DNA of 57,720 bases from a virus (IMGVR_UViG_3300009181_000083:1-57720); one strand, 5' to 3'; shown: positions 1 through 57,720, counted from the first letter of the stretch. Numbers and translations are program-made. The notes: a model not told the origin generated them from the sequence alone.

Positions 1-289
1 CGAAAAGTCTGGGAGAGAAGTCCGGTATCCGATTAAATACAGCCGGACTAGCGGAACCAGTGTTTGGATAGAATACGAAATCGTCGATCAGCTTCTAGCT
101 TGGGAATTTGCTCACGCTAAGGGGGCGTGGATTACAATTACCGACGAGATTGTTAAAGAGCTTGCTGACAATGGGTTAGAACTTCCAAAGCAGCATAATG
201 GAGAAACTCACCTTAAGAATTTCTTAGAAGAAAACCCTAAAATTACCCAGTATCTATTTAACAAATTCATTAGCGTCTTAAAAAGATGA
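1..289 (+). CDS. recA: RecA-like recombinase, C-terminal part (5' truncated by the window)
   Basis: Not in the ORF track. The frame from nt 2 reads EKSGREVRYPIKYSRTSGTSVWIEYEIVDQLLAWEFAHAKGAWITI...HNGETHLKNFLEENPKITQYLFNKFISVLKR*, resembling the RecA C-terminal domain (KxGAW; G...FLxENP). Its TGA overlaps the next ATG (ATGA 286-289). Confidence 0.75.
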   Translation, partial: EKSGREVRYPIKYSRTSGTSVWIEYEIVDQLLAWEFAHAKGAWITITDEIVKELADNGLELPKQHNGETHLKNFLEENPKITQYLFNKFISVLKR

Positions 290-702
290 AATTGCTAAAT
301 ATTTATGGAAAGACCGTAAGTAAAAATGTTTCTAATTATTTGATAAAATGGGACAGCCCGTCTAGGTCAAAGATTCAATTTCAAATAAAACAATTCTTAA
401 AACAATATTGGAAAAATCATATTGTCTACGAAGAGTTCCCCGTGTTCGGATCAAGAATGAAAGTTGACATTTTAGACTTTACGAGCAAGGTTGCCGTAGA
501 AGTTAACGGATCTCAACATTCAAAATTTAATAAGTTTTTTCACGGAGAGTCTAGGCTCAATTACTTGCGGTCTATCAAGAGAGACGTCGCTAAAGAAGCT
601 TGGCTTACTTTAAATCAATTTACTTTAGTTGAAATTTACGATCACGAAGTTAAGTCCATAAGCCCTGAGTTTTTTAAAGATAAATATAACATCACCCTTT
701 AA
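286..702 (+). CDS. DUF559/Vsr-like PD-(D/E)XK endonuclease
   Basis: Motifs EEFPV..VDIL..VAVEVNGSQH..FFH..KRDVAKEAW..LVEI. Confidence 0.75.
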   Translation: MKLLNIYGKTVSKNVSNYLIKWDSPSRSKIQFQIKQFLKQYWKNHIVYEEFPVFGSRMKVDILDFTSKVAVEVNGSQHSKFNKFFHGESRLNYLRSIKRDVAKEAWLTLNQFTLVEIYDHEVKSISPEFFKDKYNITL

Positions 703-705
703 GCA

Positions 706-2193
706 ATGTCAATCTACTCGCTCCAAATAGAAAAGTATGTCCTCTCTGGACTGATCAAACATCCAGATGCTTTTTCAGATATTGAAAGTTTTATCAATGA
801 GAATGATTTTGTTAATGAAGTTCATTATACTATTTTTTGCGTTTTTAAAGAGACGTTTAATAAGGGAGAATCAGTAGATAAAATCCTTATAGCTCAAAAA
901 GCTAAAAACTTAGGAATTACTTTTAAAGATCAAGCTATTGATATTTTTAATTATGTTAATAGTATTTGTCTTATTCCCACTACAAGGCCTGGCTTAATAG
1001 AGGGGTCTAAGGAGTTATTAAAATTTAGGATTAGGAGAGAGATTGAAGAAACCGGAGAGTCGATTAAAAAGTTTGCTAATAATTGCGCCGACAAACCAAT
1101 TGAAGAAATCATCACTGAGTCTGATAAGATATATAATAATAAAATTTGCGCATACACTAGCGCCAATAACAAGCCGGAAGACATCACCTCCAACGTCATC
1201 GAGATAATCGAAGAACGGGGAAACAATCCGATCTTAGAAACTGGATTAATTACCCCTCACCCCAACTTTAATAGGTTTTATGGCGGAATCAGGCCCGGAA
1301 ACATTTACGCTTTTGTCAGTCGGCCAAAACATGGAAAAACGACTATTCTCAATGATCTAGCTATTAAGGTAACAAGTTTAAACAAAGGATGTAGGGCTTT
1401 AGTTTTAGACACAGAAATGACCACTTTAGATATGAAGTTTAGGATAGCTTCGTCTCTAACGGGGATTTCAGTTTGGCATCTAGAGACAGGTAACTGGAAA
1501 AAGAGTAATGAGCTATATAAGAAATTTCAAGAAAAGAAATCAGACATCTTAAAAATTCAAAATCAAGTTGATCATTTACAAGTGTCTGGAAAGCCAATCG
1601 AGGAAGTTGTCTCCATTGTTAAGAGGTGGTATTTTTCTAAAGTCGGAAGAGGTAATCCTTGTGTCATTGTTTATGATTACATTAAATTAACCGGAGAGAT
1701 GTCGGGCAATAAAAAAGAATATGAATTAATTGGCGAAAAAGTGAATGCTTTAAAAGAGCTTTCTTTGGAGTTGGATATCCCTATCCTGACCGCTTGCCAA
1801 TTAAACAGAAGTGCAGAAAATGGAGTTGACGACAGTAGCGCAATCTCTCAATCGGACAGATTGCAATGGTTCGCTTCTTTCGTAGGCATCTTCAGAAGGA
1901 AGACCGCTGAGGAAATGGCTTTAGATGGGGAAGAGTTCGGCTCGCACAAGCTGATTCCTTTAGCAACTCGGTTTCAGGGTCAGGACGCTCAGGGGCATCA
2001 CGATTTGGTTAGAATTAAAGAAGGCCGATCTGTCAAATACGTTCCCAACTTCATTAGCTTTAACATCTCTAACTTTAACGTAGAAGAACGTGGAACGCTG
2101 TCTGAAATCGCACAAGCTAGAGCTTTAAGACCCGAGCTGGACGATTCGGGCGATGACGAAAAAGAAAAGTCGGGCGACGGGAGCATTTTATGA
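706..2193 (+). CDS. dnaB: DnaB-like replicative helicase
   Basis: Walker A SRPKHGKT, DTEM, IVYDYIKL, CQLNR, DnaB-like N-terminal domain and acidic C-tail. Confidence 0.93.
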   Translation: MSIYSLQIEKYVLSGLIKHPDAFSDIESFINENDFVNEVHYTIFCVFKETFNKGESVDKILIAQKAKNLGITFKDQAIDIFNYVNSICLIPTTRPGLIEGSKELLKFRIRREIEETGESIKKFANNCADKPIEEIITESDKIYNNKICAYTSANNKPEDITSNVIEIIEERGNNPILETGLITPHPNFNRFYGGIRPGNIYAFVSRPKHGKTTILNDLAIKVTSLNKGCRALVLDTEMTTLDMKFRIASSLTGISVWHLETGNWKKSNELYKKFQEKKSDILKIQNQVDHLQVSGKPIEEVVSIVKRWYFSKVGRGNPCVIVYDYIKLTGEMSGNKKEYELIGEKVNALKELSLELDIPILTACQLNRSAENGVDDSSAISQSDRLQWFASFVGIFRRKTAEEMALDGEEFGSHKLIPLATRFQGQDAQGHHDLVRIKEGRSVKYVPNFISFNISNFNVEERGTLSEIAQARALRPELDDSGDDEKEKSGDGSIL

Positions 2194-3128
2194 TGGACTG
2201 CGAGTCGGTCAAGATGATTCTCCAGGACATCGGATACGTTCTCTCCGATAACGGGAAAGAATTCCGAGCTAAGCCTTTATATCGAGATTCAGACAGTAAT
2301 ACTTGTTTGAGAATATGGAAAGACTCAGGAAGATGGGTTGACTTCAAGGAGAATATAAGCGGATCCTTGGAAGAGCTGGTTAAGTTAACGTTAAAGTTAA
2401 AAAGCGTCGGGGAAGCTAAAGATTGGGTAAGAAGCAAAGGCGTAGATTATTCTGCTTTAGAAGTAGAAAAACCCAAAGCCTTAACAAAACAAGTGAAAAT
2501 TTTTGATAAGTCCTTGCTAATCAAGCTGTTAAGAGACCATTCCTACTGGGCCTCTAGGGGCGTATCAGACTCTACAGTTACACCTTTTCAAGGGGGGTTG
2601 GCAAGAAGCGGCAAGATGTTTAATAGATACACATTCCCCATCTTCGACAATAAAGACGACATCATCGGATTCGCAGGAAGAGACGTTACGAACTCGGACA
2701 ACGAGCTTCGACCTAAATGGAAACTTATTGGCGACAAAAGTGAATGGGTTTATCCCCTTAAAGTAAATTTAAAAGATTTAAAAGAGCAAAAATCCGTAAT
2801 CTTAGTTGAGAGTATTGGAGATATGCTTGCTCTAAGAGAGAACGGCATTAGAAATTCTATAGTAACTTTTGGATTAAATGTATCATCTAAAATTATATAT
2901 AGCTTAATAGCTTTAAATCCCGAGAAAATAATAATAGCATTTAACAATGATTCAAACAATAATAACGCAGGGAATAAAGCTGCTGTAGCGGCAAAAGACA
3001 AATTACTAAATTATTTTGACTATAGCCAAATCCTAATCAGGCTCCCCGTTGACGATAACGATTTTGGAGACCTAAATCAAACAAACAAATTAAAAATTTC
3101 AGAATGGCTAAAGACAACAAACCTGTAA
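2190..3128 (+). CDS. dnaG: DnaG-type (Toprim) DNA primase
   Basis: RYTFPI..IIGFAGR..PKW; Toprim LVESIGD, IIIAFNND and DFGDL; directly follows the helicase with an ATGA overlap. Confidence 0.88.
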   Translation: MMDCESVKMILQDIGYVLSDNGKEFRAKPLYRDSDSNTCLRIWKDSGRWVDFKENISGSLEELVKLTLKLKSVGEAKDWVRSKGVDYSALEVEKPKALTKQVKIFDKSLLIKLLRDHSYWASRGVSDSTVTPFQGGLARSGKMFNRYTFPIFDNKDDIIGFAGRDVTNSDNELRPKWKLIGDKSEWVYPLKVNLKDLKEQKSVILVESIGDMLALRENGIRNSIVTFGLNVSSKIIYSLIALNPEKIIIAFNNDSNNNNAGNKAAVAAKDKLLNYFDYSQILIRLPVDDNDFGDLNQTNKLKISEWLKTTNL

Positions 3129-4069
3129 AAAAAGAAAAAGTAAAATTAAGTGCCAGCAAAATCAAAACAGTGGAAAGTTGCAGTTGGCTTTACTATTCTA
3201 AATACGTTTTAAAATATCCAGACATAAGTAATTCAGGAGCTTCGAGGGGGACTTGTGTTCATTTAATTTTTGAGCTGCTGCTTAGAGATCGGCACAAAAA
3301 GTATTTTGATAAGCTGTGCGAGGGCAAGCCTGGTATTCTAAAATGCCCAGCCGTTCACCGACTCATCTTAAAAACCGCTAAGAAGTTAAAAGTAGATGAC
3401 GAAGAAAATCTTGAGCTTATTTACTCAATGATTCAAACAGGTTTACAAAATGACTTTTTTTGCCTAGGGTGTATTAAAGTAGAACCAGAAAAAGAATTTC
3501 TCATTGAAGAAGAGGGTTATATTATTAATGGTTTTATTGATAAGCTAGCTCAGTTTGACGACGAGAGCTTTAAGATATACGATTACAAATCAAGCAAAGG
3601 AAAGTTTTCTAAAGAAGAGCTAGATTTTAATTTGCAAAATTTAATGTATTCTCTTGCTGTTTTTAAGGAAAAGGGTCATATTCCTGATGTTTCATTTATC
3701 TTTGTTAAATTCAGGAAGCAGCCAATCCAAGAAGCTCCGAAGCCAACAAAGGAACAATTAGACGGATTTCAAACCTACCTAGCTTACATTGCTGGATATA
3801 TATCTTCCTTTAGCGATAAAGATGCTTTGTCTAATTTAGCTGCGAATTCAATGAAGAAGAAATGGATGTGCGGCAGCGATAAGGAAGGTAAGTGGATATG
3901 CCCATCTAGATTGTCAAAAACTTACTATACGGGGGTTGACAAAAATAACAAATTTATCAAATCAGCATTTAATAGGGACGATCTAGTCAACATTCCATCG
4001 GTTGAGACGATTAATGAAATCGAATACAATGGGTGTCCATATTGGCGGACAACTGATTTCGGATTTTAG
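3104..4069 (+). CDS. Cas4/AddB-like PD-(D/E)XK exonuclease, probable Fe-S cluster
   Basis: LSASKI..C, RGT..H, GFIDKL, IYDYKS, Q..MY, and three C-terminal Cys (WMCG, ICPS, GCPYW). Confidence 0.85.
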   Translation: MAKDNKPVKKEKVKLSASKIKTVESCSWLYYSKYVLKYPDISNSGASRGTCVHLIFELLLRDRHKKYFDKLCEGKPGILKCPAVHRLILKTAKKLKVDDEENLELIYSMIQTGLQNDFFCLGCIKVEPEKEFLIEEEGYIINGFIDKLAQFDDESFKIYDYKSSKGKFSKEELDFNLQNLMYSLAVFKEKGHIPDVSFIFVKFRKQPIQEAPKPTKEQLDGFQTYLAYIAGYISSFSDKDALSNLAANSMKKKWMCGSDKEGKWICPSRLSKTYYTGVDKNNKFIKSAFNRDDLVNIPSVETINEIEYNGCPYWRTTDFGF

Positions 4070-4098
4070 TTGACATTTGCAGCTAGCCAGTTCATGAT
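4070..4098 (+). promoter_or_regulatory. sigma70-like promoter upstream of the PHP gene
   Basis: TTGACA (4070-4075), 17-nt spacer, CATGAT (4093-4098); the ATG follows 5 nt later at 4104. Confidence 0.55.
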
Positions 4099-4103
4099 TT
4101 CGT

Positions 4104-4865
4104 ATGTATTCGGCTGAGCCGCTTTTTAAATCTCATTACAGTCTCGGTAAATCCGTCCTGACTTTGTCTAAGGCTGGAGAATCCGAGCCGGATGAGCCAA
4201 GTTCTGTTTTCGATATAGCGACAAAGCTTTCTCTAAACAAAGTCACACTCGTTGAAGATTCCATTTCAGGCTTCCTCGAAGCCTACAAGTCAAGCGAAGC
4301 GGCTAAGATGTCTTTAAGATTCGGGTTAAGACTTACGGTTTGTGATTCTATAGACAATAAAACCGCTGAATCTCGAGTGAGAGAGCATAAGATCGTTATC
4401 TTTATTAAGAATACGGACGGATATACAGATCTTATCAAAATTTCTACCGCTGCTTGCTCGCAAGGTTTCTACTACTACCCAAGGGTAGACTCCAAAGTGC
4501 TCAAAGACCTGTGGAATAACAAAAATTTACTGCTTGCTATTCCGTTTTACGATTCTTATATTTTTAAGAATAATCTAACTTACGGAGTTTGCGTTCCCGA
4601 CTTCAGCTTCTGCGATCCCATTTTTCTTTCTGAAGATAATAATTTGCCATTTGATTCTATTTTGAATCGCCGAATTAAAGAGTCTGCCGGATCGAATTCT
4701 AAAATTGTAAAGACTCAATCAATCTATTACGAAAATAAGGCTGACTTTGTAGCCTATCTCACTTTCAGGTGCATTTCCCAAAGGACGACTTTAAACAAAC
4801 CCAACTTAGATCACTGCTCTTCAAACGAATTTTGCGCTGAATCATTTAAGGAAAAATATGTCTGA
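4104..4865 (+). CDS. Stand-alone PHP domain of DNA polymerase III alpha with degenerate metal ligands
   Basis: FKSHYSLGKS (cf. HxHSxYSLLDG), FGLRL, IKNTDGYTDLIKIST, GFYYYPRVD match the DnaE N-terminal PHP domain. Confidence 0.85.
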   Translation: MYSAEPLFKSHYSLGKSVLTLSKAGESEPDEPSSVFDIATKLSLNKVTLVEDSISGFLEAYKSSEAAKMSLRFGLRLTVCDSIDNKTAESRVREHKIVIFIKNTDGYTDLIKISTAACSQGFYYYPRVDSKVLKDLWNNKNLLLAIPFYDSYIFKNNLTYGVCVPDFSFCDPIFLSEDNNLPFDSILNRRIKESAGSNSKIVKTQSIYYENKADFVAYLTFRCISQRTTLNKPNLDHCSSNEFCAESFKEKYV

Positions 4866-5496
4866 AGAATTAATGAGGTTTGATAAAACCAAAAGTCTTG
4901 TCTTTATCGATTGCGAAACTCTAAATCTATGTTTGAATTTTTGCCAGAACCTTCCTTGGCAAGTCGCAATGATTAAAACAGTAGGAGGACGTAAGACTGA
5001 CGAAAGAGACTTCCTCATAAAATGGGACACCGAGCTGAAGATATCTGAAGAAGCAAAGCGAATTACAAACTATCCAGAAGCAAAAATTCTAAGTCATGGC
5101 AAGAAATTCGAAGACGTCTTCCCTGAGATTGAAAACTGGCTCGAATCCAGCGACTATATCCTTGGGCATAATACTCTTCAGTTTGATATTTATTTAATTA
5201 AAGAAATGTATGCCCTGAAAGGCAAAAGGATGAATCACTTGGTTCATAAATTCATAGACACGAATTGCTTAGCTAAAGGCCTTAAATATGGTATTCAGAA
5301 AATGGAGAATGAACCATTAATAGAATATCAATATAAATTATCACACACCCGCAGGAAAGGCATTAAAACAAATTTACAAGCCCTAGGCAAAGATTATAGC
5401 ATAGAACATGATTACGACAACTTGCATAATGCAATTGTTGATTTAGAGTTAAACCTTAAAGTGTGGAATAAGATTAAATTCCAAATAGATATATGA
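4858..5496 (+). CDS. DEDDh 3'-5' exonuclease (DnaQ/epsilon-like)
   Basis: ExoI FIDCET, ExoII GHNTLQFD, IDT, ExoIII HNAIVD. Confidence 0.88.
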   Translation: MSEELMRFDKTKSLVFIDCETLNLCLNFCQNLPWQVAMIKTVGGRKTDERDFLIKWDTELKISEEAKRITNYPEAKILSHGKKFEDVFPEIENWLESSDYILGHNTLQFDIYLIKEMYALKGKRMNHLVHKFIDTNCLAKGLKYGIQKMENEPLIEYQYKLSHTRRKGIKTNLQALGKDYSIEHDYDNLHNAIVDLELNLKVWNKIKFQIDI

Positions 5497-8063
5497 GTGA
5501 TTTTGATTCCTTTTTTGAAGACTTAAAAATTCCCCTTCACGGAGTAAGGCTTCCCGAATTCAGCATCGAGAGCCGATTGAAGAAGAAATACGATTTACCA
5601 GACTCTGCAACAAATTATGATTTTTTGATTCAAGTTTGCAGAACTAATTTTAAGAAATTAAAAATACCACAAGAAGAACGCGGCAAATACACAACAAGAA
5701 TAAAATACGAACTAGATGCGGTAAAAGATTTAGGATTTCTTGATTATATTCTTTTAGTTTGGACTGTTATTAATTTTTGCGAAGAGAACTCTATTCCAGT
5801 TGGGCCAGGAAGGGGATCTGCGGCGGGCAGCTTGATTCTTTATTTGCTTCGAGTCACAAGAGTAGATCCTATTAAATATGATTTATTTTTTGAACGTTTT
5901 ATTTCTAAAATCCGAGCCAAAAAGCAAATAGTAGATGGGATTACTTATTTAGATGGATCTTTGATGTGCGACGTTGACATCGACATCTGCTACTATAATC
6001 GGCAAAGGGTTATTAAATTCTTAGACGAGTCCTTCCTTGGAAAGACTTCTAAGATATTAACTCTGACGACTTTGAGCGGAAAAATCCTCATAAAAGAGTG
6101 TGGTAAGATTATCGACGAGAGGCCGGAGTCTGAGATGAACGAGATTACTTCTTTAATTCCAAAGACTTTCGGGCAGATTAAAGACCTGAAAGAGACGTAT
6201 GTTGAAGTAGCTGATTTCCAAAGATGGTGCGATAAGAATCCAAGGTCTTACCAAACAGCTTTGAAGCTGAGGGGTCTAATCAAGAATAAGAGCGTTCATC
6301 CTTCCGGAATGATGCTTTCATACCTCCCGATTGAACAAGGCTGTCCTACCGAACTTACCACCGACAAAGAACAGGTCTCTAGTTACGACATGAACTGGGT
6401 TTCGATCTCAAACGTTAAACTCGACCTTCTCGGGCTGAGGAGCGTTTCTATCGTTCACAGAGTTTGTTCGCTTGTCGGCATTAAAGTCGAAGACATAGAC
6501 TTTACCGACCCGATGATTTACCAGCAGTTGCAAGACCTTAAAACTCCGCACGGAATATTCCAAATTGAAGCTGATACCAACTTTAAAGTTTGTAAGAAGG
6601 TTAAACCTAAAAACCTAGATGAATTAAGTGGCGTTTTAGCTTTAGCTAGACCCGGAGCTTTAGAGTTCGTAGATCAATATGCTAATTTTACAACGACTGG
6701 CACCCGTGATAGCGTCCACCCTTTCTTCGACGACATCGTCGGAAACACTGGGGGTGTGTGTTTGTATCAGGAAACGTTGATGCAAATGGCTCACAAAATA
6801 GGTTTTACCCTTGACGAAGCAGAGGTGCTACGCCGAATTGTCGGGAAAAAGAAAGTCGAAGAAGTCAAAGTTTGGAAAGAGAAAATCGCAGAGAAGATTA
6901 AAGAAAATAAATTAAATCCTGAAATAGGCGACGTATTGTGGAGGATCCTTGAGAACTCAGCAAATTATTCGTTTAATAAATCACATTCCGTTAGTTATGC
7001 GGCTTTAGCGGCTTGCACTATTTATCTTAAATTTAAATACCCAAAGCAGTTTTTCTTAGCTTTGTTGGAAATGACTAGGCACGAACCAGCGCCATTAGTA
7101 GAGGTCTCTAAAATTCAAAAAGAACTAAGACATTTTGGAATAACCCTTCTCGGACCTCATATCTTAAAATCAGATACAGATTTTTCAATTCAAGGGAATG
7201 ACATTAGGTTTGGGCTGTCTTCAATCAAAGGCATCTCAGAAAAAACGATGGAAAAGTTAAAGAACTTTAAGACGGAGAACTCGGATAAGTTCGAAGTCTT
7301 TGAAGCGGCAAAGCAGGCTGGGATTTCTATCGGAGTCTTGTCTGCGCTAATCCAAGCCGGAGCTTTAGACGGATTCTCCGACTCTAGAAGCCGAGTCGTC
7401 TTAGAGGCTCAACTCTGGAATGTCTTAACAGTAAAAGAGAAAATCCTAAGCAAGCAATACGCCTCAGAATGTGAACTTGATTTACTCAGAACAGTAAAAA
7501 AGCTCTCGGTAACTAAAAATGAAAATGAAAAGTTATTAATAAAAGCTTCAAGATTAGACACTATAAGAAGAAATTACGATCCATATTTAAAAATCTATCA
7601 ACAGAACAATAAATCAGAAAGCTTTGCCAACTGGTATTATGAGAATCAATTACTAGGATACACTTACAATAAATCCTTAAAAGATATATTTATTTCTAAA
7701 ATTCCTAATTTGCAATCCCTAATCGAAGTAGGTAATTTGCGCGAAGGCTCGTCTGTTTACATTATCGGAAGAGTTCAAGAAGCTTCAGAGTGGGTGTCTA
7801 GGAACGCAAAGAAAACAAGAACCTTTAAAATGATTGTATCTGACGAATTCGGAACCATCCCAGTTTTGTCTTTCAACGATAGAATAGATGAGAATAAAGA
7901 TTTAAATAACGGAACTCTCCCTCAAGAAGGTGACATCGTCATAGTCAAAGGAACAAAGAAAACGGATTGTCTGTTCGCAGAAACCATAGCTACTCAAACC
8001 CTTAAAATTTACACGAAACTATCAGACTTGAAAGAAAAAAATGTTGACAATGACCCGATTTAG
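5493..8063 (+). CDS. dnaE: DNA polymerase III alpha catalytic core (family C), lacking the PHP domain
   Basis: GPGRGSAAGS, FFERF, DVDID, KLDLLGL, GIFQIE, RPG, LYQE, YSFNKSHS, HhH IRFGLSSIKGI and a C-terminal OB fold. Confidence 0.95.
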   Translation: MSDFDSFFEDLKIPLHGVRLPEFSIESRLKKKYDLPDSATNYDFLIQVCRTNFKKLKIPQEERGKYTTRIKYELDAVKDLGFLDYILLVWTVINFCEENSIPVGPGRGSAAGSLILYLLRVTRVDPIKYDLFFERFISKIRAKKQIVDGITYLDGSLMCDVDIDICYYNRQRVIKFLDESFLGKTSKILTLTTLSGKILIKECGKIIDERPESEMNEITSLIPKTFGQIKDLKETYVEVADFQRWCDKNPRSYQTALKLRGLIKNKSVHPSGMMLSYLPIEQGCPTELTTDKEQVSSYDMNWVSISNVKLDLLGLRSVSIVHRVCSLVGIKVEDIDFTDPMIYQQLQDLKTPHGIFQIEADTNFKVCKKVKPKNLDELSGVLALARPGALEFVDQYANFTTTGTRDSVHPFFDDIVGNTGGVCLYQETLMQMAHKIGFTLDEAEVLRRIVGKKKVEEVKVWKEKIAEKIKENKLNPEIGDVLWRILENSANYSFNKSHSVSYAALAACTIYLKFKYPKQFFLALLEMTRHEPAPLVEVSKIQKELRHFGITLLGPHILKSDTDFSIQGNDIRFGLSSIKGISEKTMEKLKNFKTENSDKFEVFEAAKQAGISIGVLSALIQAGALDGFSDSRSRVVLEAQLWNVLTVKEKILSKQYASECELDLLRTVKKLSVTKNENEKLLIKASRLDTIRRNYDPYLKIYQQNNKSESFANWYYENQLLGYTYNKSLKDIFISKIPNLQSLIEVGNLREGSSVYIIGRVQEASEWVSRNAKKTRTFKMIVSDEFGTIPVLSFNDRIDENKDLNNGTLPQEGDIVIVKGTKKTDCLFAETIATQTLKIYTKLSDLKEKNVDNDPI

Positions 8064-8071
8064 ATCAAACT
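8044..8071 (+). promoter_or_regulatory. possible sigma70-like promoter for the SSB-like gene
   Basis: Perfect TTGACA at 8044-8049 within the dnaE 3' end; weak -10 CAAACT at a 16-nt spacing. Confidence 0.35.
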
Positions 8072-8081
8072 TTACATTAAT

Positions 8082-8675
8082 ATGATTCAATTTTACAAAG
8101 CAAATCCGAAAGTTACAGGTTCCGCATGTTCCTTTAAGCTCTCTCTAAAGGACGATTGTATTTATCTCAACTTTATTAAGCAAGCGACTTGGAACGACGA
8201 GAAGAAGACGGGAACCTTTTCTTCTCAATCGACAAATCCAAAAGCCGTTTGCTCAATGAAGATTAACGCGACTGAAGTTGGAGATCTGATTTCTGCAATG
8301 CGTCGCGACAGTGAACTGAACTGCTTTCATGAATCTCAAAAACAGATTACAAAGATGAAGTTCTCTCCTTACCTAAGGCCAAGTAAGGACGATCCAAATT
8401 CAAGAAGTCAAGTTGGATACTCCCTAGCTGTCAATAAGGAAAGCAAAGAAGACTCTCAAGATAAAGCTTCTTTTATCATGGGTTTCACTTTTGGCGAGGC
8501 TGTAAAGTTAGAATTTTTTCTCAAACTTTCTCTCACTAAAATTTTTGAAAAATCTATTCAAGATCAAGATAATAAGAGCGCTCAGGGATATTCCCAGCCT
8601 AATCAGAAGGTTACTCCTAAAAAGGAAACTCCTAAAGAGGCTGCTACTAGTCCTGACGACTCTGATCTATGGTAA
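8082..8675 (+). CDS. Putative single-stranded DNA-binding protein, Whirly/PC4-like fold
   Basis: Colinear resemblance to plant Whirly motifs (FYK..A.SF; INATEVGDLIS..CFHE; FTFGEAVKL), a disordered linker and an acidic-aromatic tail DDSDLW; adjacent to dnaE. Confidence 0.6.
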   Translation: MIQFYKANPKVTGSACSFKLSLKDDCIYLNFIKQATWNDEKKTGTFSSQSTNPKAVCSMKINATEVGDLISAMRRDSELNCFHESQKQITKMKFSPYLRPSKDDPNSRSQVGYSLAVNKESKEDSQDKASFIMGFTFGEAVKLEFFLKLSLTKIFEKSIQDQDNKSAQGYSQPNQKVTPKKETPKEAATSPDDSDLW

Positions 8676-10555
8676 AAAAGAAAAAAGTTCTATTTCATTC
8701 TGATTTTGCGTTATCTAAGACTGGCTTCGGTAGGAATACTAAAGCCATTCTTTCTTATCTACATAAGACCGATAAATACGACCTAGTGGCTTTGAGTGGG
8801 GGGATAACTAAGTCTCACCCAGAGTTGGAGAGAACCCCATGGAAAAGTTATGGCACTGTTCCAAATTCGGGACCAGAGGCTCAAGACTGCAATAGCAACC
8901 CAGACAGAGGAAGAATGTATGGCTATGGAGCTTTTGAGATTGACAGAATCATCGAGGCTGAAAAACCAGATGTATACATAGGCGTGCAAGATTTTTGGGG
9001 CCTCGATTATACCATAAGTAAACCTTGGTTTAATAAAATCACCTCTGTCATTTGGACAACTCTAGACTCCTTACCTCTTCTACCAAATGCTGTTTCAGAA
9101 GCTCCAAAAATTAAAAACTATTGGATATGGTCCAATTTTGCAACAAAAGAAATGCACAGACTTGGACATGCTCAAGTAAAGACTCTGCATGGAGCAGTTG
9201 AGGTTTCTGATTTTAAAATCTTTTCTCAAGAACAAAAAACTAAATTAAGAAAACAAAATAACATATCAGAAAATGATTTCATTATAGGATACGTTTTCAG
9301 GAATCAGTTGAGGAAGTCTGTTCCAAATCTTCTTCAAGGATTTAAAATATTTAAAGATTCCAACCCGAACCGTTCTCCAAAACTTTTACTTCACACTAGC
9401 TGGCAAGAAGGCTGGAACATTCCTAAGTTGTGTGCCGAGTCCGGCGTTGATTTAAAAGACATTCTTACTACTTACGCTTGTAGGAGCTGTAGCGGATATG
9501 AAATTAAAAATTTTCAAGGCGTAGAAGCTCCTTGCGTAAGTTGCCAAAGTAGAAATAGCAGCGTCACAACGTCAACAAGTTTCGGAATCTCAGAAGCCCA
9601 ACTAAATGAAGTCTACAATTTGATGGATGTGTATTGTCATCCTTTTACAAGCGGCGGACAAGAGATCCCAATTCAAGAAGCTAAGTTAACAGGCTTAATT
9701 ACTTTGGTTACTAACTATAGTTGCGGCCAAGAGATGTGTGAGCCGGAAGCCGCCTCTATTCCATTGGAGTGGAGTGAGTATCGAGAGTTCGGCACGGAAT
9801 TCATAAAAGCTTCTACTTGTCCAAAATCTATAGTCAAAAGTCTTGAGCTTGTGTGGAAAATGGACAAAGCAGAAAGAGAGAAGCTCGGAAGGCAGGCTCG
9901 AAAATGGACGATTAATAATTTTTCGACTTCTGTAATCGGAGGAAGAATTGAAGAGTTTTTAGACTCTTGTGAGTTTTCTAATTACAATCCAGATGATCTC
10001 AATTTATCAGCTCAAAACAATCCCAACGCTATCATTTACCCCTTAGATGACAATGTTTTATGGGTGAAGTCTTTATATTCTTTGATTTTAATAAGAAATG
10101 TTTCTGATAATGACGAAGGGTTAATTCACTGGATTGAAAAATTAAGAATTGGCGTCCCCAGGTCTGATATAGAAAACTACTTTAGACAAGTCGCCAGCAC
10201 TGAAAATCAAAAAGACACGCGCAAACAAAATGACAAACCATTTAGAATCAAAGATTTATTTGCAAACACTATTCCCGAAGACCGTATTTTTGTATCTATA
10301 GATTCTTCTCTAGAAAATGCATTCTTAGCAACAAAAATTATAGACTCCATCAAAAACAAATATCCAAATAAAAAAATCTTTGCGGCGTCGAACGAGGCCT
10401 GCTTACCCTTATTCTTAGGAAACTCGAACATAGAAGCCGCACTTCTTCCAGTCAGAGAGTTCCAAGAAGGGCAATTCCTTCAGGAGAATTTCTATGAGTC
10501 TTATTGCTTGGATAATTTTTCTATCAGAAACGGGCATTCTCTTTTTATCAAATGA
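8669..10555 (+). CDS. GT-B (GT4-like) glycosyltransferase with a Zn-ribbon insert, a DUF4214-like domain and a GT9-like N-terminal half at its C-terminus
   Basis: TGFGR, RNQLRKS, YNLMDVYCHPFTSGGQEIPIQEA; CRSC..CVSC; WVKSLYSLILIR..EGLIHW; IKNKYPNKKIF..LFLGNSNI. Confidence 0.8.
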   Translation: MVKKKKVLFHSDFALSKTGFGRNTKAILSYLHKTDKYDLVALSGGITKSHPELERTPWKSYGTVPNSGPEAQDCNSNPDRGRMYGYGAFEIDRIIEAEKPDVYIGVQDFWGLDYTISKPWFNKITSVIWTTLDSLPLLPNAVSEAPKIKNYWIWSNFATKEMHRLGHAQVKTLHGAVEVSDFKIFSQEQKTKLRKQNNISENDFIIGYVFRNQLRKSVPNLLQGFKIFKDSNPNRSPKLLLHTSWQEGWNIPKLCAESGVDLKDILTTYACRSCSGYEIKNFQGVEAPCVSCQSRNSSVTTSTSFGISEAQLNEVYNLMDVYCHPFTSGGQEIPIQEAKLTGLITLVTNYSCGQEMCEPEAASIPLEWSEYREFGTEFIKASTCPKSIVKSLELVWKMDKAEREKLGRQARKWTINNFSTSVIGGRIEEFLDSCEFSNYNPDDLNLSAQNNPNAIIYPLDDNVLWVKSLYSLILIRNVSDNDEGLIHWIEKLRIGVPRSDIENYFRQVASTENQKDTRKQNDKPFRIKDLFANTIPEDRIFVSIDSSLENAFLATKIIDSIKNKYPNKKIFAASNEACLPLFLGNSNIEAALLPVREFQEGQFLQENFYESYCLDNFSIRNGHSLFIK

Positions 10556-11706
10556 ACTTATTAAAATCTTTCAGCATCACAACTAACGTTACTCCGGGTA
10601 AATCGTTTATATATGATAAATTTTATCCTTTAGATTTTGATAACTATATCGTCTTAGACACTCAATCTTTGGAAGGAAATCTTCATTACGTATTTTGGTT
10701 TAGGGTTATTGAATTGATCGAGCCGTTCTTCGATAAGGAAAATATAAAAATAGTTCATTTCGTAGAAAATAAAAATTACCATTTTAAACATACTTATATT
10801 AACAATTCAGCGTCTTTGAGTGAAAAAGCTTACATATTAAAAAGAGCGAAGTTTTTTTGCGGATCTTCTAAATTGTATTCTTTGATCTGTTCGGAAAGCA
10901 ATGTTAATCAATGCTTTATAAAAACCGACTACTCTTTAGATAATACTTTGTGTTCCGAGGCTCAAACGATCCATTCGTCTAAAGTTTTTAAAAATTTCGT
11001 AAACCCAACCGGAATTAAAATTAACAACATCCGACCAGAATTCATAGCTCAAAAGATTATTAAATTGTTTTTTGATAAAGACGTCGAGTTCCAAAACACT
11101 CTGTCTATTGGGAAGATGTATGCGACGCAAACTTTAGAATTGATCCCCAATTGCTCCTTCTCTATTACGGATGGTCGGACAGACGAAATTATCGTTAGAA
11201 TGGATGAGTTTTTCTCAGAAGTTCATCTAGAAAAGCAATTAAATATAGCAAAAGTTTCCATCGTCACAAACAAGCCCATAAATAAAAACATACTAACAAA
11301 ATACCGAAGTCAAATTAAAAAAATCTATTTCAAAGTAGAAAAAAATTCAGACAATAGTTTCGTAAAAGAACTAGAAAATTTAAAATTTAATTACGAAATC
11401 TTAACCGCTCTCGAGGAGGACGATCTCAATAAAGAAAAAATAAAATACATAAATCATAGAAAAATAAATAAATTAAGTTTTTCAGATATGAAATTCTTAG
11501 ATGGTCTTGATTTATCTAAAGTTGTTTTCAAATCTAATAAAATTACAATAAAGAATGAAAAAACTTATCCAAGTAAATGGCACGCTAGGATGAATTTAAG
11601 CTGCCCCGACGTTAGGGTTGAAGCTTTTTCTTTGCCTCCCGTGATAAACGAGTCTTTTAAGGAGGATTCTGATTATTTTTATTTCTTGACGTCAGAACAG
11701 TTGTGA
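10552..11706 (+). CDS. Glycosyltransferase-related protein (degenerate GT9-like C-terminal half plus an unknown domain)
   Basis: YIVLDT..FW..SLSEKAYILKRAKFFCG..INNIRPEFIAQKI resembles the GT9 C-terminal Rossmann domain; ATGA-coupled to the upstream GT. Confidence 0.5.
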   Translation: MNLLKSFSITTNVTPGKSFIYDKFYPLDFDNYIVLDTQSLEGNLHYVFWFRVIELIEPFFDKENIKIVHFVENKNYHFKHTYINNSASLSEKAYILKRAKFFCGSSKLYSLICSESNVNQCFIKTDYSLDNTLCSEAQTIHSSKVFKNFVNPTGIKINNIRPEFIAQKIIKLFFDKDVEFQNTLSIGKMYATQTLELIPNCSFSITDGRTDEIIVRMDEFFSEVHLEKQLNIAKVSIVTNKPINKNILTKYRSQIKKIYFKVEKNSDNSFVKELENLKFNYEILTALEEDDLNKEKIKYINHRKINKLSFSDMKFLDGLDLSKVVFKSNKITIKNEKTYPSKWHARMNLSCPDVRVEAFSLPPVINESFKEDSDYFYFLTSEQL

Positions 11707-11713
11707 CTAATAT
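11686..11713 (+). promoter_or_regulatory. sigma70-like promoter, probably leaderless
   Basis: TTGACG (11686-11691), 16 nt, TAATAT (11708-11713); the ATG follows 6 nt later at 11720. Confidence 0.5.
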
Positions 11714-11719
11714 TAAAAT

Positions 11720-12427
11720 ATGAGTAGCGTTCCACTAAAGATTTTTAAAAGAAACGAATTCGGTCTTCTTTCCGAGCCACCTATTCCTTACGTGTATAAC
11801 GAAGATGGGTCGGTTAATTGGCGCAAAATGGTCAGACCCGAGTTCCTCGTTCCAAACAAGCAAAGGACTCAAGAGACCGACATTTCCAAACTAGAAGATA
11901 AGGATCTGCTAATCCTTCTCGGGGGCATTAAGGAACTTGCTCAAATTCGCGGATTCACCTCCGTTGGTTATTCGGTGAACTCATCTTCGAGTGCGTATGT
12001 TATGGCTTCGTGTTCCATCCATTGGATCGGCAATTACGAGACTGATGGTGTTCCCGTTTCTTTCCAGTCTTTAGCTGACGCTTCTTTAGAGAACACTCAG
12101 AGCTTTGCTAGGATTTATTTAGCGGCCACAGCCGAAAATAGAGCGTTTGTCCGGTGCGTCAGGAACTTCTTAAAGATTAACATCGTCAGTCAAGAAGAGA
12201 TTGGCGCAAAAGTTGTTGAAGACTTAACTCCAGAAAATCCAGTTTCCCCAGCTGCCGTTCTGGCATCTCTGATGAGAGAAAAGGGTGTGTCGCTAGACTC
12301 AATTAAAAAGAAATTGCTCAAAGAAAAATACGAAAAAGCAGAAGAAATCGTCAACCTGGGCGACATTCCGAAACCAAAAATCTTTGAACTAATTGACCGA
12401 CTTAAGAAGTCCGCGAAGAACCCTTGA
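11720..12427 (+). CDS. Rad52/Sak-like single-strand annealing protein (putative)
   Basis: GIKELA..A.CSI..ADA..AENRAFVRCVRNFLKI..EEI resembles the AETRAxxRALR..EE motif of Rad52-superfamily annealases. Confidence 0.5.
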   Translation: MSSVPLKIFKRNEFGLLSEPPIPYVYNEDGSVNWRKMVRPEFLVPNKQRTQETDISKLEDKDLLILLGGIKELAQIRGFTSVGYSVNSSSSAYVMASCSIHWIGNYETDGVPVSFQSLADASLENTQSFARIYLAATAENRAFVRCVRNFLKINIVSQEEIGAKVVEDLTPENPVSPAAVLASLMREKGVSLDSIKKKLLKEKYEKAEEIVNLGDIPKPKIFELIDRLKKSAKNP

Positions 12428-12694
12428 TCACCACTTCCCGAGCGGACATTCCTCGAATTCGAATTGAGTTTTTGCGGAGACGAAGCAACCGCATTCAGCA
12501 CATCTTTTGGATGGTTTTATTAAAGAAGGGCACTTCTCGCAAATTGCAAGTCTTTCGGTTACCCTCTTTTCTTCTGAGACCGAGACTTTCGCCTGAATCG
12601 TATTCGACGCAGCTTTCCTAACTGTATTCGATAGGTTTTTGGACACTTTAAGCCCTTCTCTAAATAGATTTGCAAAATTTTTACTTACCGTCAT
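12428..12694 (-). CDS. Small Cys-rich protein (DUF6171-like)
   Basis: RLAICEKC..RCAECGCFV.AK..CPLGKW. Confidence 0.7.
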   Translation of the reverse strand: MTVSKNFANLFREGLKVSKNLSNTVRKAASNTIQAKVSVSEEKRVTERLAICEKCPSLIKPSKRCAECGCFVSAKTQFEFEECPLGKW

Positions 12695-15600
12695 ACTTGA
12701 ATAATTTGTGGGTAAAACCCAGCTAGTTGCGGAGAAATTGTAACCGATTTATACGACGAGCACGATGGACCGCAAAACTGTTCTTCGCCGCGAAACCTTC
12801 CATTAAAGCGATTATATACGTTAGCAGCTCCATTTGCCTCGAGGGTTCCTTGCGCCACGCCAACCTCAGTGCTAAATGTTCTACTTGCAATTTGGTCGGG
12901 CAAAGTTGATTGTGTAATTGCGTAAGCGCTCGACGTATCGTCGGCGCGACGTCCGTATGGACCGGGCTCTGGGGCGCAGTAGATGACAGGGTGACCATTT
13001 TCGACCTCGGCATTTGTCGTTCCGCAAGAACCAATCTCCGTCATAATTAAAAAGGGAGATTTTTCTGCGGCTGGTCTTCCTAAATTTAAATTCGAGATTA
13101 TCTGGTGAAAGAGAGGGTGAATTTGAGAAGTGACTGTAAAACTAGCTGAACTTTTACAAGATTGAATATAAACACCCCTTGGTATAGTAGCCGACTCTCT
13201 TACATACCCTCTACCAACAGTCTGGGCAGCGGAGACTTGAATATTAGCTCTCGTATTAACTAGACCATCCGTAGATGAGCTTGTCGAATGAGAATATTTT
13301 CCTCCTTCCGAGAAGGTTGAAGCTTTGCTTTCATAATAATTAGGATCCGGTTTGAAATAACAAGTTTCATTTTGTGACGTCTTAACTCTAAGAACTTGAG
13401 GGACAATTAATCTAACCTTATTTAAGTGATTTACTCCGATGGCTAATCTATTAAACATCTCAGCTCTCGGAGCCATATTTGGTAAAGCTCCGTAACCAAT
13501 TGTTCCGTCAGCTCTTTCCGACATCGGTAAAATCGTGAGCCAAGGCGTCCCTTTAGTTTTACTCGTAATTGACACTGCTGGACTTCCGTCAGGAATTATT
13601 TCTAAATCAACCAAAGCAAAAGCGGAATAATCAGTGACGGATAAGTTAGTGGGCACGACAGTGATCGAAGATGCGTCTTGAGACGACTCGACCAAGGAAG
13701 AGTCTCCGGAATCTTGGAATTCGCTAACTTCAAGATTCAGGTCTTGATTATAAATCGTTAGCTCGTCGTATAGACTTGAAATGTTTTCGGAATAAAGTTT
13801 TAGAATAATATCCCAAGTAGCATCTAAAGATTTTATAGCATTAGCTGCTACTTGATTAGGCGTCGTAATGTAAGGAAGGACTGAATTATTTTCCACTTCG
13901 GCATTCTCAATAGGATTATTTTGTAAATATTTGTCTATTTTCAGTTGTTGGCTTGCGGAGATACTTGCTTTTTTAATATCTTCTGATACGCTAGATAATC
14001 TAACTCCAAAATTTAACGAGGCTTTTAAATTAACCCTATCAAAAGATAAGTTTTTGATATTTAAAAATTGTTTATTTATGTTTAAATTTTTACTTGAGAT
14101 AACGTAATCCATCAATACGATTGGAATTATGTCAGATTCAGATTGCTCTCTTTTAATTTGTATTGTTTTGTATTGAGAGTATCCTTGACCTACAACACTT
14201 AGCTCAACTGACGATATCTTACCGTATTCATTTAGTTTGACAATGCCTTGGGCTTTTTCAGAACCTATTCCTGATTTTATTAAATTTGGATCACTTATTT
14301 CTAAATCTGGAGGAATTAAGAATACGTCGTCAGGTATTTTTGGTAATTCTATTGAATTAATTGTGCCCTGCAAAACGGGGTCAGAATAAAAAACCTCAAC
14401 TACCGAACTTAATTTATAAAAAATAGACAAATCAGACCGCTCCTGCGCAATAACATTTATGAAACTTTCATAAGTTAATACGTCTGTCAACTTATCAAAA
14501 CAAGCAAAACCTTTTTCGGGCAGTCTTATTCCTCTTAAATAGGGGCTGTCCAAGCCAAGAGACAGTTTGTTTTCGTCAATTCTCGCTGCGGCATTTTTAC
14601 CTAAAAATTTATCGTAGCAAATATATTTCCATTCATGAGGTATTAATAATTTATCAAATGAAAAAAGACCTGGCAGATTTGGACCGTTAGAGGTTGAGCA
14701 ATAAACTTCATGCTTTACGATCAATATCCTTAAGTTGTCTGAATAGTTGTCGCTTTCTTTTACTTGATTAAATAAATCAGCAGAAACAGCATCGTCATAA
14801 AGAATCCCAAGCACAAACAGATTATCTTCAGGATTATAGTGCTCTTCTTGAGTCAAGGTAATTTCTTTTGTTAAATCTGCATATGTTCCTGAATTTTTGT
14901 ATTGTACTTTTACCACCAGTAAATCTGTTCTTACGCTTACTTGGCCTGATAAAAAACTATAATTAAAAAAATCATCATTAATTTTCCAAAACAAAACAAC
15001 TAATTTATTTTTTTGATTGTCAGATCCGTCTAGTCTAGAAAATAAAATACATGGAAGAATTTCAGAGACGCAAGCCGGAAACATATATCCTTTAGTTTCT
15101 CCTTTAGTTTCTCCTTCTTTCTCTACGGATGTGTAATGAAAAAGCGTGCCTGGTGTTAGTCCGGCGACCTCCTCCGCGTTTAAAAAAAACTGATTTTTTT
15201 CATTGAAGGTTTTAGGCAAGCCATGCTTATCTTTAGAATTGCCTGCAATGACGAACTCTTCGGAAAATTTTGTTTTAATTTCGTATCTTAATCCTGCTGG
15301 ATTTTCATTATCTACAATCTCAGCTTCTGGAAAAGTTTGAGTTCCTTTTTTTGAAGGTCTTATTTGTATGTTTTCGAAAAGTAGGTCTTGTATCTCAAGA
15401 CTGAGGCTCCCAAATTGTTTAAATATAATTTCAACATAAAAATCAAAAACTCCGCCAATGAAATCTCTTTTGATATTTACTCCGCTTAATTCAAAATCAT
15501 ATTTACTTATCTCTCCGCCTACTAAAGTAAGTTTTGGATTGGCAGTGCTTATTAAGAAAACTTCCCAACTTTCAGACCCTTGTTTTCGATAGTAAAGTTT

Positions 15601-16077
15601 AATTTCATCCAAACGCCTAATCTCGAACTCTTCCACTTGTTTTGATTTATCTATCGTAACGATTGCGACAATACCACTTGACGAATCAGCCACTCGAGAA
15701 ACGACGAAAGACGCGGTTACCGGAACTGTTTCTGCATGCGTTGGTATTATTTCGCGTCTGACAGTGATTTTTACCGAAGACGCCATGATGTATCCACTAT
15801 TCTTCGCTTTGAGTTGAAATACTGTATCGAACTTTTGATCCCTAATACCGGACCATTCATTTTGTGTAGACACGTCGATAGACGTTGATATGCCATTAAT
15901 CGTTTGTATTAAACTTAACGTCGAGTAATTACTAGCAGAAAAAGCAATGCTAAATTTATTAAGATCCGCAAGATCTTGAACGTAATAAAATTGAATAATT
16001 ACAGGAGGATTCGAACCAATTTCCTGTTGCGGTTGGCCTTTGCTAACGCCAATTTCTCCCTTAACTTCAATTTTCAT
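12691..16077 (-). CDS. Large virion/tail-associated protein
   Basis: 1128 aa, beta-rich, in the structural operon; contains GSEKAQGIV..GKISSVEL..GQGYS, a repeat type seen in phage baseplate/structural proteins. Confidence 0.55.
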   Translation of the reverse strand: MKIEVKGEIGVSKGQPQQEIGSNPPVIIQFYYVQDLADLNKFSIAFSASNYSTLSLIQTINGISTSIDVSTQNEWSGIRDQKFDTVFQLKAKNSGYIMASSVKITVRREIIPTHAETVPVTASFVVSRVADSSSGIVAIVTIDKSKQVEEFEIRRLDEIKLYYRKQGSESWEVFLISTANPKLTLVGGEISKYDFELSGVNIKRDFIGGVFDFYVEIIFKQFGSLSLEIQDLLFENIQIRPSKKGTQTFPEAEIVDNENPAGLRYEIKTKFSEEFVIAGNSKDKHGLPKTFNEKNQFFLNAEEVAGLTPGTLFHYTSVEKEGETKGETKGYMFPACVSEILPCILFSRLDGSDNQKNKLVVLFWKINDDFFNYSFLSGQVSVRTDLLVVKVQYKNSGTYADLTKEITLTQEEHYNPEDNLFVLGILYDDAVSADLFNQVKESDNYSDNLRILIVKHEVYCSTSNGPNLPGLFSFDKLLIPHEWKYICYDKFLGKNAAARIDENKLSLGLDSPYLRGIRLPEKGFACFDKLTDVLTYESFINVIAQERSDLSIFYKLSSVVEVFYSDPVLQGTINSIELPKIPDDVFLIPPDLEISDPNLIKSGIGSEKAQGIVKLNEYGKISSVELSVVGQGYSQYKTIQIKREQSESDIIPIVLMDYVISSKNLNINKQFLNIKNLSFDRVNLKASLNFGVRLSSVSEDIKKASISASQQLKIDKYLQNNPIENAEVENNSVLPYITTPNQVAANAIKSLDATWDIILKLYSENISSLYDELTIYNQDLNLEVSEFQDSGDSSLVESSQDASSITVVPTNLSVTDYSAFALVDLEIIPDGSPAVSITSKTKGTPWLTILPMSERADGTIGYGALPNMAPRAEMFNRLAIGVNHLNKVRLIVPQVLRVKTSQNETCYFKPDPNYYESKASTFSEGGKYSHSTSSSTDGLVNTRANIQVSAAQTVGRGYVRESATIPRGVYIQSCKSSASFTVTSQIHPLFHQIISNLNLGRPAAEKSPFLIMTEIGSCGTTNAEVENGHPVIYCAPEPGPYGRRADDTSSAYAITQSTLPDQIASRTFSTEVGVAQGTLEANGAANVYNRFNGRFRGEEQFCGPSCSSYKSVTISPQLAGFYPQIIQV

Positions 16078-18776
16078 ATTATCGACTCAAATGAAACTTT
16101 TAAGACTAAATTTAAATCATCAAATGGACTATCAGCATTTACAGTAAAATAATAAAAATAATCATTATCTCTAACTAAAGTTACACCTTCTAAATCTAAG
16201 TTATTATCAGCAGACTCTATTAGTTCAAACTTTGGAGGAATAAACTTTGATATATACGTCAGATAATCATCAACAAGAATCTTCGAGTTATCAAAATCAT
16301 ACAACTGCAAAAATGCATAAACCTTTTCCCCTCGGTTGACGATTGTTGGGACGATAGCTTTCGCCGAATCTGAATAAAATTCAACTTCAGCAGACTTAGT
16401 CCTGCTCAACATTCCAAAAGTATTTGCAAAACTAGCTGTTGATATTTGTAAGTAAGCTTTGTTATGTGGGTAAATGCTCCGTCGATTTATGATGCGAATA
16501 ATTGCAGTTAAACTACTCCAGCCATTTGAAGTCGAAAATTTACTAGTTTGCACATCTTTTAGCTCTGAAGTCGTTGAATACGTCACTGCCTGCGATATCG
16601 GACCATACAAAACAGTATTTGATTCATTTACTATTCTATATTCTATTTCGCTAGCGTGGTCGTAATTGAAAGAAAATGTGGCAGACGGGTTTAAAGTGCC
16701 AAGGACCGCCTTCAATTGCTGTGTTACGCTCCCATTAAGGAGCACGTCGTCGGTGTAATTAAAAAAAGTAAAAGGAATAATAAATGGAGTTTTATTTTGC
16801 AATAAAGCTACTATTTCAATTTTCCCATTTGAGTCTAATAATTTATATAAGTCTGCTTTATTAAAAGTAAGTATTTCTGCGCTTGTTATTTTTCTAGCAT
16901 CCAAACTTCCAATTTTTAACCACATTTCGGAATATTCAGTTGGCAAAGTAAAAGTTAATTTAAATCCATAAGTAACATCTAAATAATCCGACGCTACTAA
17001 ATAATTGCCGAAGCTATCTTGCGTATAATTGGAGCCCTCTATAAAAGAAATAATATTACCCCCCTCGTCTCTAAAGTTGAAAAGAATTCCATTTCTATAC
17101 ACCCTGAATTGAAAAATAGGAATAACGGGGGGGCTAGTTATTTCAAAACTTCTACTTTCCGAATATGCTCCATTGAAATTGTGGAAATAATTATAAACTG
17201 TAAAATATAAAATTCCACTTTTACCAACAAGACTTATTTCAGTTCGCTGACTTGTGCCGTCTGTTGTATCTGTTACATCTACGCTAGTCCCGCCGGAAGA
17301 GAGGTCGTTAAAGTAATAAACTATTCGAGTCGCGTAATCTGTAACTATAAAAAGTTTGTCGTATCCGCCGCCGTTTATTCCGCCGCCGTGTAGACTTATA
17401 ATTTTTGGTTTTTTTGCTGTTATCGGAATGTCTAAAAAGTAATCCAAAGCATCGACATCAGTAGCCGTGACTTTGTAAACTTTAAACGCGAATGTAAAGC
17501 CAGTCACTTTTTCATCAAATCGATTGCTCGTATCGAGTGTCACAGCTAAGTATTTCGATAGATCCAACGCTTGAGCTTTATAAATTGTAGTTGCCGACTG
17601 AACCGATCCATTACTTATGAAAGATGTGTAAATTTGGTTAACGTTTACGTAATCGATGTTCCTAAAGTTATAGGCGTAGATGTCTACAGGGACAGTTTCG
17701 GCAGAGAAATCTTTATAAAAAACTAAAGGATTAACATGAGCTAGCCTTATTACCACCATTACAGTTTTAGCAGTTCCCTTTATGGGGCAGACTAATTGGT
17801 CAAAAAAAGAATAATGAGTGCCTTGGTAATTCACCAAAACAAATCCAATATCCAACGGATGGCAAGACATCGTATTCAGAAGAGCAACGTAACCTTCGCT
17901 GTCGCATAAATCAGGGTAGAAATCTTCTGAGACTAACTCTGTAAGGTCTTCTAAATCAGGATCCGAATTCTGGATAAGATTTTTAATTACTTTGCCATGA
18001 ATAACTTTACCGTCATTCAGCGCTAAGGTCGGAAAGAAATTGGTGCAAATTTCCATACGTAGTTCTTCTTTCCCTGCGTTCAAATAATATTTTTGATCGA
18101 CCCCACTATAGTAAAAATTATCAGCAAAACTTTCAGTGTATTCTCTTTGGCGATTTTCTATTACTATTAAATTTCTATAAAAGGCGACCTCAACAGAATC
18201 TTTTTTCTTAAAGCGAAAAGAAGATACAAGACATTTACGATATGCAATATGTAATACGTTGGATGGGAATGTGGATGAGTTAAAATTTGCATCAACGCTT
18301 GTTGGTAAATTTGCTAATTTATAAGAGTGATATTCGTAAAGTATTCCTTCGTATTCTCTGATCCAATACTCTAGAGTTGATTGGTTTAATCCTCCTCCTG
18401 GATTGCTTATAGTAGCGGTTCCAGTTCGTGATGGCCTCTTGTCTATTAGCCCACCCAAAGGGTCGTTTCGATCAATACAAGAATTTTCATTGCGCTCTAA
18501 ATTAATATAAATTCTACTAAGGTCTACGTCGCTAGCGTAAGGCTGATTTTCAAGACTCGTTAAATCAAAATTTAAGTTAATTAAATTATCATAAAAAGCA
18601 CTAGAGGAGTCTGTATAGTCCGCTTCCTGAGAGAATGCGTCTGAGCTAATAAGTTGTAATGAATTTTTTTGGAATACGAGTGCTGATCCTGTATTATTGA
18701 AAGATTCAACTCCGGTTGGGTCATAATTAATAAACTTAGCCTTCACATAAACAGATTTTGTAAGATTACTACTCAC
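16074..18776 (-). CDS. Putative virion structural protein
   Basis: 900 aa, beta-rich (Y/F/S/T/N), GTG start, overlaps both neighbours. Confidence 0.5.
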   Translation of the reverse strand: MSSNLTKSVYVKAKFINYDPTGVESFNNTGSALVFQKNSLQLISSDAFSQEADYTDSSSAFYDNLINLNFDLTSLENQPYASDVDLSRIYINLERNENSCIDRNDPLGGLIDKRPSRTGTATISNPGGGLNQSTLEYWIREYEGILYEYHSYKLANLPTSVDANFNSSTFPSNVLHIAYRKCLVSSFRFKKKDSVEVAFYRNLIVIENRQREYTESFADNFYYSGVDQKYYLNAGKEELRMEICTNFFPTLALNDGKVIHGKVIKNLIQNSDPDLEDLTELVSEDFYPDLCDSEGYVALLNTMSCHPLDIGFVLVNYQGTHYSFFDQLVCPIKGTAKTVMVVIRLAHVNPLVFYKDFSAETVPVDIYAYNFRNIDYVNVNQIYTSFISNGSVQSATTIYKAQALDLSKYLAVTLDTSNRFDEKVTGFTFAFKVYKVTATDVDALDYFLDIPITAKKPKIISLHGGGINGGGYDKLFIVTDYATRIVYYFNDLSSGGTSVDVTDTTDGTSQRTEISLVGKSGILYFTVYNYFHNFNGAYSESRSFEITSPPVIPIFQFRVYRNGILFNFRDEGGNIISFIEGSNYTQDSFGNYLVASDYLDVTYGFKLTFTLPTEYSEMWLKIGSLDARKITSAEILTFNKADLYKLLDSNGKIEIVALLQNKTPFIIPFTFFNYTDDVLLNGSVTQQLKAVLGTLNPSATFSFNYDHASEIEYRIVNESNTVLYGPISQAVTYSTTSELKDVQTSKFSTSNGWSSLTAIIRIINRRSIYPHNKAYLQISTASFANTFGMLSRTKSAEVEFYSDSAKAIVPTIVNRGEKVYAFLQLYDFDNSKILVDDYLTYISKFIPPKFELIESADNNLDLEGVTLVRDNDYFYYFTVNADSPFDDLNLVLKVSFESII

Positions 18777-21700
18777 CTTCTGCCTCCACTATTGCATCTT
18801 CCTCCACTATCGGATCTTCCTCCACAATCTCTTTTCCGTTTAACAGTTTAATGATTTCAGACTCGGAGAAATCTTCAAATTCGACGGTTGGCATAGGTTT
18901 TAGTTTTTCTATAGTAATAAAAATATCCAAATAATTAACACTAGGTGCTTGTTGCGCAAGCCTCGCTTCAGGAATTGGTTCTAGTAAAGTCTCAACATTA
19001 TTATAGTCCTCTACGGTTTGGTTGATGAGTCCTTGTCGATGTTCGGGCTTCCAATCATTCCCTATTCCAATTACTAAAGATCCTGGGTTTAAGACTGGAT
19101 ATTTAAATTGTAGCGCCGAATTGTGAGTTATGGACCATTGACTTATAACCTCCCTGAGATTAGTCTTTTTCATCGAGCACTCTACGAAAGATACATACTG
19201 TCCGTCTTTAGTGGTTATAGACTTACTCTTTAATGGGAAAACTTCTGTGATCGTAAAAATGTCTTTTTCGAAATCCGAATCTTGCCAAAAAGCGGAGGTG
19301 TTTGTCGGTAGCCAATATTCTACGCCACCTAACTCCGCCCTAAGCCCAAATTTACGATCAAATATAGCTTCCTTAAGAGCTAATCCCTCTTTAGGCTTAT
19401 CTACCACTTCTTTTGTTATTTCGGGGTCTATTGTCTCATCTGGTTGTCCTTCAAATTTATCGAATGTTTTTTCTAATTTTTGTATTATTTTGGCTACTTT
19501 TACATAATTTGGATATTTTATTTCGTAATTACTTACAGATACACCAATAAAAGTTTCACCATCTCTATATTCTTTGCCGTTATATTTAACATATGGATCT
19601 TCTGTTACCTTCGTGAAAAGATTTCCATTGATATTTGTTAAATTGTAAAATAAATTTGTGTCCGCTTCGACTATGTAGGTTGAACCGTTCTCAATTCCGG
19701 GTAATGTGTAAATTAATTCTGAAGGATCGAAAAATAAAAATTTATAAATAACTTCATGACCTATGCCAACCTCGTAAGCTAATATATTTTCTGGAGAGTC
19801 TGTGGGGATATCTATTCCATTGTAGTAATCCCTTATCGATAAACGCACGAAGCGACTCTGGCCAGTTTTATCTAAAAGCTTAACGTAAGAAGACTGCGGA
19901 GACTCACTAGAGAAGCTGTAGAAAATTGGTAAAATATCTTTAGTTCTATTTATTATTTTGTTCTTAGATACGCTGTCGGTTATGGAAATCATTGTTTTTG
20001 GATTGAAAACGCAATAGAATTCGTCTCTTCTTTTCGCTTTCTTCAAATATCTAATTCCACCAGAAGAATTTATAACTAAAACTGTATTTCTAAATAATGT
20101 TGGCGGCAGACTTTGCCCAGAGCTTAACTTTACAGAGACATCTTTCGCCGAATTATTAACTAAAAATATCTCAGAACCGACATTGACAGAAATATCATTA
20201 ATATTATCATTTACAATATAATGACCAGCATTTGAGACGCTTATCAAAGGTTTTCGGATATTAAGAATGCCAATTTTTTGATTTATTAACTGCTCGTTAT
20301 TGGATATTAAATAAGTAATTTTTTTATTGTCACCGTCATTATAGAGAGCATTATATCCAAAAAAATTCGCATAAATATCAGGAGGTCCGCCACTATCTTG
20401 GAGCAGGGAAATTGCAACGTTAACTAATGTATTAGATTGAGAGCTGATTCTATCGACATACTTTCCTTTATCAAAGTCGTGATCGAACAGAGCGTCGGCG
20501 AAAATATTTATTTTTGATTTTGATAGATAATTTTTATTTGTGACTTTAGTGCTTATATAAAACGTTCCTTTGGAATGGCTTTCCATGTAAGAAATGCCAT
20601 CTTTAGAAATTTCTAAAGTTCTTCCAACGGCGAGTGTGAAGGTTAGCCCGTTGATAAATATTGTTAAAAAAGAGCTGTAGGCGTTATGAATGTAAAATTT
20701 TTGATCAGGTAGTTCGTCTACCTTCAACAACGTTAGATCGTAAGGGACAAAAGATAATCCAGCCTCGTTGACTCTAGAAGATCCGTAAATAAACAATTTA
20801 TCATTAGGAGCGTATTCTTTTAAGTCGAATAAGTCTAATGTGCATATGTTTTTGATGTCGATTTTTACGGGTGTTCCGACTTGATTGTATTTGTATACTA
20901 TTGTTTCTGCTGTTATAAGTTTTACGATTGTTCCGCTTTTTAATTTCTTTTTTATTTCTTCGCCATCTGTCGTCGCGATGAGCGATGGTAATCCACCAAT
21001 TGCGATATTTGTTTTTTTAAAAGTTCCATTTTGATCTATCGATATTTTTGAGAACTTGGCTAAATCATGGAAAATTAAATCTTTTTTGCCACTTTCTTTT
21101 ATACGAATTGAGTAACCACAAGAATTGTAAAGATAAAAATTTTCATACGTATTACTCTTGAAGCTATTTTTGCTAATGTAAAATTGATCAAAATTAGAAA
21201 GATAAACAATTTCATTTCCATTAGTGTATATTGAATCAGACGTGTCACTCACTCCCTCGACACCTTTCAAAGTCGGATAAACTGTTTTGACGACGGGCTT
21301 GTCCTCGGTCAGCTCCGTCCAAAAATAAGTTATCGGCTCATTATTGCTTTTTGACGCTTGATAAACAAGTAATGAATCAATATTTAAAAGATTTTCCGTC
21401 GATGCGTCTGAATAATTTACCACCTGATTCGGCGTCGAGGAGTTGGCTCTAACCAAATTAACAAAAATAATTTTTTTGTTATGAATGGTTTCGCCAAGAA
21501 TTTCCCCGCCCTCAACTAAAGGCTGAGACAGATTAGGTAAATAATAAGTCATCAATTGAGAAGTTATAGGAATAAAAATCACGTCTGGAATACTAATGTA
21601 AGTCTGATTCCAGGAATATTTTAAGAGATCCTCATGCTGTCTCTCGATCACTGTTAGTGGCTTGACTGATCCTTGGAAATAAAATTCGTTTCTTTTTACT

Positions 21701-24700
21701 ATTTCACCTTCGAAATCTGCATATAAATAAAAAGCATTAACAAAATAAGGCCGCCCTGCTAAAGCTACTTGAGTTTTGGCTTTTCTTCCGTAGCAATATA
21801 TTCTTAATGCTACGCTTGGGGTTATGGTAGATGCTGAATCCACATCAATGATTTGGTATGTGTTAAGCCCAGCTATCAAAGAATTACCAATGAATTTGTC
21901 TAAAAATTCATCAGTATCAATTTCATTATTTTTATCAGGGTAAATAAGTTTCAGCGGATGATCAGAATCAATTTCCAAGTCTTGATTAGAAAATCTAATA
22001 ACCCTCCAGTCGGAAGAATTATCAGCATTGTCAGTATTGCTAGCAAAAGCCCAAGAGCTGGTATACGATAATTGAATTTGCTGGTTGGGCAATATCATCG
22101 TAATTGCAGAGTCGCTCAGAGTCTTTATAGGATAAGATCTAGAAGAGCTATTCTTAATAACTATATCAGTTTCTCCGAAAGCGTCTGGAATGATAATAGC
22201 ATCTACATCAGTTTCGGATCCCAAAATTATATAATAAATATTTTTAACATCAGTCCTAGTGTCGTCAGCTATTGTCTTTGCTATGAAAAATTCATCTTTG
22301 TTATAAATTGGAAAAATAGCAGTGGAGGAGCTGCCATTTCTCACTAGCCTGTTTTTTGCCAGAGTTTTATTTGTAGTGTCTTCGAAAACGGAGTCGTAAG
22401 CGAAATTCGCACAGATCTGCTCCATTTCTAAAACCGTGCTGAAAGTAATAGCTGTAGACCCCTTTTCACTTTCGTAACTCAGGACGCTTTCGTCTGACGT
22501 TTTCAAAACCTCTAATCTACCGTTTATATCTCCATCAGGATCGTAATCAAAAGACAGAGATCTAGATTCTAAATTTACAATGGAATTTTTTTCATCAAAA
22601 GATTGAATGTCTATCTTTTGCATTTTTGGAAAAAATATTTTACCATCATAGCTTGATTTTCTATTGTAAAAATCTCGTAAAGTAAAGTTGGATAATCCTG
22701 TCTCGTTTACGTAAAAATAATTAGCCGTTTTAGCCGTGTGTGAATCTGGAGTCGTTTCTTGAGGGACGCTATTCAAATTCTGCTTGCCATAATTTCCAAT
22801 GCGGTTTGTAAGCCATACTCTGTCAAGGGTGGGCCTGGTGTCGTTCTGAGATTGTTTGCGGACATTCAAGAACATAGAATTCAAACCTAAATTTTTGAAT
22901 TCATTTGACTCGTCAGTGCTGGAATTGTCTAATAAATCAGGTGGACATATTAAGCTTGAAGTATCAATCTTATTGGGAAAGAGTCTATTTTTGCAAATAA
23001 GAAAAGTCTCCTGCCCGGTAAAGTTGACCACATCTGGAAAATTAATTTCAGCATCGCAAAAATCTAAATTTAAAATATTAATTGTTGAATTTAAGTGGGT
23101 TACTGGGTCTATTGTAAATTCGAAATGGCTTCGAGCCTGCGTTAAAATTTCAACTGTAGCCTCAGAGTCCTTTAAGAAAATTCTTGCAATTTGGTTTTGA
23201 GAAAGAGCGGTTTTTTCTATTCCGTATGTGAATATTGCGTCTTTAGAGCTCTTATTCACGAAGTAAACAAAAGAATTTTGATATAGCAAATCTCCTGCGT
23301 CTTTCAAATTTATTTCTTGAGCAGAGTCTCCCTTAAGTATAATAAGTTGCTCTCGATCATCATTCAGAGCAACGCTTGCGTTTTTAGACGCGTAAATTAT
23401 TTTAAAATTGATTCCATTAGCATCTCTAGTTACTATTAATTTAAAATCTTGTTTTTGACTTGGGATGAAAGTTGTAGACGAGCTGTTTATTATTTTTATA
23501 TTTAAATCCCTATTCACCGCTTCGTCTTTTAGGAAGTAGTAAGCGTTAGAAGTATCTTTAAGGAACTTCGTGATTATGATTTCTGTATCGTCTTTTAGTA
23601 AGGTTATAAGATTATTATCTTCGCTTCCCTTAAGGTATATTCTTATGCTATCGAAATAATTTTTTAAGGCACCGCTCGGCGTATTAGCGCCACTCCACGT
23701 TACAAAATTAAAAGAGTCGGGAGCTAATACTGTAACGTTGTTTATTTTTAAAGAGTTTCTAGACGCATTATACACCGGAAGATCTGTGACGGCAGAGCTT
23801 AAAGTTAAGTTTAAATGATCGAAATTTGTTAATCCAGCATTAGAGTAAATATAATCGTCTTGAATGTTTACATTAGAAAAAGTTAGACCCGTAGTTAAGG
23901 CTGAAGCGGCGCTGGTCATGCGGAAAGTTTTTCCCCCCGTGAAAGAGTAATTAATGGAGTTGTAAAGTCCCGTTATGCTAGAAGCAGAATCATTAATTAA
24001 ATAAAACGTTTTTCCATCAATAGGATCTAGAAAAGTAAAGTTATTTTTTAAATAAATTACATCATTATTAATTATATTATTTAGACTTAAAGATCCAGAA
24101 CCTAAAACTTGCAGCCCTGACGTTGCTATAGGAAGTGTTCCGCTAATAGCAGCCACATAGCCACTAATTAAGCTTGTCCCGCCCACGCTACAGCTCAAAG
24201 ACCCAGTGTTTGCTACGTAAGCTTCGAAAGCTTGCCCAGTTATTCCCTTTAACGTGCTCGTCGCAGAGTCCGTCACAAAATAATAACCGCTATGATTTTG
24301 ATCGATTTCAAAAGTTGAGTTCTTTGATTCTGGATTGTTAAAATTCAACATCGGCGAATACGTTACGCCACTAACGAGCACGGCTGTGGTAACAGTATTT
24401 AGATTAATAATCTTATTAACTTTTAAATCGGAAGATGTATCTCCTACTTCAAATCCATATTCGCCCGAAAGAGAACTTGAAACCTTGGCGGTTGAAGGCA
24501 TGATTCCGGAAACGACAATGTCGTAATATCCAGAATAATTAAGGGATCCAAAATTAGCCAACCCCATATCAATATAACTCTGCTTAACATCGGGGACAGC
24601 ATAAGAAGACGTCTTCAAAACGAGTTCTGACCTTAGCAGCGTTAAGTTATTTCCAGTATCTTTTTGATAAATGTCAAAGCGAGGACATGCAGCGTTGCCA

Positions 24701-27700
24701 GACCACGAAGCCTGAATGGGAATAAAATTTGTTTTTTTGATAACCTCCACCGACGAGGTCGAGATTCCAAGTCTTTTATATTTTACTATCTTAAATTCGT
24801 AATCGTTGTCATCTAAGAATAGTGGTAGATTAACCTCAAAAGCTACCATTGATAGAAAATGGACTCCTTGGTTAAAGTCGAGGTATTCGGAGGGTATCAC
24901 ACCGAAGTTGCAAGAAATTTCATCTATTAAAAATTCCCTGCTTTCAGTCACCTTTTTCCAAACTAAATCGGTAGGATCTTTTTTCTTATATTGCAACTCG
25001 TATTTCCATCCGCCGTTGTTATATATCGAATTACGAGAACCGGCGTCGCCAATGATTACGAGGTTCTTCGTGTAAAAATTGTATTTAATTTTTGTGACTT
25101 TTAATCTTCTTGTTTTTGAAAGAGTGATCGACTCGGGATTGGTCGGAGCTAGCTGCTTGACAAGCCTGTTGTTGTGAGCAAAATCTAAAACACAATTAGA
25201 TTCATAAGAAAGAACATTTTTAGACTCTTCGGTAACAATTATGTTGTTCTCGAAAAGTCCCTCCTCTAAGCTAGTTATATGCGCAGTCGTAACTGGAGAG
25301 CCTTCGTGATTTTTTGAAGTAAATGGGCCATTCGGAAAGCTGAAAAGAACCGCGCTTGAATTTCTAGTTTCTAGAGGGGTTTCCTCAAAAAAGCGAGGCG
25401 TAATGAGTCCCGCTGATTCTTTACTGCCATAATTATTGTCATTAATTGGATTTTTATTAAAAATAGACCATTGATGAGTCGTGTTTTTAGGTTTTAATTC
25501 GTATTTATAAATTTGAATATTAAATCTAATTAGAGCGGGGTCTACCAGCGCAAGACCAGTGTCTGCTATGGAAGGATATGTCGCTTGGAATAAAGTATTG
25601 TCTACGAACTCCGTAGATAATGCATTTTCAAAATTCTTTTTTGAGAATTTTAATACAGCCGCTTTTCCTGAAATTACAGAAGCTGGGTCGTTGTTTTTTA
25701 TGTTCGACTTGTTGAAAGTTAAAGGGTCTGAAGTTCCCGTGTGTGAATATAAATGATATGCGTAATTTTTTATATCTTGATTAGCTATTGAGATAGCGGC
25801 TCCATTAAGCCCCGTCCAAGCCACAGCTCCAGAGTAACTATTGTAACTAAACGTGCTATTCAATCCGGTGGCGTATTCTACTCTAAGGCATTTTTTATCA
25901 TTAATCGGGTTAAAAAGCAATTTACCGATTGAATCGCCAGTAGAGTATGATAAGCCGCTGTGCTCAAGAAATTTCTCGAATGTTAAATTCTCGTTGTAAT
26001 TTTGGGCTGGAAAGAAGCTTTTCGGATCATTGGGGACATCTCCGTAGGATTGGACACAATACAGTCTGTCGTTTTGTGTGGTCGTTAATTTTGAGCCAAT
26101 AGCGATCTTAGATCCAGAAGTGAATGATCTGTTAAATTCTGAAATTTGACTTTCATTATAAGGTTCTGTATAGATTTCCCTTTCGACAAATATTCTCGGC
26201 ACTTTCCCACCATTAGTTAAGAAAGAATTTTCACTTGAATTTTGTTTGGGTCCACCTATGTCCTGGTTAATTTTAGATAAGGCTCCAGCAAAAAAACCAG
26301 AATAACTACTCTCTGCTAAAGTTGGATATACAGTAAAAGAATTGACGTAGTTTTTAGTATAAAAATAATTTATAGCATTCAACCAAGCTTCTTTATCTAT
26401 ATAATTTGTTTTTTTTATGATACCGTCACTTGGGATTCGTGTCACGGTGCCGTTTTCAGTATAAACATCCTCACCCGCTTCTCGATAGTCATCTAAAGCA
26501 GAATCTCCTTTGCAAAAACTCACTTCATCTATTCGCAAACCAAGAGCTGTTGGATTTATAAGCTTCACCTCTTGAGTTCCGAATGCCCTACCTAAAGCTA
26601 AAGATTCATTGCCGCAATAAACAAATATAGGAATAGAATAAGCCGATATGGGAGTGATGATGTAAGTTTCTCCAGAATTTAAATAATTTGTATAATAATC
26701 TTTTGAAATTATTTTTTTAGGCAATGGGAAATTTGATAAAAATGATTTTATTGGTGGAGATTCTTGATTACTATTTAATGCAGCGAAATCTTCGTTTATC
26801 ATCAAATCGTTTTTGAATTTCTGATCTTCATCTATATTTTCGGTTGTATCTTCCAAGTAAGATGCGTATTTTATTTCTTCCTGCTCTTTTAATTGATTCA
26901 ACGCTTCAGCTTCAGTCATGAAATCTGTATAATTATAAGATTGCCCATCTTGAATTGTTCTTGGGTAAACTCCAGAACCAAATGCAAGATTTATTATTCC
27001 ACTGCCGATACCGGACGCGTTATATCCAGACATTACGTAGCCTATTTTAGTTATACCAACATTACCACTTGATTCTTGAATTACTACATTTACTCTATAA
27101 ATTCCACTATAGCTACCAGTAGCAAGTAAATCAATTTGTAAATTTGAACCCGCCTTTGATACCTTAACGCCAGTTACGGATTCATCCAAACCACTTTTTA
27201 TGCAAGGATCGGATTGATCAAGGACCGTCTTCACCTCGTCAGATGAAAAAGATATAACTTTAGGAGTCGAAAAATTATAATTAACTGAGCTTGTTATTTG
27301 TTCAGATACTTCATCATTTGGTAAATTTATTAATAATTGCCCGTTTGCGTTAGTTTCTGCGGGGAAAAAAGATCCGAAAGGATCGCTCTTTCTAGATACC
27401 CGATATTTAAAACTAGAACCTTCTTCCACTTGAGATGGAGGGTCGAATGAAAAAGAATTTTTGACCGGAGAGTTTTTGCTGTCATCATATAAGAATTTAT
27501 ATCTTGTAGAGACCTCGTTAGAATAACCACTATATCCCGTATCTTGATATCCATAAATAAAATCAAGATTATTTCCAGAAATTAATAATTTAGTGTCTTG
27601 CCAATCTTCGCCAGATATGACTAGCAGCTCTTTATTCGAGAACTGAGAGATATTAATTCCAGTGATTTCACACCTTCTATATATTTTACCAGAAAAACTT

Positions 27701-28053
27701 ATCCCAGGTATAAAAATATATGGAGACAAACCGGAAATGTAAGAATCTGTTATGTCTGCAATGATCTGTATCGTCTCTTCGTAACTTTCCCCCTTTACTC
27801 CCGACGATATAAAAAACCTTGATTTAGTGAGGTTGCCTTCATTATCTGGCAACGTCCAAACTGTTCCAGTAAGGGCAAATGGATAAGTAATTATATCTTC
27901 CACTAGAAATTCTGGAAAGGCGTATCCATCTTCATTAACATTTAAATTTTCAAAAGTAGACACCCATAGACCGTAAGTGTTTTGTGTAACATTTAAATTT
28001 GGATCAGATAAAACTCCAGTTAAAAAATTTATATTATCGGTAACGGCACTCAT
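18769..28053 (-). CDS. Giant virion protein (tail fibre/appendage-like) with tandem beta modules
   Basis: Uninterrupted 3094-aa ORF in the tail operon; recurring (F/Y)-h-h-N-x-S modules; acidic C-terminus. Confidence 0.6.
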   Translation of the reverse strand: MSAVTDNINFLTGVLSDPNLNVTQNTYGLWVSTFENLNVNEDGYAFPEFLVEDIITYPFALTGTVWTLPDNEGNLTKSRFFISSGVKGESYEETIQIIADITDSYISGLSPYIFIPGISFSGKIYRRCEITGINISQFSNKELLVISGEDWQDTKLLISGNNLDFIYGYQDTGYSGYSNEVSTRYKFLYDDSKNSPVKNSFSFDPPSQVEEGSSFKYRVSRKSDPFGSFFPAETNANGQLLINLPNDEVSEQITSSVNYNFSTPKVISFSSDEVKTVLDQSDPCIKSGLDESVTGVKVSKAGSNLQIDLLATGSYSGIYRVNVVIQESSGNVGITKIGYVMSGYNASGIGSGIINLAFGSGVYPRTIQDGQSYNYTDFMTEAEALNQLKEQEEIKYASYLEDTTENIDEDQKFKNDLMINEDFAALNSNQESPPIKSFLSNFPLPKKIISKDYYTNYLNSGETYIITPISAYSIPIFVYCGNESLALGRAFGTQEVKLINPTALGLRIDEVSFCKGDSALDDYREAGEDVYTENGTVTRIPSDGIIKKTNYIDKEAWLNAINYFYTKNYVNSFTVYPTLAESSYSGFFAGALSKINQDIGGPKQNSSENSFLTNGGKVPRIFVEREIYTEPYNESQISEFNRSFTSGSKIAIGSKLTTTQNDRLYCVQSYGDVPNDPKSFFPAQNYNENLTFEKFLEHSGLSYSTGDSIGKLLFNPINDKKCLRVEYATGLNSTFSYNSYSGAVAWTGLNGAAISIANQDIKNYAYHLYSHTGTSDPLTFNKSNIKNNDPASVISGKAAVLKFSKKNFENALSTEFVDNTLFQATYPSIADTGLALVDPALIRFNIQIYKYELKPKNTTHQWSIFNKNPINDNNYGSKESAGLITPRFFEETPLETRNSSAVLFSFPNGPFTSKNHEGSPVTTAHITSLEEGLFENNIIVTEESKNVLSYESNCVLDFAHNNRLVKQLAPTNPESITLSKTRRLKVTKIKYNFYTKNLVIIGDAGSRNSIYNNGGWKYELQYKKKDPTDLVWKKVTESREFLIDEISCNFGVIPSEYLDFNQGVHFLSMVAFEVNLPLFLDDNDYEFKIVKYKRLGISTSSVEVIKKTNFIPIQASWSGNAACPRFDIYQKDTGNNLTLLRSELVLKTSSYAVPDVKQSYIDMGLANFGSLNYSGYYDIVVSGIMPSTAKVSSSLSGEYGFEVGDTSSDLKVNKIINLNTVTTAVLVSGVTYSPMLNFNNPESKNSTFEIDQNHSGYYFVTDSATSTLKGITGQAFEAYVANTGSLSCSVGGTSLISGYVAAISGTLPIATSGLQVLGSGSLSLNNIINNDVIYLKNNFTFLDPIDGKTFYLINDSASSITGLYNSINYSFTGGKTFRMTSAASALTTGLTFSNVNIQDDYIYSNAGLTNFDHLNLTLSSAVTDLPVYNASRNSLKINNVTVLAPDSFNFVTWSGANTPSGALKNYFDSIRIYLKGSEDNNLITLLKDDTEIIITKFLKDTSNAYYFLKDEAVNRDLNIKIINSSSTTFIPSQKQDFKLIVTRDANGINFKIIYASKNASVALNDDREQLIILKGDSAQEINLKDAGDLLYQNSFVYFVNKSSKDAIFTYGIEKTALSQNQIARIFLKDSEATVEILTQARSHFEFTIDPVTHLNSTINILNLDFCDAEINFPDVVNFTGQETFLICKNRLFPNKIDTSSLICPPDLLDNSSTDESNEFKNLGLNSMFLNVRKQSQNDTRPTLDRVWLTNRIGNYGKQNLNSVPQETTPDSHTAKTANYFYVNETGLSNFTLRDFYNRKSSYDGKIFFPKMQKIDIQSFDEKNSIVNLESRSLSFDYDPDGDINGRLEVLKTSDESVLSYESEKGSTAITFSTVLEMEQICANFAYDSVFEDTTNKTLAKNRLVRNGSSSTAIFPIYNKDEFFIAKTIADDTRTDVKNIYYIILGSETDVDAIIIPDAFGETDIVIKNSSSRSYPIKTLSDSAITMILPNQQIQLSYTSSWAFASNTDNADNSSDWRVIRFSNQDLEIDSDHPLKLIYPDKNNEIDTDEFLDKFIGNSLIAGLNTYQIIDVDSASTITPSVALRIYCYGRKAKTQVALAGRPYFVNAFYLYADFEGEIVKRNEFYFQGSVKPLTVIERQHEDLLKYSWNQTYISIPDVIFIPITSQLMTYYLPNLSQPLVEGGEILGETIHNKKIIFVNLVRANSSTPNQVVNYSDASTENLLNIDSLLVYQASKSNNEPITYFWTELTEDKPVVKTVYPTLKGVEGVSDTSDSIYTNGNEIVYLSNFDQFYISKNSFKSNTYENFYLYNSCGYSIRIKESGKKDLIFHDLAKFSKISIDQNGTFKKTNIAIGGLPSLIATTDGEEIKKKLKSGTIVKLITAETIVYKYNQVGTPVKIDIKNICTLDLFDLKEYAPNDKLFIYGSSRVNEAGLSFVPYDLTLLKVDELPDQKFYIHNAYSSFLTIFINGLTFTLAVGRTLEISKDGISYMESHSKGTFYISTKVTNKNYLSKSKINIFADALFDHDFDKGKYVDRISSQSNTLVNVAISLLQDSGGPPDIYANFFGYNALYNDGDNKKITYLISNNEQLINQKIGILNIRKPLISVSNAGHYIVNDNINDISVNVGSEIFLVNNSAKDVSVKLSSGQSLPPTLFRNTVLVINSSGGIRYLKKAKRRDEFYCVFNPKTMISITDSVSKNKIINRTKDILPIFYSFSSESPQSSYVKLLDKTGQSRFVRLSIRDYYNGIDIPTDSPENILAYEVGIGHEVIYKFLFFDPSELIYTLPGIENGSTYIVEADTNLFYNLTNINGNLFTKVTEDPYVKYNGKEYRDGETFIGVSVSNYEIKYPNYVKVAKIIQKLEKTFDKFEGQPDETIDPEITKEVVDKPKEGLALKEAIFDRKFGLRAELGGVEYWLPTNTSAFWQDSDFEKDIFTITEVFPLKSKSITTKDGQYVSFVECSMKKTNLREVISQWSITHNSALQFKYPVLNPGSLVIGIGNDWKPEHRQGLINQTVEDYNNVETLLEPIPEARLAQQAPSVNYLDIFITIEKLKPMPTVEFEDFSESEIIKLLNGKEIVEEDPIVEEDAIVEAEGE

Positions 28054-28060
28054 ATTTTCA

Positions 28061-31000
28061 TCAACCGCCTCCTCCGGAACTCATATTTGGTCTTACAGCT
28101 GATCTGTTTTTCTGAGAGTTGTCATAGGAATTGCTCATTAAGTCTTCAAATAGATAATCTCCAACTGCTGAGTCGAATCCTCCGACGGATTGAGTCCCCA
28201 AATCTCCAGTATCAATTGCTGTCTGTATTTCAGTCGCGGAAAGCTCAGATTGCGTATTTACGAACCCATTACACATTGCTCTTAAATAATATTCCATTTG
28301 TCGATAGTGATCAGAATACATTATTGAATTGCGAGATACGTAAGGAATTAATTTAACAAAATAAAATCTAGGATAACAGCACCCCCAAGGACGATTGCCA
28401 GCCCAAAAATTTTGGTTATCCAAAGCTACGTCTCCGATGACTTCTCTTTTGCAATGAGCGATGCCCATAGATAGTAAATATGATATTATAGCATTTTCAT
28501 CGGTTCTTACGTTTTCTGCGAGCATTCTAGATTTCCACTGTCTTACATTTTCTCTAAAACTTCCGGGGATAATGCTGCCAAGAGCTTTAAGCCTCCCCTC
28601 TATAGTGACTTTTATTATGTCGCATGTCGGATCGAATTCATTAACTCTAGTTACAGACCTAATGTAATAAGGCTTTTGATATATCGAGCAACTCGACGCG
28701 AAATCCTCGATATAATCATTGTTCCCTGCCCATTGGGCGTATTGTAAATTAGTGTTTGCTCCTTCTATGTAATTGTAAGCGGAGGGAGACTCTACTATTA
28801 GTGGTTTATCGTATTGTCTCCAACTGACGTTCGCTAAATGTAATTTTACATTTTTAGATGTCCGGCTAACGTTCTCTAAAGCGTAACTGCTTGTTAGGCA
28901 CCTCGCGTTTAAAGCTCCCATAATATCTCCATACATTTCTGGCTTCCAAGCTGATGAGTTAGATGGGTGATATAAATTATAAGACATGAACATTGACCAT
29001 TCATTACTTATTGCTCCCGGAGACTTTTGCTTCACGTCGTCAACCATAATCTCCGATGATTGAGTCCTAGAGACATGAGTTCTAGTAATTATTCCGTCTA
29101 ATTCGTAAATTGCTATTCTTGGGCTAGAAAAATACGAAGCATAATAATAATTACCACCTGTAAAAATAGATCCATGTTTGAAAGAGGTCTTCTCACCATT
29201 CCAGACGTAGTCGATATAAGTTGTCGAACTTTTATCCATATCCAATACTATATATTCCTTTCCTTGAGTAATTGGAATAAAAGTTTCTGTTACTGATCCG
29301 ATCATATTTCTATTCCCAACTTGAGTGATAGACGGGCCGAGACCTCTAAAGGAGTCCATCCCCATTTTTTTCATTCCGAATCGGTATCTTTTAAAATACA
29401 AAACAGACCGACCCCGTTCGATTGCGTAATCAACTAAGGAATATCTATCTGCCATTTTTATATGACTGGATATGAATTTTCTGGCCGATTCGTAAACAGG
29501 ATTTGCGCTTACATGCACATCGTTCTCAGCTAAACGCGCACTGGATAAGTTATAAGCTACTCCATATTTTATATAGTTTGTAAAAACGTTTTTAACCGCG
29601 TCAGAATTAAAATGGCCAACTGGGTCCATATCGCCAGGGTTCAACCCAAGCCCTTCTGTGGTTGCCACCCTCATTATAACGTAAGCGTCTGCGGCGCTGG
29701 GTTTCATCTCCAACACATGTGCGAATTTTATTAATATTGCAAATTTATCAGGAGCGTTTGGGATTTTTAACCCTAAGCAGACTGTCCCGTGTTTTTTCGG
29801 AGTGGGCACTTCTATGCCTTCAGTACCTCTAGCTCTAAACGAAACTTTTCCCTTCACTGGGTATGGAAAGTGATGAATCTTGTTAAATTGATATATGTAA
29901 TATTGTTTGTAGGAGTTTTTAAGATTCTCGTTAGTCTGCCCCGTTGACCGATCCGCTTTGTATTTATAATCTGGAATTATAGGAATTGTTTCGTATAAAT
30001 TTCCATTTACATACATATCTATTAAAAAACCTCGCAACAAAACCTCGGATTCAAATTCGTACTGTACAGCGATGTCCGAGCTTTGTATAAAAATACTAGA
30101 CAAACAAAACCTATTTAAATCATATGCTGGTAATGGACTCGTATTGAATTCTGAATTGTTGTTGAGATCTTTAAATAAAAAATTATCATCATTTACTGTT
30201 TTAATTATATTTAATTCACTAGTGTTTTGGAGTGGGTAAGCCCAACCAAGAGTCAGAGCCTCTGGATAAAGCTCGGGATAGCCTGTCGGATCATATTTTA
30301 TTCGGAGGTTACCAAAAGAGTCTATTTTTTCAACACCTGCTCCGTCTTTTTCGTATCTCGGAAAAGAATAGTTCGGAGCCAACAGGAACTGCCTAGAAAA
30401 AAAAGTTTCAAAATCAAATCCATCTGTAGCCACATCATTTCCAGTAAGGTTGTGCTTAGCTCTTTGATCTTCTGATCCCCTAAAATAACTTAGGTAATAA
30501 AACATTGCTTGCCCAATTTGATCTTTTGAAGCGTTTTTCTTCCTAAAAATTCCACCTCTACCATTCACGTAGGGAACAAAACTTGGTGCGTATTTACCTA
30601 AAGACGCAGAATCCATTACAAATCTTAAATGTTTTCTTGCAGCAGCAACGATTCCAAGAGATAACAATTGCATTTCTTTCCGTCCTGATTCATATTTATA
30701 GTTTTTAATATACGCTACGCAGCCTCTTTGAAATTCGGAGTCGTGCCAAACAGTATTTAGGCTTGCGTGTCCGTAATCGTATTCCGGCAGTTCGGGTGGA
30801 CTAACTTCTAGCCCTCCTAGCCTTACCGGTTCCGACCAATATCCATGAATTTCGCCAGAAGTCTTGTCTTTTTCGCCATTCGGCGCCGTAGCTCTGCCTG
30901 CGTTTCCGAATATCCACGCTAAAAACGGATTAGCGACATTAGCCCCTTCGGGATATCCCGCTGGACTTTCTGGCCAGCTAATCCTTCCATAGCCCATTTT

Positions 31001-31228
31001 CGGTTCAATATTTGCGTAAAAAGTAAACCACTCATCTTGCGCTGGGAAGTTGGTATCTTGAGGATTCCTTACTCCTCTAAAAGTTGAGTAAGCGTAATAA
31101 AATATTCTCCAAGCACAGTCTCCAAGTCCGGAAAGTATTCTGCTATTAAAAGCGACGGCTAAAGAATTGTGCTCCAAATGACTTGGCCGGTGTCCTATCT
31201 TTACCTTTTTTGAATTAGGAAGTTTCAT
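28061..31228 (-). CDS. Putative virion structural protein
   Basis: 1055-aa ORF in the tail operon; shares a Y-I-V...NG..G..F-x-G motif with the 3094-aa protein. Confidence 0.5.
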   Translation of the reverse strand: MKLPNSKKVKIGHRPSHLEHNSLAVAFNSRILSGLGDCAWRIFYYAYSTFRGVRNPQDTNFPAQDEWFTFYANIEPKMGYGRISWPESPAGYPEGANVANPFLAWIFGNAGRATAPNGEKDKTSGEIHGYWSEPVRLGGLEVSPPELPEYDYGHASLNTVWHDSEFQRGCVAYIKNYKYESGRKEMQLLSLGIVAAARKHLRFVMDSASLGKYAPSFVPYVNGRGGIFRKKNASKDQIGQAMFYYLSYFRGSEDQRAKHNLTGNDVATDGFDFETFFSRQFLLAPNYSFPRYEKDGAGVEKIDSFGNLRIKYDPTGYPELYPEALTLGWAYPLQNTSELNIIKTVNDDNFLFKDLNNNSEFNTSPLPAYDLNRFCLSSIFIQSSDIAVQYEFESEVLLRGFLIDMYVNGNLYETIPIIPDYKYKADRSTGQTNENLKNSYKQYYIYQFNKIHHFPYPVKGKVSFRARGTEGIEVPTPKKHGTVCLGLKIPNAPDKFAILIKFAHVLEMKPSAADAYVIMRVATTEGLGLNPGDMDPVGHFNSDAVKNVFTNYIKYGVAYNLSSARLAENDVHVSANPVYESARKFISSHIKMADRYSLVDYAIERGRSVLYFKRYRFGMKKMGMDSFRGLGPSITQVGNRNMIGSVTETFIPITQGKEYIVLDMDKSSTTYIDYVWNGEKTSFKHGSIFTGGNYYYASYFSSPRIAIYELDGIITRTHVSRTQSSEIMVDDVKQKSPGAISNEWSMFMSYNLYHPSNSSAWKPEMYGDIMGALNARCLTSSYALENVSRTSKNVKLHLANVSWRQYDKPLIVESPSAYNYIEGANTNLQYAQWAGNNDYIEDFASSCSIYQKPYYIRSVTRVNEFDPTCDIIKVTIEGRLKALGSIIPGSFRENVRQWKSRMLAENVRTDENAIISYLLSMGIAHCKREVIGDVALDNQNFWAGNRPWGCCYPRFYFVKLIPYVSRNSIMYSDHYRQMEYYLRAMCNGFVNTQSELSATEIQTAIDTGDLGTQSVGGFDSAVGDYLFEDLMSNSYDNSQKNRSAVRPNMSSGGGG

Positions 31229-31231
31229 AAC

Positions 31232-31741
31232 TCAACTCCACACCGCAACAGCCCCTCCCCCGCCCGTTTTCATTCTACTTCTTCCTTTTGCATTAGTGTC
31301 TCTATAAACTGCGATTTGTTTTTTGTTTATTATTTCGTATCCCGCTCGAACATTTAATTTTTCTCCCAGCTTATATTCGGAAGATAAAGAAGTTCGTCTG
31401 CTGATAAACTCAGGCGGCATAAGAACCTTAGTAAATCGAGTTGGAGGAATGTATTTCGGGTCAGTCGGTTTAACTTTTTCTTGCTCATCTGATTTATAAA
31501 ACTTATTTAAAAGAGCTGGGGTATTCACGCACAAAATATAACCCAATTTATAATTCACAAAATTATCTTTAAAATTCAACGACATATCATCCCCCAATTG
31601 TGCATCTATCGCTTTTTTAAGAAGATCGCTCTCGCATTTGCTTACTCCGTCTTTGGAGGTTTTTTGAACCCCATCCCAACTGGCTATGTATAAAGGAATA
31701 ACGCTAGATCCTAATTTTGAACGCTTTAAATCATTTTTCAT
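31232..31741 (-). CDS. Hypothetical tail-associated protein
   Basis: 169-aa ORF tightly packed in the operon; ends GGGGAVAVWS. Confidence 0.55.
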   Translation of the reverse strand: MKNDLKRSKLGSSVIPLYIASWDGVQKTSKDGVSKCESDLLKKAIDAQLGDDMSLNFKDNFVNYKLGYILCVNTPALLNKFYKSDEQEKVKPTDPKYIPPTRFTKVLMPPEFISRRTSLSSEYKLGEKLNVRAGYEIINKKQIAVYRDTNAKGRSRMKTGGGGAVAVWS

Positions 31742-33120
31742 TATTTTGTTCCTGTTATATATCTTTCTATTATATTACTATTTGCCCCGCTAATTACCAA
31801 TTTAGCCACCATAAAATCATTATTAAACGAAATATTGTATTTAACTTCAATATTTATTAAAGAACTTTCAGAAATCGAATGTCCTGTTTTTATATATTTG
31901 GTTCCAGATACGAAAGATTTACTAGAATAACTTTCGAGACTTGGCCATAACCCTGTAGATAAATCAAAGCTACCAGTAAAACTTTTAGTATAAAAAGTCG
32001 TTAGACCTGACCCAGAAGCGATTGTCGGAAGAATATTGTTTATTATCCCCGTGCCTCCGGAAAACGTAACAACTGGAGTCGAAGTGTAGCCCGAGCCGAA
32101 AGACGTCATTTGAACACCTAAGACAGCGTCGTAATTTAAGCTAGTGCCCCCGAGAATTGCGCTACCAGAGGCTGAGTTGCCACCGCCGCCACTGAACGTT
32201 ATCGTCGGAATACTTAAATATCCATTTCCCCCACTATTTACTTGGACGCCCGTCACGAGTCCGTAGTAGCCGGTGATTCCAGAATAATATGATAAAGAAA
32301 TATCTAGAGGAAGAGATGTCGGAATTAGTGAGGATGAATTTGTTTGATAACTATAATCTAGAATTAAACCCCCGACTTTCGAGACGTTAGAATTCGACGA
32401 AGAGGTGGACAGCTTGTCTAAAAAATCCGACCCTTGTAGAATCTCAAATGTATAACTAAGATAAGGTTTCTCTACTCTTTCAACTGAAAACCGTATTGGA
32501 TAATTTCCCGCTGACGTGTCGAAAAAAGCTTGAGAAGTTAATTTTCCTAAAACTTCAGAACTTCCAGATATTATAACAACGCCAGGAGAAGAAGCTGAAA
32601 TTATTCCTGTGGAGCCGCTGGAAAAAGAAAACGAAGAAAATTGATCAAAATACCCAGAAAATAAACTAAACCCGCTAATAGAATCAGTAATTAAATATCC
32701 AGTTAAATCAGACTCAGAAATAAAAGAAGCCGGAATGCTTAATGAAAGAGTTGGTTTTTTAGATTTTATTTCTATAGACGCATCTAATACGGTGCCCGTA
32801 GTGTTAATGTAAAATTTTTCCGCATAGAAATTTTGTTTAAATCCAGAATTTAAAATTCTAGATCCATTAATAGAATAATTATAAGCCGTTCCCGAAAAAT
32901 TAGTTTGTATATTTACTGACTTATCTGGGAGATAGGATGAAAAATATCTATTTTCGGGATCAAAAATTTTTCCGCTTGTGAAGCTAAATTTATAAGTAAT
33001 TCCTTGTCCGCTAAAGCCGATTTCAGAACGCCCAGTGCAATTATTCAAAGACACATCCAGACTCGTAGAAAATCTATTTTCTCTTAAAATTTTTCGACTA
33101 GTATTTCCGGAAATGATCAT
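31741..33120 (-). CDS. Ser/Gly-rich virion (baseplate/tail-tip-like) protein
   Basis: Two repeats, V.GVQVNSGGNGYLSIPTITFSGG and V.GVQMTSFGSGYTSTPVVTFSGG, typical of phage structural proteins. Confidence 0.6.
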   Translation of the reverse strand: MIISGNTSRKILRENRFSTSLDVSLNNCTGRSEIGFSGQGITYKFSFTSGKIFDPENRYFSSYLPDKSVNIQTNFSGTAYNYSINGSRILNSGFKQNFYAEKFYINTTGTVLDASIEIKSKKPTLSLSIPASFISESDLTGYLITDSISGFSLFSGYFDQFSSFSFSSGSTGIISASSPGVVIISGSSEVLGKLTSQAFFDTSAGNYPIRFSVERVEKPYLSYTFEILQGSDFLDKLSTSSSNSNVSKVGGLILDYSYQTNSSSLIPTSLPLDISLSYYSGITGYYGLVTGVQVNSGGNGYLSIPTITFSGGGGNSASGSAILGGTSLNYDAVLGVQMTSFGSGYTSTPVVTFSGGTGIINNILPTIASGSGLTTFYTKSFTGSFDLSTGLWPSLESYSSKSFVSGTKYIKTGHSISESSLINIEVKYNISFNNDFMVAKLVISGANSNIIERYITGTK

Positions 33121-36100
33121 ACCAAGAAGTTCGTGTTTTGAAATTTTATATTAGGTTTATTATTGTAAATTAATGTTTCCATTGAGAGCGGTTTAGCGGG
33201 CCTGCTATTAAATTGGCATTTTAAATTTAGACCTCCTTCCCCAAGAGTCATATTCAGACTACTCAAGCCATTATTTACTGATAATATATCTTTCAATCCT
33301 GAGCTGATTGAGCTGCAAAAAAGCTCAGCAGAAAAAGATACTGCCGGACCTTGTATTGAAATGTTTTTTTCATCATAATATTTTTTTAATGTCTCATGAA
33401 ACTTTGTAAGCGTTGTGAATTGGTAGGCTGGAGTATCTAGTGTGTAACCTTGGTAATGCATAATGACGGGGTCTACTTCGGCGGTATCTAAGACCGTGTC
33501 TAACGCAAACGCGGGAGTCGATTGGTCCCCAAATAATCCTCTAATGTTTGGCGTTACGTTGTTTAAGGATATGTCTACAGAAAATGCATCGCTTTCTAAT
33601 ATCTTTGATATATCCGAAGAGTCTTCCAAACCACCCTTCACGAACTGCTCGAAAGGGACGAAAACTTCAGAACTTGTTTTACTCATTAATCTGATCTTAT
33701 AAGTTTCTTCGGAAGGGAATATTATGGATTCAAAAATGATTTTGTTTAAATTCTTTGTATACAACACTATCGCGGGCTCTTCCGAGCCTTCTATGTTTTT
33801 CATATACCATCTGCCCTTATTGTCCAGCGTAGCTTTATATTTACTATCACCATTTCTGGTTAGTCGGTAGTTGTGAATCCTGATCTGGTTAAGCATGGTT
33901 TCTTCATCTAGGTCGGCTGAGAGACGCCCGCTCAAACTCACTTTCATTAGTTGAGCGAAAACTATATCTTGAGGAGGCATTTTTCTTGTAATCTTAACTC
34001 TACGGCACTTAAGCGGGTTTGGTCCTTGAGCTGATTGTTTTACGGCTGACGCATCGCTGCTGATCTTCTCCATTTCGCTTTGAAAAACGCATATTTCATA
34101 TAAGACTGTTTTACTACAATCATTTTTTTTATCTTTTTTACTCTTAAGATCTGCGTTTTCATTCAGTTTACCTATCACTTCGCATAGTGATCTGATTTGA
34201 TTTTGCAACTCGATAGGGTTAATAAATTCGCCTGGTACATCATTCTTTACCTCTTCGAACGTGAAGAGACTCCTGTTATTCGCTATAGAATAAAGAAGAC
34301 CAAATTTAAAATCTCCCACCACCAAACTTGAAATATTCACCGGCAAGACCGCCTGAAGTAACGCAAGAGTTACGGGGGACAACTCTTTAAACCCTGGAGA
34401 ATATAGATCCGCCAAATTTAGTTCAAAGTGTTCAGAGGTCCCGACGGAATATTCAAATATTTCTATTTGTCTAATTAGCTCTTCAAAAACGCCGTAAGCA
34501 GAGCCAGGCCTTTCTGAATAAAATATTAATTTTTTTAACTGTTCACTATCGGCAAGCTTTTTTATATAATCACTTTCCGAAGATTTGCAGACTGTGTCAG
34601 CCAAATTCTTGGCGGCGATTAAAGATGAGTAAGCATTAAAATAACTTTCAGAACCTTCGTATACAGCGTTTAGTTTTTGTATCAAAAACCGACCCTCTGT
34701 AAAAAGCGGTATAGAATAAAGTTGTTCATCGTAATATTTTTGAACAGCAGGCATTGACGTTATTTCGTATTGACTTAATGAGTTTTCATTACCTGAAGAC
34801 CCCTCTTTAACATCAAAATAATCAGTCCAATAATGCTTCCCTAGAAAATCAGCAATATAAGATTCGATTCTTTCTATTTGATTTACTAATTCTTGATTGT
34901 AAAAGCCAAAATGAAAATCATACACGGCATCGCCTTCGGCATCGAATAAATTTTTAGATTGGATCTCTAATATAGAAGAGATAGCCTCTTCGAGTAGCAT
35001 TTCCGTATCGTTGCCTAAATTTAATTTTGAATTCATAACCTCATCAGTTACGGTCAAGAATCCCAAAGCTCGAAAAGCTCCTATTCTATAATTGTAAATC
35101 TGTCGCAACTTCGGGCTAAATCTTCCCAAGACGGCGGATGTGATGACTTCCTTATAGCCCCTTCCAGCTCCGCAAAAATCTAGACTTAAGAACTTTCCTA
35201 ATGGATTTTCTTTGTCAAAAACCTGTATTCCATTCAAACCAATAATATAATACGGCTCCCTGAGCCCAAACCATTTTGGAAAGATGCTGGCTAAATTCAT
35301 ATTGTAGAAGTTTTTGTCGCCAAGGCTCGACTCAAAAGAGGTGTTATTATCTCTAGCTTCTTTAAAATAAAAAGAAGAATACAAATTTAATTTTTTTTGA
35401 CTTAAGTCGTAGTCAAAGTCTTGAGATTGGATGACGAAATTTGAGCTAGAAGTCTCTAAATCTTCTAAATTAAGCTTCGTTGACATAACTGTCTCTTTAG
35501 AGGTATTGCTGGATAAATCAATTCCTTTTATGACAATCTCAGACGAACTCGAAAAATCTACAACGTAAGAGTAAGAGTATATGTCGCACCATTGGTTTAA
35601 AACATCTTTAAGTGTTCCTGAAAAATTCTTTTTTATTCTTCCTTTTGACTTATCTATCAAAGAAGGCGAATCGCTCTCTGTGAATATTTTAATTCCTAAT
35701 TTTTTCATCGCCGCTAGCAGCGTGCTAAACGAGTAAGTAACCTCAGAACTAGAACACTGGGAATCTTTAAAGTCTTCTTCCCCCACTAGAATAACGGCTC
35801 CGTAACCTCTTTGGATAGATTTTTGAAGATCCTTTGATTTGATGGTGATATAATTAAATTGGTCTTCGTTAATACATCCCGATAATTCCTTTTCGATACA
35901 TGCCGGCTCCTTCTGGATAAACTGACGACAGTCTTGTGAAATTTCCTCGTCGGTATAAGCTCCTAATGCGTCCAGTTCTTTCTTACATTTATCAGGCATT
36001 GCTATTTCCTTGAGAGTAAATCCTGATTCCAATATGCATGTGTCTTCGTCTATCTTTAACTTTTTAGCCAAATGATCCGCTGTAAAATGCAATAATTGCT

Positions 36101-36719
36101 TGTAATGAGTTGTCCTCATCTCTTCTTTTTTGAGATTTACAGCAGGGCAAAATATTTTTATGTCAGTTATTTTTGCTATTTTTTCCGACCTTAAATCCAG
36201 AGCAACATGTTGACCCAATACACCAACAAAAATTTTATTTAAAACAATAGAATTATCGTGTAAAGTTAATGTGAGAATTTTTTCATTGTTTTTCTTGGAG
36301 ATCGAGTAACTTATGATTTTAAAATTAAACAATTCGTAATTTTCAGCAGAACTCGAGTTACCGTTAATGGAGATATTGTAACCACTCCTTATACCTATAT
36401 GATTTTCATTTATATCGAAATCATTATCTGCTAGGACACTAAAAGTTTGCGCACCTCCCGAGCGTGTCAAGGTTAGGGTTTGGGTTGCGCTGGCTATATC
36501 TTTTTTTCTTTGATCTATGACGTCATTACGTTTGCTGACATTTTTTAGCGTTTTATCCAAGGCTAAATTAAGAATTAAGGCGGAAGGCTCTCCGTTAAAG
36601 CCGACGGTCAGAGATAAATTATAAACGTAACCATTGAAAATTTTATTTCCAAGAGCCGAGCTTACGGTTCCTATCACTCTTGTTATGTTTATGCTGCTGC
36701 TATTTTGAACTTTTGCCAT
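33117..36719 (-). CDS. Putative tail-tip hub (Tal/baseplate hub-like) protein
   Basis: 1200 aa downstream of the TMP; N-terminal FNG.VY.L.L..GF...PS.L.L.L and FSGTLKDVLNQWC..YSY suggest a hub fold. Call is largely positional. Confidence 0.45.
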   Translation of the reverse strand: MAKVQNSSSINITRVIGTVSSALGNKIFNGYVYNLSLTVGFNGEPSALILNLALDKTLKNVSKRNDVIDQRKKDIASATQTLTLTRSGGAQTFSVLADNDFDINENHIGIRSGYNISINGNSSSAENYELFNFKIISYSISKKNNEKILTLTLHDNSIVLNKIFVGVLGQHVALDLRSEKIAKITDIKIFCPAVNLKKEEMRTTHYKQLLHFTADHLAKKLKIDEDTCILESGFTLKEIAMPDKCKKELDALGAYTDEEISQDCRQFIQKEPACIEKELSGCINEDQFNYITIKSKDLQKSIQRGYGAVILVGEEDFKDSQCSSSEVTYSFSTLLAAMKKLGIKIFTESDSPSLIDKSKGRIKKNFSGTLKDVLNQWCDIYSYSYVVDFSSSSEIVIKGIDLSSNTSKETVMSTKLNLEDLETSSSNFVIQSQDFDYDLSQKKLNLYSSFYFKEARDNNTSFESSLGDKNFYNMNLASIFPKWFGLREPYYIIGLNGIQVFDKENPLGKFLSLDFCGAGRGYKEVITSAVLGRFSPKLRQIYNYRIGAFRALGFLTVTDEVMNSKLNLGNDTEMLLEEAISSILEIQSKNLFDAEGDAVYDFHFGFYNQELVNQIERIESYIADFLGKHYWTDYFDVKEGSSGNENSLSQYEITSMPAVQKYYDEQLYSIPLFTEGRFLIQKLNAVYEGSESYFNAYSSLIAAKNLADTVCKSSESDYIKKLADSEQLKKLIFYSERPGSAYGVFEELIRQIEIFEYSVGTSEHFELNLADLYSPGFKELSPVTLALLQAVLPVNISSLVVGDFKFGLLYSIANNRSLFTFEEVKNDVPGEFINPIELQNQIRSLCEVIGKLNENADLKSKKDKKNDCSKTVLYEICVFQSEMEKISSDASAVKQSAQGPNPLKCRRVKITRKMPPQDIVFAQLMKVSLSGRLSADLDEETMLNQIRIHNYRLTRNGDSKYKATLDNKGRWYMKNIEGSEEPAIVLYTKNLNKIIFESIIFPSEETYKIRLMSKTSSEVFVPFEQFVKGGLEDSSDISKILESDAFSVDISLNNVTPNIRGLFGDQSTPAFALDTVLDTAEVDPVIMHYQGYTLDTPAYQFTTLTKFHETLKKYYDEKNISIQGPAVSFSAELFCSSISSGLKDILSVNNGLSSLNMTLGEGGLNLKCQFNSRPAKPLSMETLIYNNKPNIKFQNTNFLV

Positions 36720-36734
36720 ATGCCTTAATTTAGA

Positions 36735-36740
36735 TTACAC
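36735..36740 (-). promoter_or_regulatory. GTGTAA putative late-promoter motif
   Basis: GTGTAATC ending its hexamer 15 nt before ATG 36719; coincides with the Val-stop of the upstream gene. Confidence 0.5.
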
Positions 36741-38516
36741 GTTGAAATAATCTGTATTATTATTATAAATAATATCAGTCATAGGGTCTAAAGAAAACGT
36801 AGAGTAGTTCAAATTAAAATTTGATAATTTTTGATAATCTGTTCCTTTAATTTGTCTTAATCCATTGACCCAAATTTGCTCGTCGAAAAGACTTAAATTT
36901 GTATCAAAATTATTATCATTATATCCTGTGTATCTAGAAAGATTTTTGTTATGCTTTGGTAAGATGAGAATGTCTCCATCTGTCAAATTAGTAGTGGACA
37001 ATACAACTGTTGCACCGACTCCGGAGTAGTCTATTCCAGACGTTAATTTCATACCATTTAAGTATAAATCTCGATTGTTAATGTAAGATCCGCTAAAAGC
37101 TTTAGATCCATTAGTCACGTCTTGAGTTGTAAGACCCGTTAGAGACCCTGATCCAGAAATGATATCATAAATAGGAAAATCAAAAACATCGAAAAACAAT
37201 TCAGATCTTATAGACTTTTTTGAAATGATAAAGTCTCCGGTTGTTTGAGAGCTGAAGCCCGTCGCTAAAGTTTGGCTTATGCCATTTACATACAAGTTGA
37301 GCCACTCTCCAGCTCCCGTTGAAAATATGGAGTAAGTGTTGGTGTCCTGAGAAAAGTTCGGAATCAAATTTAAATCATCATTATTAACTCCGGAAAAACT
37401 ATAAACCTCCTTGAGGGAAGATCCGAAGTTACTTGAGAGAAGGATCTTAGAATTACCAAAAGGCACGGAGTAGCCGTAATCAATCAAGCCGCTAGCTTCA
37501 TAAAAGAAGGTCCGAGTCGATGTTCCAGACGCGATTCCGGTCATCTCAACTACCCCAGTCTCATAGACTACGCCAGTGACTCCTGAATAAGTATATCTAT
37601 TGATCACCCCGCCGTCTACGGTTTCAGTTCCCGCCAAGATCGCGACGTAACCAGTAATGCCCGTCGAGATAGGAAGGCTTTCAAATTTTAACCCAGTTAC
37701 CTTAATAAAATTATTCGTCTCGTCTTGGTAAAAGCTTGGAGCAAATCCCGAGCAAAAGAAAGCTTTAGCAAACGTATTCCTTTCTGCGAACCTCAAGCCT
37801 TTATCTAAAACCATAAAACTATTAATATTACCACTAAAATTTCTATAACTAGAACCAGAAACCCTCATGCCTCCTATATAAAAACTATCAGAAGGAGTAA
37901 AATCTAATAATTCAAATTGAGAATCTGTTGACAGCTTATTCAGCGAATCATTAAACTGATGAACGCCAATAAAAAGATCAGAATTTATTTTCGATAATGA
38001 AACTAAATTTTTATTATCTAAATCATCATCTACTGTATATATTCTTTTCCCGCTGGATTGAGTATTGTATTCACAAAATAATCTATTGCATCCATTGATT
38101 CCGAAGGTTAATCCCGAAACCGAAGAGTCTCCGCTTCTTGAAGAGAAAATGACTTTGCTAACGTTAGAAAATCCAGTTTCCAGATGATTAAAAGCAGTAA
38201 AAATTGTCCAATCATTCAGAGTGACTTTCCCTAAAACTTTTAATTTAGTATTACCGCCAAAATTTCCACTAACTATAGAGCTCGAAATCCTCCCAGTATC
38301 AGAAACGCTCAAAGCTGGATTATAAAAATCATAAACATTAGAACCAGAATATTGAGAACCAGTACCAGTAATTCTATTAAATACTAAATATCCTGTATTA
38401 CCAGAAGAATCAGTTAAGCCAGTATACGAAACATTTCTAAAATCATAATCAACTACAACAGAATTCATCGGGCAAAATATTCGATTCAAAAATCCAGATT
38501 TTATTAGTTCATTCAT
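36735..38516 (-). CDS. Virion protein with a LamG/ConA-like domain and NG..Q..DY repeats
   Basis: WTIF..VIFSS..FYIGG..FSGNINSF (LamG-like); LYVNGISQ, LYLNGMKLTSGIDY, IWVNGLRQIKGTDY. Confidence 0.65.
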   Translation of the reverse strand: MNELIKSGFLNRIFCPMNSVVVDYDFRNVSYTGLTDSSGNTGYLVFNRITGTGSQYSGSNVYDFYNPALSVSDTGRISSSIVSGNFGGNTKLKVLGKVTLNDWTIFTAFNHLETGFSNVSKVIFSSRSGDSSVSGLTFGINGCNRLFCEYNTQSSGKRIYTVDDDLDNKNLVSLSKINSDLFIGVHQFNDSLNKLSTDSQFELLDFTPSDSFYIGGMRVSGSSYRNFSGNINSFMVLDKGLRFAERNTFAKAFFCSGFAPSFYQDETNNFIKVTGLKFESLPISTGITGYVAILAGTETVDGGVINRYTYSGVTGVVYETGVVEMTGIASGTSTRTFFYEASGLIDYGYSVPFGNSKILLSSNFGSSLKEVYSFSGVNNDDLNLIPNFSQDTNTYSIFSTGAGEWLNLYVNGISQTLATGFSSQTTGDFIISKKSIRSELFFDVFDFPIYDIISGSGSLTGLTTQDVTNGSKAFSGSYINNRDLYLNGMKLTSGIDYSGVGATVVLSTTNLTDGDILILPKHNKNLSRYTGYNDNNFDTNLSLFDEQIWVNGLRQIKGTDYQKLSNFNLNYSTFSLDPMTDIIYNNNTDYFNV

Positions 38517-38517
38517 G

Positions 38518-40257
38518 TTATTGTGATTTAATTATTTTTCGTTTAGCTAATTCGGTTGATGACAATTCGAAAGAATACGCACACGAAGCACTAACTGTTG
38601 ACCCTACTTTACTACCATCAATTCCGTAGCTATTTCCAACGGAAGAAGTTGAAACTTCTTTTTGAAGAGAGTCTAAGCCGGCTAATGTCAGCGGCTGGAT
38701 AAAATTAGTTTCGAAATCTCCAAATATTCCAGTTTTTGAATTTAAAAGACTAAGTTCGGTTGATCCTGGGTTTGCTATTTGAATATCTAAACTCACGTTT
38801 TCTCTTTTTTGAGTATTGATATCTACAACTAAATGTTTAATTGAATCATTACATGAAGAAGCAAAAGAGTATACAGTATTATACGGAGTGTATTGTATTG
38901 AATAATCCGAAGATCCTAGCGAGTTAAGTTTATCTTTGTTATCGAAACTAGCCGAAACAGACGCCGTCCCTAGTTGAGCGTTTGAAGTTACTTCTACAGA
39001 ATTAGGAATAATGTTTAAAGTAAAAAGAGGAGTTGTGTCTCCAAGATACGCAGTATAGAAAGAGTTAGCGAAATCATAAATTCTAGGAACTGACAAACTT
39101 GTTCCACTAGTTAAAAATTGCTGTAAATAACCTGAAGAACTCGTAGATCTATTCGCTCGACTTCCTCTGCATTTTACTTCCCCTTTTACATCTACCGTTA
39201 TTGTTTTCGTCAATTCGTCAACGGAACAAGACGTTTGGGCGTCGAAATAGCATCCGCCGTAAGAATACGGGCCGTCTGTTCCGTAGAATTCAGAATTGTC
39301 ATAAGATGCATTAAAATTAATTTTTTTTGCTCCTGAGTTTTCCGTTACGGAGAAAGTAATTGGATCTGAACAAAACGTTAAACCATTCGGAGACCCGTAG
39401 GTCCCAGATACAACAGAGTAAGGACTTAAAGTAGATAGTTCGCTGTATAGGTCGGATAAAGTTCCAGCTCCGCTTATAGGATGTCTTATTTCTCCTTGAA
39501 TCGTAGCTGTAACAAAATCATCACCGGCTCCGGAAGATAAGGTCGTCGAATAAGATGTTAAAAAATTTTTATTAAAATTATAACCCAAAACTCCGCTTAG
39601 TAATTTAAATTTATAACTCTTTTCAAGTGAATAAGTTAAATCTAATCGATTTAAATTTTCAGAAACGTTTACTAAAATAGGAGTAAAAGCCGTGATAGAT
39701 CCTGCCAATTTACTCATAGCCGCAATCTTTGCTACTCCAGAGGCTGATCTTCCGCTAACAAAATTTTTCGCACTATTTATTGCCGTATTTGCATTACCGA
39801 TAGAAAATCCCTTAGCCGATACAGCATGACTTACCGTTCCAAATCCGTCATTGCCTGCTGAAATTCTTATCTCATCTTTCGGCTCTAAAATACCAAAGAA
39901 TGAGTCGCCAGAAGGATAAGACAGTAATTCAATAGAATAAGGAACAATTCTGTTGTAACGAGAGCTATCGAAAGATATAGATTCAAACGAACAACCGGAA
40001 AAAACAATGGCATCGGTGGAGCTGCCAATACCTTCGGTAATCGCTAACGTTTTGTAACTAGTTGAAAAAATACCAACCAAACCCGATTGAGCGGTTGCTA
40101 AAGCGGCAAAACTAGTTCCTGTTATTTGTCCGTTTAATGTTATCTTATTTACGGATGCAAATCTGCTTCCGTATCTAATAATTTCGTTATTTACAGATAC
40201 GTAAGGAGTTGGAGTGGGTAGTGTGACATTATTATACTTTACCAATACATCTGACAT
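38518..40257 (-). CDS. Distal tail/tail-tip protein (paralogue of 40259-42136)
   Basis: Second gene after the TMP; colinear motifs shared with its neighbour. Confidence 0.5.
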   Translation of the reverse strand: MSDVLVKYNNVTLPTPTPYVSVNNEIIRYGSRFASVNKITLNGQITGTSFAALATAQSGLVGIFSTSYKTLAITEGIGSSTDAIVFSGCSFESISFDSSRYNRIVPYSIELLSYPSGDSFFGILEPKDEIRISAGNDGFGTVSHAVSAKGFSIGNANTAINSAKNFVSGRSASGVAKIAAMSKLAGSITAFTPILVNVSENLNRLDLTYSLEKSYKFKLLSGVLGYNFNKNFLTSYSTTLSSGAGDDFVTATIQGEIRHPISGAGTLSDLYSELSTLSPYSVVSGTYGSPNGLTFCSDPITFSVTENSGAKKINFNASYDNSEFYGTDGPYSYGGCYFDAQTSCSVDELTKTITVDVKGEVKCRGSRANRSTSSSGYLQQFLTSGTSLSVPRIYDFANSFYTAYLGDTTPLFTLNIIPNSVEVTSNAQLGTASVSASFDNKDKLNSLGSSDYSIQYTPYNTVYSFASSCNDSIKHLVVDINTQKRENVSLDIQIANPGSTELSLLNSKTGIFGDFETNFIQPLTLAGLDSLQKEVSTSSVGNSYGIDGSKVGSTVSASCAYSFELSSTELAKRKIIKSQ

Positions 40258-40258
40258 A

Positions 40259-42136
40259 TTAAGTTTGCTCCTTCGCCATTAAAAATTTAAAAACTAAATC
40301 TACTTTTAAATTATAGTTATTATCTATAGATAATTTTAAATCATCTAGAAAATATGTTAAATCCTGTTGCTGTAAAGATGAGCTGGCGTATATTTTGGCA
40401 AAAATAGACAAAACCAATGGAGAGGACCCACTAAATAAATAACCGCTCGGTCCGTCAAGGATTTCAAATGTCAATAAGTCTTTTATTTTTGTAAATATTG
40501 AAGCGGTGGAGGTGTTGACTCCGTTGGCTGAACCGTCATAAAGCTGTTCTCTGTCTATTTTCATTTCTAAAGAAATATTTCTGGATCCTTGCGATAGTTG
40601 TCTTGTTTGGTATATTATTTCTTTTCCTAACAGCTTCGAAGAGGATCCTATTAATTTAATAGTTGAGAATTTATTTACTGGATCTGTACAAGTTTCGGTG
40701 GTCGTTAGTTTTCTCACTATCACATTAGCGCCAGAAGCCCTTAAAGTTGGAGAATTTGAATAGGTTTTAGAATAAGAAGTCTCCACTCCGAACTTCGCAA
40801 AAGTCATTGTCGAAGCTGTTTTAATTCCAACGTAAGAATCGCTTAATCCAGAGATTTTTTTATAATAAGAATCTATTTCACTAAGATCATCACTGTCTAT
40901 TATTGCTTTAACTACGCTTATTTTATTTATAAAATCTTTTATTTTATTAGTGTAAAGTCTGATGGACCCTTCTTTAGAGACTTCGTAGACTCCAAGGCTG
41001 TCTTTTTTTAAAAGTATGGAGTAAGTATGTATGCTTGTCACATTAGAGTAGGCTGGATTCGTTGTAAATTTTATTTCGTAACCAACTTCTGAGGTCACAT
41101 CTGTTAAATCTTTGGTGATTGATATTGGATTAGTTTGTAGAGTGTTCGAGCCGCTATATTTTGGAAGGACCCCCTGAATCCTGCTAAAAGAAGCATTGCA
41201 TCTAGTATAAGCGTCTGATAAATTAGTATTTAATTTTGCGACAGCGTTATTTCTTGCTAATGTGTATGAAACCCCCTTCCCTTTGATTCGCCCTTTTTCA
41301 GACACCTCTATTGATCCGTCGTCTTTGTAGCTCACTTCTGTGGTTATCGTTTCGGATGTGGACGCCCCATTATTTTGCGAGAAGACTGTGTAGTTTTTAG
41401 AATAAGCGAATTTATAATTAATTAAATCAACAGATTGTTCCGTGAGAGACGATCCGTAATCACTAGTAGAGTTTTGAAAATCAGCAGAACTATAAAGAGA
41501 ATATATCGAAGACAAGCTTTGTAAAGTTTGGGCAAAAAAACCATTAGCCACCGCCACTGCGGCGATTGTAAGGTTCGCGTCTAAAATAACTTCTCCCGGG
41601 TCGTATTGAAAACTAATACTATGAGACGCTTCAAAATTTCCATCTTCCCCTAATTTGAAAGAAAAATCTTCTGAAAAATCTTTTAATTTATACCATTTCC
41701 AAAGCTCATTACTCTGGTTTAGAGTTTTAACGTCGCTTGGCAAATTAGCGTCCGCAAAAGTGCTATCGTCGTCTACTTTTATAATTTCTAATTGAATTGT
41801 AAATTTAGAAAGATTAATTGCATTTTCATCGAAGTTTACTGAAGTAGGAAAACTGAAAGAAATAAATCTAGCTTTACCATACAAAACGTCATTTAGTTTT
41901 AAATCAACAAAATCAACAGAATTAGCTAAAAGATTTTTGACGTCCTTAAAATGCTCGGTGACCGATTGCGCAACGCCTTTTTGCGAAAACAAACCTTCTA
42001 AAGATATGACTTCTTTCCTTCTGTAATTAAATGCTCCCATTTTTTCATTTTGCATCGAGTAACTCAAGAGAGTAGCTACTGCAAAACTTATCGACGAGTT
42101 GTCAAATTTTAATACTGTTTCTGATGCGAATGACAT
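40259..42136 (-). CDS. Distal tail (Dit-like) protein
   Basis: Immediately downstream of the TMP; beta-rich with tube-like repeats. Confidence 0.5.
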   Translation of the reverse strand: MSFASETVLKFDNSSISFAVATLLSYSMQNEKMGAFNYRRKEVISLEGLFSQKGVAQSVTEHFKDVKNLLANSVDFVDLKLNDVLYGKARFISFSFPTSVNFDENAINLSKFTIQLEIIKVDDDSTFADANLPSDVKTLNQSNELWKWYKLKDFSEDFSFKLGEDGNFEASHSISFQYDPGEVILDANLTIAAVAVANGFFAQTLQSLSSIYSLYSSADFQNSTSDYGSSLTEQSVDLINYKFAYSKNYTVFSQNNGASTSETITTEVSYKDDGSIEVSEKGRIKGKGVSYTLARNNAVAKLNTNLSDAYTRCNASFSRIQGVLPKYSGSNTLQTNPISITKDLTDVTSEVGYEIKFTTNPAYSNVTSIHTYSILLKKDSLGVYEVSKEGSIRLYTNKIKDFINKISVVKAIIDSDDLSEIDSYYKKISGLSDSYVGIKTASTMTFAKFGVETSYSKTYSNSPTLRASGANVIVRKLTTTETCTDPVNKFSTIKLIGSSSKLLGKEIIYQTRQLSQGSRNISLEMKIDREQLYDGSANGVNTSTASIFTKIKDLLTFEILDGPSGYLFSGSSPLVLSIFAKIYASSSLQQQDLTYFLDDLKLSIDNNYNLKVDLVFKFLMAKEQT

Positions 42137-42142
42137 AATTTT

Positions 42143-45100
42143 TTATCTTTTTGCAATTCTTGGACCCATTTTACCCATTTCTTTCGGGAATTTAGATTGT
42201 AATATATCTAAAACACCATCCATCATTGAGTCTGAATTTCCTTGATATGATCTTTCGTCATTTATATTAACTATGTTTGAATTAGAAACATTTGGAACCA
42301 TTCCTCCTGCAAATGATGCTATTCCATTTTTCATAGCTTCTGTGATTGCAGCTGTAAATTGTTCTGTTGAGAAATTAGGAATAAATCCTGCACTAAATCC
42401 TAAAGATTGTTGTTGAGCTGGGTTTAATATAGCGTGAGTCTCTGATGGGTTTTTAGGTTTCATATTTGCACCGGCTGGACCGAACATTCTACTATATACT
42501 TCACTGGCCGGAACTTCTATTTCAGCGCTGTTGATTACGGCATTTTTATACACGCTAGAACGCATCGGAACGGCGTCTCTATGTCCAGCGTAACTTGGGC
42601 TAGATAAAACCGCACGTTTTTCTTGCATGAACATGGGAGCGAAGCCTCTCGCGTAATTATTGATCTTCCCACTCCTAGCTGGTATAAACCCATTGGAATA
42701 ACCATTTAAAAGTTTTTCAAGCTCCGTCATGCTCTCTATCTGATTTTTATTTATTGATTCTTGTTCTTTGTTTAGCATTCCCGCAGCTTCAACCCCTTCG
42801 CTTGTCAGCCCGAGCCCTTGCGGAGTCATCGCACTTAAAGGATTTCCTGCCACGCTCCTTAGCGTAACTTGATTAGACTCTCCCAGAGCTGCAAAAGTGC
42901 GGGTAAGTGCAGGATTTTCTGGCGTCGTGGCGTTTAACAGGGCTCCGCCCGCAGCTTCCTTATCTAACCTTGCCAAGGATTCTTGTTTTATTAGAAGAGC
43001 GTCAGCCTTTTCTCTTTGCGAATCTGACATGTCAAGGTAATTCAGCATAATTTGCGAATCCGACTTTCCCGGGAACGTTGCCCTAGTTAAGCTGCCGTCT
43101 TTCTCTAGGAACGCCGTCATCCTTTGCTGCCTATCATTTAGGACTTTAGATTGCTGTTCTCTAATAGCGGGCATTAGAGTAGGATCTACTGATGCAAGGC
43201 TGGGATCTCGCATGTATTCTCGCAACATGAGGTCTTTCTTGTCTTTGATTTCCAACGCGCTTTGTTCAGCATTTGGACGTTGATATTCGTCAAGAGGGGC
43301 AGCGAATCCCGTTCGCGCTTTCACGGCGTCAGCCATTAACCCAAACGCTTTCTCTCTCTGCTCGCTTGATAAGAGAGCAAGTTCGCTGTCGCCAGACGGT
43401 CTAAGTGACTGCTCCTGCCGATCATATATGACGGGTTGGTCCCATAACCCACGTTTTTTTACGTGATTTATAATCTCGTCAGATGTTGAGGTAATTAGGT
43501 CTGGATCGTTTGGACTAGGGTTATTGCGCAAGCGTTCCATTGCGTAACTTAATTGGGCCGTTTTCTTGGCTTGTTCTTTTGCTTCTTTTTCTTCCTTTGG
43601 GTGGGGGGTGAGTCTGTCGATCTGAGCGCCAAATGCCCCCATTCCAAGAGCCGAGAAGGTGTTTTCGTTTGCGTGTTTCTCCATCTCTTGGGTTTTTGCG
43701 CGATTCAACCTTTCGGAAAAGGTCTCGCCGAGGCTGGGCCTGTCTCCATGGAAGTCCGTTATCCTCGCCAAAAGTGCTTCGTCGTTATTGTCCATAGGGG
43801 ATATGCCTTGTCTCACGGAGATGTCCATACTCTTCTTTTTTAGGACGGTATCTTCAACAGGTAGCTGTCGATACATGCTAAGAATCGCAGCTTCTTTATC
43901 CGACAGGTTGAGATTTTCTCGGTTTTTGACAGCCTTAGCCGTTCGAAAAGCTACTACGTTGGCTTCTATTCGATTATACTCGGTCTTATATCTTTCAAGA
44001 CTAGCGATTTTGGCGTCGAAATAAGCTGCGTCGCTCTTCGACATTGATAAATATTGATTTAAACGTTCGTTGTCCGACTGGGGCGACGATTGAGGAGTAT
44101 ACATAGCTGCTAATCGTGGATCGTGTCTCAATTTATTAGCAGCCACTCTGTAGCTATCATGCGGTGCTCTCGTTTCCGTTATGCGAGGTATGTCCACAGG
44201 GCTATCCAATACATCTCGTTTCACGCTTAGAAAGCGTTGCTTGCGCTCGTCAAGTAGTGCCTTCTCCTCTTCATAAACAGAATTTTTACGATTCGGAATA
44301 AACTTTACTTCACCACCATTTTCCCAATCTGTCACCTTTTCGAAAGCGTTAGGCGCCAGCCCCCTCAAGATTTCATTTTCTTTTGCCGCCACTTCTATTC
44401 CAGTTAGCTGATCCGCACGTTCAGCTCGCAATGCCGCAGCGCTCTGCTTGTTCGCAGACAGTCTTTCAGATCTTCCCTCTTCATAATTGGGTCGACTTCT
44501 AGCCCATTCGGTTTCAAACTCGATATCATCTTTTGTACGAATCTGACCTCCAGGAAAACGTTTGGAAATCTTACGAGACTCAGGGTTTCTTGCTTCTGCC
44601 AGCAACCGCTCATTGAGACGTGTTTTCCAGTTTGCATTCTCGTCTTCTCCTTGCATGGACATCGTCATTGCCCCAAGTTTATCACCTAAGCCAATTCCCT
44701 CTTCAATCATCCCCCCCACCGCATAACCCGTGTCCCAAACGCCCTTTGCCAATAGAATTCCGCCGATGATCGGACCAACTACCGGAATGAAAGGCAAAGC
44801 CGTATAAAGAGCTCCCCAGGCGGCAGCTTTCAAAGCCTCAGACTGGGCATCTTCTTTGCTAATAAGTCCTTTGTTATAATCTTTATTTATATCGTATAGA
44901 GAGGAGAGGGTGTGAAGTGCGCCCGCAGCTATGCCGATCTTAGCCATGGGGCCCATACCTCCAGCACCACCTCTAGGGCCACCTTTAGGCGTCTGACCTC
45001 CAGGCGCTTTAGTAAAGCGACCCCGAGCGTCCCTCAACGGCCCTTTGCCTCCAGATCCCTTACTCCCAGGAGTCTTAGCTCCAGAAGTCTTACCTCCAGG

Positions 45101-48100
45101 AGCCCCAGCATTTGCAGGACCACCCGCTCTATTCTGAAATCTATATTGACCGTAAGAAACTGCAAAATTGATCGCCTCATTACGCACCAATTTTATTAAT
45201 TCTTCAGTTACCTTTTCGCCCTTCTCAGCCTCTGTTAGCTTATTGTCGTTATAAATGTCATAGATGTTCTTACCCCCAAGAGCTATGTCACCGCCCATGA
45301 ACAATTTAGAATAACCGCCCATCTTATAACCCGGCCTGCTTCCCGCCTGACCAGCTTTATTCTGAGACTCTACTGAGGAAGTCTTATTTCCAGGTTTCTT
45401 AGCTCCAAAGTAGTCGTATCTTCCCGTCTTTGGATTAAAAATGTCCTGACCTCCGGGTTTGACAACTTTACTTTGTTTTGAACCAGCCTTCGAAGGCTTT
45501 TTAGCCGGTGAACTAAGAGGAGCTGCGGGCGGAGTAGTTGTTGATGGTGAACTAAGAGGAGCTGTAGGCGGAGTAGCTCCGGATGGTGAAGGAGTCCTTG
45601 ATGCAGCGGATAGTGATGAAGTAGGACTTTGTCCAAAGACATTTTTAACTAATGTTTGCGACAGATTTCCGCCCATGTATCCTGAAGACCCTCTCAAATC
45701 ACTTGGATTGACTTCGAAAACAATAGTGCCAACTTTGCCTCTTCCGCCAGAGTAAAATTCCCTCGACTTAACGCCAGCATTTTTTGCCGCTTCTAAAGTA
45801 GTTCCACCAACATCAACTCCGAAGAAGGCATTTTTTATCCCTTTCTGTTTCACTGAGGCTCTTATAGCGTGAACAGCGGAACTTTCCGCTGCTTTTTTAA
45901 AAGATTGAGTCATTTTAATAGCTTCATCTTTGGCAAGCCCAGCCTTCATATAGGATTGAATCGACGCCTCAGCGGTAGGATCGGCTTTAGTGGCTTTTAA
46001 AATTGTTCCACCTTTTATTATTTTTACATTTCCTTTATCATCTACCGCGACATGAACTCTTAACTCGTTGTAATAAGTGGGAACTTTTGCTTGAGTAAAA
46101 AATCCACTTCCAGTGCCTTTGCTATATTGATTTATGATAGAGGCGGTGTCGGAAGTTGTTAATTTACCTCCCCTTCCAAATACTCCTCTACTTTGAATAT
46201 TTGACTCTCCAAATGCTGTTTTAACAACTATATCTTCTCCTCCTGTTTTTTTATGAATTTGGGTCAATAAATTTTCTGGAGTAAGTTTTCCTTGCCTGTT
46301 TAGTCTAGATAGAATTCCATCTATTGGTTGAGATCTAGCTACCCCCGGAAGCTTTAATTCATCAAGTTTCGTTACTTTAGGATCGTTTAGTCCAAGAATA
46401 GATTTTCCTTTACCGCCGGTTTGCCCGAGTTCTGTAGATATTGTTCTTGATCCTTTCGGTAAATCGTTAGAGTTTATTAAAGCAGTTTCTACTGAGCTAT
46501 CCGGATTGACTTTTCTAAAACCGTCACCGATGTGATCCCAAACATACAATTTTCCAAGCGATGCTTGTTTCCTAGCTAAATTTGCTTTCTTTTGACCAAA
46601 AGCTGCAAAATTTGGAATATAACCATCAGCCAATCCAATACTAGCCAAACCTCTCGGTTCATCAATTGTGTTTGTTACTGCTAATCCAAAAGGATTACTT
46701 GATTGTTTTAATTTGTTGCTTTGATCTACTCTAATTGAATTAAATGGTACAAATTCAGACTCTCTGCGAATTGCGTCTCTTAAAGGGCTTTTAAAATTTG
46801 GAATGAACCCACCAGCCTTGCCCATGTCCGCCGCCGCTGCTTGATCTGCGCTAGACGCCTCAGGACCTCCGGTAAAATAATCTGAAACATCACTGGCCAT
46901 ATTGCTAAAATACGACATGACACCATCCATAAAACTGCCGTCCTTTTTCTTTTCCGAGTCTGGGTCTAGTCCTTCGACTATAATCTTCGCTTTCGTTATA
47001 GTTAGCCCTCTCTCGAATGACTTTCCTAAAGAAGTTTCAAATTCGTCCATTTTGGTTTTCGTGTCCTTGCTTGACTCATTTATTAAAGCGTCAGCCTGCG
47101 GTTGCATAGCTTTTTCAGATGCTCTAAGTCGCTGATCATCAGATCTTTTTTCCATGTCATCTTGCGTATTGCTCTGTGAATAATCAGCTATTGCCTGCTT
47201 TACTTCATCGGGCATTTTACTCAACCCAAGGTGAGCCTGCGTCTGTATTTTACCTATCGCATATAGATCTTGCGAATCATTAGCTTTCGCTCGCATAGCT
47301 CCGCCCAGCTGATAGTCACCCATTCGATCAGCCCGCCTAGCGTCTCTAAGTAAAGACTTCCTCAAGTCTCTCGCTCTTAAATTTGCACCGACTTCCGTTG
47401 CTCTGTCAAACGCTCCTTCACCGAAATTCAATCCTGCATATTTTTCTTTAACCCCTTTCGCGAAATTAACATATCCAGCATCAGCTGTATTTTGAGATCC
47501 AAATCGGTTTCCCAATGCATACTGCATGGACGCTCTCGCAGTCGGTTCGTCAGACGCCCTTTTGCCTTCGTAACTTAAAGATGCCGCCATTCCTCCTCCA
47601 AAAACCAACCTTCGTTTTAAAGCTAAAAGTGCAAGATCTTTCTTTTTTTTCTCATCTGCTTTTGATTCGATTACTTGCATTGCGTTTTGCGACTGTTTAG
47701 TTTCAGAAAGAAGTGCCTCTAGCTCGTTTTTTTGTTTAGGATCTTTAGTTTGTTTTATACTATTTTTCAGTGACGATTCCAGCTCTTGACTCGGACCTTG
47801 ACCAATAAAACGACTAAGCCCTGGCATTTTTTCAGCTTTAGAAGAAAGCATTGCACCAAATCTTGCTCTTTCCTGCCCTGATTCCATTGCCACGTCCACG
47901 TTTCTCCTCGCGTCTATTTCGGACTCTGGTCCGAAATTAGATGCGTAATCAACCAAATCATTAAGATAATCACCTCTAGACGATTTTTTTATGGCTCTTA
48001 ATTTTTTATTTTGTTCATTCTGCATTCGAATATCTGAGGATGGTCGCCTGAGATTCGTTAATTGATTTTTTGTTAGCTCTTCTTTCTCGCTTATCTTTTC

Positions 48101-51100
48101 ATTCGTCTGTAAAAAATTAATAAATGGCGTTATGAGTCTCCCTTTAGTCCCGGCGAGAACTTTGTTAGCGTCTCCTATGCCAGCTTTCTTCAGGGCCTCT
48201 CCAAGATTTTCAGGCGTTAAATTTTTAACGTCCAACTTGCTCATGTCAGCTTGACTAGACCAATCTGAGAATAAAGACTTTATCGCCTTTGGTTTTCTTT
48301 TTTTGTCATCTAATTCTAAAAACTTAATAGAAGCATCATTAACAACTTTATCTTTAGTCGCTGACTCTACCGCATCTGCTAAAATTGTTTGTTTTTCCGC
48401 TGATGTCCGTGCCGTCGCCAACTTCATTGCCGCTTGTGGATTACTTTTATCCATGCTTCTCATTAGCTCTGCTTGTTTTTTACCTAATTTAATAAGGACT
48501 TCTGGACTAACGCTCGGGTCTAAATAAGCATTGTTTAAGTCTTCAATGGATTGAGCTAATTGTCCTGCATTTTGAGTAAGTTTATTGAATTTATCAGCAG
48601 TGTTATCTTTTACTTTTTGAAATTGATCTGATCTTACGTCAGCTTCTGTTTGACTAGCTCCTGAAAAACCAGATATTATAGCTGGTGCGTTTTGCGCGAT
48701 AGCCATACCCACATTTGCAGCTTTTCCCCATCCAGTTCTACCACGAGCAAATCCTGAGACGATATCCATCCCAGCCATACCTAAGGGAAGCCCTCGTTGC
48801 ACGGCAGCAATCGTACCTACGTTATTTTGATTCGCTACCCCGCTCAACATCATTGACGCGCCTCCAATTAAACTTGATCTCATCATCCCACCCATCATGC
48901 TCGGACCTTCTTGAGGTTGGTAGTTACTCATACTTCCGTGCTTCACTCTGAACGCTGCCATATCAGCCAGTCGTTCATCTTTCCTTTTCTGCTCCCACCA
49001 ATCTGATATCTTATTGAAATTAGGAATGAAACCTTTAGACTTAATCAACCCAGCGCCTTTTTGCATCGAAGCTGAATCTGACAAAGCATTTTGAAGTCCT
49101 CCATGATCATTTATAGCTGATTCGAAAGTCGGCTGACTGGAATTACGAACATGAGGAAACGGTTCGGTATCGAATATTGCTGTGCCATTTCCAGCTTCTG
49201 ACTCTAGTTGTTTTACTTCATCTAAATAAGCAAAATTGGGGATAAATCCTGCATACTTGTTCCGAGATCTCAGTACTCTTCGAGCTTTTTGCTTTAGCGA
49301 CTTGGCGGATGTGGACTTTGCATATTGTTGTCGAGATCTTTGAGTAGGCGTGGCTTGTTGATTTGTAGAAATAACCTCTATTATATTTCTACTATCTATA
49401 TCTCTACCATTTGAATCTATGGTTAAGTCTTTGCGTTTTTGGACAACTTTCTTTAGTCCACTAAGCATATCTGTTTTTATTTGTCCGATGTTGACAGACC
49501 CGCCTTGTAATTTTACTTGTCCTAAAAATAATTCATTTTCTTTTTCATTTTTTTTATTTTCATGTACCGTTTTGATAAAGTAATCATAGCCGTTAAAATT
49601 TGCTTTAAATAGACCGCTGTCGATTATTGAGTCGCCTCCACCTATCAACGTTGTTTTAAAACTGTCGAGAGCTTTACTCTCTTGAGAAAGCCTTTCCTTA
49701 AGGATATCTTTATGGTTTTGGGTTTTTTGGGTTTCTGAAACGCCTTCCTTTTTCGTCTCAGTCATTAACTTTTCGATGTTGCGTAGCGACACGTCTGCTT
49801 GCTCGTTGTCCGCATACGTATTGTATAGCATCTTCGCCCCGTGATTCATTAGGAAATTAGGAATAAAACCTCTACTAGAATAAGGATTAACTCCTGTTTG
49901 TTTAATTGCATTTTCTCGATGCATTTGCCCAGCTTTTGAACTTTCAGGCGGATTAATAAACGGTTGAGAAAACCCAGGAACGTATTTGACCTTCTCTGAG
50001 GTGTTCATTATTCCACCGATAGATGATGGAGTTTCCACCACCGCTCCCGGAGAGTATCCTCCACTTAGAGCTCCTGCTCTTTCTGCGTCTTGATCTGCTT
50101 TGGGAATGTAGCCCATTGCTCTTCTTTTTTTAAGTCCAGTTGTCGGACTTACTGTAAAACCACCTTGAGCTAATGTGTTTGCTAATGCAGAACTTAAAGT
50201 GGCATTTGTTTGCAGTTGAGCGGCTTGTTGCTGCATTATAGTTAGCAATGCTTGAGCAGCAGTTGTTTGACTTATTTGCCCACTGACTATTTGTTGTATG
50301 ATTTGCGGTTGATTATTAAGTGTAGAGGTGATTAAACTTTGTAAATTAAGAATATTCTGAGAAGCGCTAGTTACTCCCAAAAGGCTTCTTACAGCCTCTG
50401 TTCCAAATGTAAGTAATTTTTTACCAATAGCGAAAGCTAAAGCTCCGACGATAACGATTCCGGGCCCTGCTATCGCAGCTCCGAGTCCCTTAAGCAGTGA
50501 TTCGCCAAATGACCGACCACTTTTCGCTCCTTCTTCATCGCCTTCTTTTTTATCAAATACATTTAAAGTTTTATTTATTATTGCTGTTCCGGTCTTAACT
50601 AGCGGAGTCAACAGCGGGGTGGCAATTGCCGCTCCTTTTTGTTGTAGATTAGCTTTAGTTATTTCTATTGTAGCGGTGAGACTTTGATTTAAAGCTTCGT
50701 TTTTATCAAAAGCTTGATCTGTCGCAGAGTTCGACGCTTGTAAAGCTCTAGCATAAACACCATTAGATCTGGAAAGGTCATTAATTAAAGAATTTAATAT
50801 GTTGATTTGGAATATGCCGCCAAGTAATTCTGCTGTTTTTGCTTTTTCTGTTTGACTTAAGTTTTTTGTGGCGTCGGTGTAGTTTTTTAATATACTTATA
50901 CCATCTAAGAAATATCCATTTTGATCTTTTACCGCAACTCCGATTTCTCGTAATTGGTCTATAACTTCCGGCCTCTTCATTCTAGTGAAGATTGTTTTTA
51001 ATGCGTTTCCGATAACCGCACCGCCACGACCTGTCGTTTGTTGAGCGGCGGTGATGGATGCGACTAATTGATCAATTGAGACTCCAGAATCTTGAGCGGA

Positions 51101-51739
51101 ACTACCGACTCGGCTCAGTGCTTGAGCTAAATCACTCGAACTAACCGCAAATTGAGAATCAACTTGAACTAATTTATTTACGATTTCTGAAGAAGTTAAT
51201 CCAGATTTATTAAAACTGTTTATTGCGGTTGTTAAAGCTGTAACCGACTCAGCTGCTCCGAGACCCGATATCCTACTTAGAATTAGAGCGTCATTGGTTC
51301 TCTTCAAGGTGTCTTCCATCGACAAACCTTGCCTAGCGAATTCTTTCGCAGCTTCAGCAACTGCACTAAAAGAAGTTGCAGTATTTTTAGCTATTGAAAA
51401 TAGAGAATCTCCAAACGCTTTCAGCTGCCCTTGAGATTGACCTAAAAAAGTATTTAATTCCGTCAATTCTTTATCAACTAACATCATGGATTTAGCTGCT
51501 TCAGACATAGCCTTAGAAACTAAATAAATAGCCCCAGACGTTACTCCGAAAGCTGCGACGCGGGCTGAAGCCGCTGCCATAGACTTGTCAAACATTGCTA
51601 GATCGCCAGTTATACGACCCAATGGCTGAGAAAAATTTACTTTGGCCGTTATCGGCTTGCCTGCGGCGGTTTGAAGAGCGCTTAATTGAGCTTGAGCCGC
51701 TGCCGTCGAAAGATTTAAATTAATATTATAAGTTGCCAT
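42143..51739 (-). CDS. Tape measure protein (TP901-like core) with G[FY]IPNF repeats and an embedded ATP-grasp domain
   Basis: N-terminal TMP core (LFSIAKNT..EAAKEFARQG..LTTAINSF..DLAQALSRVGSSA..GNALKTIFTR); follows the tail tube and chaperone genes; 3198 aa. Confidence 0.92.
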   Translation of the reverse strand: MATYNINLNLSTAAAQAQLSALQTAAGKPITAKVNFSQPLGRITGDLAMFDKSMAAASARVAAFGVTSGAIYLVSKAMSEAAKSMMLVDKELTELNTFLGQSQGQLKAFGDSLFSIAKNTATSFSAVAEAAKEFARQGLSMEDTLKRTNDALILSRISGLGAAESVTALTTAINSFNKSGLTSSEIVNKLVQVDSQFAVSSSDLAQALSRVGSSAQDSGVSIDQLVASITAAQQTTGRGGAVIGNALKTIFTRMKRPEVIDQLREIGVAVKDQNGYFLDGISILKNYTDATKNLSQTEKAKTAELLGGIFQINILNSLINDLSRSNGVYARALQASNSATDQAFDKNEALNQSLTATIEITKANLQQKGAAIATPLLTPLVKTGTAIINKTLNVFDKKEGDEEGAKSGRSFGESLLKGLGAAIAGPGIVIVGALAFAIGKKLLTFGTEAVRSLLGVTSASQNILNLQSLITSTLNNQPQIIQQIVSGQISQTTAAQALLTIMQQQAAQLQTNATLSSALANTLAQGGFTVSPTTGLKKRRAMGYIPKADQDAERAGALSGGYSPGAVVETPSSIGGIMNTSEKVKYVPGFSQPFINPPESSKAGQMHRENAIKQTGVNPYSSRGFIPNFLMNHGAKMLYNTYADNEQADVSLRNIEKLMTETKKEGVSETQKTQNHKDILKERLSQESKALDSFKTTLIGGGDSIIDSGLFKANFNGYDYFIKTVHENKKNEKENELFLGQVKLQGGSVNIGQIKTDMLSGLKKVVQKRKDLTIDSNGRDIDSRNIIEVISTNQQATPTQRSRQQYAKSTSAKSLKQKARRVLRSRNKYAGFIPNFAYLDEVKQLESEAGNGTAIFDTEPFPHVRNSSQPTFESAINDHGGLQNALSDSASMQKGAGLIKSKGFIPNFNKISDWWEQKRKDERLADMAAFRVKHGSMSNYQPQEGPSMMGGMMRSSLIGGASMMLSGVANQNNVGTIAAVQRGLPLGMAGMDIVSGFARGRTGWGKAANVGMAIAQNAPAIISGFSGASQTEADVRSDQFQKVKDNTADKFNKLTQNAGQLAQSIEDLNNAYLDPSVSPEVLIKLGKKQAELMRSMDKSNPQAAMKLATARTSAEKQTILADAVESATKDKVVNDASIKFLELDDKKRKPKAIKSLFSDWSSQADMSKLDVKNLTPENLGEALKKAGIGDANKVLAGTKGRLITPFINFLQTNEKISEKEELTKNQLTNLRRPSSDIRMQNEQNKKLRAIKKSSRGDYLNDLVDYASNFGPESEIDARRNVDVAMESGQERARFGAMLSSKAEKMPGLSRFIGQGPSQELESSLKNSIKQTKDPKQKNELEALLSETKQSQNAMQVIESKADEKKKKDLALLALKRRLVFGGGMAASLSYEGKRASDEPTARASMQYALGNRFGSQNTADAGYVNFAKGVKEKYAGLNFGEGAFDRATEVGANLRARDLRKSLLRDARRADRMGDYQLGGAMRAKANDSQDLYAIGKIQTQAHLGLSKMPDEVKQAIADYSQSNTQDDMEKRSDDQRLRASEKAMQPQADALINESSKDTKTKMDEFETSLGKSFERGLTITKAKIIVEGLDPDSEKKKDGSFMDGVMSYFSNMASDVSDYFTGGPEASSADQAAAADMGKAGGFIPNFKSPLRDAIRRESEFVPFNSIRVDQSNKLKQSSNPFGLAVTNTIDEPRGLASIGLADGYIPNFAAFGQKKANLARKQASLGKLYVWDHIGDGFRKVNPDSSVETALINSNDLPKGSRTISTELGQTGGKGKSILGLNDPKVTKLDELKLPGVARSQPIDGILSRLNRQGKLTPENLLTQIHKKTGGEDIVVKTAFGESNIQSRGVFGRGGKLTTSDTASIINQYSKGTGSGFFTQAKVPTYYNELRVHVAVDDKGNVKIIKGGTILKATKADPTAEASIQSYMKAGLAKDEAIKMTQSFKKAAESSAVHAIRASVKQKGIKNAFFGVDVGGTTLEAAKNAGVKSREFYSGGRGKVGTIVFEVNPSDLRGSSGYMGGNLSQTLVKNVFGQSPTSSLSAASRTPSPSGATPPTAPLSSPSTTTPPAAPLSSPAKKPSKAGSKQSKVVKPGGQDIFNPKTGRYDYFGAKKPGNKTSSVESQNKAGQAGSRPGYKMGGYSKLFMGGDIALGGKNIYDIYNDNKLTEAEKGEKVTEELIKLVRNEAINFAVSYGQYRFQNRAGGPANAGAPGGKTSGAKTPGSKGSGGKGPLRDARGRFTKAPGGQTPKGGPRGGAGGMGPMAKIGIAAGALHTLSSLYDINKDYNKGLISKEDAQSEALKAAAWGALYTALPFIPVVGPIIGGILLAKGVWDTGYAVGGMIEEGIGLGDKLGAMTMSMQGEDENANWKTRLNERLLAEARNPESRKISKRFPGGQIRTKDDIEFETEWARSRPNYEEGRSERLSANKQSAAALRAERADQLTGIEVAAKENEILRGLAPNAFEKVTDWENGGEVKFIPNRKNSVYEEEKALLDERKQRFLSVKRDVLDSPVDIPRITETRAPHDSYRVAANKLRHDPRLAAMYTPQSSPQSDNERLNQYLSMSKSDAAYFDAKIASLERYKTEYNRIEANVVAFRTAKAVKNRENLNLSDKEAAILSMYRQLPVEDTVLKKKSMDISVRQGISPMDNNDEALLARITDFHGDRPSLGETFSERLNRAKTQEMEKHANENTFSALGMGAFGAQIDRLTPHPKEEKEAKEQAKKTAQLSYAMERLRNNPSPNDPDLITSTSDEIINHVKKRGLWDQPVIYDRQEQSLRPSGDSELALLSSEQREKAFGLMADAVKARTGFAAPLDEYQRPNAEQSALEIKDKKDLMLREYMRDPSLASVDPTLMPAIREQQSKVLNDRQQRMTAFLEKDGSLTRATFPGKSDSQIMLNYLDMSDSQREKADALLIKQESLARLDKEAAGGALLNATTPENPALTRTFAALGESNQVTLRSVAGNPLSAMTPQGLGLTSEGVEAAGMLNKEQESINKNQIESMTELEKLLNGYSNGFIPARSGKINNYARGFAPMFMQEKRAVLSSPSYAGHRDAVPMRSSVYKNAVINSAEIEVPASEVYSRMFGPAGANMKPKNPSETHAILNPAQQQSLGFSAGFIPNFSTEQFTAAITEAMKNGIASFAGGMVPNVSNSNIVNINDERSYQGNSDSMMDGVLDILQSKFPKEMGKMGPRIAKR
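45507..45590. repeat. 39-bp in-frame tandem duplication in the TMP Pro/Ser linker
   Basis: ggtgaactaagaggagctgcgggcggagtagttgttgat / ggtgaactaagaggagctgtaggcggagtagctccggat, followed by a partial third copy; encodes TPP(T/A)APLSSP. Confidence 0.85.
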
Positions 51740-51753
51740 AATCCTACAGTCTA

Positions 51754-51759
51754 TTACAC
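51754..51759 (-). promoter_or_regulatory. GTGTAA putative late-promoter motif upstream of the TMP
   Basis: The - strand reads TGTGTAATAGACTGTAGGATTATG, which also includes an AGGA SD-like site. Confidence 0.55.
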
Positions 51760-51790
51760 AAGAATTACAAAAATCCGAGAAAATAGGACT

Positions 51791-52786
51791 CTACGCGCCG
51801 TGCATTTCGATGAAATCTTGCATTGTTAACGAACCGCCTTTTTTCTTAGCGAATTCTTCAAGGGAAGTAGCTCCACCACCAACCATGTTTTGTAGTTCTT
51901 CCTTAGTTGCTCCAACATAACTTGTTCCACCTTCTCGATTCAAATCAACCTGGCGTGAGCTAGTGGATAACGAATCATACCATTCTATCATTTTATCAGG
52001 ATCCGCCATGATATCCGACGGTGGATTTACGTTTTCTTTTCTAGACTCCATCAGAGACTTAAAATATCGTCCTTGAGAAAATAAATTAACTTGCAAAATC
52101 GTTAAATTTGTAACATGTGTCCCGTAAAATGACGGAATATCTTCAGAGGCTAAGCTGAATAAATTAATAAAAAAATAACACGCGCAAATCCTTTTGATTT
52201 GATTATGTGAAAATTCTGCATAAAAGTTATTTAAGACCTTAATCAAACTAGAAATATCACTTTGAGTTAAATTATCAAACTCTTCTCGGGAGAATAACTG
52301 TTGAGAAAGCTGTTCATCTTTAAAAAAAGAATTAAAAATAACCAAGTCGTTCATTTTTTGAGAAACAAAATCTTCAACGCAAAATCCCACGCACTCTTCT
52401 TTTTCGTCTATTAATTTTTTTAATTTCAATTCGGTTTCGGCTTTTTTTTGCTTTGTTTCTTTAATTTGTCTTTTGATGATTAAATTTTTCAGAAACATTT
52501 CTAAGTCGGAAATTTCTTTTTCTAATTTTTCTATTTCTATTTCGTTTTCTATCGGCCAGTAACCTTCTTTCAACAGGAGCTGTAGCTTATCTTCTCTTTC
52601 TAAAAGTCCGTTCTTTTTTGCGATGCTAAAAAAAATAGAACTTTCTCCCGCATGTCTTCCATTGTTTATTTCTGAAAAATGTTTAATAAAAATGGGTTTC
52701 TCCATGTATGTTGACACAGAAAAACCCATTACTATTTCTTGATATAGTCTTTTAAAATGATTTATTTTTTGCTCGGAATCATTCAC
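51791..52786 (-). CDS. Putative tail assembly chaperone
   Basis: Directly upstream of the TMP; coiled-coil segment; GTG start. Confidence 0.55.
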   Translation of the reverse strand: MNDSEQKINHFKRLYQEIVMGFSVSTYMEKPIFIKHFSEINNGRHAGESSIFFSIAKKNGLLEREDKLQLLLKEGYWPIENEIEIEKLEKEISDLEMFLKNLIIKRQIKETKQKKAETELKLKKLIDEKEECVGFCVEDFVSQKMNDLVIFNSFFKDEQLSQQLFSREEFDNLTQSDISSLIKVLNNFYAEFSHNQIKRICACYFFINLFSLASEDIPSFYGTHVTNLTILQVNLFSQGRYFKSLMESRKENVNPPSDIMADPDKMIEWYDSLSTSSRQVDLNREGGTSYVGATKEELQNMVGGGATSLEEFAKKKGGSLTMQDFIEMHGA

Positions 52787-52787
52787 G

Positions 52788-53510
52788 TTAAGGCGCCGAA
52801 GCCTTGATATCTTCTTTAGATAAACCAGAGTTTATCCTACCTATGTAATACGATCCTTTTTCAATTACTTTTGCTAAAAATTCGTCACCAGAATCTTCAA
52901 TTGCATTAAATCTTTCCGTTCTCTGATCGAAAGTGCCTTCGCCAAAGATGCAAGATTGAACACCATCCTTATCTGAATAAATTAAATTTAAAACAAACCA
53001 AAGATTAAGCAAATCATTAGCTCTTTTCTCAGCGGTATTATCGAATAAAGAAGATTGTAAATTTTCATAATCAAAGATTTTTTGTCGAAGGTCGTCGTAT
53101 TCAGTTTTAAGGGCAGAAATCTGCAACTCTTTTTCAGCGTCGGAAAGCTCCGCGACAAGCTTGATCGACTCCATGTCCACTTCAAGTTTTATTGCTCTTG
53201 AATAATTATCCGAATGAACTTTTTTCTCTTCACTCGAGGGAGTCAGACCTTCTTGTTGGAATTTTCTCAATAGGTAGTTCTTCGTAACCAAACCGAGTCG
53301 GATTCCTTCGGAGACTTTGACAGAATAAAAAATACTAGCCTCATCTTGCATTTTCCTCGTCGGGTTCAGAATAGAAAACTTTTGAGGAACTTTTTGTTCC
53401 ACTTCTTTGGAAATCGAAATCTCCTCACCAGCTTCGTTTTTTTCCGTTGTTGTTTCTTTAACTTTCTGAAGTTTATCTACTTCGAAAGTGAATAGCCATT
53501 TTTCTTTCAT
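52788..53510 (-). CDS. Putative tail assembly chaperone
   Basis: Lies between the tail tube and TMP; acidic and coiled-coil rich. Confidence 0.55.
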   Translation of the reverse strand: MKEKWLFTFEVDKLQKVKETTTEKNEAGEEISISKEVEQKVPQKFSILNPTRKMQDEASIFYSVKVSEGIRLGLVTKNYLLRKFQQEGLTPSSEEKKVHSDNYSRAIKLEVDMESIKLVAELSDAEKELQISALKTEYDDLRQKIFDYENLQSSLFDNTAEKRANDLLNLWFVLNLIYSDKDGVQSCIFGEGTFDQRTERFNAIEDSGDEFLAKVIEKGSYYIGRINSGLSKEDIKASAP

Positions 53511-53519
53511 ATTTTTTTG

Positions 53520-53801
53520 TTATTTTAATGTAATTTTTATAGAATTAAAGCTGCTTTCAACGCCTCTGACGGTATCATTTCCGGCGTCTAGAATCTTTTT
53601 TCTAATGTGGTTATATTTATCAATGCTGAAGTAATCTATATTTTTTACAAATTCTTTGGAAGATTGAGCTTCCATTTTCCTCAACATGAGTTCGTGCTCT
53701 AATTTTAAATCATCAATTATTTCAAAATACTTCTTATATAAAGAAACGATATTTCTATTTAATTGAAACGCCAAAAATTCTTTTAACTTATCTTCTTCCA
53801 T
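53520..53801 (-). CDS. Hypothetical protein
   Basis: 93-aa helical ORF preceded by ATATAATAAAGTAGGATT. Confidence 0.6.
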   Translation of the reverse strand: MEEDKLKEFLAFQLNRNIVSLYKKYFEIIDDLKLEHELMLRKMEAQSSKEFVKNIDYFSIDKYNHIRKKILDAGNDTVRGVESSFNSIKITLK

Positions 53802-53840
53802 AATCCTACTTTATTATATAATAAAAATTATAAAAGGACT

Positions 53841-53876
53841 AAAAAAATAAAAAAACCCCCGTTTTTAGGCGGGGGT
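53841..53876 (-). terminator. Rho-independent terminator after the tail tube gene
   Basis: The - strand reads ACCCCCG-CCTAAAAA-CGGGGGT followed by a long T-rich tract. Confidence 0.85.
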
Positions 53877-53905
53877 CTGAAATATTTCGGAATAAATATT
53901 AGCTA

Positions 53906-54961
53906 TTATGAAGTAGAAATGAATAATCCAGAATCTTTACCGGCTTGAGCAGATAATTCTATTGTGATTGATTTGTTTGGGCCAATAGAAGAAGTCGTGT
54001 TTTGAGAATTTAATTTAGCTCCTTTTATAGCGATAATTGCGGTAACAGCTGATCCAGCATTAGTAGGGTTACCTACTAAGGTTAGCTGACAAGTATACTT
54101 AGCATTATCTCCAGTTGCCCCCATTAGAGAAAGCAACGAGCTGAGACCGCCTGACGAAAACTGTTCTCCGACTATGGCAGTAACGGACATCGTACACATA
54201 ATTGGGAAAGTCAGCTCTCTGCTGAATGCAAAAGATTGACCTAATTTTCGGATCGGCTCACGGGAAAGAGTAACCGCCACAGTCGCGCTTTGAAATTTCA
54301 AATCAAGTTCTGAAAATCCAGCTATTGGAGTGTTGTCGTTCTGAAGAGCTCCCAGTAGGACAGTCACATTCCCAGGTCTAACGGCAGCGATTTGCCCGGT
54401 ATTATATATTGCAGCAACCCCGGCTGAAGTGTCAGTCAGAGCAGCGCCACCAGTAGAAATAGATGGATTACTAAAACCAGTCGCAAATCTAATATTCTGA
54501 CCCTCAAAAGCGCAAGATACAGTAGGAATCGCTCCCACAGCAGCTTCCAAAGACCAAGAAGATAGAAAACTATTCCCAATCCCAATTACCCCATCGTAAC
54601 CACTAGTGTTGTTTGCGTCTGTTCCGACAGCTGCTGTTGCTATGAAAATATTTTTCTCGGCATCGGCTGTGGTTCCGCTGGCTATATTAGATAAGGCGTG
54701 AAAGCTTGTGCTCGCCAAGAGCCCCAGAGAGCCTTCATTAGTAAGGCTGGGGTCAAAATAATAAGACATATCAACAGAAACGGTTGGCTCTCTAAGAATT
54801 AATCTTTCGAGCGAAGCTAGTTCCCCAAATTGATTGATATCCGTTCTCTCGATTGCAAAATTATAATTGCAACTTTGAATCCTTCTCAAATGGACGGGTG
54901 TTGAAGCGATGGGACCAACGAAAACGGCCTCACTTTGGTAAATTACTCTATTTCTTGGCAT
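53906..54961 (-). CDS. Major tail (tube) protein
   Basis: MPRNRVIYQSEA..RIQSCNY..RTDINQFG..REPIRKLG; A/S/T/G-rich; has its own upstream motif, SD and terminator, as expected for an abundant protein; canonical position. Confidence 0.75.
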   Translation of the reverse strand: MPRNRVIYQSEAVFVGPIASTPVHLRRIQSCNYNFAIERTDINQFGELASLERLILREPTVSVDMSYYFDPSLTNEGSLGLLASTSFHALSNIASGTTADAEKNIFIATAAVGTDANNTSGYDGVIGIGNSFLSSWSLEAAVGAIPTVSCAFEGQNIRFATGFSNPSISTGGAALTDTSAGVAAIYNTGQIAAVRPGNVTVLLGALQNDNTPIAGFSELDLKFQSATVAVTLSREPIRKLGQSFAFSRELTFPIMCTMSVTAIVGEQFSSGGLSSLLSLMGATGDNAKYTCQLTLVGNPTNAGSAVTAIIAIKGAKLNSQNTTSSIGPNKSITIELSAQAGKDSGLFISTS

Positions 54962-54989
54962 ATTTTATTCCTTTTTATTCTGAATTAGT

Positions 54990-54995
54990 TTACAC
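54990..54995 (-). promoter_or_regulatory. GTGTAA putative late-promoter motif upstream of the tail tube gene
   Basis: GTGTAAAC with the hexamer 28 nt before ATG 54961; AAGGA SD-like site in between. Confidence 0.5.
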
Positions 54996-55019
54996 TTAAA
55001 AAACGCATTATGGAAATTT

Positions 55020-55865
55020 TTAATCAGAATGTGGATTTCTGATCGATTCCAATTGAAAATCAGCAAAAGCTGAAAAAACTTTAGGATTTAAATTCACAAA
55101 ATCAGCAGAACTAATTGCCTTAAGTCTTAATATACCTACATCAGCTATATAAATAGATTCTCCAGTTGATATCCCTGAATAGTTATAAGAAGATCCAGTA
55201 TAAGCACTCATAGCGTTCATATTTAGATCACTATTTTTAACTAAATGAAAGAAATCATGCGCGGAGTCTCTCAGGACGCCGCACACGGCATCTAAAGAAA
55301 ACATAGAATTTGCCATGATTATAGTTCTTAATTCTACTTTCGTCATGTCTGTTCCTCCAAAAGCAAAAGGATCATTCATTGAATTATCAAATCTAACAAA
55401 TACAGCCGGATAAGTTATTTCATCAGACTCTAAACCTCTAAGAGTTTGAGGTTTTCTATTTTTATTTTCTATTTTTGTGGTGAATAAAATTGTTTCTTCC
55501 GACTTGTCCGTTAAATAGATATTAAAATCTTTAATTGAATAATTACCGCTAATTGTGTATGCGTTTTTATTAGAGTTAAATATTACCTGCCCGTCTTGAT
55601 GATTTATAGCAACTAACCCGCTTTGGCCTGGAACTATAAAAGTATTATTCAAATATACTCCAGACAATTGCTGAATACCCGAAATGGAAACGTCGTTAAC
55701 GATTTGCTTGTAAGGTGCGGCGTAAGTATAATACCCATCATAAACTCCACTAATTGGATAAAAATTACTAGAAACAGGAGAATGCGCTTCTCCTTTCTTT
55801 AAAATTAAATTATCTAAGAATAGTAAAAAGCTGCTAGTAAGAACATTTTGATAATTTATTTTCAT
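55020..55865 (-). CDS. Putative tail terminator/completion protein
   Basis: YPAVFV..PFAFGG; located immediately upstream of the tail tube gene. Confidence 0.5.
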   Translation of the reverse strand: MKINYQNVLTSSFLLFLDNLILKKGEAHSPVSSNFYPISGVYDGYYTYAAPYKQIVNDVSISGIQQLSGVYLNNTFIVPGQSGLVAINHQDGQVIFNSNKNAYTISGNYSIKDFNIYLTDKSEETILFTTKIENKNRKPQTLRGLESDEITYPAVFVRFDNSMNDPFAFGGTDMTKVELRTIIMANSMFSLDAVCGVLRDSAHDFFHLVKNSDLNMNAMSAYTGSSYNYSGISTGESIYIADVGILRLKAISSADFVNLNPKVFSAFADFQLESIRNPHSD

Positions 55866-55870
55866 GACGT

Positions 55871-56446
55871 TTAAAATGATTGTTTAAAGTCGTTTAATAA
55901 TTGAGACATATATTTTCTATTCTTGAATTGACCACCTCTTATCCCCGCTCTCACTTGGATTCCCTGCCCTGATCTTCCTTTCTTGACGTTCATAAAATAC
56001 TGGAATCCAGAGAGACCGCGCTCCATTCCTTCAACCCAATTTTTAGTGTCCCACTCTAACGAAGCTGCCGAAGAAAAATCTTTTAAATCCGGAACGGTGA
56101 AACTAAAAGTCACCACGCCTAATCTTTTGTTTATGGTAATCCTTCCCTTCATCTTCACTTGACGTTCAAGAACGTCCCTAACCGCTCCGACTGGATTGCT
56201 ACCCTCTGGAATACCTAAAAAGCCATAAAGATTTCCATACCCACCTAAAGTATTACTTACATTTTCTGAGCTTGGATTTCCTACTTCTTGAGTTACAGGA
56301 TGCTCATCAAAATTTTGAAGCAGTTCTTTTTTTAAATTTTCAAATTGATTTCTAACTCCTTGTTGGATTTGCGCTTTAAGCTCTGGAAGATTTAAAATTT
56401 CTTCCAGCATATCTTTTACATTACTTTTCTGAACGAAGGCTGGCAT
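55871..56446 (-). CDS. Putative neck/tail-completion protein (HK97 gp10-like position)
   Basis: Basic protein with WVEGMERG and GGQFKNRKYM; positional call. Confidence 0.4.
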   Translation of the reverse strand: MPAFVQKSNVKDMLEEILNLPELKAQIQQGVRNQFENLKKELLQNFDEHPVTQEVGNPSSENVSNTLGGYGNLYGFLGIPEGSNPVGAVRDVLERQVKMKGRITINKRLGVVTFSFTVPDLKDFSSAASLEWDTKNWVEGMERGLSGFQYFMNVKKGRSGQGIQVRAGIRGGQFKNRKYMSQLLNDFKQSF

Positions 56447-56447
56447 T

Positions 56448-56891
56448 TTATATGTCCCTCTCTAAATAATAAATAAAATAATTTGGAGAAATGAATCTTC
56501 TTAAAGACTCCGAGCTTACAATTTTAAACATCGTGTCACTAATAGAAATGTTTATAGTTTTTCCGTCATTTTCTATGAAGTCTCTAGCGTCTGACTTTAC
56601 TTTAATCGAAGCCTCGCCGTGCTCAATCCAATTGCCCACTTCTTCTAGTCTATCCTGCTGTTGTCTTTTATCAAAATTTACCATAGCTGAGAAAGTCCCA
56701 GTAATTGGAATATAATTAATATTTGAAATATCAACTTCTTCATCGTAACCAAAAAGTCTTGGTTGATTGATGTTTGTTATTTGGATTTTTGCTTCTTTAT
56801 AAATGATGATATCTTGCTTGAAAGTATCAAACAAAGTATCTAAAGCTGTTGTGAAAACAGCCTTTTGATCGTCATTAAGTAAAGATGCCAT
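56448..56891 (-). CDS. Putative head-closure/head-tail adaptor
   Basis: 147-aa beta-rich protein ending YFIYYLER; first gene of the neck cluster. Confidence 0.45.
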   Translation of the reverse strand: MASLLNDDQKAVFTTALDTLFDTFKQDIIIYKEAKIQITNINQPRLFGYDEEVDISNINYIPITGTFSAMVNFDKRQQQDRLEEVGNWIEHGEASIKVKSDARDFIENDGKTINISISDTMFKIVSSESLRRFISPNYFIYYLERDI

Positions 56892-56899
56892 AATTAATA

Positions 56900-56905
56900 T
56901 TACAC
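56900..56905 (-). promoter_or_regulatory. GTGTAA putative late-promoter motif
   Basis: GTGTAATATTAATTATG, hexamer 8 nt before ATG 56891; coincides with the Val-stop of the upstream ORF. Confidence 0.5.
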
Positions 56906-57199
56906 TTCAGGACTAATTGGTTCAGGATTTACAGGAATAAATTCAGTAAATCCTAGAGCTGTTAATATTGTTTCTTTTATGTAGCTATTGTCGTATTCTG
57001 GAGCTGTCGCGGCTGGCCAATTTTGCCATCGGTCTCCGGCTAGATCAACGAAAGTTCTATCGATAGTTATTCCATTAGGGTTGTAAAGAACCACTGAAAA
57101 ATTGACGCCGTTACTCGGGTCAAAAGAATGGAAATCCACAGCTAGTGTTTTAACATTCCGGTCTACTGTTGGGTTTACTGATATATATAACGTATTCAT
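56900..57199 (-). CDS. Hypothetical protein (possible fibre-associated)
   Basis: 99-aa ORF directly downstream of the fibre-like gene. Confidence 0.55.
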   Translation of the reverse strand: MNTLYISVNPTVDRNVKTLAVDFHSFDPSNGVNFSVVLYNPNGITIDRTFVDLAGDRWQNWPAATAPEYDNSYIKETILTALGFTEFIPVNPEPISPEV

Positions 57200-57206
57200 G
57201 TTTTTT

Positions 57207-57720
57207 TTAAATTTCTATTTGAATTTTTGGCACGTCTTTTCTTTCTCCGAAAACGTGATAGTAATAATTCATTTTTTCTAAAGCTTCTCCAGCAACTATT
57301 ACACCTGAGCAATTGATTTCTTGAACGAAAAGATTCTGAGAATTTCCAATCGGAGTTATTGACGCAGTAATAGAATTCAAATCAACTAAATAATTCCAAT
57401 AATCAGGAAAATTAATAAAATTAGAATTAGACATTTTGCCGCGAATGTAGACGGAATGTTCTGGGCCTTCTAATACTCCATATTGGAGTTTCTTTCCTAT
57501 TTTAATTGGGTGGTCGATTAGAAATGATTTTGTGGCCGCCGACAAGTGATTCGTGACGGTTAAATTTTGAGCAACGATCAAGTTGCCGTCAGTCTTGACA
57601 GTGGAACTAGCGCTCCTGTATAAGTTAGCTCCAGAATCGTTTCCGAAAGCCAACCCACTTGCCGCTATCGTCGAAGAACCAGTTCCAACCGTTAAAAGAG
57701 CAGTGCTAGTAGCCGTTCCA
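57207..57720 (-). CDS. Tail fibre/spike C-terminus with a putative intramolecular-chaperone-type domain (5' truncated)
   Basis: Frame is open to the window edge (GTATSTALLTVGTGSSTIAASGLAFGND..); ATKSFLIDHP..LQYGVLEGPE..YIRG..PDYW..GERKD. Confidence 0.65.
   Translation of the reverse strand, partial: GTATSTALLTVGTGSSTIAASGLAFGNDSGANLYRSASSTVKTDGNLIVAQNLTVTNHLSAATKSFLIDHPIKIGKKLQYGVLEGPEHSVYIRGKMSNSNFINFPDYWNYLVDLNSITASITPIGNSQNLFVQEINCSGVIVAGEALEKMNYYYHVFGERKDVPKIQIEI

Follow-up and report, generated by a model that had tools for sequence, protein, structure and literature searches.

Related phages trade blocks of a giant tape measure protein (TMP) exactly at a short recurrent peptide, as indicated by alignments of the protein with its homologues. 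The TMP is encoded by an uncultured phage in a stretch of 57,720 bp (IMGVR_UViG_3300009181_000083; the window), which appears to be a partial contig. The peptide, here called the heptapeptide fence, has the consensus [AS]-x-G-[FY]-[IV]-P-N-F-[AS] at the TMP junctions. Behind an ordinary N-terminal core of ~540 aa, the TMP is an array of cassettes that evolve independently. Since the fenced blocks are exchanged exactly at the peptide, the phage tail probably carries ready-made proteins to the host.

The core is that of a TP901-family tape measure protein, to judge from its sequence. PhageMin_Tail (PF10145) was found at aa 117-306 with a score of 100.2 bits, exceeding the Pfam gathering score (33.2). 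Eight PHROG TMP families are matched (best E 2.7e-49), the coverage being limited to aa ~14-520. The core domain is followed by a hydrophobic segment at aa 413-447 (Kyte-Doolittle peak 2.14). The full-length identity of the core to relatives is 41-96%. The features of the region are as follows.

51791..53510, minus strand: two conserved genes upstream of the TMP gene (240 aa and 331 aa), in the usual position of tail assembly chaperones
42143..51739, minus strand: the whole TMP gene, an ORF translated to 3,198 aa plus stop, with the PF10145 domain and matches to PHROG TMP families
50114..51739, minus strand: N-terminal core, aa 1-542, PhageMin_Tail and the hydrophobic segment aa 413-447
49853..50113, minus strand: module M1, type B, aa 543-629, from GYIPKA (50096-50113) to GFIPNF (49853-49870)
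49250..49852, minus strand: cassette S1, aa 630-830, the swapped slot
49016..49249, minus strand: module M2, type C, aa 831-908, from GFIPNF (49232-49249) to GFIPNF (49016-49033)
46811..49015, minus strand: segment S2, aa 909-1643, conserved, Met/Gly-rich, helical
46607..46810, minus strand: module M3, type A, aa 1644-1711, from GFIPNF (46793-46810) to GYIPNF (46607-46624)
45560..46606, minus strand: cassette S3a, aa 1712-2060, a candidate ATP-grasp-like domain
42692..45559, minus strand: rest of cassette S3, aa 2061-3016, Gly/Pro/Ser-rich, with a hydrophobic stretch at aa 2306-2336 and a long charged helical part
42371..42691, minus strand: module M4, type B, aa 3017-3123, with GFIPAR (42674-42691), GFAPMF (42629-42646) and GFIPNF (42371-42388)
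42146..42370, minus strand: C-terminal tail, aa 3124-3198, containing SFAGGMVPNV (motif 42287-42304)

The TMP contains ten copies of the motif versus approximately none expected, and the other genes of the contig contain none. G[FY]IP occurs at aa 543, 624, 831, 903, 1644, 1706, 3017 and 3118 (first bases of the glycine codons at 50113, 49870, 49249, 49033, 46810, 46624, 42691 and 42388, respectively). Two further copies are degenerate: GFAPMF (aa 3032; 42646) and GMVPNV (aa 3146; 42304). An exact match to G[FY]IPNF is seen in six copies, and the first one, GYIPKA, has lysine in place of asparagine. When the protein was shuffled 2,000 times, G[FY]IPNF did not arise once (mean 0, maximum 0), and G[FY]IP had a mean of 0.03 and a maximum of 2. 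A six-frame scan of the whole window produced eleven loose matches, ten of which are the TMP copies; the eleventh (2746, plus strand) is directly followed by a stop codon in the same frame. KFIPNR at aa 2480 looks like a partial eleventh copy in the TMP. It is absent from the 87%-identical relative P0002, and for this reason it was treated as a chance occurrence.

All ten motif positions given in a preliminary description of this DNA were matched within ~10 nt in the translated TMP. The pairing of motifs that it had noticed was borne out as well: the pairs 543/624, 831/903, 1644/1706 and 3032/3118 are spaced by 81, 72, 62 and 86 aa and are separated by long segments of 207, 741 and 1,311 aa. 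Overall, the spacing is irregular and ranges from 15 to 1,311 aa.

The motif is a property of the whole family. At least two strict copies were found in all 120 giant TMPs of the first retrieval; among 142 further proteins, 125 have at least two copies and six have none. The extended consensus was derived from 544 sites, with the proline fixed by the search pattern. The aromatic position is F or Y in 497 of these sites, the next is I or V in 534, asparagine is found in 495, and it is followed by Phe or Tyr in 534. The residue after the final Phe is A in 350 sites and S in 76. The position two before the motif aromatic is not aromatic (G in 112 sites, K in 106, S in 100). At the DNA level the copies diverge: the ten TMP copies differ in synonymous codons, and 84 motif sites in other phages have 45 distinct 18-nt encodings. 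As synonymous codons are free to vary, the fence is conserved by selection on the peptide itself. In an AF2 monomer model of M1 both motifs have pLDDT below 50. None of the 84 bona fide sites in other phages coincides with a gene boundary, all of them being far from one, and there is no natural example of the pieces as separate gene products. Literature searches found no paper describing these fence peptides.

The genes flanking the TMP gene are collinear in relatives at 40-67% identity, whereas the TMP itself is mosaic. P0002, otherwise 96% and 87% identical, has unrelated sequence only at aa 636-827, between motifs 624 and 831. Slot 1 of the TMP is variable: the sequences that occupy it in the five closest relatives belong to four unrelated families. 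In P0003, P0004 and P0007 the region aa 1712-~3020, that is, S3a and the rest of S3, is exchanged as one piece. Of all internal alignment ends, 255 out of 438 are no more than 5 aa away from a motif, compared to 5% expected; 61 alignments end at aa 1710-1719 and 55 start at aa 1640-1649. Homology thus breaks at the motifs. The preliminary description had proposed that the motifs divide the TMP into a series of cassettes, and had named swapping of the inter-motif segments between relatives as a test; the slot replacements and the distribution of alignment ends agree with both.

The 536 cargo segments form 148 clusters. S1 is a singleton among them and has no match in Pfam or NCBIfam. S2 belongs to cargo cluster 0 and is retained in P0002-P0015 at 26-56% identity; it has no family match in Pfam or NCBIfam. 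The rest of S3 has a GC content of 0.44-0.47 versus ~0.36 for the contig. In P0010 the Pfam domain DUF7178 spans aa 658-877, between motifs 650 and 890.

The modelled S3a cassette looks like an ATP-grasp ligase. The domain begins ~3 aa past motif 1706, and P0010 carries the same ATP-grasp-like domain behind another motif. An AF2 model of S3a, with pLDDT of only 59, produced 21 Foldseek matches in PDB at E<=1e-3, all of them ATP-grasp enzymes. The best 50 VIA-align matches of the same model all have the ATP-grasp fold (Z 6.6-8.5; three at Z>=8), and viral RimK-type ATP-grasp clusters are among the Atlas look-alikes of S3a. The TM-scores are low, at 0.22-0.33. Residues K129, E181, R183, D265, E298 and N300 of the cassette are invariant in six sequences and are situated on matching strands of the model; they include candidates for the Lys that binds ATP and for the D ... 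E-x-N residues that bind Mg. S3a had no Pfam match at E<=1, no NCBIfam match at E<=0.1 and no sequence match in PDB. The cargo domains postulated in the preliminary description therefore include at least one enzyme-like cassette, as far as fold searches with a low-pLDDT model can indicate.

Many of the fences are double and enclose conserved short modules of 55-90 aa. By sequence comparison, the paired motifs enclose three conserved module types and not a single one. After trimming of the motifs, types A, B, C and D have no detectable kinship (hhalign probability <=2.7%). The family consensus of the three main types (A, B and C) is RE...yNT.de, E...yNsAE and LE...RNsSQ; the early Glu and later N-x-x-(x)-E/Q noticed previously are present in all three. 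M1 and M4 share type B, whose profile, built for the post-core module, retrieves 644 protein clusters at E<=1e-3. Among 58 members of this type, 47 begin before aa 700; 11 are found no more than 120 aa from a C-terminus. M1 has pLDDT 53.9 in the AF2 monomer model, and the module has no homology to solved structures (best E 2.3).

M4 and the C-terminal tail are the best conserved part after the core, with 74-88% identity to P0003, P0004 and P0007. Homologues of the tail were found in 14 of 261 family proteins, invariably at the extreme C-terminus. In the last TMP copy, SFAGGMVPNV, an FAxGG string overlaps the fence motif. The idea that the modules are amplified TMP C-terminal modules is supported in part: it agrees with SFAGGMVPNV and with type B occurring behind the core as well as at the C-terminus, but the modules are not one family. 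A general likeness of the motif to FAxGG was not supported, as [FYM]A.GG overlaps only 49 of 1,192 motif copies of the family and profile comparison detected no homology with gpH of phage lambda.

L002 and L004 keep the gene order around the TMP gene, the two upstream genes being collinear at 65-67% and 47-50% identity. The products of these two genes match no family, chaperone families included, and a chaperone role is suggested by position alone. The neighbours of the TMP gene have no match to known tail families. The closest cultured TMP cores are those of phages of Gram-positive bacteria.

We favour, with a probability of about 40%, the interpretation of the fence as a maturation (cleavage) site, the TMP being a polyprotein that is cut and ejected as separate proteins. 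The fence would be a short linear recognition peptide, constant whatever cassette adjoins it, as it is selected at the protein level and predicted to be unstructured. A constant fence would explain how cassettes can be added, dropped or exchanged without breaking the TMP. The protein would be synthesised and packed into the tail lumen as a single chain. Cleavage at the fences would take place while the tail is assembled or afterwards, and the separate proteins, one of them an ATP-grasp-type ligase, would be ejected as a train. We infer that the fence is bound by a partner and cut, and that the cargo is delivered to the host. A small residue after the final Phe and F/Y before it would be compatible with a protease site. 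The motifs stand close to domain edges, as seen for the ATP-grasp-like domain and for DUF7178 in P0010, and T5 pb2, which is cut between its ruler part and an enzyme domain, offers a precedent. Several observations speak against cleavage. Double fences with a conserved 55-90-aa module are not explained by a simple cut-site model; the conserved Asn (495/544) and the pattern-fixed Pro fit a docking peptide equally well; 0 of 84 sites are at a gene boundary; the contig, seemingly partial, contains no recognisable protease; and what resembles the T5 site is no more than a string of three residues.

An unlikely alternative is that the TMP stays intact and the fence is a docking handle for an assembly factor, which could be the putative chaperones encoded upstream or the inner wall of the tail tube; a factor at each fence would hold any cassette unfolded for loading into the lumen. 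Chaperone binding to TMPs is established for lambda G/GT. The predicted disorder of the motifs is typical of short linear motifs, the motif is invariant next to variable cassettes, relatives retain both upstream genes in collinear order, and the TMP stays one reading frame with 84/84 sites far from gene boundaries. On the other hand, chaperones are thought to coat the TMP ruler evenly, the motif spacing is irregular (15-1,311 aa), and the upstream proteins match no chaperone family. It is quite improbable that the motif has no partner and is simply a tolerated joint, a tight Pro-Asn turn persisting through recombination between copies. Short conserved junctions are known in mosaic phage genes, and the breakpoints are indeed located at the motifs. 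However, freely varying synonymous sites leave scant DNA identity for recombination, and seven near-invariant residues across 644 clusters (>50% different) would be unexpected for a mere joint. Self-cleavage, with the Asn attacking its own peptide bond helped by the Glu of the adjoining short module, seems very improbable. Asparagine peptide lyases are known from tetravirus and nodavirus coat proteins and from YscU/FlhB, and tetravirus capsids self-cleave at Asn-Phe with a catalytic Glu; here Asn is found in 495/544 sites with Phe/Tyr next in 534/544, and the early Glu and N-x-x-(x)-E/Q are kept in the three main module types. Many motifs, however, lie between two long cassettes with no adjoining short module, the module is not predicted to fold alone (pLDDT 53.9) and has no solved homologue (best E 2.3), and the first TMP copy carries Lys.

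It is also improbable that, after ejection, a prolyl-isomerase-class chaperone of the host envelope (SurA, FkpA, PpiD or PrsA type) is recruited by the fence, so that the cassettes would stay soluble or unfolded while crossing the envelope. G[FY][IV]PN[FV] includes the core of the phage-display peptide WEYIPNV, namely YIPN followed by a hydrophobic residue, the TMP having DGYIPNF and GGMVPNV; according to excerpts of PMC11401910 and PMC7195389, WEYIPNV binds the P1 domain of SurA (Kd 1-14 uM) and thereby opens this chaperone. Many weak sites could provide avidity, as described there for SurA clients (PMC11401910), and HK97 genome injection requires the periplasmic PPIase chaperone FkpA, according to excerpts of PMC5099701. 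The motif contains the core of SurA clients (aromatic, nonpolar, Pro), the Pro being fixed by the search pattern. However, the first aromatic of the published consensus Ar-X-Ar-X-Pro is absent at the matching position across the 544 sites, being mostly G, K or S, and the likeness was noticed post hoc with a single selected peptide as its basis. Moreover, the nearest cultured cores come from phages of Gram-positive bacteria, which are not known to have SurA. If true, the phage would exploit the envelope folding machinery of the host to move an unfolded cargo train, and there would be a general sequence basis for the long-unexplained FkpA dependence of HK97 injection.

Among known systems, WEYIPNV resembles the fence in its aromatic, Ile/Val, Pro, Asn and hydrophobic core, but it was selected in the laboratory (Bitto & McKay 2003; Xu et al. 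2007; both cited in PMC11401910 and PMC7195389), and the fence has nothing that corresponds to its first aromatic. Its partner SurA is a chaperone of unfolded envelope proteins. The TP901-family TMPs of cultured phages (SPbeta-like, Brevibacillus phage Sundance and others) have an N-terminal core ~24-27% identical to that described here, whereas aa 514-3198 had zero tblastn matches in 50,697 records of cultured or deposited phages. Some such TMP genes are annotated in the records as lytic transglycosylase or lysostaphin-like peptidase; thus enzyme domains in TP901-family TMPs are already known. In Thermus phage P23-45 (Chaban et al. 2024, PMC10770324, in excerpts) the 5,002-aa TMP, gp96, has a virion RNA polymerase as its N-terminal part and is likewise a giant TMP bringing a working enzyme into the host within the ruler protein. 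It differs in having one enzyme fused at the N-terminus, and the passages of that paper searched do not mention a repeated fence peptide, cassette exchange or processing.

The TMP of T5, pb2, also combines a ruler part and an enzyme part in one protein. According to excerpts of Linares et al. 2023 (PMC10038345), a single cut after R1127 separates the ruler part, with its hydrophobic stretch, from the enzyme domain, and both products stay in the tail. Its SFVPR|AEGG...GEHGTEVVTP (the bar marks the cut) is loosely similar to GYIPK-A...GGYSPG...NTSEKVKYVP of M1. However, pb2 has a single site, no array and no known cassette exchange, and the residue before the cut is Arg, compared to Asn in 495/544 fence copies. 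Comparison of the module profile with pb2 by hhalign had a probability of 0.1%, and the alignment lay elsewhere than at the cut site. Lambda gpH, which is processed to gpH* (cited in PMC10038345, in excerpts), has FATGG ... YATGG bracketing a ~45-aa module near the C-terminus. Its motif is different, is not amplified along the protein and has no cargo between copies; the hhalign probability for the gpH C-terminus was 0.3%, with short strings only in common. The last copy of the TMP considered here, SFAGGMVPNV, unites the gpH-type motif and the fence.

The virus contig is a single 57,720-bp sequence. Its plus strand carries replication genes (1-12 kb), and the minus strand holds large structural genes that span about 45 kb and are mostly unrecognisable with Pfam and PHROGs. 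The structural neighbours of the tape measure protein (TMP) gene have no match in Pfam or PHROGs. The TMP gene itself is the following:

42143..51739, minus strand: TMP open reading frame, 3,198 aa

The TP901-family TMP core takes up the first ~520 aa of this frame. Pfam PF10145 matches aa 117-306 with 100.2 bits (cut-off 33.2), eight PHROG TMP families match at aa ~14-520 only, and the core contains a hydrophobic segment at aa 413-447. Past aa ~540 no match was observed in Pfam, PHROGs or NCBIfam; searches with parts of the TMP against Pfam (nine segments, E<=1) and NCBIfam (eight segments, E<=0.1) yielded sub-threshold noise only. The contig looks partial, since Pfam and PHROGs recognised neither a capsid nor a portal nor a terminase gene in it. 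The contigs of relatives reach 197 kb, and the genome of this phage is probably larger than the 57.7 kb present here.

The same structural block contains a second giant ORF (3,094 aa, 18769-28053, minus strand), flanked on both sides by ORFs of 900-1,200 aa; none of these has a Pfam or PHROG match. In the replication region, a DnaE-type DNA polymerase (4104-8063, plus strand) appears split: a 253-aa ORF corresponds to positions 62-294 of the phrog_405 profile and an 856-aa ORF to positions 319-1090, and a 212-aa ORF annotated as a polymerase exonuclease subunit sits between them.

Candidate connector motifs lie behind the core. The form G[FY]IP stands at aa 543, 624, 831, 903, 1644, 1706, 3017 and 3118, and degenerate copies are present at aa 3032 (GFAPMF) and 3146 (GMVPNV). 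All ten motifs stand at the places given in the preliminary description, six of them as exact G[FY]IPNF. None of 2,000 shuffles of the TMP produced the exact hexapeptide, and the mean count of G[FY]IP was 0.03; in a six-frame scan of the contig, ten of the eleven loose matches were these same copies. Four motif pairs, 62-86 aa apart, enclose short modules (M1, aa 543-629; M2, aa 831-908; M3, aa 1644-1711; M4, aa 3017-3123), and the pairs themselves are separated by segments of 207, 741 and 1,311 aa.

A protein search with TMP aa 530-3198 produced 158 matches. Nearly all of the 120 listed matches are 2,000-4,600 aa long and carry PF10145, and all 120 have at least two strict motifs. The consensus derived from 544 sites is [AS]-x-G-[FY]-[IV]-P-N-F-[AS], with Asn at 495, the final F or Y at 534, and A or S as the next residue at 426 of these sites. 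A profile of the post-core module, compared with 1.84 billion representatives, matched 644 proteins at E<=1e-3, 444 at E<=1e-10 and 109 at E<=1e-30, mostly 2,000-7,700 aa long and with the module at about aa 540-640. Among 142 proteins added by the profile, the strict motif is absent from 6 and single in 11, and many short proteins in this set look like fragments. A tblastn search of 50,697 phage records with TMP aa 514-3198 gave no match and hence no cultured relative, and scans of viral contigs with aa 540-1000 found no relatives. One relative of 2,054 aa, encoded on an 80,757-bp contig, has no TMP core and starts 17 aa before a motif; this could be a TMP split just ahead of a motif, or a miscalled start.

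The short modules are not one family. With the motifs included, 165 of 166 modules join in one BLAST cluster. With the motifs trimmed, they fall into groups of 69, 58, 26, 6, 3, 3 and 1, and hhalign between the trimmed groups gives a probability of at most 2.7%. Therefore a single family is rejected and there are several conserved ones:

Type A, 69 members: includes M3 of the window
Type B, 58 members: includes M4 of the window and the post-core type M1
Type C, 26 members: includes M2 of the window
Type D, 6 members; smaller groups exist besides

The early Glu and the later N-x-x-(x)-E/Q, which had been noticed in the window's modules, are kept in all three main types. Since the best local hhalign match between types A and B is the Asn-Glu stretch, a very distant shared origin is possible. 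Type B modules stand right behind the core in 47 of 58 cases and at the C-terminus in 11. The C-terminal module and tail are, together with the core, the best conserved part of the TMP in the closest relatives, P0003, P0004 and P0007 (74-88% identity); 14 of 261 proteins of the family have a C-terminal tail of the window type, each time as the last part of the protein. We infer that this layout would fit an origin in which a module at the C-terminus was duplicated and cargo came to lie between its two copies. The AF2 monomer model of M1 has low confidence (pLDDT 53.9, and less than 50 around both motifs) and lends no support to a clasp-like pairing of the two motifs. The best match of the module profile among PDB sequences was an Ig-like tail protein (E 2.3), taken as chance.

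The segments between motifs are exchanged among relatives, and homology breaks at the motifs; the preliminary description had proposed this test, and its outcome is positive. The identity of P0002 to the window TMP is 96% for aa 1-635 and 87% for aa 828-3198, and its sequence is unrelated only between the motifs at aa 624 and 831. For P0003 the alignment covers aa 1-1711 and 3027-3198, with a similar picture for P0004 and P0007; in place of the 1,305-aa block behind motif 1706 these three carry three different blocks. In P0010 the order is different, and the domain of aa 1703-2034 follows a motif of its own. In a comparison covering 119 relatives, a motif lies within 5 aa of 255 out of 438 internal alignment ends, compared with 5% of positions, part of this enrichment coming from module-to-module matches that are motif-bounded by construction. 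The 536 inter-motif segments of at least 110 aa, from 244 proteins, form 148 BLAST clusters with 93 singletons, the largest (205 members) being probably over-merged by single linkage. At two syntenic loci (L002 and L004) the mosaic TMP gene is flanked by collinear genes, two upstream and four downstream, with 40-67% identity. The idea that genes split at the motif was rejected: none of 84 GFIPNFA sites in other phages falls on a gene boundary, five further pattern matches in short closed frames having been left out as chance.

The third long segment opens with a candidate enzyme. This cassette (aa 1712-2060) starts three residues past motif 1706. It has no match among curated sequence models (Pfam, NCBIfam, PDB sequences). 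Its language-model look-alikes include viral RimK-type ATP-grasp clusters, which we treat as no more than a lead. Confidence in the AF2 model is low (pLDDT 59, 6 sequences); at E<=1e-3 all 21 Foldseek matches in PDB are ATP-grasp enzymes, with TM-scores of 0.22-0.33, among them tubulin tyrosine ligase, PurK, D-Ala-D-Ala ligase and biotin carboxylase domains, and RimK ranks 50th (E 2.1e-3). The best 50 VIA-align rows all have the ATP-grasp fold (Z 6.6-8.5). Residues K129, E181, R183, D265, E298 and N300 of the cassette are invariant in the 6 sequences; they would match the Lys and the D...E-x-N metal site that characterise the ATP-grasp superfamily. No stand-alone homologues were found in the size range 191-611 aa, and a scan of viral contigs with the cassette found no relatives. 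In P0010, a different cassette, the Pfam domain DUF7178 (aa 658-877), lies exactly between motifs 650 and 890.

Farther along the third cassette, TMP aa 2061-2336 (about 44730-45559) comprise a low-complexity stretch rich in Gly, Pro, Ser and Thr (G 17%, P 8%) and, behind it, another strongly hydrophobic segment (aa 2306-2336). The latter would be a second membrane-active element, distant from the core. The GC content over this cassette (42001-46000) is 0.44-0.47, versus about 0.32-0.39 for most of the contig, which could reflect Gly/Ala/Pro-rich composition or foreign origin.

Two genes directly upstream of the TMP gene, encoding proteins of 240 and 331 aa (51791-53510, minus strand), abut: one ends with a stop at 52788 and the other has a GTG start at 52786 in a different frame. 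The second frame is open for ~15 codons upstream of this GTG, and a programmed frameshift like that of lambda G/GT is conceivable; inspection of the junction established no such signal between the two genes. A scan of genomic contigs with the 240-aa protein found no relatives, and thus gave no clue to the host; Atlas matches of the 331-aa protein are unnamed viral clusters only. A predicted complex of both proteins with M1 scored 0.01, in a run without controls, and this score speaks neither for nor against an interaction.

Synonymous codons differ among the ten motif copies of the window, and the 84 GFIPNFA sites of other viral contigs have 45 different 18-nt encodings. Therefore selection acts on the peptide and not on a DNA recombination site, and the motif as a mere recombination joint is judged quite improbable, although homology does break there. 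A heptapeptide that is constant, predicted to be unstructured, selected as a peptide and present at each mosaic junction has the hallmarks of a short linear motif for recognition. We prefer, at a probability of about 0.4, the reading that it is a cleavage site. There would be one cut site for each junction, as in viral polyproteins, and the cargo would be set free with near-native ends. The precedent is T5 pb2, which is cut after R1127, between ruler and enzyme, with both parts remaining in the tail (PMC10038345). However, the likeness of the T5 site (SFVPR↓AEGG) to the motif is that of a short string, no protease is recognisable in the contig with Pfam and PHROGs, cleavage does not explain double fences around conserved modules, and the motif coincides with a gene boundary at none of the 84 sites. 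Homology of the module profile to T5 pb2 and lambda gpH was rejected (hhalign 0.1% and 0.3%).

The same facts would also fit a docking handle for phage assembly factors, which is possible but doubtful. Recruitment of a host envelope prolyl-isomerase chaperone seems unlikely. The motif core [FY]-[IV]-P-N-[FV] equals the YIPNV of WEYIPNV, a phage-display peptide that opens the chaperone SurA and binds its P1 domain with an affinity of 1-14 uM (PMC11401910, PMC7195389), and the periplasmic chaperone FkpA is described as required for HK97 injection (PMC5099701). However, the motif is without the first aromatic of the published Ar-X-Ar-X-Pro consensus, and the match is a post hoc one. Self-cleavage at the Asn of the motif is judged the least probable. 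Should cleavage be correct, the tail would deliver a programmable set of proteins, here including a predicted ATP-grasp ligase, and the connector would be a ready tool for loading foreign proteins into phage tails and tail-like injection systems. If a chaperone of the phage or the host docks at it instead, one could test how very long chains, globular in part, are threaded into a tube some 4 nm in width and out again, and the motif may reveal why some phages need host envelope chaperones. On either reading the motif offers an easy way to search for cargo domains whose function is unknown; the present sample has 148 sequence clusters of them, including 93 singletons.

TMPs are known as rulers and makers of DNA channels, and a few of them bear one enzyme. 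TP901-type TMPs with cell-wall hydrolase annotations exist. In the limited literature collection searched, we found no paper on a connector peptide fencing exchangeable cassettes; the motif strings are absent from the relevant literature searched, and the papers found there on the TMP as a polyprotein, as a modular or cargo carrier or with ATP-grasp describe no fenced cassettes. Enzyme-bearing TMPs and TMP processing are already known from T5 pb2, lambda gpH and P23-45 gp96 (for the last, PMC10770324). In the uncultured phage clade described here, which at 50% identity comprises 644 protein clusters, the ruler has become a modular carrier equipped with a standard connector.
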